Shown here: positions 1 through 64,000 of the stretch, piece after piece | Layout of the letters: every line of letters starts with the position of its first letter | How positions within the stretch are numbered: the first letter of the stretch is position 1 | Assembly (NCBI GenBank): GCA_050084515.1 | Contig: CM114271.1 | Span: forward strand, 44,640,001 to 44,704,000 | Direction: 5' to 3' | Origin: Blasia pusilla | Taxonomy: Eukaryota | DNA length: 64,000 nt | Notes under the pieces: model-generated | The model's input: the letters and a program-made list of their open reading frames with translations, nothing else | Databases searched by the model: none | Told to the model about the DNA's origin: nothing | Position numbers and translations under genes: made by a program

Positions 1-747
1 TTAGGTTATGTCTATATCCTAGGCCTCAATTATAATATAAAAAATAGCAAAATGGTTGAATACTATGTTTATCTTATGCCAAAATAAAAGTTCAAAATAG
101 AATTCATATGCCCTCATTTTTTTGCAAAGATGAAGATAATATTAAAGTTCATTTGGATGTATGATAATCTTATTCTACATATGTATTTGAGTGCAAACAT
201 ATATATTGTCCAAAAAAATGACGTGTTTTATCAAGAAATTTTGATTATATTCAACTATCCTATAATGGTCATAAAGAAGATAGTTCCATGTAAGGGAAAA
301 TTAACCTTTTCCACATAGTATTCAAAGGCTAAAGTCAATTACAAATCTACCAAGAAGGGATGAAAACCATAAAGCTCTACTAGTAGTTGTAAAGAAAGTT
401 GGTTCTAGCACACTACATGCCATATTTAATTCTTAGTTCTTTTATAAAGGATGCCACAAGAAATGACACATTGTAAGCTATAATACTATTTGCGCTAGGG
501 TTAAGAAATACTAATGGCGTCTTTGATTAGTGTAAGATTCTTCTATAAGAAGTTATGACAAATTTTGTGGTTAAGATTTTACAAATTATTTGGAAGTACT
601 ATCACTAAAACTTGTTTTAAATCGTAGTTCTATCATCAATTTGGCACCAAATATCCGGAGGTGTAAAAAAACAGGTGTGAAAAGCAATACCTGCAAAAAG
701 TATTTATTTTTAGCCGGCAAGTTACAGATGTTTAGAGGGAGCAGGAC

Positions 748-785
748 ATTTCTCATAGAGGGAGCGGTCTCCCTCTATGAGAAAT
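748..785. repeat. Perfect 17-bp inverted repeat with 4-nt loop
   Basis: atttctcatagagggag-cggt-ctccctctatgagaaat. Confidence 0.9.
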
Positions 786-1395
786 TAGAAATAAGTAACC
801 ACCTGCAACAATTAACGCAATAAGTAACAACTGCAACAATTAACGCAGAATAATTCGGAGGAAACTTTCTTATTTATTTTCCACCATTAAGGTCTTTCTG
901 TCCATTTTCATCATCACAATTACTCTTTCAATGCTGCAGTCTGGCCTGTGTTTTTTCTCTGTGAAATTACAATTCTACACTTAATCCCTAATATCCAGCA
1001 CAAAACAAGATTGTTTCTCGACTACATGCTCACAACCTGAAATAGAGGCTCGAAACAGTACTACAAGGAGTGAATGAAAGCAACGACCAAGTGTAAATAT
1101 CAAGATAATGCTGACTACACTCCATGGTCAGGTTGGTAAGCAACATCGGCATGGAAAACGTATACACTATGGACTGCTTCACGAGGCTTGAATTGTTCCC
1201 AAAAGACACCTGAGTATTCACTTGACAAAACCTGCTTGGTTTATACATAAAGGATGCTCCGACCTGGAAATGGCCTTTTCATTCCATGCAAGTTCTACAT
1301 CAGTTGTTGACGAACTGATGACCACCTTCTATTCAACTCTCTAAACTCTTTAATCTCGACCCAAGTCATCAGAAGCTTCAAGTAACAGCTTGTAT

Positions 1396-1587
1396 GCACA
1401 TTGGGGATCAGAATGCCATTTCAAATTGCCATTACGGTTGCCTTGTTGGCTAAAGGCAAATTGGCCCCTAAAATTCAGCGTCATATTTAACGCACATTGG
1501 GGATCAGAATGCCATTTCAAATTGCCATTACGGTTGCCTTGTTGGCTAAAAGAAAATTGGCCCCTCAAATTCAGCGTCATATTTAAC
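1396..1587. repeat. Tandem duplication, 2 x 96 bp, in the probable WASHC4 3' UTR
   Basis: gcacattggggatcagaatgcc...cagcgtcatatttaac occurs at 1396-1491 and 1492-1587, near-identical. Confidence 0.95.
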
Positions 1588-1772
1588 ACGGTCCAGGACA
1601 ATGTCACCACTAGTGACAGTTGACTATTCTTTCTAAGGAGAATCGTGAGCTCAACAGTTTCACGTTGTCGATGAGCACGGTCAGTAGTTATAGTGGGCAG
1701 TACCCCGAAGACTCATAACTATTAAAATGGGTGAATGGTGCAAATGGATGGCTGGTTACAATAGTGTTTATC

Positions 1773-4700
1773 CTATTGGAAGAAAATACGAGCACCGCTG
1801 AAGGTGAAACAAATAAGCTCCAGCTCCCTCAAGTAGCTACCAATCCTTTTTATGACCTGCAACAGCATTGGTTCACTTATCAAAAGGAAATGAAAAAATG
1901 AGCCTTTCAACATTTCTAGAATGTAGACAGATAAACAACAACGGATTGGTAGCCCCAATTGACAACCGATCCACGAATTCACGTAGCCAAGTCCCCTGAA
2001 AACTTAAAGGTTGTAAATGTACCAGCTGCATATTCTGAGCTTCCTCTTCCGATATAGACGCAAGTTTTTGACTCCAAATTTGTAATCCATTCATACCACT
2101 CCCAGTACTATCCATGTCAAGGCCATCTTCCATTCGAGCCTTTTCTGCCAAGTAGTGATGTCTTGCAGAATCGAACCAGTGCAAAGAATCAAAATCCTTG
2201 TCTTGACCTAAAACCTGCAGGCATGACAGCATTGAGGCCAGAGATCTTTATCTACTTATAAGTGCACCACAAGATAGTACAGTTAGACTCGACTAGAGAT
2301 GTCAACTTAAGCTACTAGGCACAACTTTACAAAATCGTGGCAAACAGGCCATTGTATGATCACTGACGTAGCTACAGGAGATTTAATATGTATAATCTGA
2401 GAAACAAGCCTGACAACCTCAGTAAATCAACTTCAAATACTATTAAACAGAACTTACCTTGAGAACATAGGCCAATCCAAGCGCAAAGCCGTCATCAGTG
2501 AAGATACCATTGGCTACATCACGGCCTCGCTTGGACAACCTTTCTTTAGCCAGAAGCATAGCTTCTACAGCATTGACAGTGAGAGTTGGCACTATCAAGA
2601 AGAAATCTTTCAAATGCAAGTTATCAGAGCTCCTCAATTCCTGCAAAAAGACAATTTTAAATCAGCTACGAGAACTTGGAGAGTGAAGAATAATTCTTCC
2701 GTATGTGAGTGAGAATAAAAAAAGACCAAATTTACAACACCAAAACCTGACGACAAAGTTCTGAAAAGGAAGCTACAATTATGTAGCAAACAAAAGGTAG
2801 ATCCCCATCACAGCAGCTTTTCCCCCTTTTTTAATGAATTTCTTCATTTTCAGACGCATTTTGAGACCTAGAAATTGATTCTATACCTTGAAATTTGCAG
2901 AAAGTTTAGCAGTGTTGACCAGTTAAAGGAGCATGATATTATTTCAATACAGCTTTGAAGGCTTCAGATAATTTCAGAGCCAAGTAGCTCCTTCCAGAGA
3001 TTTTGAAGGCTTTAAGAGTAATGCAGCCGCTGGGTCAAGAAATTGGTATTACCCTGCAAGGAATGGCTCATGAAATGGGGCACTTCAATCAGTGACCAAC
3101 CAACGGCCACCAACCAGGACCTGTCGGAGCAACTACATCTCTATCAATTGGGACCCGCACAAGAAGCTTTGGGAAATAAATCTTGAAAAAATGGGGAGAG
3201 GGGGCCAATGAGGCGCAACCATATCTTCATAAATACTCATGGATCGATGAAGCAAGCCTCTGATATCTCTGCCCCCATTCCCACTAAGTTATGTCATGCA
3301 CTGGCAAGATTCAGATGTGGATGAACTGATCTTGAGATTGAGAAAGGAAGATTCTCACAGAAGAAAAGAGAGGACAGATTTTGCAACTCGGGGCTCCTTG
3401 ATGATGGACATCATTACTTTTTGCACTGCAACTTTTACAATGACATTATACTTAACTTTCTGAATCTCTTTGCTTTACTCACCCGGCCCTCCAAGTCTCC
3501 CACTTCAAGGCTGGGCAGAATCAGGTTCAGATTGTCATTTCCTACACTGTTTTGCTAAGACTAGGGAAGATCACCTCGCACAAAGGGCCTCTCAGATCCT
3601 TGCTGTTGCTGGTACTTTCTTTTCAACCTGCTGTAAGTTTTTGCAAAGCTAAGCCCCATGGCCCTGTGGGGTCTCCGTGGATGATAAATCTATTCATTCA
3701 TTCATTCATCAAAACCTAACACCGTGGCAATGAAATACTTTCTTAGTCTACTATTTCTTGTCTGCCTAAGGTCAGCAAGACTTATCATCTTTTGTTTCGT
3801 ACTTACCTGGCTAAACACATTGGTTAAAATGCTCAAGTAGTCCATTTGGTCTATAGACATTTTCTGGCTTTCCAAAGCTTGATCAAGAATTTTTCCAGCA
3901 TAAACTCCTCCACCTGTCAATCCTGCCTCCCTGGAATTTTCTTCAAAGCTCATACTCTTCTTCAGATCATGCACAAACCTGCACAACACTCACAAAAATT
4001 GGGTGAGAATTGTAACTGTGACAACATATATATATAACCATGCCCATGTTTGCACACGAAAATGATTTTTTTTTAATGTAAAAATATTTTTCATTTCAAA
4101 GTTTGTGTAATTTTCTTTCTTAATTTATTTTAAAAGAACAATAATATTTCATTTTTAAGTAATATCCAACTTCCTTAAATAATTTCACTCCTCCATAACA
4201 GTTTAAATGATACCTACTCTTCCCATCAAAAGAGCATCCACTAACTAAATTATTACTTAATTTTAATAAGTATAATCATTTCCCTTCTCCATTCAAATTA
4301 ATTTTCCTTCCCCAAAATTTCAAATTTGAATTAACATGATTGTTTTTTTAATCATCTTTTTCCAAAATTTAAATATAATTTTCATTTTCTTAACATTCCA
4401 CTCCTCAATTAAAATTCAAATGGTATCCCTATCCCCTAAATAATTCCAAGTTTCAATAAAATTTAAACATCTACTAATTCTATATTAAAATTCATTTTCC
4501 TTCCCATCAAATATGAAATAAGGGACCAAATTGTAAATTTTTGGTCCCTACCCAAGTATCCCACCATTTTTTCTTATTATAAAACTAGAGGATCACCTAT
4601 CATAATATTAATTAATTAATTAAAGTAGTTTCCTATTCCACTCAAATTCGTTCTCTTTACCCATCCCATGCGACTGCTTTACCCATCTAAAATGATTCAA

Positions 4701-7700
4701 GGAACAAATTTCTACCATGTTGCTCTTAGGTCTTATTGTCCATTTAGGGTCGCCCATTATTATTATTATTATTATTATAGACACACATACACATTTGATC
4801 ACTTAGACTTGCTAACACCATAAAGAGGCAAGAAACCTCCTACTGAGATTCACATCAGTAGTAACCTTCACTTCACTGCTCTCAAAAAGAGCAGCCAAAA
4901 TTTTGCAGAGGTAGCACCTCGAATCTGTCTTCCCACATGCTCTTGCCGAGCCTTCCCACTATCCTAATTTTGAGCATATGAATCATCATTTGAGTCCATT
5001 TCTCAGTAAGAGAATTGACCTCATTTCACAGAGGATATCTCTGTGTCTGCACCAATCCCATTGTTACTACTCCCAATCCTATCTGATTATTTTCTTTGTT
5101 TCTTGATATCAAAACTAGCCCTTGAAGATCTTGCCAATACTCTTTTGGTCACAAGAAAGGACCAAACGTACCCTGATGCAGAACTGCAATAATGAAGCCC
5201 CCCAAGTCGAACCATTCGCACAAATCCAAGAGCATTACCAATTTCTGCAATAAGCCTCCGGAACTGATCCAGGAAACTCAATCCATCATCTGTCAGTCCA
5301 AGTTTCCTGATATCTTTATTCAGCTTCTCTGCCCTCTCTACAGGATAATCCTTGCCACCTTTTTCCCTGTTTTCCTGTAGTACAAGGGTTGACAATAAGA
5401 GAATGAGAGCAGGCATTGCCTCCCTGTGGGCTCACAAGTAATCCTTCTGACATTTCAACTGTAACCCATCCAATTTTCAGGTTTACCTTGCACGAAATGA
5501 TACCATACATTACTGAACCTGCATGGGATCTCACCATGAGACAAGTCCAATGTTCCCGAAGATCCCTGGCCCCGGGAAAGGGCAAGACCTGAGAGAGCAC
5601 AACTCCAGGTCTTCTGACGAAAGCTAAATTTGTCCAAAGAGGTGGAAGTAACTTTGTTAACTAGTTTGTACATGATCAGTGTTCCCATAAGCCAGTTGGA
5701 TTCCCCATGGAATCTATTCGATCCCATAAGAAACCAATTGTAGTCCAATATACCACAATAAAAACGTAGTTGTGGGCCCTAATCCTATAAAACCCTATCC
5801 TGTTATTGTTTACAGTTAAGATTACAGGTCATGAATATTACCTTGTGAAACCGATGCTCTTTAATCAGCCGTGATTTGATGTGGTCATCAAACAAAAATT
5901 GGGAGAAGACGACAAACTTTTGAGCGAGAAACTGGTAGGCAAAATTAACAGTTGTACTCATTATTCCAGTGCCATGAGTCCGGATAGAATTGGCGACGTG
6001 CCTCACATTTACTGTGTTGAGATACTTCCTGTTGCGAGCATTTGACGGCCTCTCTATGAACACCTGATTAGGTGCCACAGATATTAATATGAAGCAATAG
6101 CTCTCTTCCATAGTTTGGAAAACAGCCAGTACAAACATAAAGAAATAGTTTTTAAGGCAGTCTGGTTACCCTTTCCAAAGGCATTTTTAGAATAGGTATT
6201 TGATTTCAATGCTTATCCATCTACATTTCATGCATCAACTCAGTAATATTTCAGTAATACTGATAACTCCCTCCAAAAGTTTCAAACTTTTCACAAAACA
6301 AAGTCAGTTTCACTATTCATAGTTACCATTGACAGTGAAGGTGCTCTGTATATTCCAAAATTTTGCTCACCAAACCATTCACAAGTCATGATTAAGTCAG
6401 AACTTGCAGACCTGAGTGTTGAGATTGTAGGTATAACAGGCCACAAATAAGTGGATATTCCGCATAATTTCTAGTACATCCACTCCCTGCTCCAGTGTCT
6501 GACCAGGTAAATGAATGTCGTCCAGTTCCAAGCCATATTTCAGCTCTGCAAGATGCCGCATTTCTCCATATGTCTGAAATAGAAACACATCAAGACATTG
6601 ACCTGTTCATTACTTCAGCAATAGGAACGTTCAAAGGTCAACCATGCACAGTCCCTGATTCTCCTTGCAGCTCTCGAATCAAACTGTTCCAAGGATCAGT
6701 ACAGGTGCAAATCTTCCATCCATGAGACAGTCAAAGTCAGCATATGCTCACAAACAATATTACTGACCTTCCAGTTATGGAGAGCAACAGCAGCATGGTC
6801 GTAGAAAGCAGCAGCCAAATATTTTTCTACTTGACTTTTGATGTGAATCCGTTTGGAACTTAGTCGTAAGGGTTTCAAATGTATAAACCATGACAAGTCA
6901 CGTACACCCGTCTGAGTGGAGACCGAAGGCAAAAAATCTATGTTAGAACTCGGGAATAGCTCATAGAAATCTGTCAACCAAAGTACCCAAAACACACTGT
7001 CAATTGGAAACTGCACCAAGTCAGTACAATACAAGAGAGAGAGAAAGACTTAAAGAGAGCAAAGATGGATTCAGAAACACTACACTTAACACATTCAAGA
7101 AGGTAAACTAACAAAAGGCAGCTACTATCCCGGTACAAAAATATGCCAAGATGCTACCTTGGTTGGATTAACATTTACAGCACCCTTCAGGTGTGCTGAA
7201 TGCACATGTAGCCGAAGATCAGTTTCTATGTCTCGACACAATGGTGTCAACAATTCCTGCAGTGTCATAAATAAATTATGGAACCAACAATAAAATAATG
7301 ATACTCTTCAAACAAACAAACAGAAAACCTGTCAACCCGATGCCTGCAAGCGCCAAGGAAGCTCTGAATACATTTTAAACAGAAATTACAACACTTACAT
7401 TTTTTATAGCCTCCTCCATCTCTTTCTCATAGGCTTCTATCACTATTCTTTCAGCTTTGCCAGATTTTAGCAAGTTGACCGGATCTTTGAAGGCATTAAC
7501 CACCAACCTATGGCACCGTCAGAGGACCGAATACAAAAGTTACTTTTATCACAAATAAGAGAGGGTCAATAGGGGAATGCTCCAGCTTCTCTCTCCAAGG
7601 CAACAAGACATAGATCCCAACAACTCAAAAGCTCATGACAATAAATCCTAAAAAAAGAAAATAATGTGATGCAGTCACATATCAAGATGTGAATCATGGT

Positions 7701-10700
7701 GAACCACTCTCTCCAAAGTAGTAGCTGCCCCAACGCTGCATATACCAACAAGTTCAGTTGAGAACATACTGAAGGTGACGAGCTTCTCCTGTATGCCCAT
7801 ATAACATGCTGAAACATTTTGGCATTGTCTCTCTGCTCCAGTATAAGAAGCTACAATCAGTAACAAGTTTCACTAGATTGTGGATATCTGCAACCAGCTC
7901 GATGACCGAACTCAGGTCCATCATTTCCGTAGCTGCATCTTCTGGTACTCTGCTCTGTTGACAAAAAATTTGGTGAATCAAAGAAGCCACACAAAATAAA
8001 CATACCACTCACTATTGTATCAAACAAACTCGGAACGAATGCACTGAACAGATTGCTGGAATACTCACAGAGCTACACACAACATCCAAGGCCAGTCGGA
8101 GAACAATACTGCTCTGCATACTGGCACAACCCTGAACCATCTTGATTGCCAGGTTTACCTGCCACTCAAATAATGATAACACACTTACTAGTCGCAGATA
8201 TCAATGTGGGTTGACGCACTTAATGAGCTAAGGTTTATGAAAAATACAAGGAATCAATAACTCCAGCACAAACTCACAGGAACTTCCTGCAAAATCTCAA
8301 GTAAAGGCAAAGCGTCTCCACACGAAAGAGAAACTCACAGCTGCCAATGAGTCCATGATCTTTGTATCCATGTCCTTTCCGCCTAGAAAAGCATCCCAAA
8401 CGACATATAATTAATTCTTTTCCTGACAACGTTGAGGGTAACTAAAGAGGTGATGGACTACTCTTTACAAGTAAATCCTAATTCAGTTAATGGGATTAAG
8501 CTCAGAGTGGTGAACTGTGAATATGTTGAAGTTAAAACTTTTGCATCATGTAATTCATACACCACTGGAAGTACAAAGTAACAAGGGCGTGGGCAGACTA
8601 AAACACTTAATTGGAGGTTTGTTTTGACACAAACATTCCCACCCTAAGTCACTACTTTGTCAACTTGTGCCCTTTAATGATGGTCAGAGGGCTCCTAAAG
8701 TAGCACCAGGAGGCTAGAGAAGGATCACATGTCACTGTAAAACTTATCAAAGCGAGAAAAAGGTAAGTCATTTCATACTTCGGGTGAAAGAACGAGCTAA
8801 CATGACTACGGTGTTGCTTCTCGACATTGCAGACAAGTCTGCCTCAAGCTGAGCCTGCACAGTCCAGGACGTTCTGACTAAATATTGACACACTGATTGT
8901 GAAGAAGTCTAACTTTTCACTCTTGCAGATCAGAAAATCACTCATCCACGCACACTAAACTTTGCCGAGTCCAGATTCTCAAGTCAAATGAACAGAAAAC
9001 CTTGGAGACTTATTTGAACACACAACAAAGGATACCTTCACAGGAATAAGCCGCCTTAAGATTTGAGATTGAGCCAGTTGCAGCATATGACCTATTCCCA
9101 ACGCAGTCTCACTACTTCTCCGATGAAACATTGCCTCCACAGCCTGAGAAATGTAGAACTGTCAAGAAACTGATTCTTCAAAAGCAATAATACAGTAGTT
9201 GTAAGGTCATTTCCTTTTGCAGTGTACATGAAGTCTTATAATATTCTCATTATAGATTACATTCCGAGAGAATATGGCAGTTTACAGAAATCTACCTTGA
9301 GTAATTCAGCAATTTGACGCAAACTTTTCAGTTGCTCCTTGTTGATGGGTACCTGCTACCATTGCACACATTTGTTGGCAATTCCAGGTGCACAAGAGCA
9401 TACAAATATTCCTGTGATTTGCAGCCAAGGATATCATCATATCCTTCCTTCTGTAGTTTCTACTACTGAGAGACATTGAGGATGATATGCATCACTAAAA
9501 GAATAGAGCCAAAAAACTGCACCAAGAACCTCACTGTAAGTACAATTGAATACAAATGAACCACTCACATAAGATTCAAGCATCAAGTAAATCGAAGTTG
9601 TACATTGAGGATGACTAGGAACCCGATACAAAGTTCTACAAACCTCCATATAAGCATGAATGTCTATTGTTGCTCGAAGAATATGACGCAGTTTGTTCGC
9701 CAGGAAAACACCCTGTCATAGTAGAACAAGACCCAAGTCTTAAAGGCAGTGATTTCAAAGCTTTCAAAATTCAGTAGCTAAGTCATTTAGACCCCATAGA
9801 CCCTGACAGCACAGACAAGTCATCTTCACTAACTAAAAATCACATCCTCCGAAAAGAAGTTCAGTCACAGAAAATCACTTGTGACATGATGAAGAATTCA
9901 CTTGAGAACATGGCAGACTAATCTCCTTAGCGCTACTGAACAAGCTCAAGACAGGTGACCAGTATTCTATCACTCTGGCATTCAAATTAATCAAGTGAAC
10001 TGGATTTATGTAAGGTGCATTCATCTAAAAGTGATCAAGCCAGTCACCATTAAAGAGCATCACGCACATCATGAATGGGTGCCATGCCTGGGCAAGTTGC
10101 TTGAATCGTGTTCCAAGCATTGCATGGACTGCCAGTTGTTGAACCTGCTATGAGAAGTTTGAGTAAGCGAATAGCAGAAGAAGGATGTATCCTCTAACCA
10201 AAAACGTGATATTTTATTGGGTTGACTACTAGCTTTACTAGCCTCAACAATCGGAAGAAGTTTCCAGAAATCCTCATGCACTGACTGTGTGATGGATTGT
10301 AGTGATTAAAGTGGGAACACACACGAGCTTAGTAGGATCTAGAACCATCCATACAGCCTGTGAAAACCTCTGCTGCAGCACTTGCATTATAATGAATCAG
10401 GGGGAAATGGAAGGGACACCCTGCATCCTAAAAAGGATTGGAGAGAACATTTCAACTTGAATCAACACTGTCCCTGTGGATGATTCATAACTGTAAAACA
10501 CATTTCTTAAACCATACAACTCACCACGGTAGATACAGTAGAATCGAAAGAAACTAGCCAATTCGCCAGGACGCTACGAAGTGATTGAGAATAGCTGGCA
10601 TCCAAAAACAGTCCATTGTACCAAATTGGCATTGATCACTGGTCACAAGTGTATGATTGTCTTGCACAAGTCCTCCAACTCTACTACAGACTTGAAAACA

Positions 10701-13226
10701 TAAGAGCAGGAGCTACATTGTGGGTATAAGAGGGTGCAAGCCCAGCAATTGACGCCACATGAATTAATACCCTCAACCAGCATAGATCTTTCAAATCAAG
10801 GATACTGGCAGCAGTAATGCAAGCAACCACTGGAACTCACTGTCCACATATGATTAAAAAAAACTTCCATGGATTCATGTCGTGCTCTAGAAGAAATGAG
10901 GATTGTAACAACCTACTCAATGCGTCATCCAAACTGGCAAGAAAATTGCTATTCACAACTCCAGAGTCTTTCCGAGCTTCCTTGATGAAATGAGATGCAA
11001 GAGCCCAGGACGGTAGATGGCCAGCCAACAGCTCTAAAGGAACCAATCTTATGTTGCAGAATAAATGCAGAACTGGAACTCGCCGTTGAACTTCTAAAAT
11101 GATTTTCATCAGCTTTTTCTCTGGAGCCTCACCTGCAATTCCGTTCAATTCAATTAAGAGGAGTTAAAATCATAAGATGCGCGTTAAATGTAAGTAAGAT
11201 CCCCACACTGAGCTCAGAAAAATGTAATGATACTCGATTTTTTTTACAAGCCTCATCACTCCCCAACCCATATCTTAAGTTACTATGAGTACTGGGCTAC
11301 TGATAACACTCAAATAATTGAACATGTAAATGAGAAAATAGATAAATTCAGGCTAAATTCAACACTTACCATTCATCCATGAATGGCATACCCACACTGC
11401 GAGCAAGCCTGCAATTCTTCCTCGATCATTTGGATTTTCTAGTAGTGAATCTACAGAAAACCAAGAATATCCTGAGTCCAATCATGAAACACTACAGAAA
11501 GTGCACAAGCGTATTCATTATGGCACACAGCAGTGAGATGGCGGCAAAAGAATGGGCATGAGACCAAAACTCGTGTGCAAACATTGCAGAATGAGTGCTA
11601 AATGAAGGAACCAAATTCACTCAAATTTCAGCATATTCCAACAGTAGAGCTAACCGAGGCGAGAAAGAGTCTGAAGGAGGCCTTCACGAACACAAAATGA
11701 TATCTCATCAAGACATTGACGATTTGATTTAAGTTTTTGCATGTCCATGTGTCCATAGAAATCCTCTTGCAGGCATCTCTGCATGCCACGGGTCAAGTCA
11801 CCCTCATAAAGAGCTAATTCCCAGAGAACATGACTTCTATTTTCCTAGTTGATGAAGAACAACCACTCTATGTTCTAGACGGAAATGAGAAACTAGGCAC
11901 AGTTTTATGAAAACCTCCATGTCTGATGAACACAACCAGGAAAAGGGGGGAAACAAAGCAACCTGCTGTGATAGTTCATAAATGCGAAACCAACTCAGAT
12001 ATTCTATACATCATCAATTATCGTAGACGTACCTGGAAGAGCCCCCCCATTAATATGCTGTCAACTTTCGCAACCTCACGATCCAACTTCTCCACCTGGT
12101 CTGCCTCCATTCCAAACTTTGATGGCTCACTTCTTACTGAATGTAGCATCCTATTCACCGGTGGAATGGTTCAAATCGTCAGAAACTGCACCCCATGATG
12201 GATGATATGCCTCCCAACATAAGGCAACATTTCAAGTTCCCATGAGCCACAGCCAATACCACACTAACAGACACCGCTAATAGCTCAGCCTTTCCTGTCG
12301 GGCAACTAGAACACGGTGCTTTGGCCGAACAATAATGATGAACAAGAATATTCAATTTGCTAGTGCAAAGTAAAAATGAGACGAACACTTATTTTTAAAC
12401 TTCGTGGATAATTTTTATTGATAAAACTGTGCAGCTGAGAGATAACTGATAGCTTTGAATTTTCGACCTTCGATGTGGGAGGCCCAACCTTGTAAACAAA
12501 GAGAGAGAATGCCCGATAGTTGTGTTTTGCGCCACAATTTCATCAATGGTAATGAGTACAGTGAAACCCTCGGCCAAACACAGCACCACCGTCCGTAGAT
12601 GGACATTCCAAAAAGATGCGTAGAGCCTTCTGTTGTTCTTGGATGCATCGCCTGCGTATATGGCTTCCAGTTGCTGAACAAGATTGGTGAGTAGTCCTCT
12701 CAATTCCGACACGAACTCCAGAAGCTCCTGGAAAAACGTCAAGGATCTTGCGAAAGTTTTCTGCAGATCTCCCTCCAAGGGCACTCCTTCATGGCTTGGA
12801 CGGAGGCCAAACACAGTCAATCGCGGATAAATTTTGGTTAAGACCTGTAATTCCACGTCAATGCGGCCAAGTGAGACAAATTAACGGTCATGTGTCCAGT
12901 TTAAGAACTCAGCGCGTGCAATTAAATCGAGACATGTACGATTCTCATACCTCTTGCCGCATTTGCATTATTTCAAGGCAATCATGTGCCAGGACTGTAA
13001 TAAGTTTGTTAAATTGGAAATTTTCTGTTGTAATGAGGTCTAAGACCGTCGAACCCTCCAACGCCTTCGTCAAAATATGTACAGGATCTTCATTGACGTC
13101 CCCTACATCTCTGGCAGCAGCTTGGGATGAATTGCTATCAATCTGCTCCAATTTTTCCCAAATGTGATTCCTCCACTCATCCACAAATCTGCGGAGCTTC
13201 TCTTGCTGCTCCTCAGCTGAACCCAT
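1773..13226 (-). CDS. WASHC4: WASH complex subunit 4 (SWIP/KIAA1033 family), multi-exon gene (>20 exons)
   Basis: Exon-sized ORF pieces bounded by splice sites read as SWIP: start [18 protein letters not shown] (ATG 13226), [30 protein letters not shown]...[42 protein letters not shown]...[66 protein letters not shown], and C-terminus [19 protein letters not shown] (stop 1773-1775). Not every exon boundary was resolved. Confidence 0.93.
2990..3710 (+). mobile_element. 5'-truncated LINE fragment (same family as 19305-24754) in a WASHC4 intron, antisense to the gene
   Basis: Degenerate [32 protein letters not shown] coding sequence, 3' UTR gccctgtggggtctccgtgga and an (ATTC)n tail at 3692-3709, all matching the reverse complement of about 19305-20050. 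Left boundary approximate. Confidence 0.88.
4030..4780. repeat. AT-rich dispersed repeat (non-autonomous, Helitron-like) in a WASHC4 intron
   Basis: aaataatttcactcctccataa...tacctactcttccc recurs inverted near 27060-27115; related sequence at 38016-38418. Confidence 0.6.
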
Positions 13227-14471
13227 TCTTAATGAGTTCAAGTAGAAGTGACCTCCGACGGCAACTGCAAGCACATGCAGTTCTACTATCCCTGACAAAT
13301 GACATGTAATGTTTGACTGAGTAGCATGATATGAAAAATCACTCGTCTCTCATTTCGAAATTCTCGGTGGGCACCGCTATCATACTATGACCTCTCGACC
13401 TTTCGCATTCTAGTCGGTCCGATCCGAAATACCACGCCTCGAAGATCCACATCACCCGTCCCACTCCACAGCGCACCTTCCTGATAACAATTGCTTCAAG
13501 AGATAAACTTCACCGCCAGCCATGGATCGCCTCCTCACCCTCCGACCTGAACTAATCATTTACCTTCCTCCTTATCACCCGAGCATTTCAATTTTGCCAC
13601 TGTGGAGGGTCCGCAACAACTGTCGGTCAACCATCTTATCATACGTGCCGCACAGGACAGCGCAATTACATGTTCAGATCAGCTCTCTGCAGGCGTCCAA
13701 GCAAACAGAGAAAAGAGTTCACTAGCCAAATAACAAAATGCCTACAACACGCCTACAAAATGCCTTCACGCAATTCAACGCTCCGATGAAATGATTCTGA
13801 AAGTTAGGAATGTCCTCGCTCTAGACAGGAACGACTTCCGTGTTTCAAGCCTCAAACTTCCCTTCCACCACACACCACAGCTATTTGCAGACAAGTGTCC
13901 TACACTGACAGACTAGAGGAATGCTTTCAGCAGAACTTTGCCTGAAGACGACCACACCGCAAAGAATCGCGCATTCCGGAAGCCCTAAAATTTAGTGACA
14001 ACAACTCCCACCAATTCCATGCCCCGAAAACGAAACATCCATTGATCTCCCCGTTCAAATCGCGGATTCGTAGATTGCCCTCAGTTCACGGCTCCGTGAG
14101 TTACCGGACCGAAAGTCTGACGCCCTTCTGTGCTCGTCAACCAGAAACGTCCGCGTGTCGTGAAAGGAAGTCTCGCATTGAGCGAGCACAACTTGAGTGC
14201 ATAGGAGCCGTCGATTAAGCAATCGGACAGCCAATATCACACGGAGAGAACACACCCGATGGATGATGTTTGCTCCCATCAAAGACTTGCTGTTCAAATT
14301 AAAGGCAAGGGGATTCTAAAAAAACCATATGACTATAATGTACCCAACTGCGATGAGAGGACTAGTGGCACTATCGCACTATGATATCCTGGCTTTAGTC
14401 TACGAACTCGGTGTCATAATCCGTCCATCTCAAGATGGCAATAGGGGGTGTCCCTTGTCCTACCTATCTAA

Positions 14472-14702
14472 GGGGTGGATTCCATGCGCAGGGTATCGGC
14501 GACGATAGAGCGATGTCGATTTTTTTGCGCCCAAAACTTTTGGGCGTAGAAATCATCTAGCATCTCCGTGACCCATTTAATTAAAATCCGTTTGAAATTA
14601 ATTATTACTGGTGGATGTTTCCTTCGTTAACCGTTGGATAAACTTTTGGGACCCAAAAAATGGATCCCCGCAACCTCCACACGTGCCCGTGGAATCGACC
14701 CA
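14472..14702. mobile_element. Tourist/PIF-Harbinger-like MITE (231 bp, foldback)
   Basis: Imperfect TIRs: ggggtggattccatgcgca versus reverse complement tgggtcgattccacgggca. TAA on both sides (14469-14471, 14703-14705) and extended internal symmetry. Confidence 0.7.
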
Positions 14703-16131
14703 TAAGAAATGTCAACAGGAATCCGAGCGCTAGGTAAAAAATTCCATAAGTTTCTAGATTTGTAGCTTGTTTCTCACTAAGCTAAGAGTGTCATGTTCGG
14801 ATCTTCTTATGCGCCTAAGCTTAAGTTGTTTCTCAATGATTGTCTACAAACTTGCTCCCCTCTGCTTTAGTCATTTTCAACATCCTCCTAGTGTTGTAGT
14901 CACGCTCCCAAGTTGCCTCCACATCCTCGCGCCTTAGTCTCTAAGTTGTTTTCTCACCCAATTGTTGTTGGACCTTCTCAAGCCCTTTATACGTTCATCC
15001 TATTCTTACTAATCCAAAGGTTGTATTGTTGGAGCCCACCGAATTCAGTGTCTGCTCTAATTCCTTTGGAGATAACTTTGCTTGTTCCAAAAGGTCTTTA
15101 AACGCGATCAACCTCCATCGATACGTACACATCCCAATTCCAATCGGAACTCTATTGCCTTACCCTCATACGTCTTTGGCAAATACTTCTCCTTATGTTT
15201 CAAAATTTATAGATACAATCTTTTCAGACAATCCAACCTAAATGACTTTTCAAGTATATATCTAATGCCTCTTTGTGTGAATCCTTGTACATTCAATTCT
15301 TTACTCAAACTTCCTTATGCTAAGTAGACATAGCATTTTAGTTGTCTCCGACCCTCCTCTAGGTTGAAGCTTACCTTCTCCACACTTGCCCCAAAATATA
15401 CCTTACTCATTACAATGCCTACTGCTAGTGTGTAAATTGTGCATTTAATTCTCATTGAGACAAGTCATCTCAGTAAGTAGAGGGAGGGTAGGGCATCTGC
15501 ATCGCTTGGTTGCATTCGTGGGAGTTGGGGTGCCGTACGATGTAATGTATATCACTCCTTCAAGTGAGCGATTCTCGATAGGTTTTTTTTCCTTGTAGCC
15601 GTAAAGGTTTTATGTCCCGACATAGAAAACCTTTATGTCTACAAGTCATTTTTTCCTTCCGATCAATGTGGTTAGGGGTGCTTCACTCCACATAGTTGAT
15701 TCTCCGACGGCCCCTTAGTTGGAGTATAGTCTTTGATCATTCTTTGGCTTGGTTTAGGTTTTGTTACTCTGCGGCATGTTGTAGGTGTTCAATTGGATCG
15801 CTCCTCTGCACCAGCATTTTTCTCGTGTGAAGATTGCATTACGTTCGGCAACGATAATTTCATAACACATATTCTTTTTTTAGATTTCAGCATTGGGATC
15901 TGCGGCCATTTGCATCTCTCAATGGAGGTAATCAATTTTTTTTCTTGTTGATTTGATCGCGGACCCATTGCTTTTCTAAGAAATTACATCAACCCAATCG
16001 GCGGAAAATTCATATTCCTGTAGCTCACGACGTGCACCCTCTTTGTTACTAGCTTTGGCAAATGAGGGTTGGTGCATGGTAAAGCTTAGTGAATTGATTC
16101 ATTCATCACCTCTTTGTTGGGCGATACCTGC

Positions 16132-17900
16132 CACTAGAACAATTCAAGAGTTTTATGACTAGCTCATATGACTCCCTCAAGTCATATATGTCCTAAAATG
16201 ATTGGAAATGATTGATGACTCATGGAGTCATAAATGCCTAGTCATCTACGATACCATGACTCGAGTCCTTTTAAGATGAAAGACCTAGTCATTCATTTAA
16301 ATCACTGACACATCACCAAAGTGCATAATAATGACAAATTATAGTCATATAAAATGACGATCATACCAGCATATGACTTGGCAAGACGTAAACTACTACT
16401 ACTTAAATCATGACACTTATCACATAATATGAGAAACATATGAGTCATACTGTTGGGAGAATTTCATAAAAATGACTACAAATTCATTTCTATGACTAAG
16501 CTTTGAAATACGACTAAATCAATTTGATCATTTTGTTTTGTCCAAATGACTTCAAATGGTTATATAGGACTCTATAAATGACGTGGTCTACGTGTATGTC
16601 TCAAGTGTGACTACTTTGTATGACTCGATGCTTTGTGAATATAACTAGGAACTTAAATATATGAATTTTTTAAATAACTTCATATTTTATTGCTTTTTAT
16701 TACATATTTTCTTATGACTAGAAGTTGACTTCTTTATATGACTCATATTATGCATGCCAAGTCTGAATGACTCCAAGATGTATTAATATGACTATATGAT
16801 AAGATGAATATGACTAGGTACCTAAATAAACAACTCGTGATACAACTTTTCAATGAGTGCATATTGTTTTAGTATGACTTGGTACATGTTTGGATCACTA
16901 GTTTAAATGACTACATATTTATTTATGACTAGAGTTTAGCTACTAATATGACTCACTGATTTATGATTTATATGATTTATATGACATATTTAACTGACTT
17001 CAAGTTACATGAATCAGAAGTAGGTATAATGATAGAAGGCTTAAGGTTCTCCTTGTAGAATATAGCCTATCAATTCATGCATTCATTCTTACAAGACATT
17101 GATAAAATAATCAGAGGAAAGGAAATGTGGAGATTTTAATTCAGACATTCCATTCATCAATTGAGAATGCGATGTAAAAACAAATACCTAATTGGAAACT
17201 ACTGAGTTCATTATTCAGAAACAATAATAAAGTTCAGTACTCTCATATTGAATAAAAGTAACTTCAACAAAAAAATAAAATGGTCAGGAACATCACTACA
17301 AGTAATCAATAGTTATTTCTCCAAAGGGTCCAAGAGTACAGAGAGAACGATGTCAACAAAACATGCAATAGTGTAAGTAAATATTGTCTACATATAGGCA
17401 TGAATTTCTAATATTAGCCTAGGATTTCTTCAAATTTACTTTAGGCCAAAGTATAGAACCTCCAAGAACGTCACCCAAAGTGTATTTGGGTGGCATATAA
17501 GACTCATTTGGCTTCCATAACTTATGATCCAAGAATGCAAGATGAACAATCTTGAGATCCACACGTACCAACCCCGATGAGATGACACTTCCATGAAATT
17601 TGTCTTGTCCACTCAAGCCGATTAATCATCACTGGCCAAAATGGTCCTACTGAGCTTGGAATTTGTAAGTTGAATCTCATCTCTCACACAAATCTGCAAA
17701 CCCAAGATACAAGGATGAGTCTTTTGAGGAAAAAAATGCATAACGTTGGTGTTGGACAAATAATCCAAAGCATTATTAGTTATTGCTCCCTTTATTATAA
17801 TATTGTACCACTTGAACAAAATTATAATTAATCACTACTTGCATCTTGACGCCATTCAAGCTGCAAGTAGTGAATATGATAGTGATGTCAAGTCAGGAAG
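16132..17900 (-). mobile_element. CACTA (En/Spm) DNA transposon remnant
   Basis: Starts CACTAGAACAATT at 16132, followed by ~850 bp dense in ATGACT/AGTCAT subterminal repeats. ORF 17419-17616 (-) VRVDLKIV...LWKPNE...TLGDVLGGSILWP resembles the C-terminal domain of CACTA TnpA-like proteins. The second TIR was not found, so the right boundary is uncertain. Confidence 0.6.
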
Positions 17901-19194
17901 CAATAAGAAATACACTAGGAAGATATGCACATGCACTTGGAAGAAAAATATTCTTGACTCTTGTAACACGTCTCTTTTTTTCTGGAGAAGACTCTTTCTC
18001 CCAACAATGAAACCTGCATAGTACCTAAGGAGAGTGAAATAAAGGAAAACCAATTTTGTTATGTTGAATATACATAGATACCATTGCACTGATATATAGC
18101 TATAATATCAGAGAGAGAGAAATATACCAAACTGAAACTTGACATTTATTTGATGTACATAATCTCTTGCTATAATGCATTGAAGATCTCTTTGAAACTA
18201 TAGAAAGGGTAAGGATAACAAAAGTAGAGAGGGGAAGAAAAGAAAACTTGAGAGGGTTGTTGCTTTAGGTATGTACTCATTGAGTGTATGTTCATGTTGG
18301 AATATATAACACTAGTGCATTTGCACTAGTGTTGTCAGTTAGGAGTAACGAGTTGTGTAGGAGTTAAAGCGTTAACTAGAACATGTAGGAGTGAAATAAA
18401 CCAATGGAGAAGCCACCATTTGTTGTATCTTCATTTATTTATGTTAGCAGCAATAACGATTTGCAATGTCAAGAAATTGTCGAAACTTGTCGGGGTTCTA
18501 CGTGCTTGCAATTACACTACTCCGCCTTGGGGCATGCACATTCGCCAAGGCTTGGTTCCAATTGCATCAGCCTATCACATTATTGCACCTAGCACACTCT
18601 CGAGGTTTAGTCAATCTGTGCAACCTACCATAGAATTAATTATTTTTCCTTCTCTACTAAGAAGGTTAGAGTAAAGTGTTGCAAGTAGGTATGCTACTAT
18701 AACATTGGTTTGTATCAGGGTAAAAAAAATTTAACTTTTTGCTGTTGTCCCTTTGCGTCGTGCCAATACAACATTATGCACTGTGTATTCCCATCTCCAA
18801 ATATAGCATACCTTGCAATCTACGTAGCTAAGGTTCCATCGCCATTGTAGTTTCTTATGCACCTACTGTCAATTGACGAACAACAATCCTTGCAATAGCT
18901 CGTAGATCTTAGGCGATTAAACAACTATAACGATGACTCAAGTACTATCTCACATCTGCCTTCATTTTGTACATTGCCAGTATGTTCCATATCTCCCCGC
19001 TATTTTGATTGTTAGGGTGTCCTCCTATTCTTGACTATGCACGACGCATCCTTTATACTATGAATTTCTTGTTGCTTCTGAGTGGGATTGAACTAAGAGA
19101 CAGATTAGAATGGAAAATAATTAGATAGACAAAGACCAAGGGAGGGAGAGGAGATGTCCATAATAAATCAGCATGCACTACGTTCTATCCATGT

Positions 19195-19232
19195 GAGAGA
19201 GCGAGGGAGAGGGTGAGAGAGCGAGGGAGAGG

Positions 19233-19305
<73 letters not shown>
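19195..19305. repeat. (GA)n microsatellite at the LINE 3' end
   Basis: Direct sequence. Confidence 0.98.
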
Positions 19306-19311
<6 letters not shown>

Positions 19312-22300
19312 TGAATAGATTTATTGTCCACGGGGACCCCACAGGGCCATGGGACTTAGTTTTGACACTTAACAACAAATTTGGAGAGAGAGCAAGCACC
19401 AGCGAGGGCCTAAGGGGTCCTCAGAGCCATGTGAGTGTCCCTGGTCTTCACACAACTATGCAAGAATTTAGCACTCTGAGTCTGATTCTGCCTAGTCATG
19501 AACGGGAGGACCCTAGGAGCTCGGTGAACAAAGAGATCCGGGAAGTCAAGCCTAATGTGATCGTAAAAGGTGCAGTCGAAGAGGTAGTGATGTTCATCAT
19601 CAACAAGCCCCGAAGTTGCAAAATCTACATAATCATCCTCTCTTTTCTTTTGTGAGAATTTTCCTTTCTCAATCTCCAGGTCAGTAGAGCCACATCTGAA
19701 TCTCGCTAATGTATGACGTAACTTAGTGGGAATGGGGGCAGAGATGTAGGCGGCTTGCTGCATGGATTTGCAATTGTTCATGAGGGTGTGGTAGCGCCTC
19801 ATTCTTTCACCATTTTTGTGAGAGGAATTCCCCCTGCTTTCCCAGAGGCGCTGGTGTCGGCCCTAGTTGATGGCAATGTAATTGTTGTGTAATTGTTCAA
19901 CAAGGTCTGGTGGGTGGGTCGAGTCACTCCCGTAGGCATAGTCAGGATGGATATTCCCCATTTCATGAGCCACTCCGTGCAGTCATAGTACTAATTTTTA
20001 GCCCCAAGGGTGGCACTACTTTTTGAAACCACGTAGGCCCTGGCGGATAGACGATTGGGATCGTCCTCGCAGATATCCTCAAGGTGTTGGAGAAATGTGA
20101 TCAGATTCTTAACAGCATGGATCTCCATTGGTACTTCCCCAAACTCAGCCAATAGAATGTCGTGGGAGTGGTTTTCCTAATGCCCAGACTGACGGCGCAT
20201 GAAGAGTTTAGGGGGCCTCAAGGCCCAGGGGCCAAGCCTTGAGCTGGGGCCCCACACTTCAGATGCATAGAGTGTGGATGGGATTGCGAGCTTTGAAGAG
20301 ATGGAGTTTCGTGGAATATGCCGAGTTCCATTCTTTCGCAATTGGATTGTAGCAGTGTAGACCCTCAAGCTGCATTGATCTTGTTACGACTCCCATTAGC
20401 TCTCCATTGGTTGTTGGGTTTGAGTTGCACCCCAGGTATATGTACTTACCCACAATCTCAATGATCTCCCTTCTCATTCCCGGTGAAGGTGAAAGTATGT
20501 GACCGCTCCGCCCGTGAGGGAGCCGTGATCCAAAGATGATTATCTGCGTTTTCAGCAAGTTGACTTCCATGCTTGATTTGTTGCGAAGCTTGAAAGTGCA
20601 TTCGAGGTAAAGTTGGAGCCCATGTGTTGTTCTAGACATCAGAACTATATCATCTACATACTGAGGAGCAGGGGATGAGGCGGTGTGCTAGCTCGGTGGA
20701 TCTTCATTCACTCGAAAGCACCTCTTCAAGTTTGTCAATGTAGAGCCCAAACAACGTAGGTGAGAGGGGGCATCCTTGTTTGACTTCGGTGTTGGAAGAT
20801 AAAGTTTCAGATCTGCCCCTCTTAGTGGCAATCTGTGCAAACACCTGAGCATATAAGACCTTGATCGTTGTAAGTTGTTGTGGTGGGACACCCAACTCTT
20901 CAAGTCGTTTCAAAGGAGCCCTTGGGACCTGTGTCAAAGGCCTTCTTGAAGTCTACAAACACAGAACAATTTACCGGGCTTGTGACCAATTCTCGACTTG
21001 GAGTTTCTTCAATCAGTACTCGGAGTGTGAGAAGGTGATCCAGGGTGTTATGTGAGTGTCGGAAACCTGCTTGTCCTCTGGCTCGCACCTTCTTTTCCTC
21101 AGCCCATTGTCGCTGATTTTCCTTTCAATGATGAGTCTGTACAACTTGGCCATGAGGGAGCTCACCATGATCGTTCGTAGTTGGATGGTATCATTGGGTC
21201 TCCATCCTTGAAGAGTGGGTAGATCGTATTCATTTGCCATTCGGTGGGAAGCCCTGTTGAAGCTGCGGTATTGAACATTCTGGTGAGGTTGGGCCAATTG
21301 CCTCACTTGCGAATTTGAACATTTGAGTCGGCACCCAGGCCATCCTACGGTTTGTTATGTAGCCTTTTGATTCTGATGTGACATCGTCAATGGTGAAGAG
21401 GTCCGATAGATCCCGAAGCCCATTCGGCCGAGGATCGGTGGGAGCGGATGTTGGAGTGGTAAAGTTGGGTACCATATGTGGTCGGATCTGTAGATCCTAG
21501 AGTGGAATGATGTTCTGTCTATTCTGAGTATTCTCCAGAATTTGGCGATTGGTATTTCATCACATTGTGTGAACTCTGTGATCTTGATGGCAATGTATTT
21601 GTGTTTCTTCCTACGTACCAATCGTTTGTAAGTTTTTGCAACAATCGAGTGTGTGGAGAGTGTGGATCCTCCCTCGCTGGTGATTCGGCTCCCAGCAGGC
21701 CTCTTTGCGGTCCTTGTCAAACCAGGGTTGGGAGAAGAATGTAGAAGTGGATCTAATGAGTTTGCCTCTAGATAGTTGGAAACGAGGACTTTTCGCAACA
21801 TTGATGTAGGATGTCGCTGAACTCGATCGTGTTCACTTTGTGGTGAGCACTCTGTGAAAGCCTTGTTGACGAGTGTGATGAGTTCATCTTTCTTTTCTTG
21901 AAGGAAAGTGTATCGACACTTGGTCGGCTAGGTTACTTTTTGCAGCCCTGGGATGGTTTTGGAGACCATGATGTCAAAGTAGAGTGGTTCATGATCAGAT
22001 TCTAGAACGGGTGTGACCCGCATTGGCAACCAGATGTGGTAGTTGATGTACTTCCCAATCAGGTAGTCAACCACCGATGTCGAGGTTTTCTGTTGGAGTC
22101 GAGTGTCCAATGGAAGTGCGACCTCGATTGTGGCCACATAGCCATGCCATTGGCGAGTACCAAACAATGTGTTGCTCAAAATTGGAGAAGTTTCTCTCCA
22201 TTGGCTATTTTTCCTTGTCCACCGAGTTGCTTTTGCATGTGTGGGAAGAATACTTCTATGAGAGACCCATCCGCCCGAGTATCAATCCCTTCCACGTTGG

Positions 22301-24750
22301 TGTTGTTTGACATGTAAATTGGAGCTTGAGTGTTGGCCATTCTCCCGTTGAAATCTCCTACTAAGAGGATATTTCCCTGTGCATGTGGTGCTCAATGGAT
22401 GTAGAGAGAGCCTCATACAGGAATTCTCTTTTGAGCACAGTGGGACTGAAGTAGCAAACAACAATGAGGAGATCTTTCGGTAACCCCACTTCTTTGTTGA
22501 CCTTGATCTAGAGGAAGTGTTTCTCCTCATCAATGTTGGCTATGGAGACAAAAGGTTGTAACCATGGTGCTACCAAGCATGCCATGCCCCGTGTCCTTTG
22601 CTTTTCTTTGTTGGTGAGTGGGTTGCGGGTAGCAAAAACCTGGAAGTCCTCTGTGTTGGGAATGCGGTTGGAATCATGTTCATGTGTTTCAGCAAAAAAG
22701 ATAAGGTCCAGTTTTGTGCCCAGATATGTAATGCCATTGCCTCTAGACCAGAATTGTCCTCCACAATTGTGAAAAACTGCTTGAATGGATGGGTTGGTAA
22801 TATCCTTCCCATCCTCCATTCCCTATAGGTAGGTCTTGTCATGTAGGTTTGTCACCTCAAAGTCCTGGTTCCGAGTTGTAGAATTGCTAATTCCCTGGTT
22901 GGAATCAGAGTTTTCGCTCATTTCCCCTCCTGTTTGTCATGTTGGTGCGGCATTTTGTTTCTCCTAGGTACTGGTGTCGTGGCCTTTCCTTCCCTTAGTT
23001 CACTCCGAAGACCGTTGTTGCGGGCAGCCGGAACCTTCTCCCTTTCAATAGGGAGTGTTGCTCTTTGCTTGGTGGTCAGATCTGGGAAGATACGGATAGC
23101 AGATCCTTTCAGGACTGCTTTACTGCGGAGGATGGCCAACCTCGTTTCCATCGTTGGTCCCCGTTGTGAGGGATCAAATTGTACCAACATTGGTTTGGTC
23201 GGTCCCCTATTCCTTTCCCAAGTCTGATCCCTGTGAAGGTGGTGTCAGCCGTGTGTGACCGAGAGTTGTGAAGACCTTCTCTTGCAAAACGAATTACAAT
23301 CTTCTTCCTTGGAAAAGTGCAGTCCCATGATAACTAAATTCAGTTCTCTGGTTTTCCTATCCTGGATTTCTAGGACCCTCTCGCTTCCTCTTTTGCTACC
23401 TCTTTGGCTACTGTGTTGCAACCTCCGTGATTTGTGTTGTGGTTGTGTGCTTGCCCACTACTTGACCCAGTTCTAACAGATTTGTCAAATTTGTTCCGAT
23501 TTACGGTACTCTTGCATTGCTTTCCCAAGTGAGTGTTATCCTCTTTGAAGCAGGCGGCCTAAGTCCTTCTTCAATTGCATGTTTTCACCCTCAAAGCGAC
23601 CAACTCTAATTCCAGAGTTGTCTTCGAGCAAATCCATTCGAGGAGGTTCGATTCCTTCTTTGGACATCCATGTGTCCCCTGCTCTTCTTTTCCTGCATGC
23701 ATCATTGTATTCCATGCCAACATCTGGTTGGCTTTGAAAGCTTTCCCATTTTCCTTCTAGTTCAGAGAACCGCCTGGTGATGGATGCCACTTCCGGATAT
23801 GGTATAACTGACGTTGAATGTGTGATAGCCGCATGGAGTCGTTCCTTGTCACATCGCCTCATTTTTTTCCCCGACATAGTGGCGTGAGTTTGGTGCAATC
23901 AATCTCGTGAGCCATTTGATCTCACGGATCGTCCACTTGTCCCTGCTCTTTGTTTGCTTGTGGGAAAGATCCTTGACACTGGTCGTATCTTGGACCTCCT
24001 CCGGTGAGGTTTCTAACGCTGATTTTTTTGTGGTAGTCATGGGTGCAAATGTTCACTCGACGTCTTGGTCTATGTGCTCAGCGGTGGGAATGGGAAAAAA
24101 AATTAGGTAGGGTGTGCTTTACTCAGAGAAACCATAGTCCCGTCTATGGAGTGGAGGGAGGTCGAGCTTGAGAATCGTCTCAACATCCCCGATTTTTTGC
24201 CCGTTCCATGGTTAGGCATGACCGCCCGAGGAGGTGCAGCCCGATTTTTCTTTGGGAGTTCTGGTCCTGAGTAGAGAGAAGGGTATGAACTAGGGAGCTG
24301 TGAAAACGGGGTTGGAATTTGTGAATAGTTGGACCATCTCTAAGAGAACTCAAGTTGTGGAGATGGAGACAAGTCGAGCATGGAAATCGATTTGAAATCT
24401 GAGTCGTCTCTTCTTTCTTGTGGCAAACAGGGTTGTCCAAGGATGTAGATCTGATTGTGCAAAAATATCCTGACCCATGAGCCCAAATGCGATTTTACCG
24501 ATGAAATCTCATAGAATTGAGAAGAAGAGAGACAGAGAAACAGTCGAACTACAAAATCGTGTCAAAAACTTGTTCAATCTATTTTTTTCTTTGGTAGACA
24601 GGGTCACCCAAGGCAAGAGAAGCCGCCTTTGTGCAAAAATTGGGTGACCCATGAGGACCATTTCGATTTTGCGAGTTTGAAATTTGAAGAAACTAGTCAA
24701 AAACTTAAAAATGACACCCACTGTCCGGCAAATCATGGAGCTTAACCCTA

Positions 24751-24754
<4 letters not shown>
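19305..24754 (-). mobile_element. Near full-length non-LTR retrotransposon (RTE/RTEX-like LINE), frameshifted
   Basis: ORF1 remnant (~24040-22918; LAILRSKAVLKGSAIRIFPDLTTKQR). AP endonuclease motifs (FHNCGG, LDLIFFAETH, GDFNG ~22345, VVDYLIG, SDHEPL). RT motifs (QAGFRH, FVDFKKAFD, KQGCPLSPTLFGLYID, YVDD ~20650). C-terminal LARFRCGS...DEHHYLFDC domain and (ATTC)n tail. The clade assignment is an inference. Confidence 0.9.
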
Positions 24755-24999
<245 letters not shown>

Positions 25000-25084
25000 T
25001 AAAAGTCTATGGTTTGGTGAAAGAAACTACCCTATTGATGAAGGTATGTCCTGCGGACATCAGGTTGTTTGACATATTACATGA

Positions 25085-25419
25085 TTCTTCGCTTCTAGCG
25101 CTTCCTTTCTGTGACACCACTTTTGAGAGACCAAGAACTCTTCATAGTCGCGTTTGGTGGAGGATTCTCTAGGGTCTAAAATTTTGTGAAAGGTTGGCTG
25201 AAAGGTACAATGCTCTTCACCTCGAATGTAGTGTTGGTTGCAGCCGGGGAGTCAAGAGCTGCTACACAAATACGAGCTATTTCTTCTCTTGAAACTTTTC
25301 CCATGATATTGTCCCCTTGTTCGAAAATAAGCTCTGCGCCCGCTGGTGTTCTTCTATGAGAGGGCGGTAGGGCGTATGATTGCGTAAGGGATACTTGAGT
25401 CTCTTAAGGCGTCCTCACC
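25085..25419 (-). pseudogene. C-terminal fragment of an HCF173-like / At4g18810-type NAD(P)-binding (CIA30-containing) protein gene
   Basis: Manual minus-strand translation after an AG acceptor: GEDALRDSSIPYAIIRPTAL / PAGAELIFEQGDNIMGKVSREEIARICVAALDSPAATNTTFEVKSIVPFSQPFT / ENPPP..DYEEF..LKSGVT..EALE. Several frameshifts; no upstream exons found. Absent from the ORF track. Confidence 0.75.
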
Positions 25420-25986
25420 CTGTTGACCACGGAGAAGAGTTACATAGGCCAAGAGTTTGCAAAACCATAGCGACTGGGCTGGGAAAAAATGCTCGCCGAA
25501 TGGCTCTACTAAATATTCGACATTATGTGGTTTGACGGCTTGAATTGAAAGATACTCATTACAACAATCAATTCCCTTGACAGAGAGAGAGAGAGAGAGA
25601 GAGAGTGAAGAAACGAGAGAGAATGACTAAAAGAGAGAGAGAGAGAGAGAGAATATAGAGTTTAGGGACCAAGTCACAAAATGGACGCTTCCCAAGAATG
25701 GGTGAGTGATAGTGTTGCGCCTACGAACATTCTGGGGCTTTTGGGAAAATGATCTACGAAGAAGGAAGGGAGGTGGTTCAACAGAAATAACATGCCATGG
25801 CAAGTTATTAGTGATGTTGAATGTCGAGCACAATGGAAACACATTTGTTGGGTCGACGAGTTGGGAAAGGTGAGAAGGACGACGTCGGTGAGCCAACTTG
25901 GTGTTGAGGATTCACACACAAGCGTGATAACCCTCCTTCTTGCATATTTTGTAAGGAGTTATTCTATACTGCTTCAAGAGACCCAA

Positions 25987-26175
<189 letters not shown>

Positions 26176-27468
26176 TATTCCGGTTTGTGGCTTCACTTAC
26201 GGATTTTAAATTCTCGGGACGAGTTTTGCCGCTGGTTCTCAAGTTTTGTGCCAACTAGAAGAGGATTCATAGAGCGGATTTCTTGTTACCTTATGTGGCA
26301 TTAGAGTAAGAGACAGATTAGAAGGAAGAATAATCAGATAGACAATGACCAAGGGAGAGAAAGGATATGACGATAGCAAATCGGGATGCTCTACGTTGTA
26401 CCCACCTGAGAGGAAGGCAGAGAGACAAGAGAGATGCCTTGTCAACAGGCAAATTTTGAAAGCCATGGGAATTCGATTGAGAAATTGTGCGACAGTTTCA
26501 ACAGACGACGGGATACCGCCATAGGTTGGGAAAGATGAGGAGGACGACTTCGGGGAGCACACTTGGTATCAAGAATTTGCAAGCAGAAACATAATAACTC
26601 TCTCGCTCGTGGAGTTGGGAGGGGGTTTTTCTCTACCCTAGAGAGAGAGAGAGAGAGAGAGAGAGAATAGTGGGATAATAGGACAAAAGAGCAATATATT
26701 TGAATTTTATTACATTAGATGGGTAGAGAAAAATTGTAAAGAGAACAAATTTGAGTGAAAGAGGAAAAATATTTTAATGCATCAATTAAGAATTAATAAT
26801 TGTATTATTTTATATTATAATGGATGATCCTAAGTGAAAATAAGGTGGATAATTAGAAAAATATTTTAAAATGTTTTTTCTTGAATTCATATTTGATGGA
26901 AGGGAAAATTAATTTTAATGCAAAGTAGTAGATTTTATTTAAATTTTATATATTTGATATTTTGGGAAAGAAAAATTAATATCAATGGAAAAGGGAAAAG
27001 ATTTCATCAATTGAAATTAACTTAGAATTTAGTTAATAAAAGTTTTTGGTGGGAAGAGTGGAAGGAGAAGAATAGGTATTGTTCAAACTATTATGGAGGA
27101 GTGAAATTATTTAGGGAAGTCGAATATTATTAAAAAATGAAATCTTATTACAACCCCTACTATAGTCGAGCCCGAGTGCAAAGGCTGCAAAATACAAGTT
27201 ATTTTGTAGTCTCGTCACCCGTCCGATGAGATCAAATGTGAATTTCTGAATGTCCGATAATTTTTGTCCTCTCATACTATTCCTCTTCGTGTTGTCCTTT
27301 CTCCTGAGTTTCTCCCCGTGTTAATCTTCCGGATTTCTTCCCACCATGCTAATCTTCTCCATACTGGTTGCTCTTTTAAGATTAAAAAAATGGAAATGAA
27401 AAAATGGAAATTATTTTTAGTTTATGATCAAATTATTTTCGTGCTTGCGCAGGGGATACTAACTAGTC

Positions 27469-28620
27469 ATCTATATTATTATGGGAGAGTGCCTTCTTGA
27501 TTTGCAAACACCTCTTTGTTTGACAAGTGGAATTGGGCAACAAGAAAAAGTTTCATATGCTACGGGCAACGAGAAAAAAATTTGAACTCATGTGCAACAT
27601 CATTAATCTCTTCCCTTCATGGGCTATATATTAGCTCTTCAAACACTCTTTTATTTTCCTTGCATTGCACCTTATCTATATTATTATGGGAGACTGCCTT
27701 CTAGATTTGCAAACATCTCTCTGCTTGACACGTGACAATTGGGCATTGATAAAATATTTCACATACTACGCACAGCAAGAAAAAATTTGAATTTATGTGC
27801 AACATCATTAATCTCTTTCCTTCACGATCTATATACTAACTCTTCAAACCCTCTTTTATTTACTGTGCATCGCACAGACACCTTACTAATGTTTGTGAAA
27901 AGCTGGTTACATATTCACACAAATATGTTTTGTTTTCACTAGTAAGGTGTGCGTGCATTCAAATAAAAAAACTGTTTAAGAGCTAATGTATAGTCCGTGA
28001 AGGGAGAGATTTACGATGTTACGTATAAATTCAAATGTTTTTCTTGTTGCTCGTAGCGTGTGAAACATTTTCCTGATGTCCATTTGCCATATGTCAAGCA
28101 TAGAGGTGTTTGCAAATAAAAAAAAGCACTCTCCCATAATAATATAGATTTCCTTTACCAAAGTCTGAAGAAACATAACATATCCGCAGTCGTTTGTGAA
28201 ATACATGAGAATAATATAAATTATCTACATTATTATGGGAGAGTGCCTTATTGATTTGCAAACACCTAATTGTTTGAAAAGTGAATAAAAAGTTTGACAA
28301 ATGACAATTGGACAACAAGAAAAAAATTTGAATTTACGTCAACATCATTAATCTCTTCCCTTCATAAATTATATACTAGCTCTTCAAATATTTTTTTATT
28401 TCCTTTGTTACACCTTATCTATATTATTATTATGGAAAAATACCTTCTTGATTTGCAAACATTTCTATGTTTGACAAGTGACAAATGTTTCCCATGCTTT
28501 GGACAGAAAAAATTTTAAATTTATATGTAACTTCATTAACCTCTTTTCTTCATGCATTATACATTTATTCTTGAAACATTATTTTGTTCGCACTAACACC
28601 CTACTAATCTATATTATAAA
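27469..28620. repeat. Array of ~200-bp Helitron-like units
   Basis: atctatattattatgggagagtgccttcttgatttgcaaaca... recurs at ~27469, 27675, 28223 and 28416, inverted at ~27975-28150, and again inverted at ~47590-47672. TC-start motif typical of plant Helitron 5' ends; CTAG ends at ~27465 and ~28629. Confidence 0.7.
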
Positions 28621-28938
28621 CCTATACTAGTGCCCTTATAAGTATCACGTCTCCTCGTGTTATTTTACCAATTCTTCCTACTTATTCATTATTTCTCTCC
28701 TCGCGAGTTTGGAATAGGTTACTTTGGAATAGGAAGACGGGAAGGGTCGTAGTCGGGGGAACTGGAACAGAATAGCCAAGTAGTAAGTGCAAAGGAGAGT
28801 GGTAAGTGCAAAGGACAGTAGTAATTGAGGAACAGAGTCGAGAATTGCAAAGAGGTGAGAGCGCAGTGGCGGTTGCGAAGACTTGTATCGCCAAGCTGCG
28901 CGGCTTCGGTGCGTCGGACGCGCTTCGCTGGTCGAACG

Positions 28939-30467
28939 ATGGCAGATGAGGACGATTACAACTATGATGGCGCGTAAGTATGGGACGCGTTTTCGCTGTG
29001 TTATGTTTTGGCGTCTTGGAAGCTGTGGCTGGAAGCAACGGTGGTCTGGAATGGACTGTAAATGTTAATTCTCTGTGTGCTTGATTCCGCAGGTATGAGG
29101 AGGAACCCGTCGACGCCGAGATAGAGGTAAGGAAGCACTTGCTTGTGGTCTAGAAATTTTGCTGCTTGCATTTGCACAGCTGTCCGCCTAGGCAATAGAG
29201 TTTTAAGTCCGTGAAGTTGTTCCCTCATTTCAGGGAGAAGAGGTAGAAGAAGAGGAGGAGAACGCTGAGAAAGATGGTTTGGACCCGTTCTCAGCCCCCG
29301 ATGTGGACATTCTCGACGCGGAACCTGAACCGTCAAATGATAAGCCGCGGAAGACAACGAAGTATATGACTAAATATGAGCGAGCCCGAGTGCTGGGCAC
29401 CCGGGCTCTTCAAATTAGGTACTTCAATCTTCGGAGTCCTGTCTTTAAGCATCAATCACATTATAAAGTCCGCGCTTCTTTCTTCGAATTCTCATTTTAG
29501 GTCACACTAGGGTCGACGAAACACTCTCAACATTGATTCATGTGTACGGTGAGGTCACGAATGCATACTGTCTAGGTTGCATATAGAATCAAGCATAAAT
29601 AGAACCTTCCAAGCTTTTGAATCGGTAGTTTTATTTTCAAACGCTGCTCCCCACCTACTATACGAAGCTAGGCGAGTCAGACTGCTGAATTCTGTTATGC
29701 CAGCTTCTAAGGCTCTGCCTGTCTGTTTTGGCAGCATGAACGCACCAGTCATGGTAGAGCTAGAGGGAGAGACTGATCCACTGGAGGTACGCGTCTGAGA
29801 CTAGTTCTATGCCATGTGACCTTTCAGCGAGCATCGTATTAACCTTTAAGTGGAGTTCTAACACGTGGGAACCAAATATGTGGCTTAACCTCGTGGAATT
29901 TGTGCGTGCAGATAGCCATGAAAGAACTTCGTGTGCGGAAAATTCCTTTCACCATTCGACGATACCTTCCGGACGGAAGGTGAGAATGTAAATACCTGCC
30001 AGTCCAATCAGGAATAGGTCGCAGGTGGTCAGAAACTCTTGGGAAATTATTTGTGCAGACAAAAGTGTCGGTTTTAAAGTTTCTCGTTTCCGGTCATGTG
30101 GAGGAATAATGTTGTAAAGTCTGCAGTGTATCTCTCCTTCGGCTCACATTTGAAACCCACCATGGGGAAGTCAGCTCCGCTGCTCAGCATTTAAGTTTCA
30201 CACAAAGGCTTTGAGTCAGGAAAGGGCCTAAGGTTTAGTATCATCCCAGTTTTCCAGCAATATGAGCTGTTAGCACTCGTGCAATTGGTGGTCACAATCG
30301 GGGTCATGACAACGGTGCACACTTTCTCCTTGCAGTTCTCGTGAGAAGAGCTCTGTTGTTTGTATTTATGGTTTTGAATCATAATTTTTCTTGACCCGTG
30401 CAGCTATGAAGATTGGGGTGTCGATGAACTGATAGTGGAAGATTCATGGAGACGACAAGTGGACTAA
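28939..30467 (+). CDS. RPB6: DNA-directed RNA polymerase common subunit RPB6 (NRPB6/RPABC2), 6 exons
   Basis: Exons 28939-28973, 29093-29126, 29234-29418, 29735-29786, 29912-29979 and 30404-30467 with GT-AG introns. They join to [17 protein letters not shown]...[84 protein letters not shown]. Confidence 0.97.
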
Positions 30468-30485
30468 GCAGGGTGGCTGTGCTGA

Positions 30486-30560
30486 TACGAAGATTTGGGT
30501 GTCCGATGAATGGATAATGGAAGACTCATGGAGACGACAAGTGGACAAAGAAGGTTGGCT
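30486..30560 (+). repeat. Degenerate tandem copy of the RPB6 last exon
   Basis: tacgaagatttgggtgtccgatgaatggataatggaagactcatggagacgacaagtggacaaag matches 30405-30468, with a 1-nt insertion and no AG acceptor. Confidence 0.9.
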
Positions 30561-33500
30561 TAGGATCAAAACCCTAATCCAGCCTTAACAAATTGAGAGC
30601 GTCAGTCGGTCTGAACCTCTCTACTACGAGGAATCGGCTTTTTGCAGAAAAGAACTACACCGGACCTTCATGAATGAGATGGCTTCCATCTGTATGTAAA
30701 ACTTAGTTGTACAGAAGATAATGAGAAATGGTAAAGTGAGATCCAGATGTTGCTATTTTCAGAACATCCTAACCCAGAACTCTCATGCGGATTAGTATAG
30801 TATCTTGGAGAGGAGATGGACTGTTTTGTGTAGTTAAAGTTTTAGGAGAAAGGATCTGTTGTTGAACGGAGACAATTGGATGAAATGCAGCAGTATCATG
30901 TTTGAGAGTCTGAGATGGAACTTCTGGGTCGTGAAGTGGCAGGTTTGGTATGCTATCCAGTTTTTCACAAGAATTTGCTGGACTTGAGAGTAATAGACAA
31001 TTTACTCTCCAGATGTCACTCCATCCATGCCTTACAAAGAAAAGACAAGTCCTGAAGGACTTGCACACTCCCCCATGGCTCGGAACAGCATGTATAATGT
31101 CAGAGTGGGTATGCAGGAAGAAGATCCATCTTCCAGCTTTAAGTGCGGTTAGGCATCACCGGAGTAATGGGAAAGGTGTGAGATATTTGGATTCACTTTG
31201 TCCATTCAGAACTACGTGGGGATTTCCCTTTCTCTTCATCCAACAAGACATCCAGTCATCTTCATCATACTTGTTTGTACATGCCTTTACCCTTACCAAA
31301 GCCCAACTTTGCACAATTCAGTCACATGTCCTGTGAGGTTGAGTTGATGAATTTGGAGGGTTGAGTATTATGACCTAAGTATCTTTTGATGTAGAACCTA
31401 CTTTCTTAGAAAGGTCTTTCCCCTAATTCTCAACTTGTCTCCTCCGATTTCTCATCGTAGTCAAAATGTGGTGGTTAATCCCTCAATGTGCTCATCAAAT
31501 ACGTGGTAAGAAGCATATAGAGAAATAAATACTGTTTTCTTCTACAACTAGTATGATAATATCTAATTTGAAATTTCTCCCAATTTTTTCCTCTTGCAAT
31601 TATATGGCGAGTAGTTAGATTCCTAATATAATTTCTTTTAATTGAATATTACGTCAAAAATTTCTCCACCAATTTTCCTACAAATAGGTTTTGTAATAAT
31701 AAATACGTTTACAATATCTCCCAAAGTCTTGACTTTAGAGGATGAGATACTTATGAGAGTAATTTGGTGTTGTGTATTGTCCCTTGTGGCAAGGATTCTG
31801 TGTTGGCAAAGCATTCTTCCGAATCATTCATCAACTCTCTTAAACCATACGTATCAATCTTCATCTATGATACTTGGACTTTCTAACTGCATAGTATTTC
31901 CAATTGTATAGTTCATGCCCAATACTTCTTCATACCATTAGCATTCCTCCACATACTTCTACTATATTTATTTGGCAACCATCCAGAGTGTGCACCTCAT
32001 GCAACTGAAAAAGCGTATTTGCTAATCTATGGTTTCTACCGATTCTTAGTTAGAAGGTTTGAGGTAGAGTTTAGGGTTCATAGGTTTTGGTGATCTATTT
32101 TATTACCATTTTCGAACACATATTCCATTAACTCATGGCACTCCGACGGAAAAAAAATGGTTTTGATACCACGGCTAGTAAGAAAACCTCTTCATGTGCA
32201 ACAAGAATAAAATTCACTTTTTCCTGGGGTGTAAAAGAATTGCAAAGGATTTATAACGCCTCACACAACAAAATAAATTCATCTATGTTAGAGCATCGGC
32301 CATACACCAAGTAGAGATCAAATGTTAGTTGAACATTTACGAGGGAGTAAAAAAGATGCAGTCTCCTTCGGAAGTGAAGAATGATCAAGTGATCACTTCT
32401 CTTCTCTTAGGGGCAAGATGCAGCGTCACATTGCAATTCTCAACCTCGAACTTGGCTCAGATTTTTACAAGGAGCTAAAGGCGATAATCAAGCGCCAATG
32501 GAAGAGAGACAAAAGACCCACAGGGTTGGATCGGAGAGAAAGTGTCTCTCGACCGCGTGCACACGTTTACACTGTCTGGCATATGCAAGTTTAGGCGAAT
32601 CGTTTTACATAGGAAAAAATTCATCTCAACTAATTACTTGCGGTCCTCCACTAGATAAAATTGTGAGGATGTTGAGCCAATTATGCCTTCCAAAAGTTTT
32701 GAGGATGTTGAGCCAATTATGCCTCCAAAAGTTTTGGACGCAGAAAATTCGGAAACCTTCTTCGGTTGTCGCAACTTCACATGGAAACAACCTGCAAGGG
32801 CCGATCGGGACAAGATCGGAGGTTGTGACGACCTATTTTCCACTCCCAAAGCGATTATGTAAGAAAAAATATTATAAGATAATTATTTTCGGGTGTCTGT
32901 TGTGTAAGATATTGGTGGGCAGCCTATGCCACGCAAAGGAATGAAAAGAATAATCATATTGCACACAAAATCATGTAGAAAATAAAAGAAAACATTTTCT
33001 TATTGCCCGACGTGTGCTCTCGGTAATAATGACTTCTGATTCTATGGTTAAAGAACATGCACCTCAACCCTAAAGTTGAGGTGTTCCTTGATTTCTGATC
33101 TCACTTGAGTAAAGTGCAAGGGAGAGAAATTGCCATAAACTTGGCAGAGCGCGCTTGATCGTAGGCGGGTTTTGCAAGGTTTTGACGATTTTATGGGACG
33201 TAAGGATGCAATTTCAGTTGGAGCCTGAATTGAAATGTAGAAGTTCGTGCAAGTTTTTTAGCACTTCTCTGTCGCTTTCATGTGGATTTAGAGTTCGATA
33301 GGAGGGCACAGATTTGTATCCTGGTTTCTATCGATCGTCAAGGGTGCCTCTTTGTAGGATCGCTCAATCACATGCTGCTCGATCCCTTGCTTGATGGGAT
33401 TGATTGCTTGTGCGATTGATTGGGTTCCGATTTCGAGCTCAATTCTTGTCTTTGAAGGCGCATCAGATGGTTCCTAATGTCTACTTTACCTCAGTGCTTT

Positions 33501-36500
33501 CGTCATTAGTCAAGGATTTAAATGAGTTGTCGGAGCTCCAATGTAAGTGACCGTAGTTTCGAGTCCTTGGTGAGCACCTGATTGGAGTGGGTGTAGTATG
33601 GCTGAGTTGAGTAAGCTCTAGTAGAGTTATTGGACTGCACTGGAGAGGAGATTTCTTACACTGAGATCTGAAGGGTTGGCAGGGAAGAGGAAGCGTTTCT
33701 TGGATTTGGAGAGGAGAAGGGGTTTTTGAGCTCTGTCGCATTTGTTTTGCAACTCATGGAGGGTACAGACAACGGATTGAGAGGAATGATAGTACCTCTT
33801 TGTACAGAGGTTACAACGGGCTATGATCGATAAATTCTACAAAACAATGGGTGGAGTTAGAGACGTTAAGGAGATGACAAGTCCATAGATAGGGATGGAA
33901 GCATGATGCAAATCCAACATCCGACGATATTGTTTCTCGAGAGTGTTGTGTGAGCGCCTTGAAGGAAACGTGCACATCAAATCTTCGTCGAGGAGAACCC
34001 GTACCATTTTTTATTGCTGCACAATGGTGTATTTCCAAACGGAATATTGTGAAGCAACTTGAGAAAGACTACCCACATCGATTCTCTTCCAGTCTCGAAT
34101 TTGGGCTTCAACGTCTCTGTTTGCAAGTTGAACAATGTTCTGGGCCAGATAATCCTCGAATGTAGAGTCCCAATCCCGAACCTCTATGATCTGATCTGCA
34201 AGTTCAAAACCTGGCGGTGATGATTGATGCCCTCACCTGTCATCAAAGATCTATGACCCTTCAATCTGCTCCAAATTAAGTCGTGGTAGTGTAGGAGTCT
34301 TCTGCAGAAACTTCATCGTGACTGCCTTCTTCCAAAACTTCGTCGGGACTTGTGGGACATTCTACACAGATATCGTCTTTGTTACTTGATAGACCGAAGC
34401 TATCTGGTCGGAGTCCGCAAGAGTAAGCTTGAGTGAGAAAAGAAATGCTCGGTCGCATGTTCAACCTACTTTTTTCCCTGCACTCCTTCTCTCTCAGCCT
34501 ACGTCGCCTCTGTATCTGTACATGTCTGTACTTCTAAAAGTCATGGTGAATGAGAATGTTCAACATGCTTGAACATGACCAGTTTTGTTTCTTTGCTCGC
34601 TCTCTCTACCTGAATGCAATAAGTTTGGACACACTTACGCAGATTGTGGCTCGCTGATACACTCTCTCTCATGCTTCGAGTAGTCAGCTTTAAAAACTTT
34701 TCATAACAGCCTCATCCTTTCTCCTGGGTTAACGCAGAGTGAGTGATAATAAAAAAGCTGAGAAAGAACATGGACTCCATGCGGGCTTGAAATCATAATT
34801 GAAAGAAAGGAAGTGATACGTTTCAGCACAATCGCCTTACTACCTCCCGTCTCTTAGGGGCGACAACTCAAAACTTTTCTGTGCTCAACCTAAGTGAAGG
34901 CTTTCCCAAATCGAGCCCTTCCCGAGCAAGCAGTTCCCATCGGGAAAGAAGGCCTCTTTATCTAGCTAGCAGATATTCCTGGTGTAGCCTCCGAATTCAA
35001 CTTTTCGAACTTCAGGCCTACGAAGCGCGTGAAGAAGTGAGATATTTCAAAGATGATTCCAAAGTGATCCACTAGGTGTAGACTGAACTGAGTTAGGTGA
35101 AAGTCCTCACGCAACAAATTCGTAGTACTAATAATTGTGTAGAGGTGATAAGTTTGAAAATATGAACACACAAGTACACCTCCTTTGCACATGACGTCTA
35201 TATCCTTAGGTCATGCCCTTCTAGACAAGACCAGATCCAGTCGGACATTCAAAGGGAACATTATTGAAAGAGCGTATTAATGATATATTTGACGAGATCC
35301 AAACTGGTCTATAATCCGATTACCGTTAGGGTGAATGGATTCGGACGACCTTTTGGGTGCATATGGACTGCTCGTCATCCTTCCCTTGACCAGATCTGGC
35401 ACACTCGGGTCGACGAAAATTACTAGAGTAAATCCAATGTAGACAGGCACCAGGTGATATTGCATGGTCATTTCTGGCGAAAACACACTCGGCTATGGTC
35501 AAGCAGTCTTCTTCCAAGCAGGCGTGCTGTAGTGCGCAGTTCACATTGTTTATAAAGTTCACTCGCAGTGGTGTCGTGTGCGTTAGCAAGAGAGAAACGC
35601 CTGCCATGAATGTGCGAAATGGTTCTGTGTGTCAGAAGACGATACAGTTGCAACCAGATTTCTGTGGAAAGGGAATACGAATACAGGAGGATTTTGTTGT
35701 TGGCTACTACGGAAAGACGAGAAAAGTGGCGATGGTGCGCACTCGGGGACGGAGTCAACGAATCAGATCAGATGTGTTTCACAGTGCTTCATGTGGAAGG
35801 GTACCATACTCCCTGACAACACAGTTCATCCGATTTTGCGGGAACAGGAGCGGCGGACAAATTTACGAGCCCTCCGGGCAAGTAGTTGGGAGAATGATGC
35901 ATTCTCCAAACTACTGCTCCGCGGAACTCGAAAATACCGAGAGATCTCCGGGAGGAAATGGAGGTGTGCTCAAAGAAACCTCAGGGATAATGGATTTCTA
36001 TTGCGGCACGGCTCCTCTCCCACAAGCCATCACTGCGAAAAATAAACACTTCCAAAGTCAGATTCTCACAAGCCAGTGGTGAGAAAAAGAAGCCCGTCCC
36101 GAGCAGTGAGTTACGCGCAGCACGTAAGGTGTACGCGCGGTAACTCGTCCCCACATTTGGAGCACGACGAGGCCGCTTTGACGCCTTCCTTGTAAGTTGT
36201 AGCAGTGGAAGCGTCCGAGAGTAGGCCGAACCGCCCCGGATTGGGCTTCGGAAAGTGCTCGGGTAGTGGACCATGCCTCGACTTCCTCTAGGAACTTTTG
36301 TCGTCCAGGTTGAGCACATTCTTCCTGCACACTTGTCAGCTTTCTCGTGCTTTTGGATGACGCTAGCTAGGTCAAGCTCTGAAAAGCACGTCCTTCGTAA
36401 AATAGTGCTTTATCACTTGGCCTAAAGTTCTCACAGCATGTCTGTTTCTGTTTTGAAAGAAAAAAACCTGGTAATCAGATAAAAAAACTAGTAAGACTAC

Positions 36501-38015
36501 CCTGCACATGCCATAGGAGTCAAGGTCAGGCAGGCAAGGGGTGTTGGCCGTGTGGAGTTGTTCCAAGCTTTCATGCCCACTTTATTTACTTGTGGTGCTC
36601 TCAACCATTCCAAAGAGTATTTTGGAATAAATTTGGTGGTGATGAGTAGTGGAGGGAAGAAAGGTCAAGCCCAAAGATACGGAAGTAGCATGAGTTTTGT
36701 GCTCAAAACTCATGCCCATCTACAATCTTTTAGTCGAATTGCGATGAGCGCCAATTGCCTTCATGTCTCGGCGTGTGTGAGTTTGAGTTGTTGGGGTTGG
36801 CGTGATTGGTTTGTGGAAGAACGATTACAACGTAGAGCTAGCTCTACGTTGTAATTGAGTTCTCTCGTCATCCCGCTGTGATGTCAAGCCACTATTTCAC
36901 AATTTTACTGGTTTTAGTGCAATCGCCGGGGAGAGACGGCGTCCTGTCACTCTCTAGAACCTGTCATCTCTAACCTCCGATGCATCTATAGCCGGGCAAT
37001 GGATTCCATCTCAGTCATAAATTCTTCAAATCTTCCATCGTAATGTCAAAGTAGGTTCTTGGTTGAGAGTGCAGTAGTAACACAAGCTCTTTGTCTTCCA
37101 TATCCGACCTAGGATAGCTCCCATGGCGCAATGCATGATTCTCGAGGGCGGTTGTGAGTTCCATTGTTGACTTGATTGACATTAAACAATTCGAGATTCC
37201 AAACTATTTGCAAACCTTTGTGACCTAAAAACTAGATACCATTCAGATATATAACTCTCATGGATCCCATTCGAGTATTTGAGAATAGATAAGAACCGAA
37301 TAGCTTCGGCTTGCTGAGCTAATAATAAGATCTAGATTGTTGAGCTTTGAATCCTACAAAAAATTTGATACATTTAAGTTTGGCCCGGAGAAGTTTTAGT
37401 AAAGCATCTACCCATGGTCCAAAGCAAGTATGTGGTGCCAAAAAAAAAAAAGCAAAATTCGGTTCACATCATGGAGGTGAAACTATATGTGAAGTGTCAC
37501 CTTGGATACTTTGAAAATCGATATAATATCCGTGATGCTCATGCACACTATACCATGTCCAATTGTTGTCAGTTGCTAAGGTAGCTTTGAGTTTACAGCA
37601 ATATGATAACCTTCACACCTTACACCTCCTCTGATTCAATTGTGTATTTACCAGCTAAAGTAGGCATTTGTTATCTTACTTAGGTGTCCAATGTCACCTT
37701 ATGGGAATAAAAAAAATAATAATAATGTTCTTGTGGAAGGTAAGAAACCTCCAATCTTAGAAAGGCAAATGTCTCTCTACCATCCACAACACTCCTTATG
37801 GCTTGAGCCTTCTATTAACAAGGGGACTTCTATGAGAGGGAAGGATAAAAAAATTAGTAATCCCCTTGTCTCCTTAATATAATAGTATTGATAATAATTT
37901 TCAGTTTCTTTCCTATTGCTAAAGTTTTCTTTTTCTTCTAATTGACATGTGTTACTAAAACATTTTTTAATGCCAAAGCGTGTTTACAAATTAACTAACC
38001 ATCCTCTCTCAATAA

Positions 38016-38418
38016 CACTAGTTAGCATGCTTATGCATGAACTTTTTTTTAATAAACCTATTTTCATTTGTAAAATTTACATATAAAAATATTTTTCTTA
38101 AATCTTAAAAGAGTAATAGCATTCCACTCCTCGAGATTATTTCACTCTTGAATTAAAATTTAAATAATATCCCACTCTATTACATAATTTTACCCTTCCA
38201 TAAAATAGTACATATTCCTCCCACTAGAATAACACATATTCATTAAATTATTAGTTAATATTAATTGATGAAATCATTTCCCTCTTCCATTCAAATTCAA
38301 TTTTTCTTCCCAAAATATCAAATTAATTAAAGGAAAAAATACAAACTTGTTACTATTTTGTCTTATTTTCTCACTATTTTGTCTTAATATACATAGGATC
38401 ACCAATTATAATATAGAG
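38016..38418 (-). mobile_element. Non-autonomous Helitron-like element
   Basis: The minus strand begins TCTATATTATAATTGGTGATCC and ends in a short hairpin plus CTAG. It shares sequence with 4030-4780 and 26670-27150. Confidence 0.5.
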
Positions 38419-41214
38419 TGGAAAGAGAAATTGAAAATATTTATGTCTGCATATGCTACTAAGGTTTTTTTTCCAAATCAATAAACCATACTCTCTTAAC
38501 AATATTGGATAGAGAAATTGAAAATCCTTATGTCCACCGATGTTACTAAGGTTGTTGTGCCATTTACGGGCTTGTGATGGGTTGAGAAGTTGCAGTATAG
38601 AAGGAGTGCGATGATTCAAACTATCTTATATAAGTTTTTGAGAAATCTGCATAACCAAACTTGGGTATTTTAATTTGTAATGTTGTTGTGTTATGGAAAA
38701 TCCCTCACAAGACTAATGAAATCAATTTTTTTGTGGAAAGGCCTTTGCAAAGGTGATGGAACGAATTGTAAGGGAAAATAGTCTGTTTGTCTCCCTTGTA
38801 ATTCACAAACATTTTTTATCAAGTCAACTAGGTTTATTCGACCATATACACATTTCATTGTCAACTAGTTAGGACGGATCCTATTAAAATATTCATTCTC
38901 TTTGTCAATTTCTCTTTCTATGACCTCCCACTTAAGATCAAAAATTATTTTTTAGAAAAATCCAATGCCACGTGTTAATAGCTAAATAGAACTACTTAAA
39001 AAACTACTTCCTCCAATTAATACATGATTTTACACTTATAATAATGCGGTCTAGCATGGCACTAACGTGCTATATAAATATGTATGTATTATGAATAAAT
39101 TAGTTAAATAAAAATTTCAATCATAAGTTTTGAAAAAATATTATTATTATTGAAAAATGCTCTTTCAAATCTATATTATTGAAAGAAGATCATACGTGTT
39201 GCTTCCTTGGTGCATACACGTGTAATGTTTAACACATGATTTAGTAGGTTCAGGCATAGCACGGGCAATCTATTTGTAAGTTTCATGTTAGTATTTTACA
39301 TAGCACCAGTGATAGGGCACATCATCGGTTATGCTTAGATTAAACCTTAAGCAGGGCAATATACTTGTGCTTTTCATGTTAATGTTTGACTACTTCAAAA
39401 AAGGAAAAGAGTTTTAAAATTCGTTATCAAAACTAATGCAATCATTCAAAATTATTTTAAAATGATAAATTAATTAGAAGAATTACGTGGCGAACCTGCA
39501 TAATTACCAAAGCGACGAGTAGTGTACCAAAACTGAGACGCAGTCATCTTTTTCTCCTACGAACTTATCTTAAATGAAAAAAATGATACAACATCTCGGA
39601 TCTCCATGTGTGTCACTGCGGTACTGGAGAGGATAAAGGCTGAAGTTCCGTCGCTTGCGGACAGATTGAATGTGCATAAATAAACCTTTGTGTCTACGCA
39701 AAGCGGACGCAGCGATTGTGTCTCCGGAATCCATGGCGAGTCCATTTTTGGGGTCCAGGGCAAAGGGCAAAGGAGCTGGGGCCGAATAGACTCTGCCGAG
39801 GGCACGTTTGACTAACCTGTTCACGACGAATTGACCGTATTTATCGTGGCGGGCGCCGGGCGGGTGCACCGCGCGGCTTTCGGAAGGAGTCGCACGCTCG
39901 GCCGAACTAGGTACAACGATTAGTGTCGAGACTAGGGATGCGAGTCGGTCAGAATGCCAGGGAGGATGGGGGGGAAAGCGTTGTCAGGTTCCTTGACTTG
40001 AAGGAACGGTTGGATGTCAATGTGGATTGGGGCGATAAGCATCGTGAGACTGGAATCACTGGATCCTCGCTCGGCAGGCATCCACTCGACGGTACAGTGA
40101 GTAACTGCATCAGGAATCATGTTCTGCGCAAATGTCCATACATCCGATCTCACCAAAGATGGCGTGCACACATGGTCTATGATTAAGAATCATAAATAGA
40201 TGCAGGGTAGTCAAGCGTCTTCAACTGCGGCGCTTCCAGAATCTAGAGACTGCAGATATTATTTTGGCGCTTTTTGCTGCAGTGCGCTCATTCAGCACAC
40301 CAAACGGAACGCGGTTTCATGACAGGACTACCAATACACAGAGTCATTTATTTCGCTCCCTCCTAAATTACAGCGGTTGGCTCTCAGTTCTCCTCCACAC
40401 AATAACCGTGGCAGAATTGGAAGCAAACGTCCTCTCTTCTCCGCGGTTGATAGATGGTGGCGCGGGAGACCGAGGCAACAAGATTACATGGTAAGGAGTC
40501 GGAGCTATTTCATAGACCGTACCAAAATAATGGCCACCGCTGTTTTAATAGTCTGTACGCTTTTCAAAATTGCGAAATGAAATGGGGAAAAAAACGGGGG
40601 ACTGTGCACAGACCTTCGATTCTTCCCGGTAAAGGGGCTTGAGAGCAGCAACGGGAGGAGCGTGCCGGCCGGCCGCCCGCAAAGTCTGTGTCACAGCGCG
40701 GTAAGCAAGCACATCGTCATGTTCCCACGTTAGGGTCTCTCACTTGCACTTCTTCCTGATGGCCTACCGGAAGTTCGGAACCTGCGTGACGAGTGGGTAG
40801 GTCCTGTGCGTCTACTGTGCACCGCACGCCATGGCAGTGGCGTCAAAAAGTTGGATACAGTAATACAATGACAGGAAATCGCAGAGAGGGAGATTGGCGA
40901 GGAGGAGGTCAATGGGAGAGCATTCATCGCTGAATGATCTTTAATTTACCCTCTCTACTCTGGAGGCCCTTCAGAGCGGTGAAATAGACCAGCGGAGGCT
41001 GAGGTTGTGGAAATCTATTCGCCAATGCTTGCCTGCTTGTTGTACCACCAGAAACCCTGGCCGCGTTGTGTGGGTGAGTGAGCCCATCGTCATATGCGAT
41101 GCGAGCGCTATCATAGAAAAGGTGGTCGCACAGCCGCTTGCCGAAGGTTGGAGGAGAGACTGATACAGGTCGGGATTCAACATCGGAGAGGAGGAGAAGG
41201 AACCGCCTTGACCC

Positions 41215-41712
41215 ATGGCTCAAAACATTTTGAATAAGGAGCAGCTGGCGGAGCTGCAAGATGTTTTCTCGAGATTTGACAGGGACCGCGACGGGAGTTT
41301 ATCGATGATGGAACTGAGCGCACTACTGCGGTCTCTTGATCTGAAGCCGGAGAGTCCTGAGGTGTTGAGCGATATGTTAGCAAAGGCGGACGTAAACAAG
41401 AATGGATTGATAGAGTTTACCGAGTTTGCTGACCTTGTTGCGCCCGAGATAGTCCGAGGCATACGCTACAATCAAGAAGATCTCCTTGCGTTGTTCAGAG
41501 CTTTCGACCGTGATGGAAATGGCTTCATAACAGCTGTAGAACTTGCACAATCGATGTCACGTCTCGGTCACACACTCACCGTGAGGGAGCTGGCAGATAT
41601 GATCAAAGAGGCTGATACTGATGGGGATGGGAGGATTAGTTTTACAGAATTCGCAGAGGCAATCGGCAGTGCAGCCATGGAAAACGCCAACGCCTCTATT
41701 GGAGTCTGCTAA
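41215..41712 (+). CDS. Calmodulin-like protein, CML17/CML18-like, 4 EF hands, intronless, 165 aa
   Basis: EF-hand loops DRDRDGSLSMME, DVNKNGLIEFTE, DRDGNGFITAVE and DTDGDGRISFTE; subfamily-like ELAQSMSRLGHTLT..EL..MIKEAD. Confidence 0.95.
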   Translation: MAQNILNKEQLAELQDVFSRFDRDRDGSLSMMELSALLRSLDLKPESPEVLSDMLAKADVNKNGLIEFTEFADLVAPEIVRGIRYNQEDLLALFRAFDRDGNGFITAVELAQSMSRLGHTLTVRELADMIKEADTDGDGRISFTEFAEAIGSAAMENANASIGVC

Positions 41713-44700
41713 CCACGGAACGCTTTCTACGCCGGAACTAGCGTACTGTATCGACTGTGATACCATCGCTCGTACCGACCGCTGGTTCTTGGACATGTAC
41801 ATTTACAATTACTCTATGGATCCACTTTTCCTTTGTTTCTAGACGCGCTAGCATCGGATGTGTTCAAAGCCACTTGCCGTCGCTGTTCACTTCCCCGATC
41901 TCCTTTTGTACAAACATCTGCCTCTGTCGCTCTCGGCACAATGGCTGGTAGAGGCTGCAAATCACTGTGCAGCAAGACCAATACTCGGGTATAGTAGTTA
42001 TAGCACAAATTGAGGTGATAAGTCTTGTGGATATATCTTGGTAGGGAAATGCCATTACCGCTATGTTCTTGGATATGTCTAGGACGGTATACGATACGGA
42101 TGAATAGAATCGATCACGATCTTCCCCGACTGTACCTGCGGTTGAGTGTTTACAACATCGAAGCTAGGTAGTAGTGTCACGCGCAGAGATCTTTATTCTA
42201 GACTGCCGCACGGACTGATGCGTTGGGTATGACGCATCATAGTCGAGAATAAAAGTTTGGATTCTCTGTGATCTGAGGTATCTGTTAGTTCATCGCCGAA
42301 TTTTGTGCATGTACACCCTCCTTGACTACGTCAATCTCTCTCCGAATTCCGGTAATGATGAACGTGTGTGTTCGAGACTTCTACATCTGACGTCTAGAAA
42401 GGGATGTAGCGTGCTCTCATATTGTTTACTTTCACCGTCTGGTATACTCTGATAATGGTGCCTCAATTCCTTGCATACTGTATACTGAAGGCTTTCCGAA
42501 GTAAAGGCCTTGACCGATGCAGTTATAGATTGCCGGCGACAGTGTGCTTGCTAGTCTTTTCAGGAAATGTAAGGATCTGCAGGAAGTTCTAGACGTAGCT
42601 GATTCGACGGACACTTTTTCCGCCGCCAATTCGGCCATATCGTCCCTCCAGATGCTGATAACTTGGAAATCGCTGGTCTTCAAGTGACGTAGAATTTCTA
42701 AGACGATTGACTTTACTCCATTGGGGGCACTGAAAGTCGACCATAAGATACCTGCTATCACTGCGTACACGATGTAGCCAAGATTTTTTGTACAGGAGGT
42801 GGCGCCGTGCACTGGTGTGTTACTGTGAAGCAGAGAGGTTGATTTGTGTCATTTCCTGAGCTAATGAATTATCGAGTGGCGTAGATTCAGAGTTCTGCAG
42901 AAAGCGGAGAAATTGTACTTCAAGCAGTTGGCGACTTGCGACGGCCAGACACTCCTGACAATGGTGTACTCTGTCCTCACATCGCAGTGTTCAAAATTCA
43001 GCAACATTTGCTGCCGAGGTTTTCATGCAGAGTTTGTTCCGCTTGAGGCCCATGGTAGTTAGTTAGGCGCGTCGACGACTTTTGAGCGATCTTTAGCACC
43101 CTTGCGGATCCCGCAAGATGTCTAGACTATGCATTCAGATGGTTCAGATTACGAGACGATGGTCGTGATCTACAGTACTCATTTAAGGTCGGCCTGGCAA
43201 TCGTCACTTCACTCGGGGCCGTCTTGCGCTCTGGATGTTTAAGTCCCTGTCACCATCGCTTTACCAGCAAATTGCCACTGCCAGACGTGAGCTGAATCGA
43301 TCCTCATCGCTAACGGACCCTGTTCTGTCCGCCGCGCGTTCTCTCTATCCCGAAGGGGAAAAGTTCTGTACTTAGAAAGACTTGCGTAAAATGGACACGT
43401 AGATTGGCAATCTACATTCAAAAACCACCCCACCAATCACTTTACATAAGAGTTCAAAACCGTTCCGCACTCAAGATAGTCATGGATTCCCGCCAAAAGG
43501 CACTCGTATCGTACGTCATGCTGCAGATACGCAGGCACCTAGTGTATGCCAAACTCATTTGAATCTCTCTAAGCTTATTTTCGTTCTCGTACGTCAAATC
43601 TTAGAGCATTATCTATGAGTAATTTTCCAAACTTGTCGCCGGACAACGACCTCTGCCACTACTCTGCGCAGCCGCTCTCTCTTCCCGTCTAATCACCATA
43701 ATGCCGATTTCACTATAATTTCACCTCGTGCTGACGAAGCCGGGCATTTACTCCTGCACACTTCCGCGAAGCAGTTGTCGATTTCCGAGACAACAATAAT
43801 TGACGCTCTGATCCTCTACGCTTGGAAGAAAGTTCTCGTAGTCCTTGGAACTGCTCGTAAAACACCTCGGGATCGGGATGAAACTTCCAATAACTGACGA
43901 GGCACAGGCGACGACAAAAGTGTAACCCTCGTCCTCCACTACCCTGGATAGCACATCGATAGGATGTCATGAGAAGCTCCAGATCTTCAGGACAGAACAA
44001 GCCTCATCGCTTCTGCTCTAACTAGATGAGGGCGGGGGAGTGTCGCAAGGAATTGCCGTGAGATATGGGATCTTTGGTGGCAAGACATTCGCGTGGTCGG
44101 ATACATGATCCACTGCCACAGAGTTCCCTAAACTCAACTCAAGTTCATAATAAATCTGTAATCCTCATAAAAGCTGTTATCTGCAAAGTATCCAAGTAGC
44201 ACAAAAAGAGAAGATGGGTAGCCTAAGCCCAACGATTGATTCAAGGCAGCTGCACCGCTAGCGAAGAAGCAGCCAAAGATAAATAACCACAATTCCCAGA
44301 AGCAGACACTTCCAAAACCGCTTCAAAACCCTAATGAAGGGGTGACCAACCCATGCAAGAGTGGAGGTGAGATTGGTAGATGCCCAACTTGCCAAGCCGG
44401 TTTTATTCGCGCTAAGCCGTAGAAATCCATGAGGCCACACAGGTTGCTGGGCAGTCTCAACGAGTCTTTTTGGAGAGTGAGAGACGGGCCTGCGACCTCC
44501 ATATCACACGTCCAAAGCCCGGTAAGAAGTGAGAAATCTTGGGCGGGTGCTGGATTCAGTGCTCAGATCATAAACAGAGTGATCTGTTGTTCTTAACTTT
44601 GGAATAATCCGAAAGAGAGTCTAGAGATGGTACAAGACTTCACACTGACACAGCATTGCAATATGGACTACTGCCCAACCCTGCCTCCTAGTTTCTCATC

Positions 44701-44875
44701 AAAACGTGTACTAGAAAATTTCTCACTGGCTCTTGGCAAAGTGACGGCGTTCTTTACCAACTCTTCGGCCCTATTTATGGGAAGAAAATGAGTATCTGGA
44801 ATTTAGTCCAGACAGTTCCCTAATTGAAGTAAAAGCAGTACAGTCCAATCAAGAGGGGAGGTTGCCCAAGCAAAA

Positions 44876-46965
44876 TTACTGCTTGATAAACCCTTCCACC
44901 TTCTGTAACCAGCGCATGTACTCCCGTTGCTCCTTGTCATCCAGGAGCTTGAACAGGAAGTCTACCAATTCCCTATTTACGCCTCGAGCTTTTATGTACT
45001 TCTCAAACTGGTTCTGGAGCTCCTCATCCAATTGCCTGACATGCAAAGTCACAAGCAAGTAATCAAAGAACAGTGAGGAGTCGAGACACAATAAACCCCA
45101 CGACCCAACAATCCCTACTAGAGACACTGGAAGTTCTTGAGACAACGTGACTCAGTTGCTGAGTGCCATCAGCTTATTGACACTGCACCGATACCAGAAG
45201 TCTGAAGTCGGAAAGGCAGCCCTTAAAACCGGCCACCCTACCCCACCCCACCCCAACTCACCTCACCTCACCTCATCCCACCCATCACAGGCTGACTAGT
45301 CTCTCTCCAAGAGCTCACGAACTTCTCAATTCCAAACGAAAGGAAAAAGCCAACCTTCGAAGTCCCACTTCTCTAGAGTGAGATTCAAACTTCTGAAAAA
45401 CAGAGAAGAAACCGACGGACAACTTACAAGAAATTAGGACCGTCGTACAAAGCATCCCTCGAATCCTTATCCTCCCAGAAGTAGACATGGTCAATTGAGA
45501 TTTCATTCCCGTACGATGCAGCGCTGATTTCCAGCGTGGGGTTGTCGCTACCCTTGTTGACTGTGATCGTCATGTTCACGCATGCGGCACTCTCATCGTC
45601 TCTCTCCTCGTCACTCTCTTCCATCGGCTCATCATTTTCATGATTCTCGCCGTAAGCATCCGGCTGATACACACATGCGACTGCAATATCCTCTTCGCCA
45701 TACGATCTGCGGAGAATCACATCTGCATGACCTTGCTTGTCGGTCAAGGTCCACGGCTTCGGTGGACCCTTCGAGACATCCTGTTCACAAGAAACCGTCA
45801 GACCAAAGATTGTGGGAACTCAGAGAGACAATTCCCGCCATCAGAACGACATACATGGACCTGGCATACTGGAAGCGTTGGCAGTCTCGTGATCCTGGCG
45901 GAATCATACAAGGAACTGCAGCAATTGCGTCGTGACCTAAATACACCTGAAGCTCACGAACTAAGAGGATCAAAGAGCCACCTACAAAGCTGATTCATTC
46001 ATCGATCACCACCCAGGGCCATCGCAACACCTCCAAATTTCAAGGTCATCTTTCAAGCATTTCCTTCTATACATAGGAAAGGACCGCAACCTCACCCATG
46101 CCCCCGCGGCGGATGACTAAGTGCATTGGCCTGTGTACCGAGGCTTCTCACTGGCATCTTTCTTCGATGACACACGGAAAGAATTTGGTCGATGGCCCTG
46201 AGGAGAGTGGAGGAGGTTTAACTACTTAAACCATAAACCCTAGATCAAAAGGAAGAAAGCGTGCAAGCAGTGCGCTAAAATTGAAGTGGATCACAACCCT
46301 CGCAATATGGCATGAATGAATCATAGATTGCGTGGAAGACAATTCCTCCATAAACCAGACCTGCAGACTCACGCAGACTAACAGCTTGAACTAACTGATA
46401 GATTATCGCCTGCTTGAGACCGTCAAGAAACGAATATTAAATCTCGTCCAACTCGATACGATTTTCTTTGTCTCCCCAATCGCACTAGTTCTTATGTCTA
46501 CACTACGGCCAGAAGTCACTACCCTACCCCATGCTCTACGCTCATCGCACTTTCTACGATCGTTCAACGGAAACGAATGATAAGTCAAAGGCAGAGACTG
46601 GAAAGACCTAATCGGGACTCCCACGGGAACCAAAGGCGAAACGAGGAAACATGGGAATGAATCAAGGAAAAGACAGGCAGAAACAATTGCTAGATCCGAC
46701 GCACCTTAGGCTGAGAATAACTCTTCCTCTCGTGATCCAGCTCGGCTCTGAGAACCGAAAGCAAGCCCCCGTCCGACTCCCGACCAACCTCCCGGGCTGT
46801 GGACGCCATTCGCGAGAGCGTCCATAGGGGCGCTCTGGCAGCAGGGGCAGCGACTTCACAAAAAGTCTTCCGGAAGCCATTCACTGAAGGCTGCTCGACG
46901 AGATACCGTGCGGCGCATCGCCTCAGCGGGGCCGCAGCTCTTCGCAAGACCTTCAAAGCAGCCAT
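44876..46965 (-). CDS. Mitochondrial acidic matrix glycoprotein (MAM33/C1QBP family), 3 exons, ~257 aa
   Basis: Exons 46965-46705, 45780-45428 and 45035-44876 join in frame. Arg/Ala-rich presequence, LLSVLRAELDHE, LTDKQGHADVILRRSYGEEDIAV, an acidic loop, and YDGPNFLQLDEELQNQFEKYIKARGVN...KEQREYMRWLQKVEGF. Confidence 0.93.
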
Positions 46966-48313
46966 GATGTCGATCCCTAGCTCCTCTCTCCCTGATCGGC
47001 CGACAGAAGGCGAATCTACCGACCTCCAGTGACCCAATTCTTTCCCTCTTTCGCAGGTCGCACGCCAATTGCAAGCCGCACCTCAACACTCACGACTGTC
47101 AGTCACTCTCTGCATTCCCGACTTGAGACGGCGGAGGGTCTCCTTCTGATCGTATGCGATGTTTTCCTTTCCGCATGTATGGGATGGGATGGGCATCACA
47201 CGATCAGATGACGGCTTTCCTTGGAGTCAAAGTGCATTCTGTTTCGGACTGCGTAGGGTTATTCTTTTCCTTCCATCCATCCATGGGGAGATTCTTGAAA
47301 TATGCGCATCTTTTTATTCTTCGGAATTCCGGACGTTTCGGAGGACGTCTACTTAAATTTGGAACTAGGAATCTTCTTTGCCCATTAAAGTTTTAGTATT
47401 AAAAACTATTATTATTATGTTTTTTAGAATTAATGTTAGTATTTATGATCACAAAATTTTATTAAAAAAATGTTTTATATTTCGGGGTTTAACTATAAAT
47501 TGTAAAGTTTTTAAAGAGTTTTTTTTGGTGTAAAGTTTATTATGTTGTACACAAATTCAAATTTTTTCATCGTATGTAGCATATGAAATATTTTTTTGTG
47601 CCTCGTTATCACGTGTCAAACATAAAGGTGTTTGCAAATCAAGAAGGCACTCTCATGTAATATTATAGATAGATAGGTGTGGGATGTTGGTCCCCAAGAA
47701 AAAAAATGGTTTTGTATCTAAAAATTTTTAACAAGAGAAAATTTTAGTTTCATTTGTTCGAAAGTATCCTAGAATGAATCTTTACGACCCCTAGCGCCAT
47801 TGAATGCTTCTATTTATTTTTGTACGAAGTGAAGCGCATTTAAGTTATTTGGACAGAAGTTGGATCTAGAATGGCAAAGCTTGTTGTGGGTTTTTCGCAT
47901 ATGTGAAAATCCTCTTGAATATGGCAAATGTGGCATGTGTGCTAGAGGATTTGTATGGTTTTGCTCCCACAGTGCAGAGTTTCTCTCTTCTACAATCGAG
48001 ATTGTAGTGGTAGTTTAGTCCTTCCTCATGACTATATTTCTAGGAGGATCCATGGCTAAGGCCTCTTATTTAAATATCATGTTGTTGAAACCAATGCCTA
48101 CGTTGAATATAATACCTTAGTAGCATGGGAGGGCCCTCTTATGATCCTCATGCACCCCTTATATATACTTCTTTAATATCTAATAAATCACACATTTTTG
48201 TTTCATTGTAAATAGTAAGGACAATTCTACTAGAGATAAAGAGCACAAAACAAAGCAAGATTGATCATGCACCCCTCTCTTCTTCGTTTGCCGCATATTT
48301 CTTATGTGTAAAT

Positions 48314-48314
<1 letters not shown>

Positions 48315-48407
<93 letters not shown>
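48315..48407. repeat. (CT)n microsatellite
   Basis: Direct sequence. Confidence 0.98.
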
Positions 48408-48410
<3 letters not shown>

Positions 48411-49854
48411 CATCAAGCGGTAGATGACCAAGAGGTTAGCTGAACAAACATAAGGTCCTCTTGAAGAGGTCTTGGGTTCAACTCTCCCCTTGGACAAGTG
48501 GGGCGGTCTCAACCCCTGCAAGGCGTGGCGTCCCCTACCTAGGGCATGGATGGTCCATGTTCGAGAGAGAGAACACCTTGTGTGCCTTTCATGTGTGTGC
48601 CTTGACTATGCTCCCAGGTTAAAAATCTGGATAAAATTCCACGCCTTCACAAAAAAAACAAAAAAAAACAAAAACCAAATCTCCTGAGTGAGAACCCCAA
48701 ATCTAGATGTGAAGGTGCCAATGTCGGATGCAATGTCAATTTCACATATGTGGAAGGGAGCCCATAAGCCAGATCGGCTTTCCGTGGACTAAAAATCTAC
48801 TCTACTCTACTCTCTCCCCGTTACATGTTAAGACTTATATGTTAAGGTCAAAAAACTTCTATCATATGCATGACTCATGAGGATTCAATTATAATTCCAT
48901 TAGGGAATCCGAACTCTAGCATCCAAGCTTATGCCAACCTAAAAGGTTGAGTACTCCAAAGGCTCAACATGATAAAGACAGCTAGGGAGAGCCATCTCCC
49001 TCACCTTTATACCTTTGGGAAGGGCCAAACAACTCTTCCCCCATAAATAACCAAAAGACGATAACATAGGCATGCACACATGAGTTATCGAATGACCATT
49101 GACTTAGTCAATGGGTCATTTGCCCCAAATAGCAAAAGAGAGGGTTTATCCCAAACGAGATAAAAAAATGAAGATCTTGAAGCAATAGAGATGACGCCAA
49201 CCTCATCCAATCACTTAGGAAAATTTTGCCCAAACAACTCGTTGACTCCCTACGTCGATGATACAGTAGAATTATATTTGTCAATCAACTGTAATGTGTT
49301 AGTTGTTATGCATATGCACATCACCACATAATCCACATCATTCATCACTTCTAAATAAAAACATTATCGATCTTTCCAACACACAAGTAAATCTACATAC
49401 ATACAACAAGATGCCCACATATATATATACCAAGACCCCATAACGGCCTCCCTAACTAGAAGTTGGATCTCTTAACTCCAAGTAGCACAAATTACATCCA
49501 CATGAAATAATGCACTACCCTATATACATATGGGACACAATTGTCATTCCCTGGAAATCAAGTGATGAGAGGGATTAGGCAGACATATGCCACCCTCTAG
49601 AACAATCATCATACACCAACATGGTGGGATGCACCCTTCAAAAATCTATGTAACATACACATCAACCTTGCAAGTATCATTGCTAAGCTCGAATATATTG
49701 TCTCGTCCACATCCGGAGTATAGCATCACGCATAGTTGTGTTTATAATCCTCCCAAATAATTGAAATCACACCATATCATCCCTCCAACATGAGGACTTT
49801 GATAGGTTACACCTTGTGCACATGTAAAATTGTGTGTCGTATAATAACATGCAG

Positions 49855-52800
49855 TGTCATAGGTATTTTCTATGGAAAGAAGCATAATTGGTGGGAAATG
49901 GCTCTCACACTCACACACCACCATGGTAAACAAAATTTGCAATCAGAGAATGAGTGGAGGCTGGTCCTCTTCACAATTATATAAGGTATATACAAGCAAC
50001 CCTAACCCTAACCTTAAGCATAGTCTCGAGTTAGACTGATTGTGATTAACTAACCCTAGTTAAAATAATAACGTTTAACTGACTAACCAAGATTGAGCTT
50101 CCCTACTTTGTGTGAGTACCAAATATAATAGTTCATGTGTCTCATGAGCTTGATTGTAACTCAGTCTTCAATACTCCCCATCAAGCTCATATCGATATCT
50201 CTAATGCCTAAATCATTTCTAAACATCTCAAACTTATCTCTAGACAACTAACATATCAGCATCTGTGAATCCTTGTAATTGAAAACTCGGAGAAGGTTCA
50301 AATTGAAGCCTGAATTGAATAGAGAATTTTACTTACCACATAATCCTCCTCATAGCATCAAGGTGAGGTTTTCGAGGTGCTTGCATAAACTGGCTCACTA
50401 GGCCAACAACATAGCTCAAATTTGGTCTGATAATGGTTAGATAGATTAAACTTCCAACCATGCGTCTGTACATATTAGAATTTGCAAGCATCTCTCTTTC
50501 ATCCACTCTTAGCTTCACACTCTGGTCCAACGGTGTAGAGATTGGCTTACAAGCCGTCATATCATATTTTGAAAGCATATGAAGAGCATATTATCGTTGT
50601 AGTAACCACATGCTCTCTCCAACCTTGATAAACTCAATACCAAGGAAGTATTTGACTTCTCCCAAATCCTTCATATCAAATTCTGCTTGTAACTTAAGCT
50701 TGACTTGTTGTCCCATTTTTTTAATACTCCCAGTAATCAGGAGATCGTCAACATACAACACAATAATAACCATATGATCTTGTCCTCTCAAGACATATGA
50801 CGAGGAGTCAGAATCACATACCCTAAAACCCAACTCTTGTCAGACGTATGTAATCTTGCCATAGCAAGCTCTTAGAGCTTGTTTGAGCCCGTATAGAGCT
50901 TTCTTCAACCTGCATACGTGAAATAGAAACTTGGGATGCTCATATTCAGATGGTTGAGTCATATTGTCGCGACCCTCATAACCAAACAACACCAAATACG
51001 CGCCAAGCGAAACATCAGAACTCAAAGGAACTCACGCCGCGAGGTTTGCGCTTTGGAGAGGCGTTTGGTAGAGTCTCTTGGAAAAGTCTAAGAGACGAAA
51101 CGCGGAACAGAGTTGTGCATTTCATGCGTTAGTGGTCGCGACCAGGAAACCTAGACCAAACGCGAGCCGAGACTTGAGATGAGTTGAGTCTTGGAGGTTG
51201 GTTGCCAAAGAGGTGAGAACCAGTTTGGAACATGACTAGCGTTTGGGAGAATCTGACTGTGTTTAGGATCATAACGTTGAGCTCCGAGATGCGTTCGGGA
51301 CAAGTAAGGGCGCGTTGGAAAGCTAATCTTGAGACGCTTCCAACGCACCAAAGATCTCAGCAAACGCATAAGTACAGGCTGAGATATTGGCCGAAAACGA
51401 TTCAGAGAGCAATCGGGTTGAGGGCCATTGAGGGGCCCAGGTGTCTTTCCTAAATGTAGGGGCCCCGGAGATCCCAGAAGTACTAGTAAGGGGAGTACCT
51501 TCTCTGAGATGTCTTGGGAAACGAAACCCCACTTTGGGCGCCAAACGGCGTTTGAGGCACGGATGAAACGGGAGTTTTGGTGCGAAACCCAAACCCAAAC
51601 CCGATCCAAGGGAGTGGACTTTGTACGCCACACTTGGATTCCAACCGAGATTCAAATGCGAGTCTTGGTGAGGAACTCATTGGATGTTCATCGGACAGCT
51701 TGGAACCGCTTAGGCGCGAAACGCGCTTTCAGTTCCTAAAACCGACAGAAAGTCCGTCCCAAGTCTTTCGAGACTTGCCCGTGTTGGAAACCGCGAAACT
51801 AGGAAGGTTGAGCTTGAAGAGAGAGTCCGAGACGAGAACTCGGAAAGTAATCCCGCTGATTGATCCAAGACCCGACTAACCGGTGCGTGTTTGGATGCAG
51901 TCGGCGTTGAGAGCGTGACTCATCAACGCACGCTCGCAACAAACAAGATTAACGTTCAAGGAGAGTAGGAGCACGACACATATATACCTCCTTGTATAGA
52001 TCTCCATTCAAGAAGGCATTCTTGACGTCCATGTGATGCAATCTCCACTTCTTACTTAATGCAGCTGCAACCACTATTCTCGTAGTCGTCATCTTTGCAA
52101 TAGGGCTAAATGTTTCCTCATAATCGATGCCATATTGTTATGCATAGCCCTTAGCCACCAATCTCGTTTTGTATTTGTTAATTGTACCATCTTGATTGCA
52201 CTTGATTTTGTAAACCCATTTGTAACCAATAGCTTCCTTACTAGAAGGTATATCAACTAGTTCCCATGTCTATTGATGTCTCAATGCAGCAAGCTCTTCC
52301 TCCATAGCTTCAATCTATTCCATTTTACTTGCAGCTTCTTCAAAACAACTCGGCTCCTATTCTTGAAGGGTAGTTATCATATATGCATGATGTGTCGCAA
52401 GGAAACCTTCATTTATAAATCTATGCATTGGATGTGTAACTCTACTTGATCTACGAAGTTGTTGATCAGAGGTAGATGCCTCTAACACTTGACTCGAGCT
52501 TTGACTAGTGTCAACAGACTGAATACGTACTCTTCCCGTTCATGGACTCATGGATTAAACTGATGAATCTAGGACTTCTCATAATCCTCCACTAGTACTT
52601 GGGGAAGTTGAAGACAATGTCTATTGGTTTACAATCATATTCCATCCCTCAACACGCGAGTTTAGAGGTGAAATAGGCTCAGATGGAGCATACCATGACT
52701 TTAGCTCATCAAAGACAATATCCCGACTAATAATAAGCTACCTAGAGGATGGAATGTAGCACTTATACCCCTTAGTTCCATTAGCATAGTCAATGAAGAT

Positions 52801-54441
52801 ACATCTTTCAGACTTGAGGTCTAATTTCTGATGTCTCTTAGAAGGAACATGAGCATAACAAATACAACCAAATACTTTCAAGAAGGAAAAATCAAGTCTA
52901 CTTCATGTGAAGACTTTGAATGGAGTTTTATCATGAACTCCTACTGTTGGAGTTTGGTTGATTAAGAAGACTGCACATGCTACAGCCTCTGCCCAATACA
53001 CCTTAGGCATGTTCTTCTCATTCAGCATAGCTCGTGCCACTTCAGCAATATGTCGATTCTTCCTCTCGACCACTCCATTTTTTTGTGGATTGTAACGACA
53101 AGTCACCTGACGTTGGATGTTATTGTGACGTAAATAGTGATCAAACTCTGTTGAAAGATACTCTCCTCCTCTATCACAACGCAATTTTAGAATGTGTTGT
53201 CCAGTGTGCTTCTCTACTAGAACTCTGAATGTTTGGAACATTGAGAATACTTGAATTTCAGAAAGTATACCCATATATACCTAAAGAAGTCATCAATAAA
53301 TGAAACAAAGTACTAACAATCACTAAGGCTATGTTGTGATATTGTCCACACCTCATTGTCGATCAACTTCAATATCTTTGATGCTCTTCTACCTTGCTTT
53401 GGAAAAGGAAATCTATCTTGTTTTCCAAATTGGCAAGCAGGACATACCTCTAACGTAGGAGGAATCGCTAATTTATGGAGTCTTATTACTATATTAGATG
53501 ATGAAAGACTCTATAATCTTTGAATATTCATATGTCCTGTGAGCACAATTGCAGGATCTTTCACTGGCTCCAAACTATTTAACCATTTAGCCTGTGAGGT
53601 CATGTGATATGATGCACCAGAGTCAATCTACCAATCTGTTGTCGAGTCTTTCTTGACCATTGCTCCCATATGATGAGTCATGACCAAGAGATGCTCCGTT
53701 TGTGAATGTTATTATTCTTGGTACTGCTCTTGATGTTGTTGCTCCACATTTTTTTGTTGCTGTAAGGCTCTTGTTCTCATATCTGCCTTCTTCTTGAAGC
53801 AAAATTTTGCATAGTGACCCTTTATCCCATAGTAATTGCAAGATCCAAGGACCCTTTGCTGTTGACCTCGACTCCAACGGTTTCCACCATCACCACCTTG
53901 TGATTGTGTCTGGTACTGGTTTGTAGTTGATTGAGTGACGTTATACTGAGTGTCTCTTCCTCCATATGCTTGATATCCACCACAAGCACGGAAGCTTCTA
54001 CCACGATCCTTGCCTCTATTTGATCCATAACCTATAAATAGCGCACTTTCTTGCAGACTAGATGAGCTACCGCCGCCTACTAGGCATATTTCTTCACTAA
54101 TTAACAGTGGGACTAACTCTTGAAAGGTTGGATACTTCTCTCTCATAGAGATAGAGATCTCAAAGGACTTGTAATATTTTGGAAGGCCTTGAAGAGTGAA
54201 AAAAATCAGATCATCATCTTCTATTGTCACTCCAATGTTATTCAATTGATCAACAATATGTCTGATATTCAAAATATAATCATTGATGCTCTTCTATCCT
54301 TTCCTCACTTCGTTCAATTGCTGTTTCAATTGAAGCTTTGTGGCCTTTGTATATATCTGGAACATTTTTTCTTTGGAGTATCAACATCTTGAACGTGACT
54401 TATCATCGGCGAACTGATCGTTGTCATGACCATACGGATTA
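49855..54441 (-). mobile_element. Degenerate Ty1/Copia LTR retrotransposon; 5' end displaced by the Gypsy insertion
   Basis: Gag with knuckle CNYYGIKGHYAKFC, protease IDSGASYHMT (~53600-53630), integrase LRCDRGGEY...NGVVERKNRH, RT CRLKKALYGLKQA / LYVDDLLITG / YRRMVGSLIYLTIIRP. RNase H is mostly deleted. Polypurine tract at ~50171-50185; putative 3' LTR ~49855-50170 (TG...CA). Confidence 0.92.
50965..51978. mobile_element. Solo LTR (1014 bp) inserted in the Copia RT
   Basis: TGTCGCG...CACGACA termini; 5-bp TSD CATAT at 50960-50964 and 51979-51983. Confidence 0.9.
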
Positions 54442-57400
54442 TGTCGTAGAGTATAGTGTGCTAGTAGAGGACATTCCTTATGTAGGACCGTAGTGGCTTG
54501 GTAGAGATGCGGTTCCATACATAGGATTGGGGGTTACTCAGTTGGGGGTGAGTTTCCCAGTAGGGCCCGCTCTTAGGTTGGAGGATATAAGGTGGAGTGC
54601 ACTCAAAGAACAGTCAGTTCTTTGAGTTGAGCCTGTTGCGTTGGGAGTTAGCCGTGGTAGTGAGTAGAGCTCTTGGCTATGGTGTTTCCCGCAAGCTTCG
54701 ACCTGGATTCTCCCATCGTGGAGTGGGTTTGGCTTGATTGTATGTGATTGTAAACGTGTTTTATGACAGTAGGTCTTTCACGAATTTCACTCAAAGAACT
54801 GGATTAGATCGATGGTAGCTTCGATTGTAGATCAATAGGATCTGGTTAGGGCTGATTGTGTACTCAGCCGTGGATGTTCGGGGCTTTTTGCCTATGTTGG
54901 AGGTATGAATCAGGTGCGTGGTTGGTTGGGAAAGAAGCGCCTTGCTGAGAGCTTTCCAGCGTGGCGAACGGGGCGATAGGGGCATGTCTCGAGCATTTCT
55001 CGGCGTTTTGAGGCTTCGAGGCAACTCGTGGTAGCTCGAGGCGAGTGGGCGTGAGAGGCGAAGTAAGGAGCAAGGAGCAAGCAAGCAAGCTTGCTTGCTT
55101 GGGCATGAGGCAATTTTTGCAGGATTTGGGATTTGAGTTTTGCATAACTGGTCACCCATCTTTGGGCTATTTCGCTCTGGAGGACGCTTAATCGCTGAGT
55201 TCTTAACTATGCCAGGATGCATCTGTTGTAGCTCATTTGGTCTTTGTTCGAGATGTGTTAGGCGCTTTATGCATCTCAGGTTTTTGGTTGATGTACCTCT
55301 AGCGCATAGTACGGTGTAGCCTCTCCATGCAAGTGATATTTTCAGGTGCTGCGAGTTCGACTAGCACGTCATCGACCCGCGGCGGAGTAGCTATTGCGTT
55401 AGAATTGTGTGGTGGGTTTTGTGGATTCAGGGGGCACCACGTTTGGTGGATTGTGTTACCTTGATTTCCATTTGCGGTTGGAGGGTTGTCGTTGGACTTC
55501 CTGTGTCTGGATCCCCTCCATCGTGCTTCTTGCTTGCGCGCCCATTGTTAGGGTTGACGCTGATTTCCAGAGTAGTGTTACTCCTGTGTGCTACTGATAG
55601 TGAGGCTGGAGTGATGACCAGTAGATTGTGGACTGTGGGAGACTTCTTGTGGTGATGAGAGGTTAGATTGCCTACACCCATAGCTAGTAGAGCTACAATA
55701 GTAGAGCGACATCGACGTCACTTGGGTAATTTGGTGGTGGTGCGGCATCGGCGTTGGTCATCACGGAGTTGTCGGGTGGTCTGGTTGGGGACCGTGGTGC
55801 GGACAGTGGTGGTTTCACATGGAGTGGATTTAGGTATCGGCTACCTTTTCCATTTCCGATGGTTGATGAAGAGGAGGACCAGGGTGTTCCAAACACCGAG
55901 TCTTCTACATTGTTATCGAGTGTTGGAGCTCCATTGATTTGGGACATGGACGGTGGATATGGGGCCATGAAGGGCCCACGACGATACTCGGGTGCAGTGG
56001 GCACCATTGAGTTGGAGGACTTCATGCAAGAGTTTGATACGTGGTGTGATATGCAGATGTTGCGGAACGCCACGTTGTTTACACCCTTCTTGGCTTGGAA
56101 GGGGTTGTTTCAGCACTTGGAAGGACCACCCATGGATGATTACCATGAGTTTAGGAAGGACCATGTTGCTGAGATTGAGGCATGGAGACAATATTGGTCT
56201 CCAGGCTATGTGTCTATCACCCATGGTGGTATTGGTAGTAGTGCTCCTACTATGCCCCGCCCAGCCCGACGTTGAGTGGTAATGCAGTATGAGCCGGAGT
56301 GGGGGTACGGTGGAGGAGGTACTAGTGGGGGTACTAGTGGAGGTACTAGTGCCCCACCATCGCTCACCGGTTGGTTGCAGAGTTCTTCAAGAGGTTGAAG
56401 AAGAACTATCAGGAGTGAAGACGGAGAAGTTGAGGAATCTTCAAGACTTTGAGCGAAAAGATGGTGAGAGTCTTCGTGAGGCATACACTCGTATCGGCGA
56501 CGCTTGATTTCGATTACCCAGGGTGTGATTGAGGATCACGATCGCTTTTGGTACGGATCTTGGACAGAGATTTGCGCGTAGAGGGTACGTGATGCTACTC
56601 TTATGAGTGATGATTCACCCACATTGACCCATGTGTTTGCTTTATCCGAGAAGATTGAGCTTAACATGGTGAAGGAGAGAGTGGTGACATCCGCATTCAA
56701 GAGGGGATACAACTACTACTTCGGGTTCAGCCGCCCACCTCCGATCTCGTAGTAGTGGTGGTGGTAGTAGTAGTGGGAGTCGTGGGGGTACACGCGACCT
56801 CAGTCAAGTCCTAGAGGGACATTTGTGCAGAGACCATTGCCTTCATTTGCTGCCCTGCAGCAAGGACAGTCATGTTGGACATGTGGAGGTGATCATGTTA
56901 GGAAGTTTTGTCCCCAAGAGGATGGGAGACGGACTTTGGAGGATGGGCCTCAGTCGGCCCCAACTTAGTGTGATCATTGCGGGAGACTAGGTCATCCTCG
57001 AGAGCGTTGCTTTGATCTCCATCCAGAGTTGAGATTAGGCCGTGGCCGTGGTGGAGTAGCTCCGAGAGGCCGAGGTGGTAGAGGTGGTAGGGGTGGTAGA
57101 GGTAGACCAGTGGTTGGAGAGCCTACGGTGGCTACCCCTACCACTACGACAGTCACTATGGTCGCCAGGATTGAGCAGATTGGAGCAGAGTTGGCTACTA
57201 TGGTCGGTATCCAAAGATAGATCGAGTTCGGGAGCAGGGCTTCCACCTCTTATGGAGGGATGATCTCTCTTATATGGCGAGTGTCAAAGACAATGTTGAG
57301 GCATCAGTGCGATTCTGAGAGGAGCCACTCGAGCGTGAGAGCCACGTGGTGCTCTTGTGGAGTTGGACCCACAGAGGGGTGAGGTGGGAGGCGGCTAGGC

Positions 57401-58609
57401 TTCCCGAGTCATTCTTGTTGTCTGAGGTGCTTAGGACTCCATCCATGGTTCCTACGCTGCTTATTGAGCCGGCAGTGGGGATCGAGGCATCTACATCGCG
57501 TGTAGTAGACACGGATGCAAAGATCAATGCAAGATTATGCGGATGTCAACCGGTGTTGGGATCCCCATTGTTTTCGCCACGGAGTCGATGGCTTTAGGAG
57601 TTGACTTAGCTCTGTATTTGATTAGCGACCACGTTGTGTGAACGTGGGGTGTTATGCTACACGTGTTGAGGTGGATGAGGGTGTTGCGGTGGAGCGACCC
57701 TCTATGTCGAGTAGCATTGAGTACCGGTGCTACTTGGCAAAGAAAGAACGGCGAAGATGGATGCATTACCCCGCCAGCCATTGATCGTGAGAGGCTTATA
57801 CTGGTGTATGTATATTGGACAACCGGAGTGGGATCTTCCGATTGGTGAGTCCTACAGACAGTGTATAGACCGGATAGAGTCTTGTTAGACTCGGTGCCCA
57901 ACCTTTGATGTTGGGAAAGGCGGCATGTATTGGTTTGGGTATTCGGAGGTCGAGCTTGAGCCTTGCCCATTCCAGATTCAAACATCACTTGGAGGAGCCA
58001 ATGATAGGTCTCAATTCATGACACGGAAAAGTTTTTCATGCGGTTGAGACCAGATCATGCGATCGATAGCTCCCGGTTGGGAGTATCTCATGTAGTCACA
58101 TCGGCCGAGTCGTATGATGTACTAGTTGGAGGAGTAGTATTGTACCCGATGGGTTTTCAGATGGATTATCGGATCTGCGATGGGCGTCTTACTGACCTAG
58201 TTGGCAGTCCGGGATGGACGTATGAGCCAAGTTCTGTGAGATTTATTTATGGGGCTCGACCAAGAGGGTCTTCCCAACAAGTGTTAGCATCTCGGGTGGT
58301 TTTAGTGGAGTAGTCACTTGGCCAGAGACTTTTTGGAGGGTAATGTTTCTACTATGGATTCTCCTGCGCATGAGGAGGTAGAGGAGGTCCCTATTTTTTG
58401 CAGCAAAGTGGCATCCTCATCGTTGGATGTGCCACTTTGGAGTTCAGCGGTGCACTACGGCAAAAGGCCGACGCCTAGTGCAGAGGCTTGGTGTGAGGTG
58501 TTATACCTCACGAGGAAGAGGAGGCCCCACGGCGGACTCCTACTACTGGTCCGATTAGGTTATCCCTTTGGATACTACACCCATTGTATGGCAAGATCCG
58601 CCGGAGGGT

Positions 58610-59545
58610 ATTTGTGTGTTAGATCTCTTTGGTGGGATTAGCACGGTTTGGCTGCAGTGTTGCAGCCGGTATTCTGTCATGGAGATACGTGTATGTGGGA
58701 GCGAGATGAGACGGCCTGCAGAGTCTCATCTCGACATATTGGTCGATTGATGCGAGATACCTGAGTTGTTGCCGCCATCGGCTATTCGTGGGTACCGGCG
58801 TGTTTTTACCATCACACATTGCATTGTTGGGGCGCAGGACCTTGAGAGGGTTGGTCCTGTGGATTTGGTGATTGCCGGATGGCCATGTCGTGGTCATACA
58901 CGTCGGCCGGGTCGTGGTGAGGGATTACATGACCCTAGGTCTCGATTGTTTTGGGAGATGTTACGGGTGTTACGACATCTTCAGTTCATCAGCACGTGCT
59001 CTAGCTTACATTTCGAGAATGTTCCATTGTTGGGTGACACTCGGACCCGGATGATGCGAGTGTTCATGAGGTGCGGTCTTGGATTGACCAGCGGTGTTGT
59101 TGGATGCTGGCAGAGTTGGCTCGTGTGCACATCGCCCACGCTTGTGGTGGACAAACTTGTTGCCTAGGAGGTTCTACGTTGAGCATATGATGCAAGGTCT
59201 GGCGGGATCCTCGCCTTACAAATGGATAGTATCTTGATCTTGGCGACTTTCTCAAGTGGTGAGGTTATTGATCGGTCACCCATGGCGGCAGTGAACGTGT
59301 GGGCGACCTAGGATGGCACTACCCACATTTGTGAGTTTTCCTCGTCACATGCCTACAGGAAGGTGGTCCAGGGCTTGTATGGGATTCTCATGTGCGACAG
59401 TTGGTGGAGCCTAACGCCGATGAGAGAGAGCGTGTGATGGGATTTGCTATTGGTGTGACAAATGTTGCTTCTATTTACGAGGCTTCACGACGTCATGTGT
59501 TGGGTCAGACCATGGACCTGAATTGTTTGACTTGGATTTTGAGTC
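58610..59545 (+). pseudogene. DNMT3-like C5 cytosine methyltransferase domain within the Gypsy polyprotein
   Basis: Motif I VLDLFGGIST (58616), IV GPVDLVIAGWPC (Cys 58886), VI FENV (59015), VIII LDAGRVGSCAHRPRLWWTNL (59100), IX ERERVMGF and X RRHVLGQTMD (~59420-59517). Split across frames. Confidence 0.9.
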
Positions 59546-60012
59546 TTGGTATGGCCGAGCAACGTCGACTTCAGACTATGTCTGTGGGTCTTCCACCCCT
59601 TGTAATGAGCTCGATGGTTACCGGGACGGTAGAGGCATCGGTGGGGGCGAGGAGAGTAGTATTTTGCATCCTTGGAGTAAATGGGATGTAATGGTGGGCA
59701 TGTGGAGTTGGTTGCTCATCTTTGGTGGAGGAGTTATTTGCTCAGATGATGGTGTAGCTAAGGGTGTACCATCTTGTGAGGGGTTATGAGCGACCAATGG
59801 CATCGCCCCTCCCTCTAGTGTGCCAGTGGAGGAGACTTGGGAGCCATTACTTGGGCCCAAGCTTACGGGAGGTGAAAAACGACGCTTGACACAATTCCTA
59901 CGTGCTTATAGGAGTTGTTTTGCCTTTAGCATGAAGGAGTTGGGTTCTCTGGTTGGACCCGGTATACGGATTGATTTGGCTAGTGATACGCCAATCTTCC
60001 GTCGTCCCTACC

Positions 60013-61004
60013 TGTCGCGCCCCTACTCTCCTTGAACGTCAATCTTTAGTGTTGCGGAAGCGTGCGTTCAGTAGGTCACGAACTCATCGCCGATCTGCAC
60101 CCAAACACGCACTCTCGTTAGTCGGGTTTGGCCAACCGGCGTTCCAACCCACCGAGTCCTCAACTCGGCATCTCATCAAGCTCAACCTTCCTTAGTTCCT
60201 AGCTCCCAACACATGGCAAGTCCTTCAAGACTTGGAACAGACTTCCTGATTAGTCCAGGGATCTGAAACGGCACTTACACGCCTAGCGATCCCAACTGTT
60301 CAACGGTCCTCGTGTGAGTTCCGAACCGAGACCCAAGTAATTGAGTCGCGGCGTGAAATCCAAGAGGGATGTCTAAAATCGCCTCAATGGACTTGGTGCA
60401 GGTTTTCCAACCCAACGCCCAAACTCGCGTTCCGTTCCATGCCCTTGAGCCGCCCAAAGTGGGGTTTGGGTTCCAAGCACTCTCGGAGACCTTCCCCTTT
60501 ACTAGTACTTCTGGGGTTCTCCAATAACCCCTCCCCTTTGGGAAAAGAGGTTCGGGCTCTTCATTGTGGCCCTCAACCCGACTCCACTTACAGTCGTTTT
60601 CGCTTTGTATCTCGGCCATTGCTTATGCGTTTGCAGCGATCTTTGATGCGTTTGAACCGGCTCTCCATAAGCTTTCCATCGCACTCTTATTTGTTCCAAA
60701 CGCATCTCGGCGCTAAAAGTTATGGCCATAAATACAGTCGGAAACTCTCAAACGCAAGTGGCGTTCCAAGTCCGGATCTTTCCTTTGGCAACCCACTTCC
60801 TAGACTCGACTTCTTTCAAGTCTCATTCCGCGTTTGGTCCAGGTTTCCGAGTCGCGACCATCACATCTGAAACGCGACTTCTCGCTCGCGTCTCATCTCT
60901 TGTCTCCTCTTTGAGACAACTCCAACGCGCAAACCATCTTAGCGTGAGCCCGCTAATGTTCCGATGTTCCGCTTGGCACTTGTTTGGTCCTGAGGGTCGC
61001 AACA
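60013..61004. mobile_element. Solo LTR (992 bp) inserted at the start of the Gypsy RT; related to 50965-51978 in opposite orientation
   Basis: TGTCGCG...CGCAACA termini; TSD CTACC at 60008-60012 and 61005-61009. Removing it restores IFRRPYRYSDMERDLIQ. Confidence 0.92.
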
Positions 61005-63744
61005 CTACCGATATAGTGATATGGAGAGGGACTTGATTCAGAGTAGGACGTTGGACCTTTTGGAGGCTGGATTAGTGGAGTTGTTGCATGGAGAGTATGC
61101 ATCAGCCACTGTCATGCCTGCTAAAAAGGATATGCATGGCAACTACACGGATAGGCGGATGTGTGGAGATTACCGTCCTATCAATCGGCAAACCAAGGCC
61201 GATAGGTATGCCATGCCTACACCTGAGGAGATCTTTGATGTGGTGGGACAGGCAAAGATTTTCAGTACTTTGATCTTTGGCAGATACCATCAATTGCCTA
61301 TTCGGGAGAGTGACAAGGCCAAGACAAAGACATTTTGGGGTGTCAACTCTCATGGCAAGGATTGTTTGTACTAGTGGAAATTCTTACCCTTTGGGTTGAA
61401 GAATGCACTGCCGAGTTTGAAAGAGTGATGGACAGGATCCTAGCAGGTTGGATTTTGTTCGGTGTTACATTGATGATATCTTGGTGTTCAAGAACACGGT
61501 GGAGGAGCATCGATACATTTGCAGATGGTGTTTGAGCGGTTGAAAGCTCATGGTCTACGTTGCATCCAGGAAAGTGTAAGTTCTTCCATGAGGATGTTGA
61601 GTACTTGGGTCATGTGATCTATCCAGGTGGTTTGGGAGTTTAGCAAGCAAAGGTGGAGGCTATTGCACTTATTCGCGTCGGTAGATGTGAGTAGAGTTCG
61701 AGCATTCATGGGATTGGCGAACTACTATCGGAGGTATGTGAAGGATTTAGTGCTATGGCAAAGCCTTTGAACCAATTTCTGAAATCAGATCAAGAGTGGC
61801 AATGGGAGATGATCAGAGAGAGCTTTTGTGGAGCTTAAGGCCCGAGTTGGTGGCGGCGCCTATCTTGAGGAGACCTATCGAGGGCGCCCATTTACACACC
61901 GATTGGAGTAGGTTGGGACTTGGAGCGGTGTTGACACAACATGATGATGAGCACATGGAGTTTGTGGTGGCCTATGCAAGTCGTTCGAATAATGCAAATG
62001 AGTCGCGCTATAGTTCATATGAGGGAGAGTGCTTGGCAAGAGTGTGGGGGTGGCACACTTTAGGTGTTACTTGTTTGGCACCCGTTTACCCTTATTCGAT
62101 CACCAACCGCTCAAGTGGTTGATGGAGTCGGACAAGCTTACAGGGAAGCTTGCACGGTGGGCTCTTATCTTACAGGAGTATGACTTCCAGGTGGTACATA
62201 GACCTGGAGTTGCCAACCTTGATGCTGATGGGTTGAGTAGGAACCCATGTACTAGCCAAGAGGATACAACAAGGGCTAGATGGTATGGCGAGGTTGATGA
62301 GGAGATGGTGCCAGGTTGGCATGCATCCGCCTTTTTATGTTGGTTAGGGGTGGACTCTAGTATGGAGGACCACATGATATCTTACTCTAGTCAGAGGGTA
62401 GATGGCTAGCCTTCAGATCCTAAGGTTGGAGATGATGGTACAGATCAGCGTGATATTCATGATGATGCGTTGGTGTTGGAGTTCCTACGGACCGGTAGGG
62501 TGCCAAGCATAGTGAGTGCCAAGGAGCGAGACCGTGTTCTTCAACGTGCTAAGAGGTATCGATTGGAGGGAACACATATTCTCCGCGTGTGGGAGGATGG
62601 TAGAGTACGAGTAGTGCCACATTTGGCTCAGAGAGAGCGCATTGTGCGACATGCCCATGAGGAGTTGGGACATTTTGGGGTAAAGCGTTTAGGATATAGC
62701 TTACTCCTTGGCCAGTATTGGTGGCGTGGCATGCATACTCAGGTGCAGCAGTTGGTGTCACGTTGTATGGTTTGTGACCGGGTGAGGGCATCATTTAATG
62801 CCCCTACACCACAATTACACCCCTTGCCTATTATGGGGTTGGGTTACCGTTGGAGTGTGGACTTTTGCGGGACCGTTATCGTTGGTATGCGACATCATCA
62901 ATATGTGTTGGTGATGGTGGAGCACTTCTCCAAGTGGATTGAGTTGGTGGCATTACGGACAAGGCGAGTGAGGAACGGCGTATGCGTTTCTCGGATAGAG
63001 TGCTTAGTCATTTTGGTGCACCGGTGAAGTCGACCGACCAGTGGTACAGAGTTTCAGTGGTGAGTTTTGGTCTTGTGTGACAAGGCGTTGATTGATCATC
63101 GGACCACGTCTCGAGATCATCAGAGGCGGATGGTTTGGCCGAGCGTGTGGTTCAGACGGTGAAGAGGGCATTGCGCAAGTATGGCCTCTGAAGGGGCATC
63201 TTGGAGACTGGATATTCAATTGCCATGGTTAGCCATGGGTATAGGTTCGATCGCCAAGCATCCTTGGCTTCCTTCTCACCTTATTTTCTGTTCTACGGCC
63301 GAGATCCGGACTTGCCAACAAAGAATTCATCGGGAGTCTAGTGAGGTGGTGAACCTTGATGACCCGAGATGTGGATGAGGGTGTGTTCTCGCGAGCGGAG
63401 CTCTTTCGAGAGTTATGCCAATGACCTTTGAGAATCTTGCCATTGCTCAACATAGGGATACGTTGCGGTATGCAACCATTCGAGGTGGAGGTTATCGACC
63501 ATCGATTCAGAGGTTCCATGTGGGGACTATGTCTATTTGCAGCAGATTGCCCGACAACGTTGGATGTGACGGTAGGCCGCACTATTTTACGAATGCGCGA
63601 GGTGTTAGCTTCTGGAGTTCTCATGTTGGAGGGTCGTGATGGAGTTGTTTGGAAGGACCATTGCGTAATTGTGCGCCATGTCATCTTCCAAATGTGGATG
63701 GTATCATTGACCCAAGCTTAGCCATGATACGTGCTAGCTTGAGG

Positions 63745-63884
63745 TGCATGTTGTGTGGGTCTGCCGTAACGCGGCCCGTATGTTGGTGTGTGATCGGTGT
63801 TCTAGGGGTTGGCACATGATGTGTTTGACTCCACGTTTGGATGTCGTTCCTACTGGAAGGTGGGTTTGTCCTCGATGTACTTAG
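63745..63884 (+). other. PHD finger (C4HC3) at the integrase C-terminus
   Basis: CMLCG (63745), a frameshift, then MLVCDRCSRGWHMMCLTPRLDVVPTGRWVCPRCT* (63780-63884). Confidence 0.9.
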
Positions 63885-64000
63885 GAGAGGTAGATGACTT
63901 GATCTTTGCATGATATGGATTACAGATGTGCGACTAACGATGGGGCAACCTAGCACCCGGCCTTCTGATTCGGGCACCCAAGAAGGTGTATAGCATGTAG

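What the first reader, a model, noticed from the sequence alone, without database searches (positions are those of the whole stretch)
58610..59545. Gypsy retrotransposon encoding its own DNMT3-like cytosine methyltransferase between protease and RT
Seen: all six main C5-methyltransferase motifs occur in order (I VLDLFGGIST, IV DLVIAGWPC with the catalytic Cys intact, VI ENV, VIII AHRPRLWWTNL, IX ERVMGF, X LGQTMD). They are intron-free and on the pol strand, between the protease (~57875) and RT (~59880). Known: these motifs resemble DNMT3 (VLSLFDGI / DLVIGGSPC / AHRARYFWGNL / ERVFGF / LGRSW), and the order is not permuted as in plant DRM enzymes. DNMT-bearing retrotransposons have been reported in dinoflagellates and charophyte algae; I am not aware of them being characterised in land plants. 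Inference: the enzyme is part of the polyprotein and is packaged in the particle, where it could methylate the cDNA or the insertion site. This copy is frameshifted.
Basis: partly seen in the sequence, partly recalled or inferred. Interest (0 to 1): 0.93.

Follow-up and report, generated by a model that had tools for sequence, protein, structure and literature searches.

The report
Retrotransposon carrying its own DNA methyltransferase
This is a broken copy of a jumping gene that carries its own DNA-methylating enzyme; its family was described in one green alga and is shown here to be widespread in mosses and liverworts, including the lab model Marchantia.

Summary
All six C5-methyltransferase motifs lie in order at 58616-59517 on the + strand, spread over three frames, between a protease remnant (57803-58333) and RT (from 59838) of a Ty3/gypsy element.

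It is not a one-off capture. Relatives in Marchantia, Riccia, Calypogeia, Sphagnum, Closterium, Mesostigma and Klebsormidium carry the same domain in the same place. 21 of 35 metagenome loci show PR-DNMT-RT in that order. The family profile hits solved DNMT3A/B/C far better than DRM.

The domain evolved under purifying selection: dN/dS is 0.24-0.32 between the window and 26 loci. The catalytic Cys is kept in 236 of 243 family proteins.

New here: a conserved in-frame stop (TAG/TAA followed by CAR) separates Gag-PR-DNMT from RT-RNaseH-IN.

The window copy is dead. It has 15-17 frameshifts, a lost protease active site and a solo LTR inside RT.

The kind is already known (KnitGypsy-Dnmt3, de Mendoza 2018). 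Its spread in land plants was not found in six literature searches. What the enzyme does is untested.

The parts
54460..55945 (+). Presumed 5' LTR plus long leader of the element. The boundaries are approximate and inferred, not shown.
   Evidence: GC content and GC skew shift at about 54 kb. In related loci the LTR is about 340 bp and starts about 1.48 kb upstream of gag, with LTR pairs about 8.7 kb apart (L026 at 92% identity, L006 at 94%). No LTR pair lies inside the window. The 3' LTR is expected just beyond base 64000. No tRNA-iMet-type PBS was found here.
55946..57220 (+). gag remnant. The N-terminal capsid-like part starts with MDGGYG at 55946. Two CCHC knuckles lie at 56873-56911 and 56969-57010.
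   Evidence: tblastn with P0004 residues 1-99 gives 80% identity. The knuckle strings are in the ORF list, with coordinates. Pfam gave no hit on the short window pieces.
57803..58333 (+). Aspartic protease remnant. At 57868-57888 the active-site region reads DRIESC then a stop, where relatives have LLDSGA.
   Evidence: tblastn with P0011 residues 122-300; ORF list; P0004 sequence; coordinates.
58580..59650 (+). DNMT3-like C5 cytosine methyltransferase domain with motifs I, IV, VI, VIII, IX and X in order. It is broken by 15-17 frameshifts and 0-2 stops, depending on the reference protein.
   Evidence: PDB ranking of a natural relative and of the family profile.
59787..59789 (+). TGA in the RT frame, 48 nt before RT homology. 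It sits at the position of the family's conserved in-frame TAG/TAA-CAA stop. Relative to the relatives' TAG, the window reads T-G-A-G.
59838..60007 (+). First part of RT, cut off by a nested insertion.
   Evidence: tblastn with P0011 residues 696-753 gives 78% identity.
60008..61009 (.). Nested solo LTR of another element at 60013-61004 (begins TG, ends CA), flanked by the 5-bp target-site duplication CTACC at 60008-60012 and 61005-61009.
   Evidence: Sequence read. Contigs in X1 (6), X8 (4) and X4 (1) join 60007 to 61005, skipping 997 bases, with 5 letters that fit either side. A 70% similar copy lies at 50962-51978 on the minus strand.
61006..62409 (+). Rest of RT plus the RNase H domain.
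   Evidence: tblastn with P0011 residues 753-1190. Pfam PF17919 and PF17917 on 61751-62122 and 62023-62409. The frameshift-aware alignment of RT-RH gives 344/409 identical to Marchantia P0011, with 9 frameshifts and 2 stops.
62410..63483 (+). Integrase: H2C2 zinc domain plus a weak match to the rve core.
   Evidence: Pfam PF17921 E=5.6e-13. PF00665 scores 17.8 bits, below its cut-off of 32.6. tblastn with P0107 residues 1721-2181.

Best explanation
Bases about 54.4-64.0 kb hold a dead, 3'-truncated-by-the-window copy of a Ty3/gypsy LTR retrotransposon. Its family order is gag(CCHC x2)-PR-DNMT | in-frame stop | RT-RNaseH-IN.

The DNMT is a DNMT3-type C5 cytosine methyltransferase with no reader domains. 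It is a stable, selected part of the family. The same domain sits at the same position in elements of liverworts, mosses and streptophyte algae, including the published KnitGypsy-Dnmt3 of Klebsormidium nitens.

Shown:
- homology and shared position
- motif conservation
- dN/dS well below 1
- the conserved stop with a CAR(-YYA) context

Inferred:
- RT-RH-IN is made by stop-codon readthrough, so Gag-PR-DNMT is the abundant product.
- The DNMT enters the virus-like particle with Gag.
- It methylates the newly made cDNA or the fresh insertion de novo (probably at CG), as de Mendoza et al. proposed for DNMT-bearing DIRS retrotransposons. I put this mechanism at about 0.35-0.4.

The window copy cannot do any of this. 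Its DNMT is frameshifted, its protease active site is lost, and its RT is split by a solo LTR.
For: Family trait:
- 31 longer proteins match the 138-aa window piece (E 1e-40 to 5e-11). They include Marchantia models with PF00145 plus RVT_1 and RNase H.
- Pfam on natural proteins: P0107 is one 2188-aa ORF with zf-CCHC, Asp_protease, DNA_methylase, RVT_1, RNase H and integrase. P0188, P0152 (Closterium) and P0288 (K. nitens) show DNMT upstream of RT-RH-IN.
- 21 of 35 metagenome loci show PR-DNMT-RT collinear and 2 more show DNMT-RT. None has the DNMT elsewhere or inverted relative to the TE genes.
- A profile search gave 340 proteins at E<=1e-3 among 8000 scored. The named taxa in the best 120 are Marchantia polymorpha, M. 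paleacea, Riccia, Calypogeia, three Sphagnum species and Closterium.

DNMT3-type:
- P0004 against the PDB: 25 of 27 hits are DNMT3A/B/C.
- Family profile A1 against the PDB: 29 DNMT3 sequences at E 1.5e-22 to 1.6e-18. DRM follows at 1.7e-12 to 2e-10, M.HhaI at 3.5e-8 and DNMT2 at about 1e-7 to 1e-6.

Selection:
- DNMT dN/dS between the window and 26 loci is 0.24-0.32. Bootstrap 95% intervals run 0.17-0.36 in 4 pairs.
- RT-RH gives 0.12-0.20 and the DNMT flanks 0.33-0.63 in the same 11 pairs.
- The catalytic Cys is kept in 236/243 family proteins, the ENV Glu in 202/223 and Asn in 206/223, and the two RxR arginines in 150/178 and 155/169.

Stop:
- 17 loci have TAG (11) or TAA (6), each followed by CAA, 48 nt before RT homology. 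The window has TGA at that place.
- L029-L031 have TAG-CAG-TTA or TAG-CAA-TCA, L015 has TAG-CAA-CCA, and L028 has TAG TAG.
- In L030 a 1369-aa Gag-PR-DNMT ORF and a 1047-aa same-frame ORF are separated by that one TAG alone.
- Marchantia models P0004 and P0014 end at about the same distance (some 75 residues) after motif X, which fits a stop at the same place.

Tree: the window groups with Sphagnum fallax, S. troendelagicum and P0008 (SH-aLRT 98-99). This sits inside a bryophyte clade (100), which is nested among algal TE-DNMTs.
Against: - No enzymatic activity is shown for any member. The yeast assay of KnitGypsy-Dnmt3 gave no methylation and its authors called it inconclusive (PMC5890265, section 10).
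- Readthrough is inferred from sequence only. Group A has CAA-CCC, not the full CAR-YYA, and has an ATG two codons after the stop, so reinitiation is not excluded.
- P0107, P0188 and locus L035 have no stop between DNMT and RT, so the stop is clade-specific.
- The locus search was seeded on the DNMT, so copies without the DNMT would not have been found.
- Most related copies are themselves decayed, with 1-7 stops in the DNMT. Within-family pairs have a median dN/dS of about 0.5, and 3 of 364 pairs reach 1 or more.
- No host DNMT3, CMT or MET1 sequences could be put in the tree. The DNMT3 assignment rests on PDB ranking and on the published placement of the algal relatives.
That it is a land plant is inferred from the element's nearest relatives.
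Confidence: 0.85

Rival explanations
1. The DNMT segment is a one-off capture or secondary insertion of a host DNMT3 gene fragment into this single gypsy copy. Alternatively, it is a host DNMT3 pseudogene that retrotransposon pieces landed around.
For: Only one copy lies in the window, and that copy is badly broken.
Against: The same domain sits at the same place in 21 of 35 loci, and in proteins from at least seven named genera. A 1369-aa natural ORF runs from gag through PR into the DNMT. dN/dS is 0.24-0.32. None of the joints listed among the read contigs cuts out the DNMT segment, although 31 joints were not shown.
Confidence: 0.01
2. The domain is kept for a role other than methylating DNA. 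It could methylate the element's RNA or its primer tRNA, as DNMT2 does. Or it could serve as a non-catalytic DNA or chromatin adaptor, as DNMT3L does.
For: KnitGypsy-Dnmt3 gave no DNA methylation in yeast, and de Mendoza et al. raise RNA methylation for the LINE-borne DNMT (PMC5890265, passages read). 37 of 243 family proteins have Glu instead of the motif IV Pro, reading AGWECQG. DNMT2 is among the weaker PDB hits.
Against: The catalytic Cys, ENV, RxR and the motif IX/X residues are conserved across the family, which a pure adaptor would not need. The profile matches DNMT3A/B/C some 15 orders of magnitude better than DNMT2. In that yeast assay human DNMT3B was also inactive, so the negative result carries little weight.
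Confidence: 0.2
3. The enzyme acts in trans on host chromatin rather than on its own cDNA. It might methylate the target site or surrounding DNA to steer or tolerate integration into heterochromatin, or it might perturb host silencing.
For: As the end of the Gag-level ORF it would be made in excess over RT and IN. The window copy lies in a gene-poor, repeat-rich stretch with CpG o/e of 0.67. The family is represented by very many distinct contig pieces in the read sets.
Against: Pfam finds no chromodomain, PWWP or ADD in P0004, P0107, P0188 or the L030 ORF to direct it. No methylation data were available for any host.
Confidence: 0.2
4. The many frameshifts of the window copy are largely assembly errors (small indels in a long-read assembly of a repeat). 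If so, the real copy is less broken than it reads.
For: The window has 15 frameshifts and 0 stops in the DNMT. The 27 related loci have 0-3 frameshifts and 1-7 stops. RT-RH shows 9 frameshifts and 2 stops against 0-2 frameshifts and 0-8 stops. The best-holding run has only 0.64 of the sampled 31-mers. By my own estimate that would fit about 1.4% differences per base.
Against: Differences from other copies are mostly transitions, 194 of 259 places in X1, as real divergence gives. The protease active-site changes and the solo LTR insertion are not indel errors. Only contigs, not raw reads of this exact copy, could be laid, so the point is open.
Confidence: 0.35

Closest known systems
KnitGypsy-Dnmt3 of Klebsormidium nitens (de Mendoza et al. 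2018, PMC5890265)
   Same: It is a Ty3/gypsy-type element with an intronless, non-permuted Dnmt3-like domain in its coding region, under purifying selection (published Ka/Ks<0.2; passages read). K. nitens proteins P0288 and P0309 fall in the same DNMT family as the window's element. P0288 has the same order, DNMT-RT-RNaseH-IN.
   Different: Here the hosts are bryophytes, and the family has many copies. The K. nitens sequences sit in other clades of the DNMT tree. The paper's figure legend says the K. nitens repeats are arranged as in DIRS elements. Related moss-type loci instead have plain direct LTR pairs of about 340 bp. The paper describes the DNMT as inside the Pol ORF. In this clade an in-frame stop separates it from RT. 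I could not test whether K. nitens has that stop, because no DNA was held.
SymbioDIRS-Dnmt3 and SymbioLINE-DNMT of Symbiodinium (same paper)
   Same: These are retrotransposon-borne DNMTs. SymbioDIRS-Dnmt3 methylated CG de novo in yeast. That is the only direct support for the idea of cDNA self-methylation.
   Different: They are different retrotransposon classes (DIRS, LINE) and independent acquisitions according to the paper. They were not compared by sequence here.
Host DNMT3 (mammalian DNMT3A/B/C; plant DNMT3 such as PpDNMT3b, Yaari et al. 2019, PMC6453930)
   Same: They are the best solved-structure matches. Motif order is I-IV-VI-VIII-IX-X, and the stretch between motifs VIII and IX is short.
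   Different: Pfam detects no PWWP or ADD reader domains. The domain is embedded in a TE ORF. Identity is low, with single-sequence E only 1.7e-8.
Plant DRM2 / NtDRM
   Same: They are homologous catalytic domains and the second-best PDB group (E 1.7e-12 to 2e-10).
   Different: DRM motifs are circularly permuted, which is established knowledge and is also stated in PMC5890265. Here the order is not permuted. The profile matches only profile positions 76-205 of DRM, and those positions lie at the C-terminal end of the DRM chains.
Programmed stop-codon readthrough: gammaretrovirus gag-UAG-pol and the tobamovirus-type UAG-CAR-YYA context (recalled from textbook knowledge, not from a call)
   Same: A single in-frame UAG lies between an upstream structural ORF and the downstream polymerase ORF. 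The next codon is CAA or CAG in all but one locus (L028) of the 21 that have the stop. The full CAR-YYA is present in L015 and L029-L031.
   Different: The stop lies after PR and DNMT, not after Gag. Group A has CAA-CCC. Readthrough is untested.
EpiLTRs and DAM-LTR elements (bioRxiv 10.64898/2026.05.21.726589)
   Same: These are LTR retrotransposons that carry DNA methyltransferase domains. Proteins with both DNA_methylase and Dam domains (P0102, P0131, P0139) turned up as distant hits.
   Different: That preprint places its DNMT module beside DNMT4 and calls it distinct from streptophyte Gypsy-DNMT3 (passages read). Those proteins form the outgroup in my tree.

Membership tests
C5 cytosine DNA methyltransferase (Pfam PF00145) | Score above the curated Pfam cut-off | tested here: met
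   The window piece 58751-59167 scores 24.6 bits against a cut-off of 22, E=2e-5. The other three window pieces alone gave no hit. Natural relatives score 31-54 bits.
C5 cytosine DNA methyltransferase (Pfam PF00145) | Conserved motifs I, IV (PC with catalytic Cys), VI (ENV), VIII (RxR), IX and X, in that order | tested here: met
   All six are present in the window, over three frames. Across family proteins the Cys is kept in 236/243, Pro in 195/243, Glu in 202/223 and Asn in 206/223. The motif names and roles are recalled knowledge.
DNMT3 clade | Closest to DNMT3 among characterised DNMTs | tested here: met
   PDB search: 25 of 27 hits for P0004 are DNMT3A/B/C. With profile A1, DNMT3 comes at E about 1e-22, DRM at 1e-12, M.HhaI at 1e-8 and DNMT2 at about 1e-7 to 1e-6. 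No DNMT1 or CMT chain appears at E<=0.01.
DNMT3 clade | Placement inside DNMT3 in a phylogeny with host DNMT1, DNMT3, DRM, CMT and DNMT5 | not tested
   All three homologue searches were filled by TE copies, so no host sequences were in hand. The published tree places the K. nitens relatives in a divergent Dnmt3-related clade (PMC5890265).
DNMT3 clade | N-terminal chromatin reader domains (PWWP, ADD) as in animal DNMT3 | tested here: not met
   Pfam finds neither in P0004, P0107, P0188 or the L030 ORF. PMC12344493 states that some eukaryotic DNMT3s also lack companion domains, so this does not exclude membership.
Ty3/gypsy LTR retrotransposon | Domain order gag-PR-RT-RNaseH-IN | tested here: met
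   Window. Relatives.
Ty3/gypsy LTR retrotransposon | Flanking direct LTRs and a target-site duplication | tested here: inconclusive
   The window ends before the expected 3' LTR, and no repeat pair lies in 50-64 kb. Relatives L026 and L006 have direct repeats of about 340 bp at 92-94% identity, about 8.7 kb apart. Target-site duplications were not examined.
Streptophyte Gypsy-DNMT3 elements (KnitGypsy-Dnmt3 lineage) | DNMT3-like domain inside the element's coding region, homologous to the K. nitens copies | tested here: met
   K. nitens P0288 scores E=5.5e-129 and P0309 E=6.1e-73 against profile A3. P0288 has the same order, DNMT-RT-RH-IN. Both fall in the same large clade, apart from the DNMT+Dam outgroup (SH-aLRT 100).
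Streptophyte Gypsy-DNMT3 elements (KnitGypsy-Dnmt3 lineage) | [quoted passage not shown] | tested here: met
   dN/dS is 0.24-0.32 for the window against 26 loci, with bootstrap upper bounds of 0.36 or less.
Streptophyte Gypsy-DNMT3 elements (KnitGypsy-Dnmt3 lineage) | DNA methyltransferase activity | not testable with these tools
   The published yeast assay of the K. nitens domain was inconclusive.
Programmed stop-codon readthrough signal | A single conserved in-frame stop between two long ORFs, with a favourable 3' context | tested here: met
   21 of 23 loci have a stop 48-69 nt before RT homology, and the window has a TGA at that place. L030 has ORFs of 1369 aa and 1047 aa separated by one TAG. 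The next codon is CAA or CAG in 20 of the 21 loci (L028 has TAG TAG). The window reads TGA-GCG.
Programmed stop-codon readthrough signal | Measured readthrough | not testable with these tools
   No expression data were usable.

The most novel reading that the evidence does not exclude
One ancient lineage of gypsy retrotransposons has carried a DNMT3-type de novo methyltransferase since before plants colonised land, and it is still multi-copy in mosses and liverworts. The enzyme is placed in the Gag-level ORF ahead of a readthrough stop, so every particle is loaded with it. It writes cytosine methylation on the element's own new DNA, giving a transposon-autonomous epigenetic mark. Some 'DNMT' genes counted in bryophyte genomes, and possibly part of their de novo methylation, would then be of transposon origin.
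Probability: 0.3. Interest if true: 0.8.

Novelty: new member of a known kind. Interest (0 to 1): 0.55.

Why it matters
Retrotransposons that encode the very enzyme hosts use to silence them have been characterised only in dinoflagellates and one charophyte alga. There the gypsy-borne enzyme could not be shown to work.

The same lineage is widespread in land plants. At least 17 Marchantia polymorpha protein entries belong to it, along with entries from Sphagnum, Calypogeia and Riccia. That moves the open question of what a transposon gains from its own DNMT into organisms with genetics, methylomes and transformation.

Two practical points follow.
- These copies are filed as host 'hypothetical protein' or 'DNA (cytosine-5-)-methyltransferase' entries, which can inflate counts of host DNMT genes.
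- The conserved stop after the DNMT predicts that the enzyme is made at Gag level rather than RT level. That prediction is testable and bears on the mechanism.

The window copy itself is a dead relic and has no function of its own.

Tried and rejected
- Whole-genome search: no genome is held for this window.
- Structure prediction of a natural domain (alignment A2) was not accepted twice, so there is no fold comparison.
- Phylogeny against host DNMT3, DRM and CMT: all three homologue searches returned TE-borne relatives only. Among 10 further representatives scanned, I saw TE-linked proteins or proteins whose only Pfam hit is a strong DNA_methylase match, which I take to be bacterial-type. No host sequence was available.
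- The careful tree search did not finish. The quick tree with SH-aLRT support is reported instead. In the first tree, three of those single-domain rows (P0158, P0167, P0180), used as outgroup, attached oddly to Mesostigma by long branches. I left them out of the second tree.
- Protein atlas: it returned only generic DNA_methylase clusters from Streptophyta and Chlorophyta.
- LTR pair in the window: none in 50-64 kb.
- tRNA-iMet-type PBS: 5 matches in the window against 4.94 expected by chance, and none near the element.
- Rfam: no family reaches its gathering score in the window.
- Tandem repeats in 54-64 kb: only three short arrays inside gag.
- CpG depletion does not discriminate: o/e is 0.73-0.86 in the element and 0.67 window-wide.
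- Expression: no RNA holder is listed. X13 is only guessed to be RNA, and its contigs over 58483-59476 differ by about 6% plus gaps, so they say nothing about transcription of this copy.
- Copy number: the summed contig depths are not a copy number. I use them only to say that many variant copies exist.
- Literature: searches found no paper describing DNMT-bearing retrotransposons in land plants, and one search found none on readthrough in these elements. Supplements were closed. The supplementary DNMT tables of PMC5890265 and PMC12344493 may list bryophyte copies. Subscription papers, such as the Marchantia genome paper, were not searchable.
Full report
WHAT IS THERE

- I, VLDLFGGIST, 58616-58645
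- IV, DLVIAGWPC, 58862-58888
- VI, FENVP, 59012-59026
- VIII, AHRPRLWWTNL, 59127-59159
- IX, ERVMGF, 59428-59445
- X, LGQTMD, 59500-59517

They lie in three different frames, and a stop at 58748-58750 falls between motifs I and IV. One piece, 58751-59167, passes the Pfam cut-off for PF00145 on its own (24.6 bits against 22). The other three DNMT pieces do not.

A frameshift-aware alignment of 58301-59697 to a natural Marchantia protein (P0004) gives 299 of 453 identical residues, with 17 frameshifts and 2 in-frame stops. Against P0008 it gives 298 of 455, with 15 frameshifts and no stop.

THE ELEMENT AROUND IT

tblastn with natural relatives finds a single copy in the window:
- gag from 55946, 80% identical to Marchantia over the first 99 residues
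- two CCHC knuckles at 56873-56911 and 56969-57010
- a protease remnant at 57803-58333
- the DNMT
- RT from 59838
- RNase H at 61751-62409 (Pfam)
- integrase up to 63483

The protease active site reads DRIESC followed by a stop, where relatives have LLDSGA.

RT is interrupted at 60013-61004 by a 992-bp insert. The insert begins with TG, ends with CA, and is flanked by the duplication CTACC. Contigs from three read sets join 60007 to 61005 without it. A 70% similar copy lies at 50962-51978 on the other strand. I read this insert as a solo LTR of another element.

The 3' LTR of the DNMT-bearing element must lie beyond the end of the window. Related loci have LTRs of about 340 bp, about 8.7 kb apart, starting about 1.5 kb upstream of gag. 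That would put the 5' LTR near 54.46 kb. This position is inferred, not shown. The rest of the window is gene-poor and repeat-rich.

A FAMILY TRAIT, NOT A ONE-OFF CAPTURE

The 138-residue window piece finds 31 longer proteins. A profile of mostly DNMT-only relatives (A1) finds 340 at E<=1e-3 among the 8000 candidates scored. The named sources are Marchantia polymorpha (at least 17 entries over), M. paleacea, Riccia sorocarpa, Calypogeia fissa, Sphagnum fallax, S. tenellum, S. troendelagicum and Closterium. Mesostigma and Klebsormidium nitens appear. No vascular plant is among the named hits.

Pfam scans of natural proteins give the same layout:
- P0107 is a single 2188-residue ORF with zinc knuckle, aspartic protease, DNA_methylase, RVT_1, RNase H and integrase.
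- P0188 has the same layout except that no protease hit was detected.
- Closterium P0152 and K. nitens P0288 show DNMT-RT-RNaseH-IN.

Of the 35 best metagenome loci, 21 show PR-DNMT-RT in that order on one strand, and 2 more show DNMT-RT. The other 12 are short or truncated; one of them, L024, has gag next to the DNMT with no PR between. In none is the DNMT elsewhere or inverted. One limit applies: the loci were found through the DNMT, so copies lacking it could not appear.

WHAT KIND OF METHYLTRANSFERASE

Against all solved structures, P0004 hits DNMT3A/B/C in 25 of 27 cases. Profile A1 ranks DNMT3A/B/C at E 1.5e-22 to 1.6e-18. DRM follows at 1.7e-12 to 2e-10, matched only over the part that sits at the C-terminal end of the permuted DRM chains. 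M.HhaI comes at 3.5e-8 and DNMT2 at about 1e-7 to 1e-6. No DNMT1 or chromomethylase chain appears at E<=0.01.

The motif order is not permuted. Pfam detects no PWWP or ADD domain. I could not build the tree against host DNMT3, DRM and CMT, because every homologue search filled up with transposon copies.

SELECTION

I built no consensus. Instead I mapped the codons of the window copy and of 27 related loci onto one natural protein (P0008) and counted synonymous and non-synonymous differences by the Nei-Gojobori method.
- For the catalytic domain, the window against 26 loci gives dN about 0.26, dS about 1.0 and dN/dS 0.24-0.32. The pair with L015 was saturated.
- Bootstrap 95% intervals in four pairs run from 0.17 to 0.36.
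- In the same 11 pairs RT-RNaseH gives 0.12-0.20, and the stretches flanking the DNMT give 0.33-0.63.
- Over all 364 usable pairs of 378 the median is 0.51. 361 pairs are below 1 and 3 are not. That is what one expects when much of the divergence between close copies is neutral decay after insertion.

Across the 275 stored proteins that match the family profile, conservation is high:
- catalytic Cys in 236 of 243 that cover the column
- the preceding Pro in 195, with Glu in 37
- ENV Glu in 202 of 223 and Asn in 206 of 223
- the two motif VIII arginines in 150 of 178 and 155 of 169

RELATION TO THE KNOWN ALGAL ELEMENTS

In the DNMT tree the window copy, read with X at each break, groups with Sphagnum fallax, S. 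troendelagicum and metagenome protein P0008 (SH-aLRT 98-99). That group joins Marchantia, Calypogeia and P0196 in a clade of nine rows (100).

This clade is nested among further unnamed clades and among sequences of Klebsormidium (two separate clades), Closterium and Mesostigma. All of them are separated from the DNMT+Dam outgroup (100). These are quick searches; the careful one did not finish.

The element therefore belongs to the lineage published as KnitGypsy-Dnmt3. De Mendoza et al. describe that element as intronless, in the Pol ORF of a gypsy element, with Ka/Ks<0.2 (PMC5890265, passages read). Later papers refer to 'streptophytes (Gypsy-DNMT3)' without naming land plants. Five searches for land-plant DNMT-bearing retrotransposons found no description of bryophyte copies. 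Supplements and subscription papers could not be checked.

In the frame of RT there is a stop 48 nt before RT homology in the window (TGA, 59787-59789) and in 17 loci of the same clade (TAG in 11, TAA in 6). In the 17 loci the stop is followed by CAA; the window reads TGA-GCG.
- L015 has TAG-CAA-CCA.
- L029 and L030 have TAG-CAG-TTA, and L031 has TAG-CAA-TCA, all 69 nt before RT.
- L028 has TAG-TAG, 57 nt before RT.
- L027 is uninformative.
- L035, a distant relative, has no stop there. Its in-frame TAG lies upstream of the DNMT instead.

Some of these loci are near-duplicates of each other, so the independent count is nearer 13.

The stop is not decay. In L030 a 1369-residue ORF (protease and DNA_methylase by Pfam, gag by tblastn) and a 1047-residue ORF in the same frame are separated by that one TAG alone. 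L031 has the same 1047-residue downstream ORF. The Marchantia models P0004 and P0014 end at about the same distance (some 75 residues) after motif X, which fits a stop at the same place.

UAG followed by CAR-YYA is, from recalled textbook knowledge, the tobamovirus-type readthrough context. I therefore infer that RT-RNaseH-IN is made by readthrough and that Gag-PR-DNMT is the major product. Group A has an ATG two codons after the stop, so reinitiation is an alternative there. That ATG is not conserved in the other clades. P0107 and P0188 have no such stop.

HOW IT PROBABLY WORKS

Shown: the domain is a conserved, selected part of the element, of DNMT3 type, with its catalytic residues kept, and it sits at the end of the Gag-level ORF.

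Inferred: it is assembled into particles with Gag and methylates the double-stranded cDNA or the new insertion. De Mendoza et al. proposed cDNA methylation for the DNMT-bearing DIRS elements and showed CG methylation in yeast for them, but not for the K. nitens gypsy domain, whose negative result they call inconclusive. I give this mechanism about 0.35-0.4. An action in trans on host chromatin gets about 0.2, and an RNA-directed or non-catalytic role about 0.2.

STATE OF THIS COPY

The copy is non-functional as read. Its pattern of damage is odd. It has 15 frameshifts and no stop in the DNMT, where the 27 related loci have 0-3 frameshifts and 1-7 stops. RT-RNaseH shows the same pattern. The best-holding read set contains only 0.64 of the sampled 31-mers. 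Part of the frameshifting may therefore be assembly error. Against that, the differences from other copies are mostly transitions (194 of 259 places in X1), as real divergence gives. Only contigs could be laid, so this stays open.

VERDICT

The kind is already known from a charophyte. What is new is membership in a large bryophyte branch of that lineage, which includes Marchantia polymorpha, and the conserved stop that places the enzyme in the Gag-level ORF. The function remains untested.

Noticed in passing
window 60008-61009: A 992-bp insert with TG...CA ends and the 5-bp duplication CTACC splits the RT. I read it as a solo LTR of another family. A 70% similar copy lies at 50962-51978 on the minus strand, and other copies of the host element lack the insert.
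   Followed up: yes
window 53712-54293 (-): A 193-aa open frame matches the copia-type gag family PF14223 (E=1.5e-10) and has a CCHC-like knuckle. It is a Ty1/copia remnant lying just upstream of the presumed 5' end of the gypsy element.
   Followed up: partly
window 58300-62400: The window copy has far more frameshifts than stops: 15 and 0 in the DNMT, 9 and 2 in RT-RNaseH. Related short-read-assembled copies show the opposite pattern. This may be indel error in the assembly.
   Followed up: partly
L035:3365-7342: In this distant relative (29% identity) the in-frame TAG lies upstream of the DNMT. DNMT-RT-RNaseH-IN then run on in one frame, so the position of the stop relative to the DNMT differs between clades.
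   Followed up: no
proteins P0102, P0131, P0139: These distant hits carry both a C5 DNA_methylase and a Dam (N6-adenine) methyltransferase domain, and P0131 also has RVT_1. They resemble the dual-methylase 'EpiLTR' elements of a 2026 preprint.
   Followed up: no
family alignment, motif IV (P0008 residue 186): 37 of 243 family proteins have Glu instead of the motif IV Pro (AGWECQG), for example Closterium P0174, P0144 and P0070. The effect on catalysis is unknown.
   Followed up: no
proteins P0014, P0009, P0209, P0278: Some transposon-borne copies are named 'DNA (cytosine-5-)-methyltransferase' in UniRef for Marchantia and Sphagnum. They could be miscounted as host DNMT genes.
   Followed up: no
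window 25753-26304: A long GA/AG dinucleotide run reads as (RE)n in one frame.
   Followed up: no
L018:2303-9589: This related locus carries inverted as well as direct internal repeats (4846-5313 against 9378-8911), so it is a rearranged copy.
   Followed up: no

Follow-up and report, generated by a model that had tools for sequence, protein, structure and literature searches.

Does the PHD finger that closes the pol region of a retroelement serve the integrase to which it is attached, and does it work together with the DNA methyltransferase (DNMT) of the same element? This question is raised by positions 63745..63884 of the 64,000-nucleotide stretch of DNA analysed here (the window). The original prediction, which was made from the letters of the window, had described a PHD finger on the integrase of a DNMT-carrying element and had proposed that the element chooses chromatin for integration with the former and marks it with the latter. 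Our best overall explanation, to which we give a probability of about 0.55, is that the locus holds a dead copy of KnitGypsy-Dnmt3 type, in whose family the PHD finger of the integrase would tether the integration machinery to histone H3 tails.

Identification of the PHD finger

The bounds of the finger proved to be exact: the codon for Cys1 lies at 63745-63747, and the TAG stop codon, which directly follows the ending ...CPRCT, lies at 63882-63884. In the profile search, the 48-aa piece at 63738-63881 matched PF00628 (PHD) with an E of 2.9e-10 and 40.5 bits, covering profile positions 3-47 of 47. Since the curated gathering score of this Pfam family is 24, the match is far beyond chance, which confirmed both the finger and its coordinates. 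The description of the C4HC3 pattern as complete stood only in part. All eight zinc ligands are present, but a single one-base frame change at approximately 63763 splits them over two reading frames: Cys1 and Cys2 (CMLC) are in the frame of the ORF at 63640-63816, and Cys3, Cys4, His, and Cys6-8 are in the frame of the ORF at 63738-63881, whereas the pattern of the relatives is in a single frame. The original prediction must have passed over this break without noting it. The tryptophan two residues before Cys7, which marks a PHD finger as opposed to a RING finger, is also present in the window (...GRWVCPRC). A RING finger was ruled out by the C4HC3 order of the ligands, this tryptophan, and the Pfam and PDB matches. 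An ADD-type reader was likewise rejected, as no ADD family was found among the nine Pfam families listed at E ≤ 1 and no ADD structure among the Foldseek matches listed.

The finger follows the C-terminal domain of the integrase, and the stop codon stands at once behind it, indicating that it does end pol, as had been predicted. Proteins of close relatives terminate 0-14 residues past the finger. Pfam profiles were run over all 89 stop-to-stop pieces of 35 aa or more from the plus strand of 54.5-64 kb. The only matches at E ≤ 0.01 were DNA_methylase, RT_RNaseH, Integrase_H2C2/rve, PHD, and one weak match to a GDSL lipase family (E 0.0014), which is probably due to chance; no chromodomain (PF00385) was found in these pieces.

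Structure and surroundings of the element

The element runs on the plus strand from approximately 54.5 kb to beyond 64 kb, in the order gag, protease, DNMT3-like domain, reverse transcriptase (RT), RNase H, integrase, and PHD finger. The features of the window are as follows.

1.3-13.3 kb: exons of a WASH-complex gene
41212-41709: EF-hand ORF, intact
44.9-45.8 kb: MAM33 exons
49.5-64 kb: transposon cluster
49581..49863, minus strand: second remnant of the family with the C-terminal part of an integrase and a PHD finger (tblastn, P0075 residues 278-368; translation)
52906-54293, minus strand: copia gag/integrase remnant
54560..54800, plus strand: upstream terminal repeat ("A" repeat), 72-73% identity to both A copies flanking the related loci L008 and L010
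55946..58333, plus strand: gag and protease region, interrupted by stops and frame changes (tblastn, P0103 and P0085)
58601..59702, plus strand: DNMT3-like cytosine-5 methyltransferase domain, degraded (PF00145; tblastn, P0085 and P0103)
about 59802..60012, plus strand: RT leader up to the insertion point (tblastn, P0085 residues 696-753 and P0012 residues 8-73)
60013..61004, plus strand: solo LTR of another family, inserted in pol (absent from relatives; TG...CA ends; duplication)
61006..62406, plus strand: reverse transcriptase and RNase H (tblastn, P0085 and P0012; PF17919 and PF17917 on 61751-62406)
62410..63744, plus strand: integrase with H2C2 zinc domain, catalytic core, and C-terminal domain (PF17921, E 5.6e-13; PF00665)
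63745..63881, plus strand: PHD finger (C4HC3) with a frame change at about 63763 (PF00628, E 2.9e-10; alignment with 42 relatives)
63882..63884, plus strand: pol stop codon (TAG)
63885..64000, plus strand: start of the 3' untranslated region (homology to L008 and L010)

The gag and protease parts were located by tblastn with Marchantia proteins: residues 1-178 of P0103 aligned with 55946-56495 (gag), and residues 11-300 of P0085 aligned with 57475-58333 (protease region). A CCHC knuckle is visible in the ORF at 56969-57217, and no Pfam match was obtained within 55946..58333. The methyltransferase domain matched PF00145 with an E of 2e-5 on 58751-59164. The DNMT (58601-59702) and the PHD finger (63745-63881) are collinear on the plus strand within one element, in agreement with the statement that the finger sits on the integrase of a DNMT-carrying element.

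Pol is interrupted by the segment at 60013..61004, which is flanked by a 5-bp target duplication, CTACC, at 60008-60012 and 61005-61009 and has 70% identity to 50965-51978 on the minus strand. Because of its TG..CA ends and the target duplication, the segment is a solo LTR; the same features ruled out an intron-like insert common to the family.

The upstream A repeat and the homology of the 3' untranslated region to relatives indicate that the element reaches past the end of the window. Positions 63891-64000 showed 84-89% identity to the first 110 bases past the PHD stop codon in L008 and L010, whose terminal repeats start approximately 170-290 bases past the stop; the equivalent position here is beyond the window. 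A 3' LTR within the window was rejected, as the 116 bases after the stop codon have no second copy upstream. In L008, the repeats are arranged as A-coding-B-A-B (A, 2705-3041 and 11458-11794; B, 11339-11453 and 11794-11908). Only the homologue of the upstream A repeat is seen in the window, its extent (54560..54800) having been set by homology alone, and its partner and the other 3' repeats would fall past base 64000.

The remnant at 49581..49863 belongs to the same family and is far more decayed than the main copy. The original prediction had also read the location of the element inside another retroelement as fitting heterochromatin. This part found no support: the element adjoins the copia remnant on one side only, its 3' end is outside the window, and the EF-hand and MAM33 genes are found at a distance of 4-10 kb from the two copies of the family, so that the window is no gene desert and an argument for heterochromatin cannot be drawn from the locus. 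The ratio of observed to expected CpG was 0.5-0.84 in the element, 0.36-0.38 in the older remnants, and 0.46-0.87 in the genic parts, and did not discriminate among them.

Family membership and the integrase-PHD fusion

On the basis of its sequence, the window copy is assigned to the Ty3/gypsy family published as KnitGypsy-Dnmt3 from Klebsormidium (de Mendoza et al. 2018, PMC5890265), in a bryophyte-like host. The gypsy domain order RT-RNase H-integrase is present in the window, as is a DNMT3-related domain inside pol, detected both with PF00145 and by tblastn with DNMT-bearing Marchantia proteins. As described in the main text of PMC5890265, KnitGypsy-Dnmt3 of K. nitens is likewise a Ty3/gypsy element with a DNMT3-related domain in pol before the RT, and its unusual DIRS-like A-coding-B-A-B layout is the one that we found in the bryophyte-type relative L008. 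According to the same text the family is one of charophytes, whereas here it was also found, judging by source names, in liverworts, Sphagnum, and the chlorophyte Haematococcus.

When the integrase piece was used as the query, the first 87 of the 100 proteins listed were family members. The best matches had 76-79% identity and included Calypogeia fissa proteins; other family matches came from Riccia, Marchantia, Sphagnum, and Klebsormidium nitens (KFL_009030040), and the closest named relatives were liverworts and Sphagnum. Members labelled Haematococcus lacustris were found by a protein search from the K. nitens protein. PF00628 was annotated in 54 of the 87 family matches and PF00385 in none, and chromodomain elements made up 10 of the 13 weakest, out-of-family matches. 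These counts agree with the prediction that the PHD finger occupies the place of the chromodomain.

The fusion of the finger to the integrase was consistent throughout the family. Of the family proteins with 55 aa or more beyond the integrase, all 71 carried a PHD finger in frame at the integrase C-terminus in the profile search, beginning 6-14 aa after the end of the integrase model; the strict C4HC3 pattern was seen in 46 of the first 100 matches. With 71 of 71 in frame, the original prediction withstands its own check of whether the PHD finger is out of frame with the integrase in the consensus. The sequence of KFL_009030040 (P0067) from K. nitens is truncated just short of the position of the finger, and the 77%-identical proteins P0051, P0126, and P0127 bear it.

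In a quick IQ-TREE analysis of the integrase (82 rows, 70 of them from the family), the 70 family rows were separated from the chromoviruses with an SH-aLRT of 100. Two inner clades were obtained, clade A (SH-aLRT 98) and clade B (87), both with the PHD finger and each with a different position of the DNMT. P0067 falls inside clade A together with P0002 and P0075, the closest relatives of the window copy.

A frameshift-aware alignment of P0075 to 62700-63890 gave 379 matched codons, of which 314 were identical, with 13 frame changes and one internal stop codon; 12 of the frame changes and the internal stop fall in the integrase (62410..63744). Because of these lesions, the integrase-PHD region of the window is a pseudogene and the copy is dead; the window copy itself does nothing.

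Co-occurrence of the PHD finger and the DNMT

The pairing of reader and writer was then followed over copies of the family. For the intact relative P0103, 25 of 27 PDB matches were DNMT3A/3B/3C. Eighty metagenome loci with an alignment to integrase-PHD were taken. The DNMT was present in 29 of the 33 loci with at least 3.3 kb of upstream sequence, the PHD finger in 68 of the 71 with downstream sequence, and both domains in 22 of the 28 that could be judged for both. The six exceptions were L003, L060, and L063, which had no DNMT, and L016, L017, and L046, in which the integrase match was shortened and no PHD finger was seen. At the protein level, 18 of 19 sequences with at least 1050 aa before the integrase had the DNMT, and the 19th (P0086) has it in pieces. 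With 22 of 28 loci and 18 of 19 long proteins, the predicted co-occurrence over family copies was upheld, and the reader-writer pairing is real and family-wide; these two chromatin-related parts of pol are the hallmark of the family.

Two architectures were observed, and they correspond to the two inner integrase clades. The window copy and its relatives from Marchantia and Klebsormidium have the order (gag-protease)-DNMT-RT-RNase H-integrase-PHD, and algal-type sequences have the order RT-RNase H-DNMT-integrase-PHD, followed by a tail of 110-366 residues. In the bryophyte branch, the DNMT and the PHD finger are at opposite ends of pol, and cleavage by the protease may separate them.

The tight co-occurrence of the two domains would also be explained if the PHD finger served the DNMT3-like domain rather than the integrase, sensing the H3 tail in the manner of an ADD domain and licensing or positioning the methylation of the new copy. 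The methylase is of the DNMT3 type, and because of the adjacent order RNase H-DNMT-integrase-PHD of the second architecture, both domains could be left in one mature protein. However, the finger is a plain PHD finger, with no ADD family or structure among its matches; RT, RNase H, and integrase intervene between the two domains in the branch of the window; L060 looks like a PHD-bearing relative without a DNMT (approximately 1.7 kb from gag to RT, as compared with 3.1 kb in L008); and the methylase activity of the family is putative. On this evidence, we regard a finger that serves the DNMT as improbable, and a functional coupling of any kind between the PHD finger and the DNMT as speculative and rather doubtful.

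Class of the PHD finger and its putative target

In an alignment of 42 sequences with 35-90% mutual identity, all eight zinc ligands were at least 90% conserved, as were M64, D68, G73, P87, G89, and W91. The conserved features comprise a methionine three residues before Cys3, an aspartate after Cys3, Gly-Trp/Tyr before the histidine, and a P-x-G-x-W loop. The residue two before the zinc-binding histidine is an invariant glycine, and there is no cage tryptophan; in ING- and BPTF-type readers of H3K4me3, the same position carries the tryptophan of the cage.

When P0075 and the ORF of an intact locus were searched by sequence against the PDB, the top matches were CHD4 PHD1/2, PHF12, KMT2C/D, KDM5A/B PHD1, BHC80 (PHF21A), ATXR5, DPF2/3, UHRF1, AIRE, BAZ2A/B, and ORC1b. 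The fold was modelled on the ORF of an intact relative (L025:1314-1613), and the AF2 model had a pLDDT of 87-93 across the finger. With this model, the top Foldseek matches were PHD fingers of BAZ2A/B, ATXR5, DPF2/3, UHRF1, BHC80, CHD4/5, ORC1b, and MOZ, with rmsd values of 0.6-1.7 Å over 47-54 columns; 36 matches had an E of 0.001 or less. The titles of several of these entries describe complexes with unmodified H3. No ING, BPTF, or TAF3-type reader of H3K4me3 and no DNMT3 or ATRX ADD entry was among the Foldseek matches listed for the L025 model.

By sequence and by model, the finger resembles the CHD4 / KDM5 / BHC80 / DPF / BAZ2 / UHRF1 class, the binders of unmodified H3 tails, and its features suggest a finger that binds the H3 N-terminus with no methyl-lysine cage. 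We consider it probable, although far from certain, that the PHD finger of the family binds H3 tails. The acidic contacts for unmethylated K4 come, in fingers of the CHD4, KDM5, DPF, and AIRE types, from the loop that joins Cys2 to Cys3. In the present family, this loop is acidic in one clade, the one that has the DNMT beside the integrase; in the bryophyte clade and in the window it is neutral or basic. Because of this variation between clades, specificity for the state of K4 cannot be read from the sequence.

Instead of an unmodified tail, the finger might read a methylated mark, repressive or active (H3K9me, H3K27me, or H3K4me3), and steer insertion to chromatin that bears it, as the heterochromatin idea of the original prediction would imply. 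The analogy to chromoviruses suggests such a mode, the best sequence matches are CHD4-type fingers, which tolerate or favour H3K9me3, and the element lies among the transposon remnants that form a small cluster at 49.5-64 kb. On the other side, the family has an invariant glycine in place of a cage tryptophan, none of the methyl-lysine readers named above was among the structural matches listed, host genes are within 4-10 kb, and there are only two insertions to judge by. A methyl-mark reader is accordingly quite unlikely.

No better a chance is given to a finger that acts as an adaptor for a non-histone host protein, such as one with an H3-like N-terminus, or a chromatin or nuclear-import factor, and is not itself a direct reader of chromatin. 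Fingers of the UHRF1 type, which are among the best structural matches, also bind the non-histone N-termini of PAF15 and Stella according to their entry titles, and the Cys2-Cys3 loop differs between the clades. The family nevertheless keeps the aspartate after Cys3 and the P-x-G-x-W loop, which hold the H3 N-terminus in solved complexes, and the closest solved relatives are all histone-tail binders by their entry titles.

Proposed mechanism

The proposal of the original prediction holds as a hypothesis: the in-frame co-occurrence throughout the family and the fold class of the finger add to its weight, and the surroundings of the locus and the analogy to ADD take from it. Tethering of the integrase to H3 tails is our best reading of the mechanism. 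In intact members, the PHD finger would stay on the integrase and bind the N-terminal tail of histone H3, with a preference, or at least a tolerance, for lysine 4 without methyl groups. The H3-bound finger would then hold the pre-integration complex at nucleosomes, in the way that chromoviruses use their chromodomain, and the DNMT3-like domain would act on the DNA of the element itself. Whether the PHD finger takes part in choosing the integration sites in this way is, in our estimate, an evenly balanced matter.

A wider reading is possible, albeit more tentative than any functional link between the two domains: an old gypsy lineage of chlorophytes, charophytes, and bryophytes may have kept the pair of PHD finger and DNMT3-like domain as its characteristic equipment, choosing nucleosomes with unmethylated H3K4 and then methylating itself. 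The pair would have been retained despite a relocation, or a double capture, of the DNMT in the polyprotein. If this were true, the DNMT3 logic of "read H3K4me0, write 5mC" would exist in a transposon-borne form that is still transcribed in land plants.

Transcription and sequencing reads

The RNA-seq run used here shares its species label with the best-matching DNA run. On 62400-64000, 1365 reads were placed at a likeness of at least 90%, of which 93 were placed at at least 99%. The family is transcribed; most of these reads come from other copies, since a likeness of at least 90% was applied to a family with very many copies. Reads with the first mate on the minus strand reached a depth of 47-157, those with the first mate on the plus strand one of 0-13, as would be expected of sense transcripts provided that the library has the usual stranded design.

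One extra base relative to the window was seen in the RNA reads at 63120 (76/86), 63236 (76/92), 63365 (30/46), and 63661 (117/130), and DNA contigs carried both forms at these four frame-change sites. The share of word depth agreeing with the window at the four sites was 86-98% in run X1 and 2-45% in the independent DNA run X11, indicating that the shorter forms exist as DNA. In an independent DNA run, one contig goes on past the break in the finger with one extra base, and at 63765 the window is at variance with 55 of 124 RNA reads. It is very improbable, the least likely of the readings considered, that the frame changes are assembly errors in a high-copy repeat and that the real copy is intact: 10 of the 13 each look like one missing base, the four sites have one more base in reads or contigs of other runs, and the EF-hand host ORF is intact, but the reads placed at at least 90% likeness derive mostly from other copies, the shorter forms occur as DNA in runs X1 and X11, and the internal stop, the solo LTR in pol, and substitutions at conserved residues are present besides.

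Relation to known systems

For KnitGypsy-Dnmt3, it is reported in the main text of PMC5890265 that the DNMT is under purifying selection and that the copies carry CHG/CHH methylation; in the same work, the isolated K. nitens DNMT domain showed no de novo methylation in yeast, a result that the authors judged inconclusive. The word PHD does not occur in the main text and one supplement of that paper, nor are chromodomain, Marchantia, or liverwort mentioned in its main text.

Chromoviruses such as MAGGY likewise have a small histone-tail reader fused to the C-terminus of the integrase, and they are the nearest out-of-family integrase relatives that we found. They carry a chromodomain and no DNMT, whereas the reader here is a PHD zinc finger whose target mark is probably different. 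The MAGGY chromodomain on the gypsy integrase targets H3K9me regions, as cited in the text of 10.1101/2021.11.30.470311. According to this survey, PHD and Chromo are the reader domains most often found with RT/integrase domains across eukaryotes; the examples named in its text are cnidarian PYGO-like PHD fingers, and that text mentions neither Klebsormidium nor Marchantia nor a pairing with a DNMT.

The EpiLTRs are LTR retrotransposons that likewise join DNA methyltransferases with a chromatin reader. As described in the text of 10.64898/2026.05.21.726589, those of Cymbomonas and Euglena combine an adenine methylase (DAM) with a DNMT4-like DNMT and a chromodomain. The present family differs in that a DNMT3-like domain is combined with a PHD finger, in a different gypsy lineage. 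The same logic of a zinc-finger reader of the H3 tail and a DNMT3-type catalytic domain is found in animal DNMT3A/3B/3L, with which the original prediction had compared the element. The comparison could be retained as an analogy only: there is no ADD family among the Pfam matches and no ADD structure among the Foldseek matches listed, and the reader is on the integrase, approximately 1300 residues from the DNMT in this branch.

In a literature search that took in the running text of preprints, we found no account of a PHD-integrase fusion in gypsy elements of the green lineage, and none of DNMT retrotransposons or of the KnitGypsy-Dnmt3 family in bryophytes. The REXdb survey paper mentions neither PHD nor methyltransferase. 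The family itself is known; its reader-writer pairing appears to be under-described.

The family unites two subjects, targeting by a chromatin reader and retrotransposons that carry a DNMT. The textbook example of a transposon that reads chromatin is the targeting of integration by chromodomains; retrotransposons with a DNMT are, to our knowledge, a recent curiosity from a few algae. With the DNMT region of the Marchantia relative as the query, 28 proteins were matched, 16 of them labelled Marchantia polymorpha; the family is thus abundant in bryophytes. It is transcribed, and it always carries the PHD finger. Marchantia, for which chromatin maps have been published, is a tractable model plant, so that both PHD-steered integration and self-methylation of a transposon can be tested in it. 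The matches also bear on genome annotation. Many of the 28 proteins are annotated as ordinary genes, and in Marchantia, Calypogeia, and Sphagnum, fragments of this element account for many gene models named "DNA (cytosine-5)-methyltransferase" or "hypothetical".

Decay of the window copy

The frame changes in the degraded PHD-bearing Ty3/gypsy copy at 62700-63890 were mostly single-base losses (10 of 13, counted in a frameshift-aware alignment to the relative protein P0075), and amino-acid identity across this region was still 83% despite them. At four of the frame-change sites, shorter forms were common in DNA runs. These results suggest either that a defective subfamily has been amplified or that the sequence of the repeat is unpolished.

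The pol region of this copy is interrupted by a solo LTR with TG..CA ends and a 5-bp duplication (CTACC), and an LTR-like copy 70% identical to it lies on the opposite strand; no coding match was found for this LTR family. A Ty1/copia remnant directly adjoins the PHD element on its 5' side and may have been its insertion target.

Retroelement and host features in the window
1353-13349, - strand, exons of WASH complex subunits 7 and 4 (host genes)
41212-41709, + strand, intact four-EF-hand ORF (host gene)
44879-45819, - strand, MAM33 mitochondrial glycoprotein gene (host)
49581-49863, - strand, strongly decayed integrase-PHD remnant, second KnitGypsy-Dnmt3-type copy
50965-51978, - strand, LTR-like copy
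52906-54293, - strand, Ty1/copia remnant (gag PF14223 and integrase-like ORF)
60013-61004, + strand, solo LTR

Architecture of the relatives

In the alignment of the family PHD region (A2), a nearly invariant N-C-A-P-C-H motif was observed in the integrase C-terminal region about 20 residues ahead of the PHD finger, at residues 26-31 of the intact relative ORF L025:1314-1613 and at about 63667-63684 in the window. This motif may form a further metal site, in a part of the AF2 model of that ORF with low confidence (pLDDT 54-68).

A second polyprotein architecture, in which the DNMT is placed between RNase H and integrase, was found in P0025, P0035, P0037, P0038, P0120-P0122 and others; these relatives carry a tail of 110-366 residues after the PHD, in which no Pfam match was obtained. 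In Marchantia, the gag-PR-DNMT gene models P0102-P0107 stop at the DNMT end and the RT-integrase-PHD ORFs P0010, P0012, P0014 and P0015 begin a few residues past it; judging from these sequences, the DNMT/RT junction may therefore be an ORF1/ORF2 boundary in this branch. The junction is read through in P0085, P0101 and P0104.

The bryophyte-type relative at locus L008 has DIRS-like A-coding-B-A-B repeats (A, 2705-3041 and 11458-11794; B, 11339-11453 and 11794-11908) rather than plain LTRs, a layout in common with that reported for the Klebsormidium element (PMC5890265).

No DNMT match was found in L060, a PHD-containing relative with gag at 5521-6690 and RT at 8414-9144, and only about 1.7 kb separates the two. 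L060 may have lost the domain by deletion, or may represent a naturally DNMT-less form of the family.

Surroundings of the second remnant of the family

A distance of about 3.8 kb separates the integrase-PHD remnant at 49581-49863 from MAM33, and the 49.5-51 kb region around it is AT-rich, with a CpG observed/expected ratio of 0.36.
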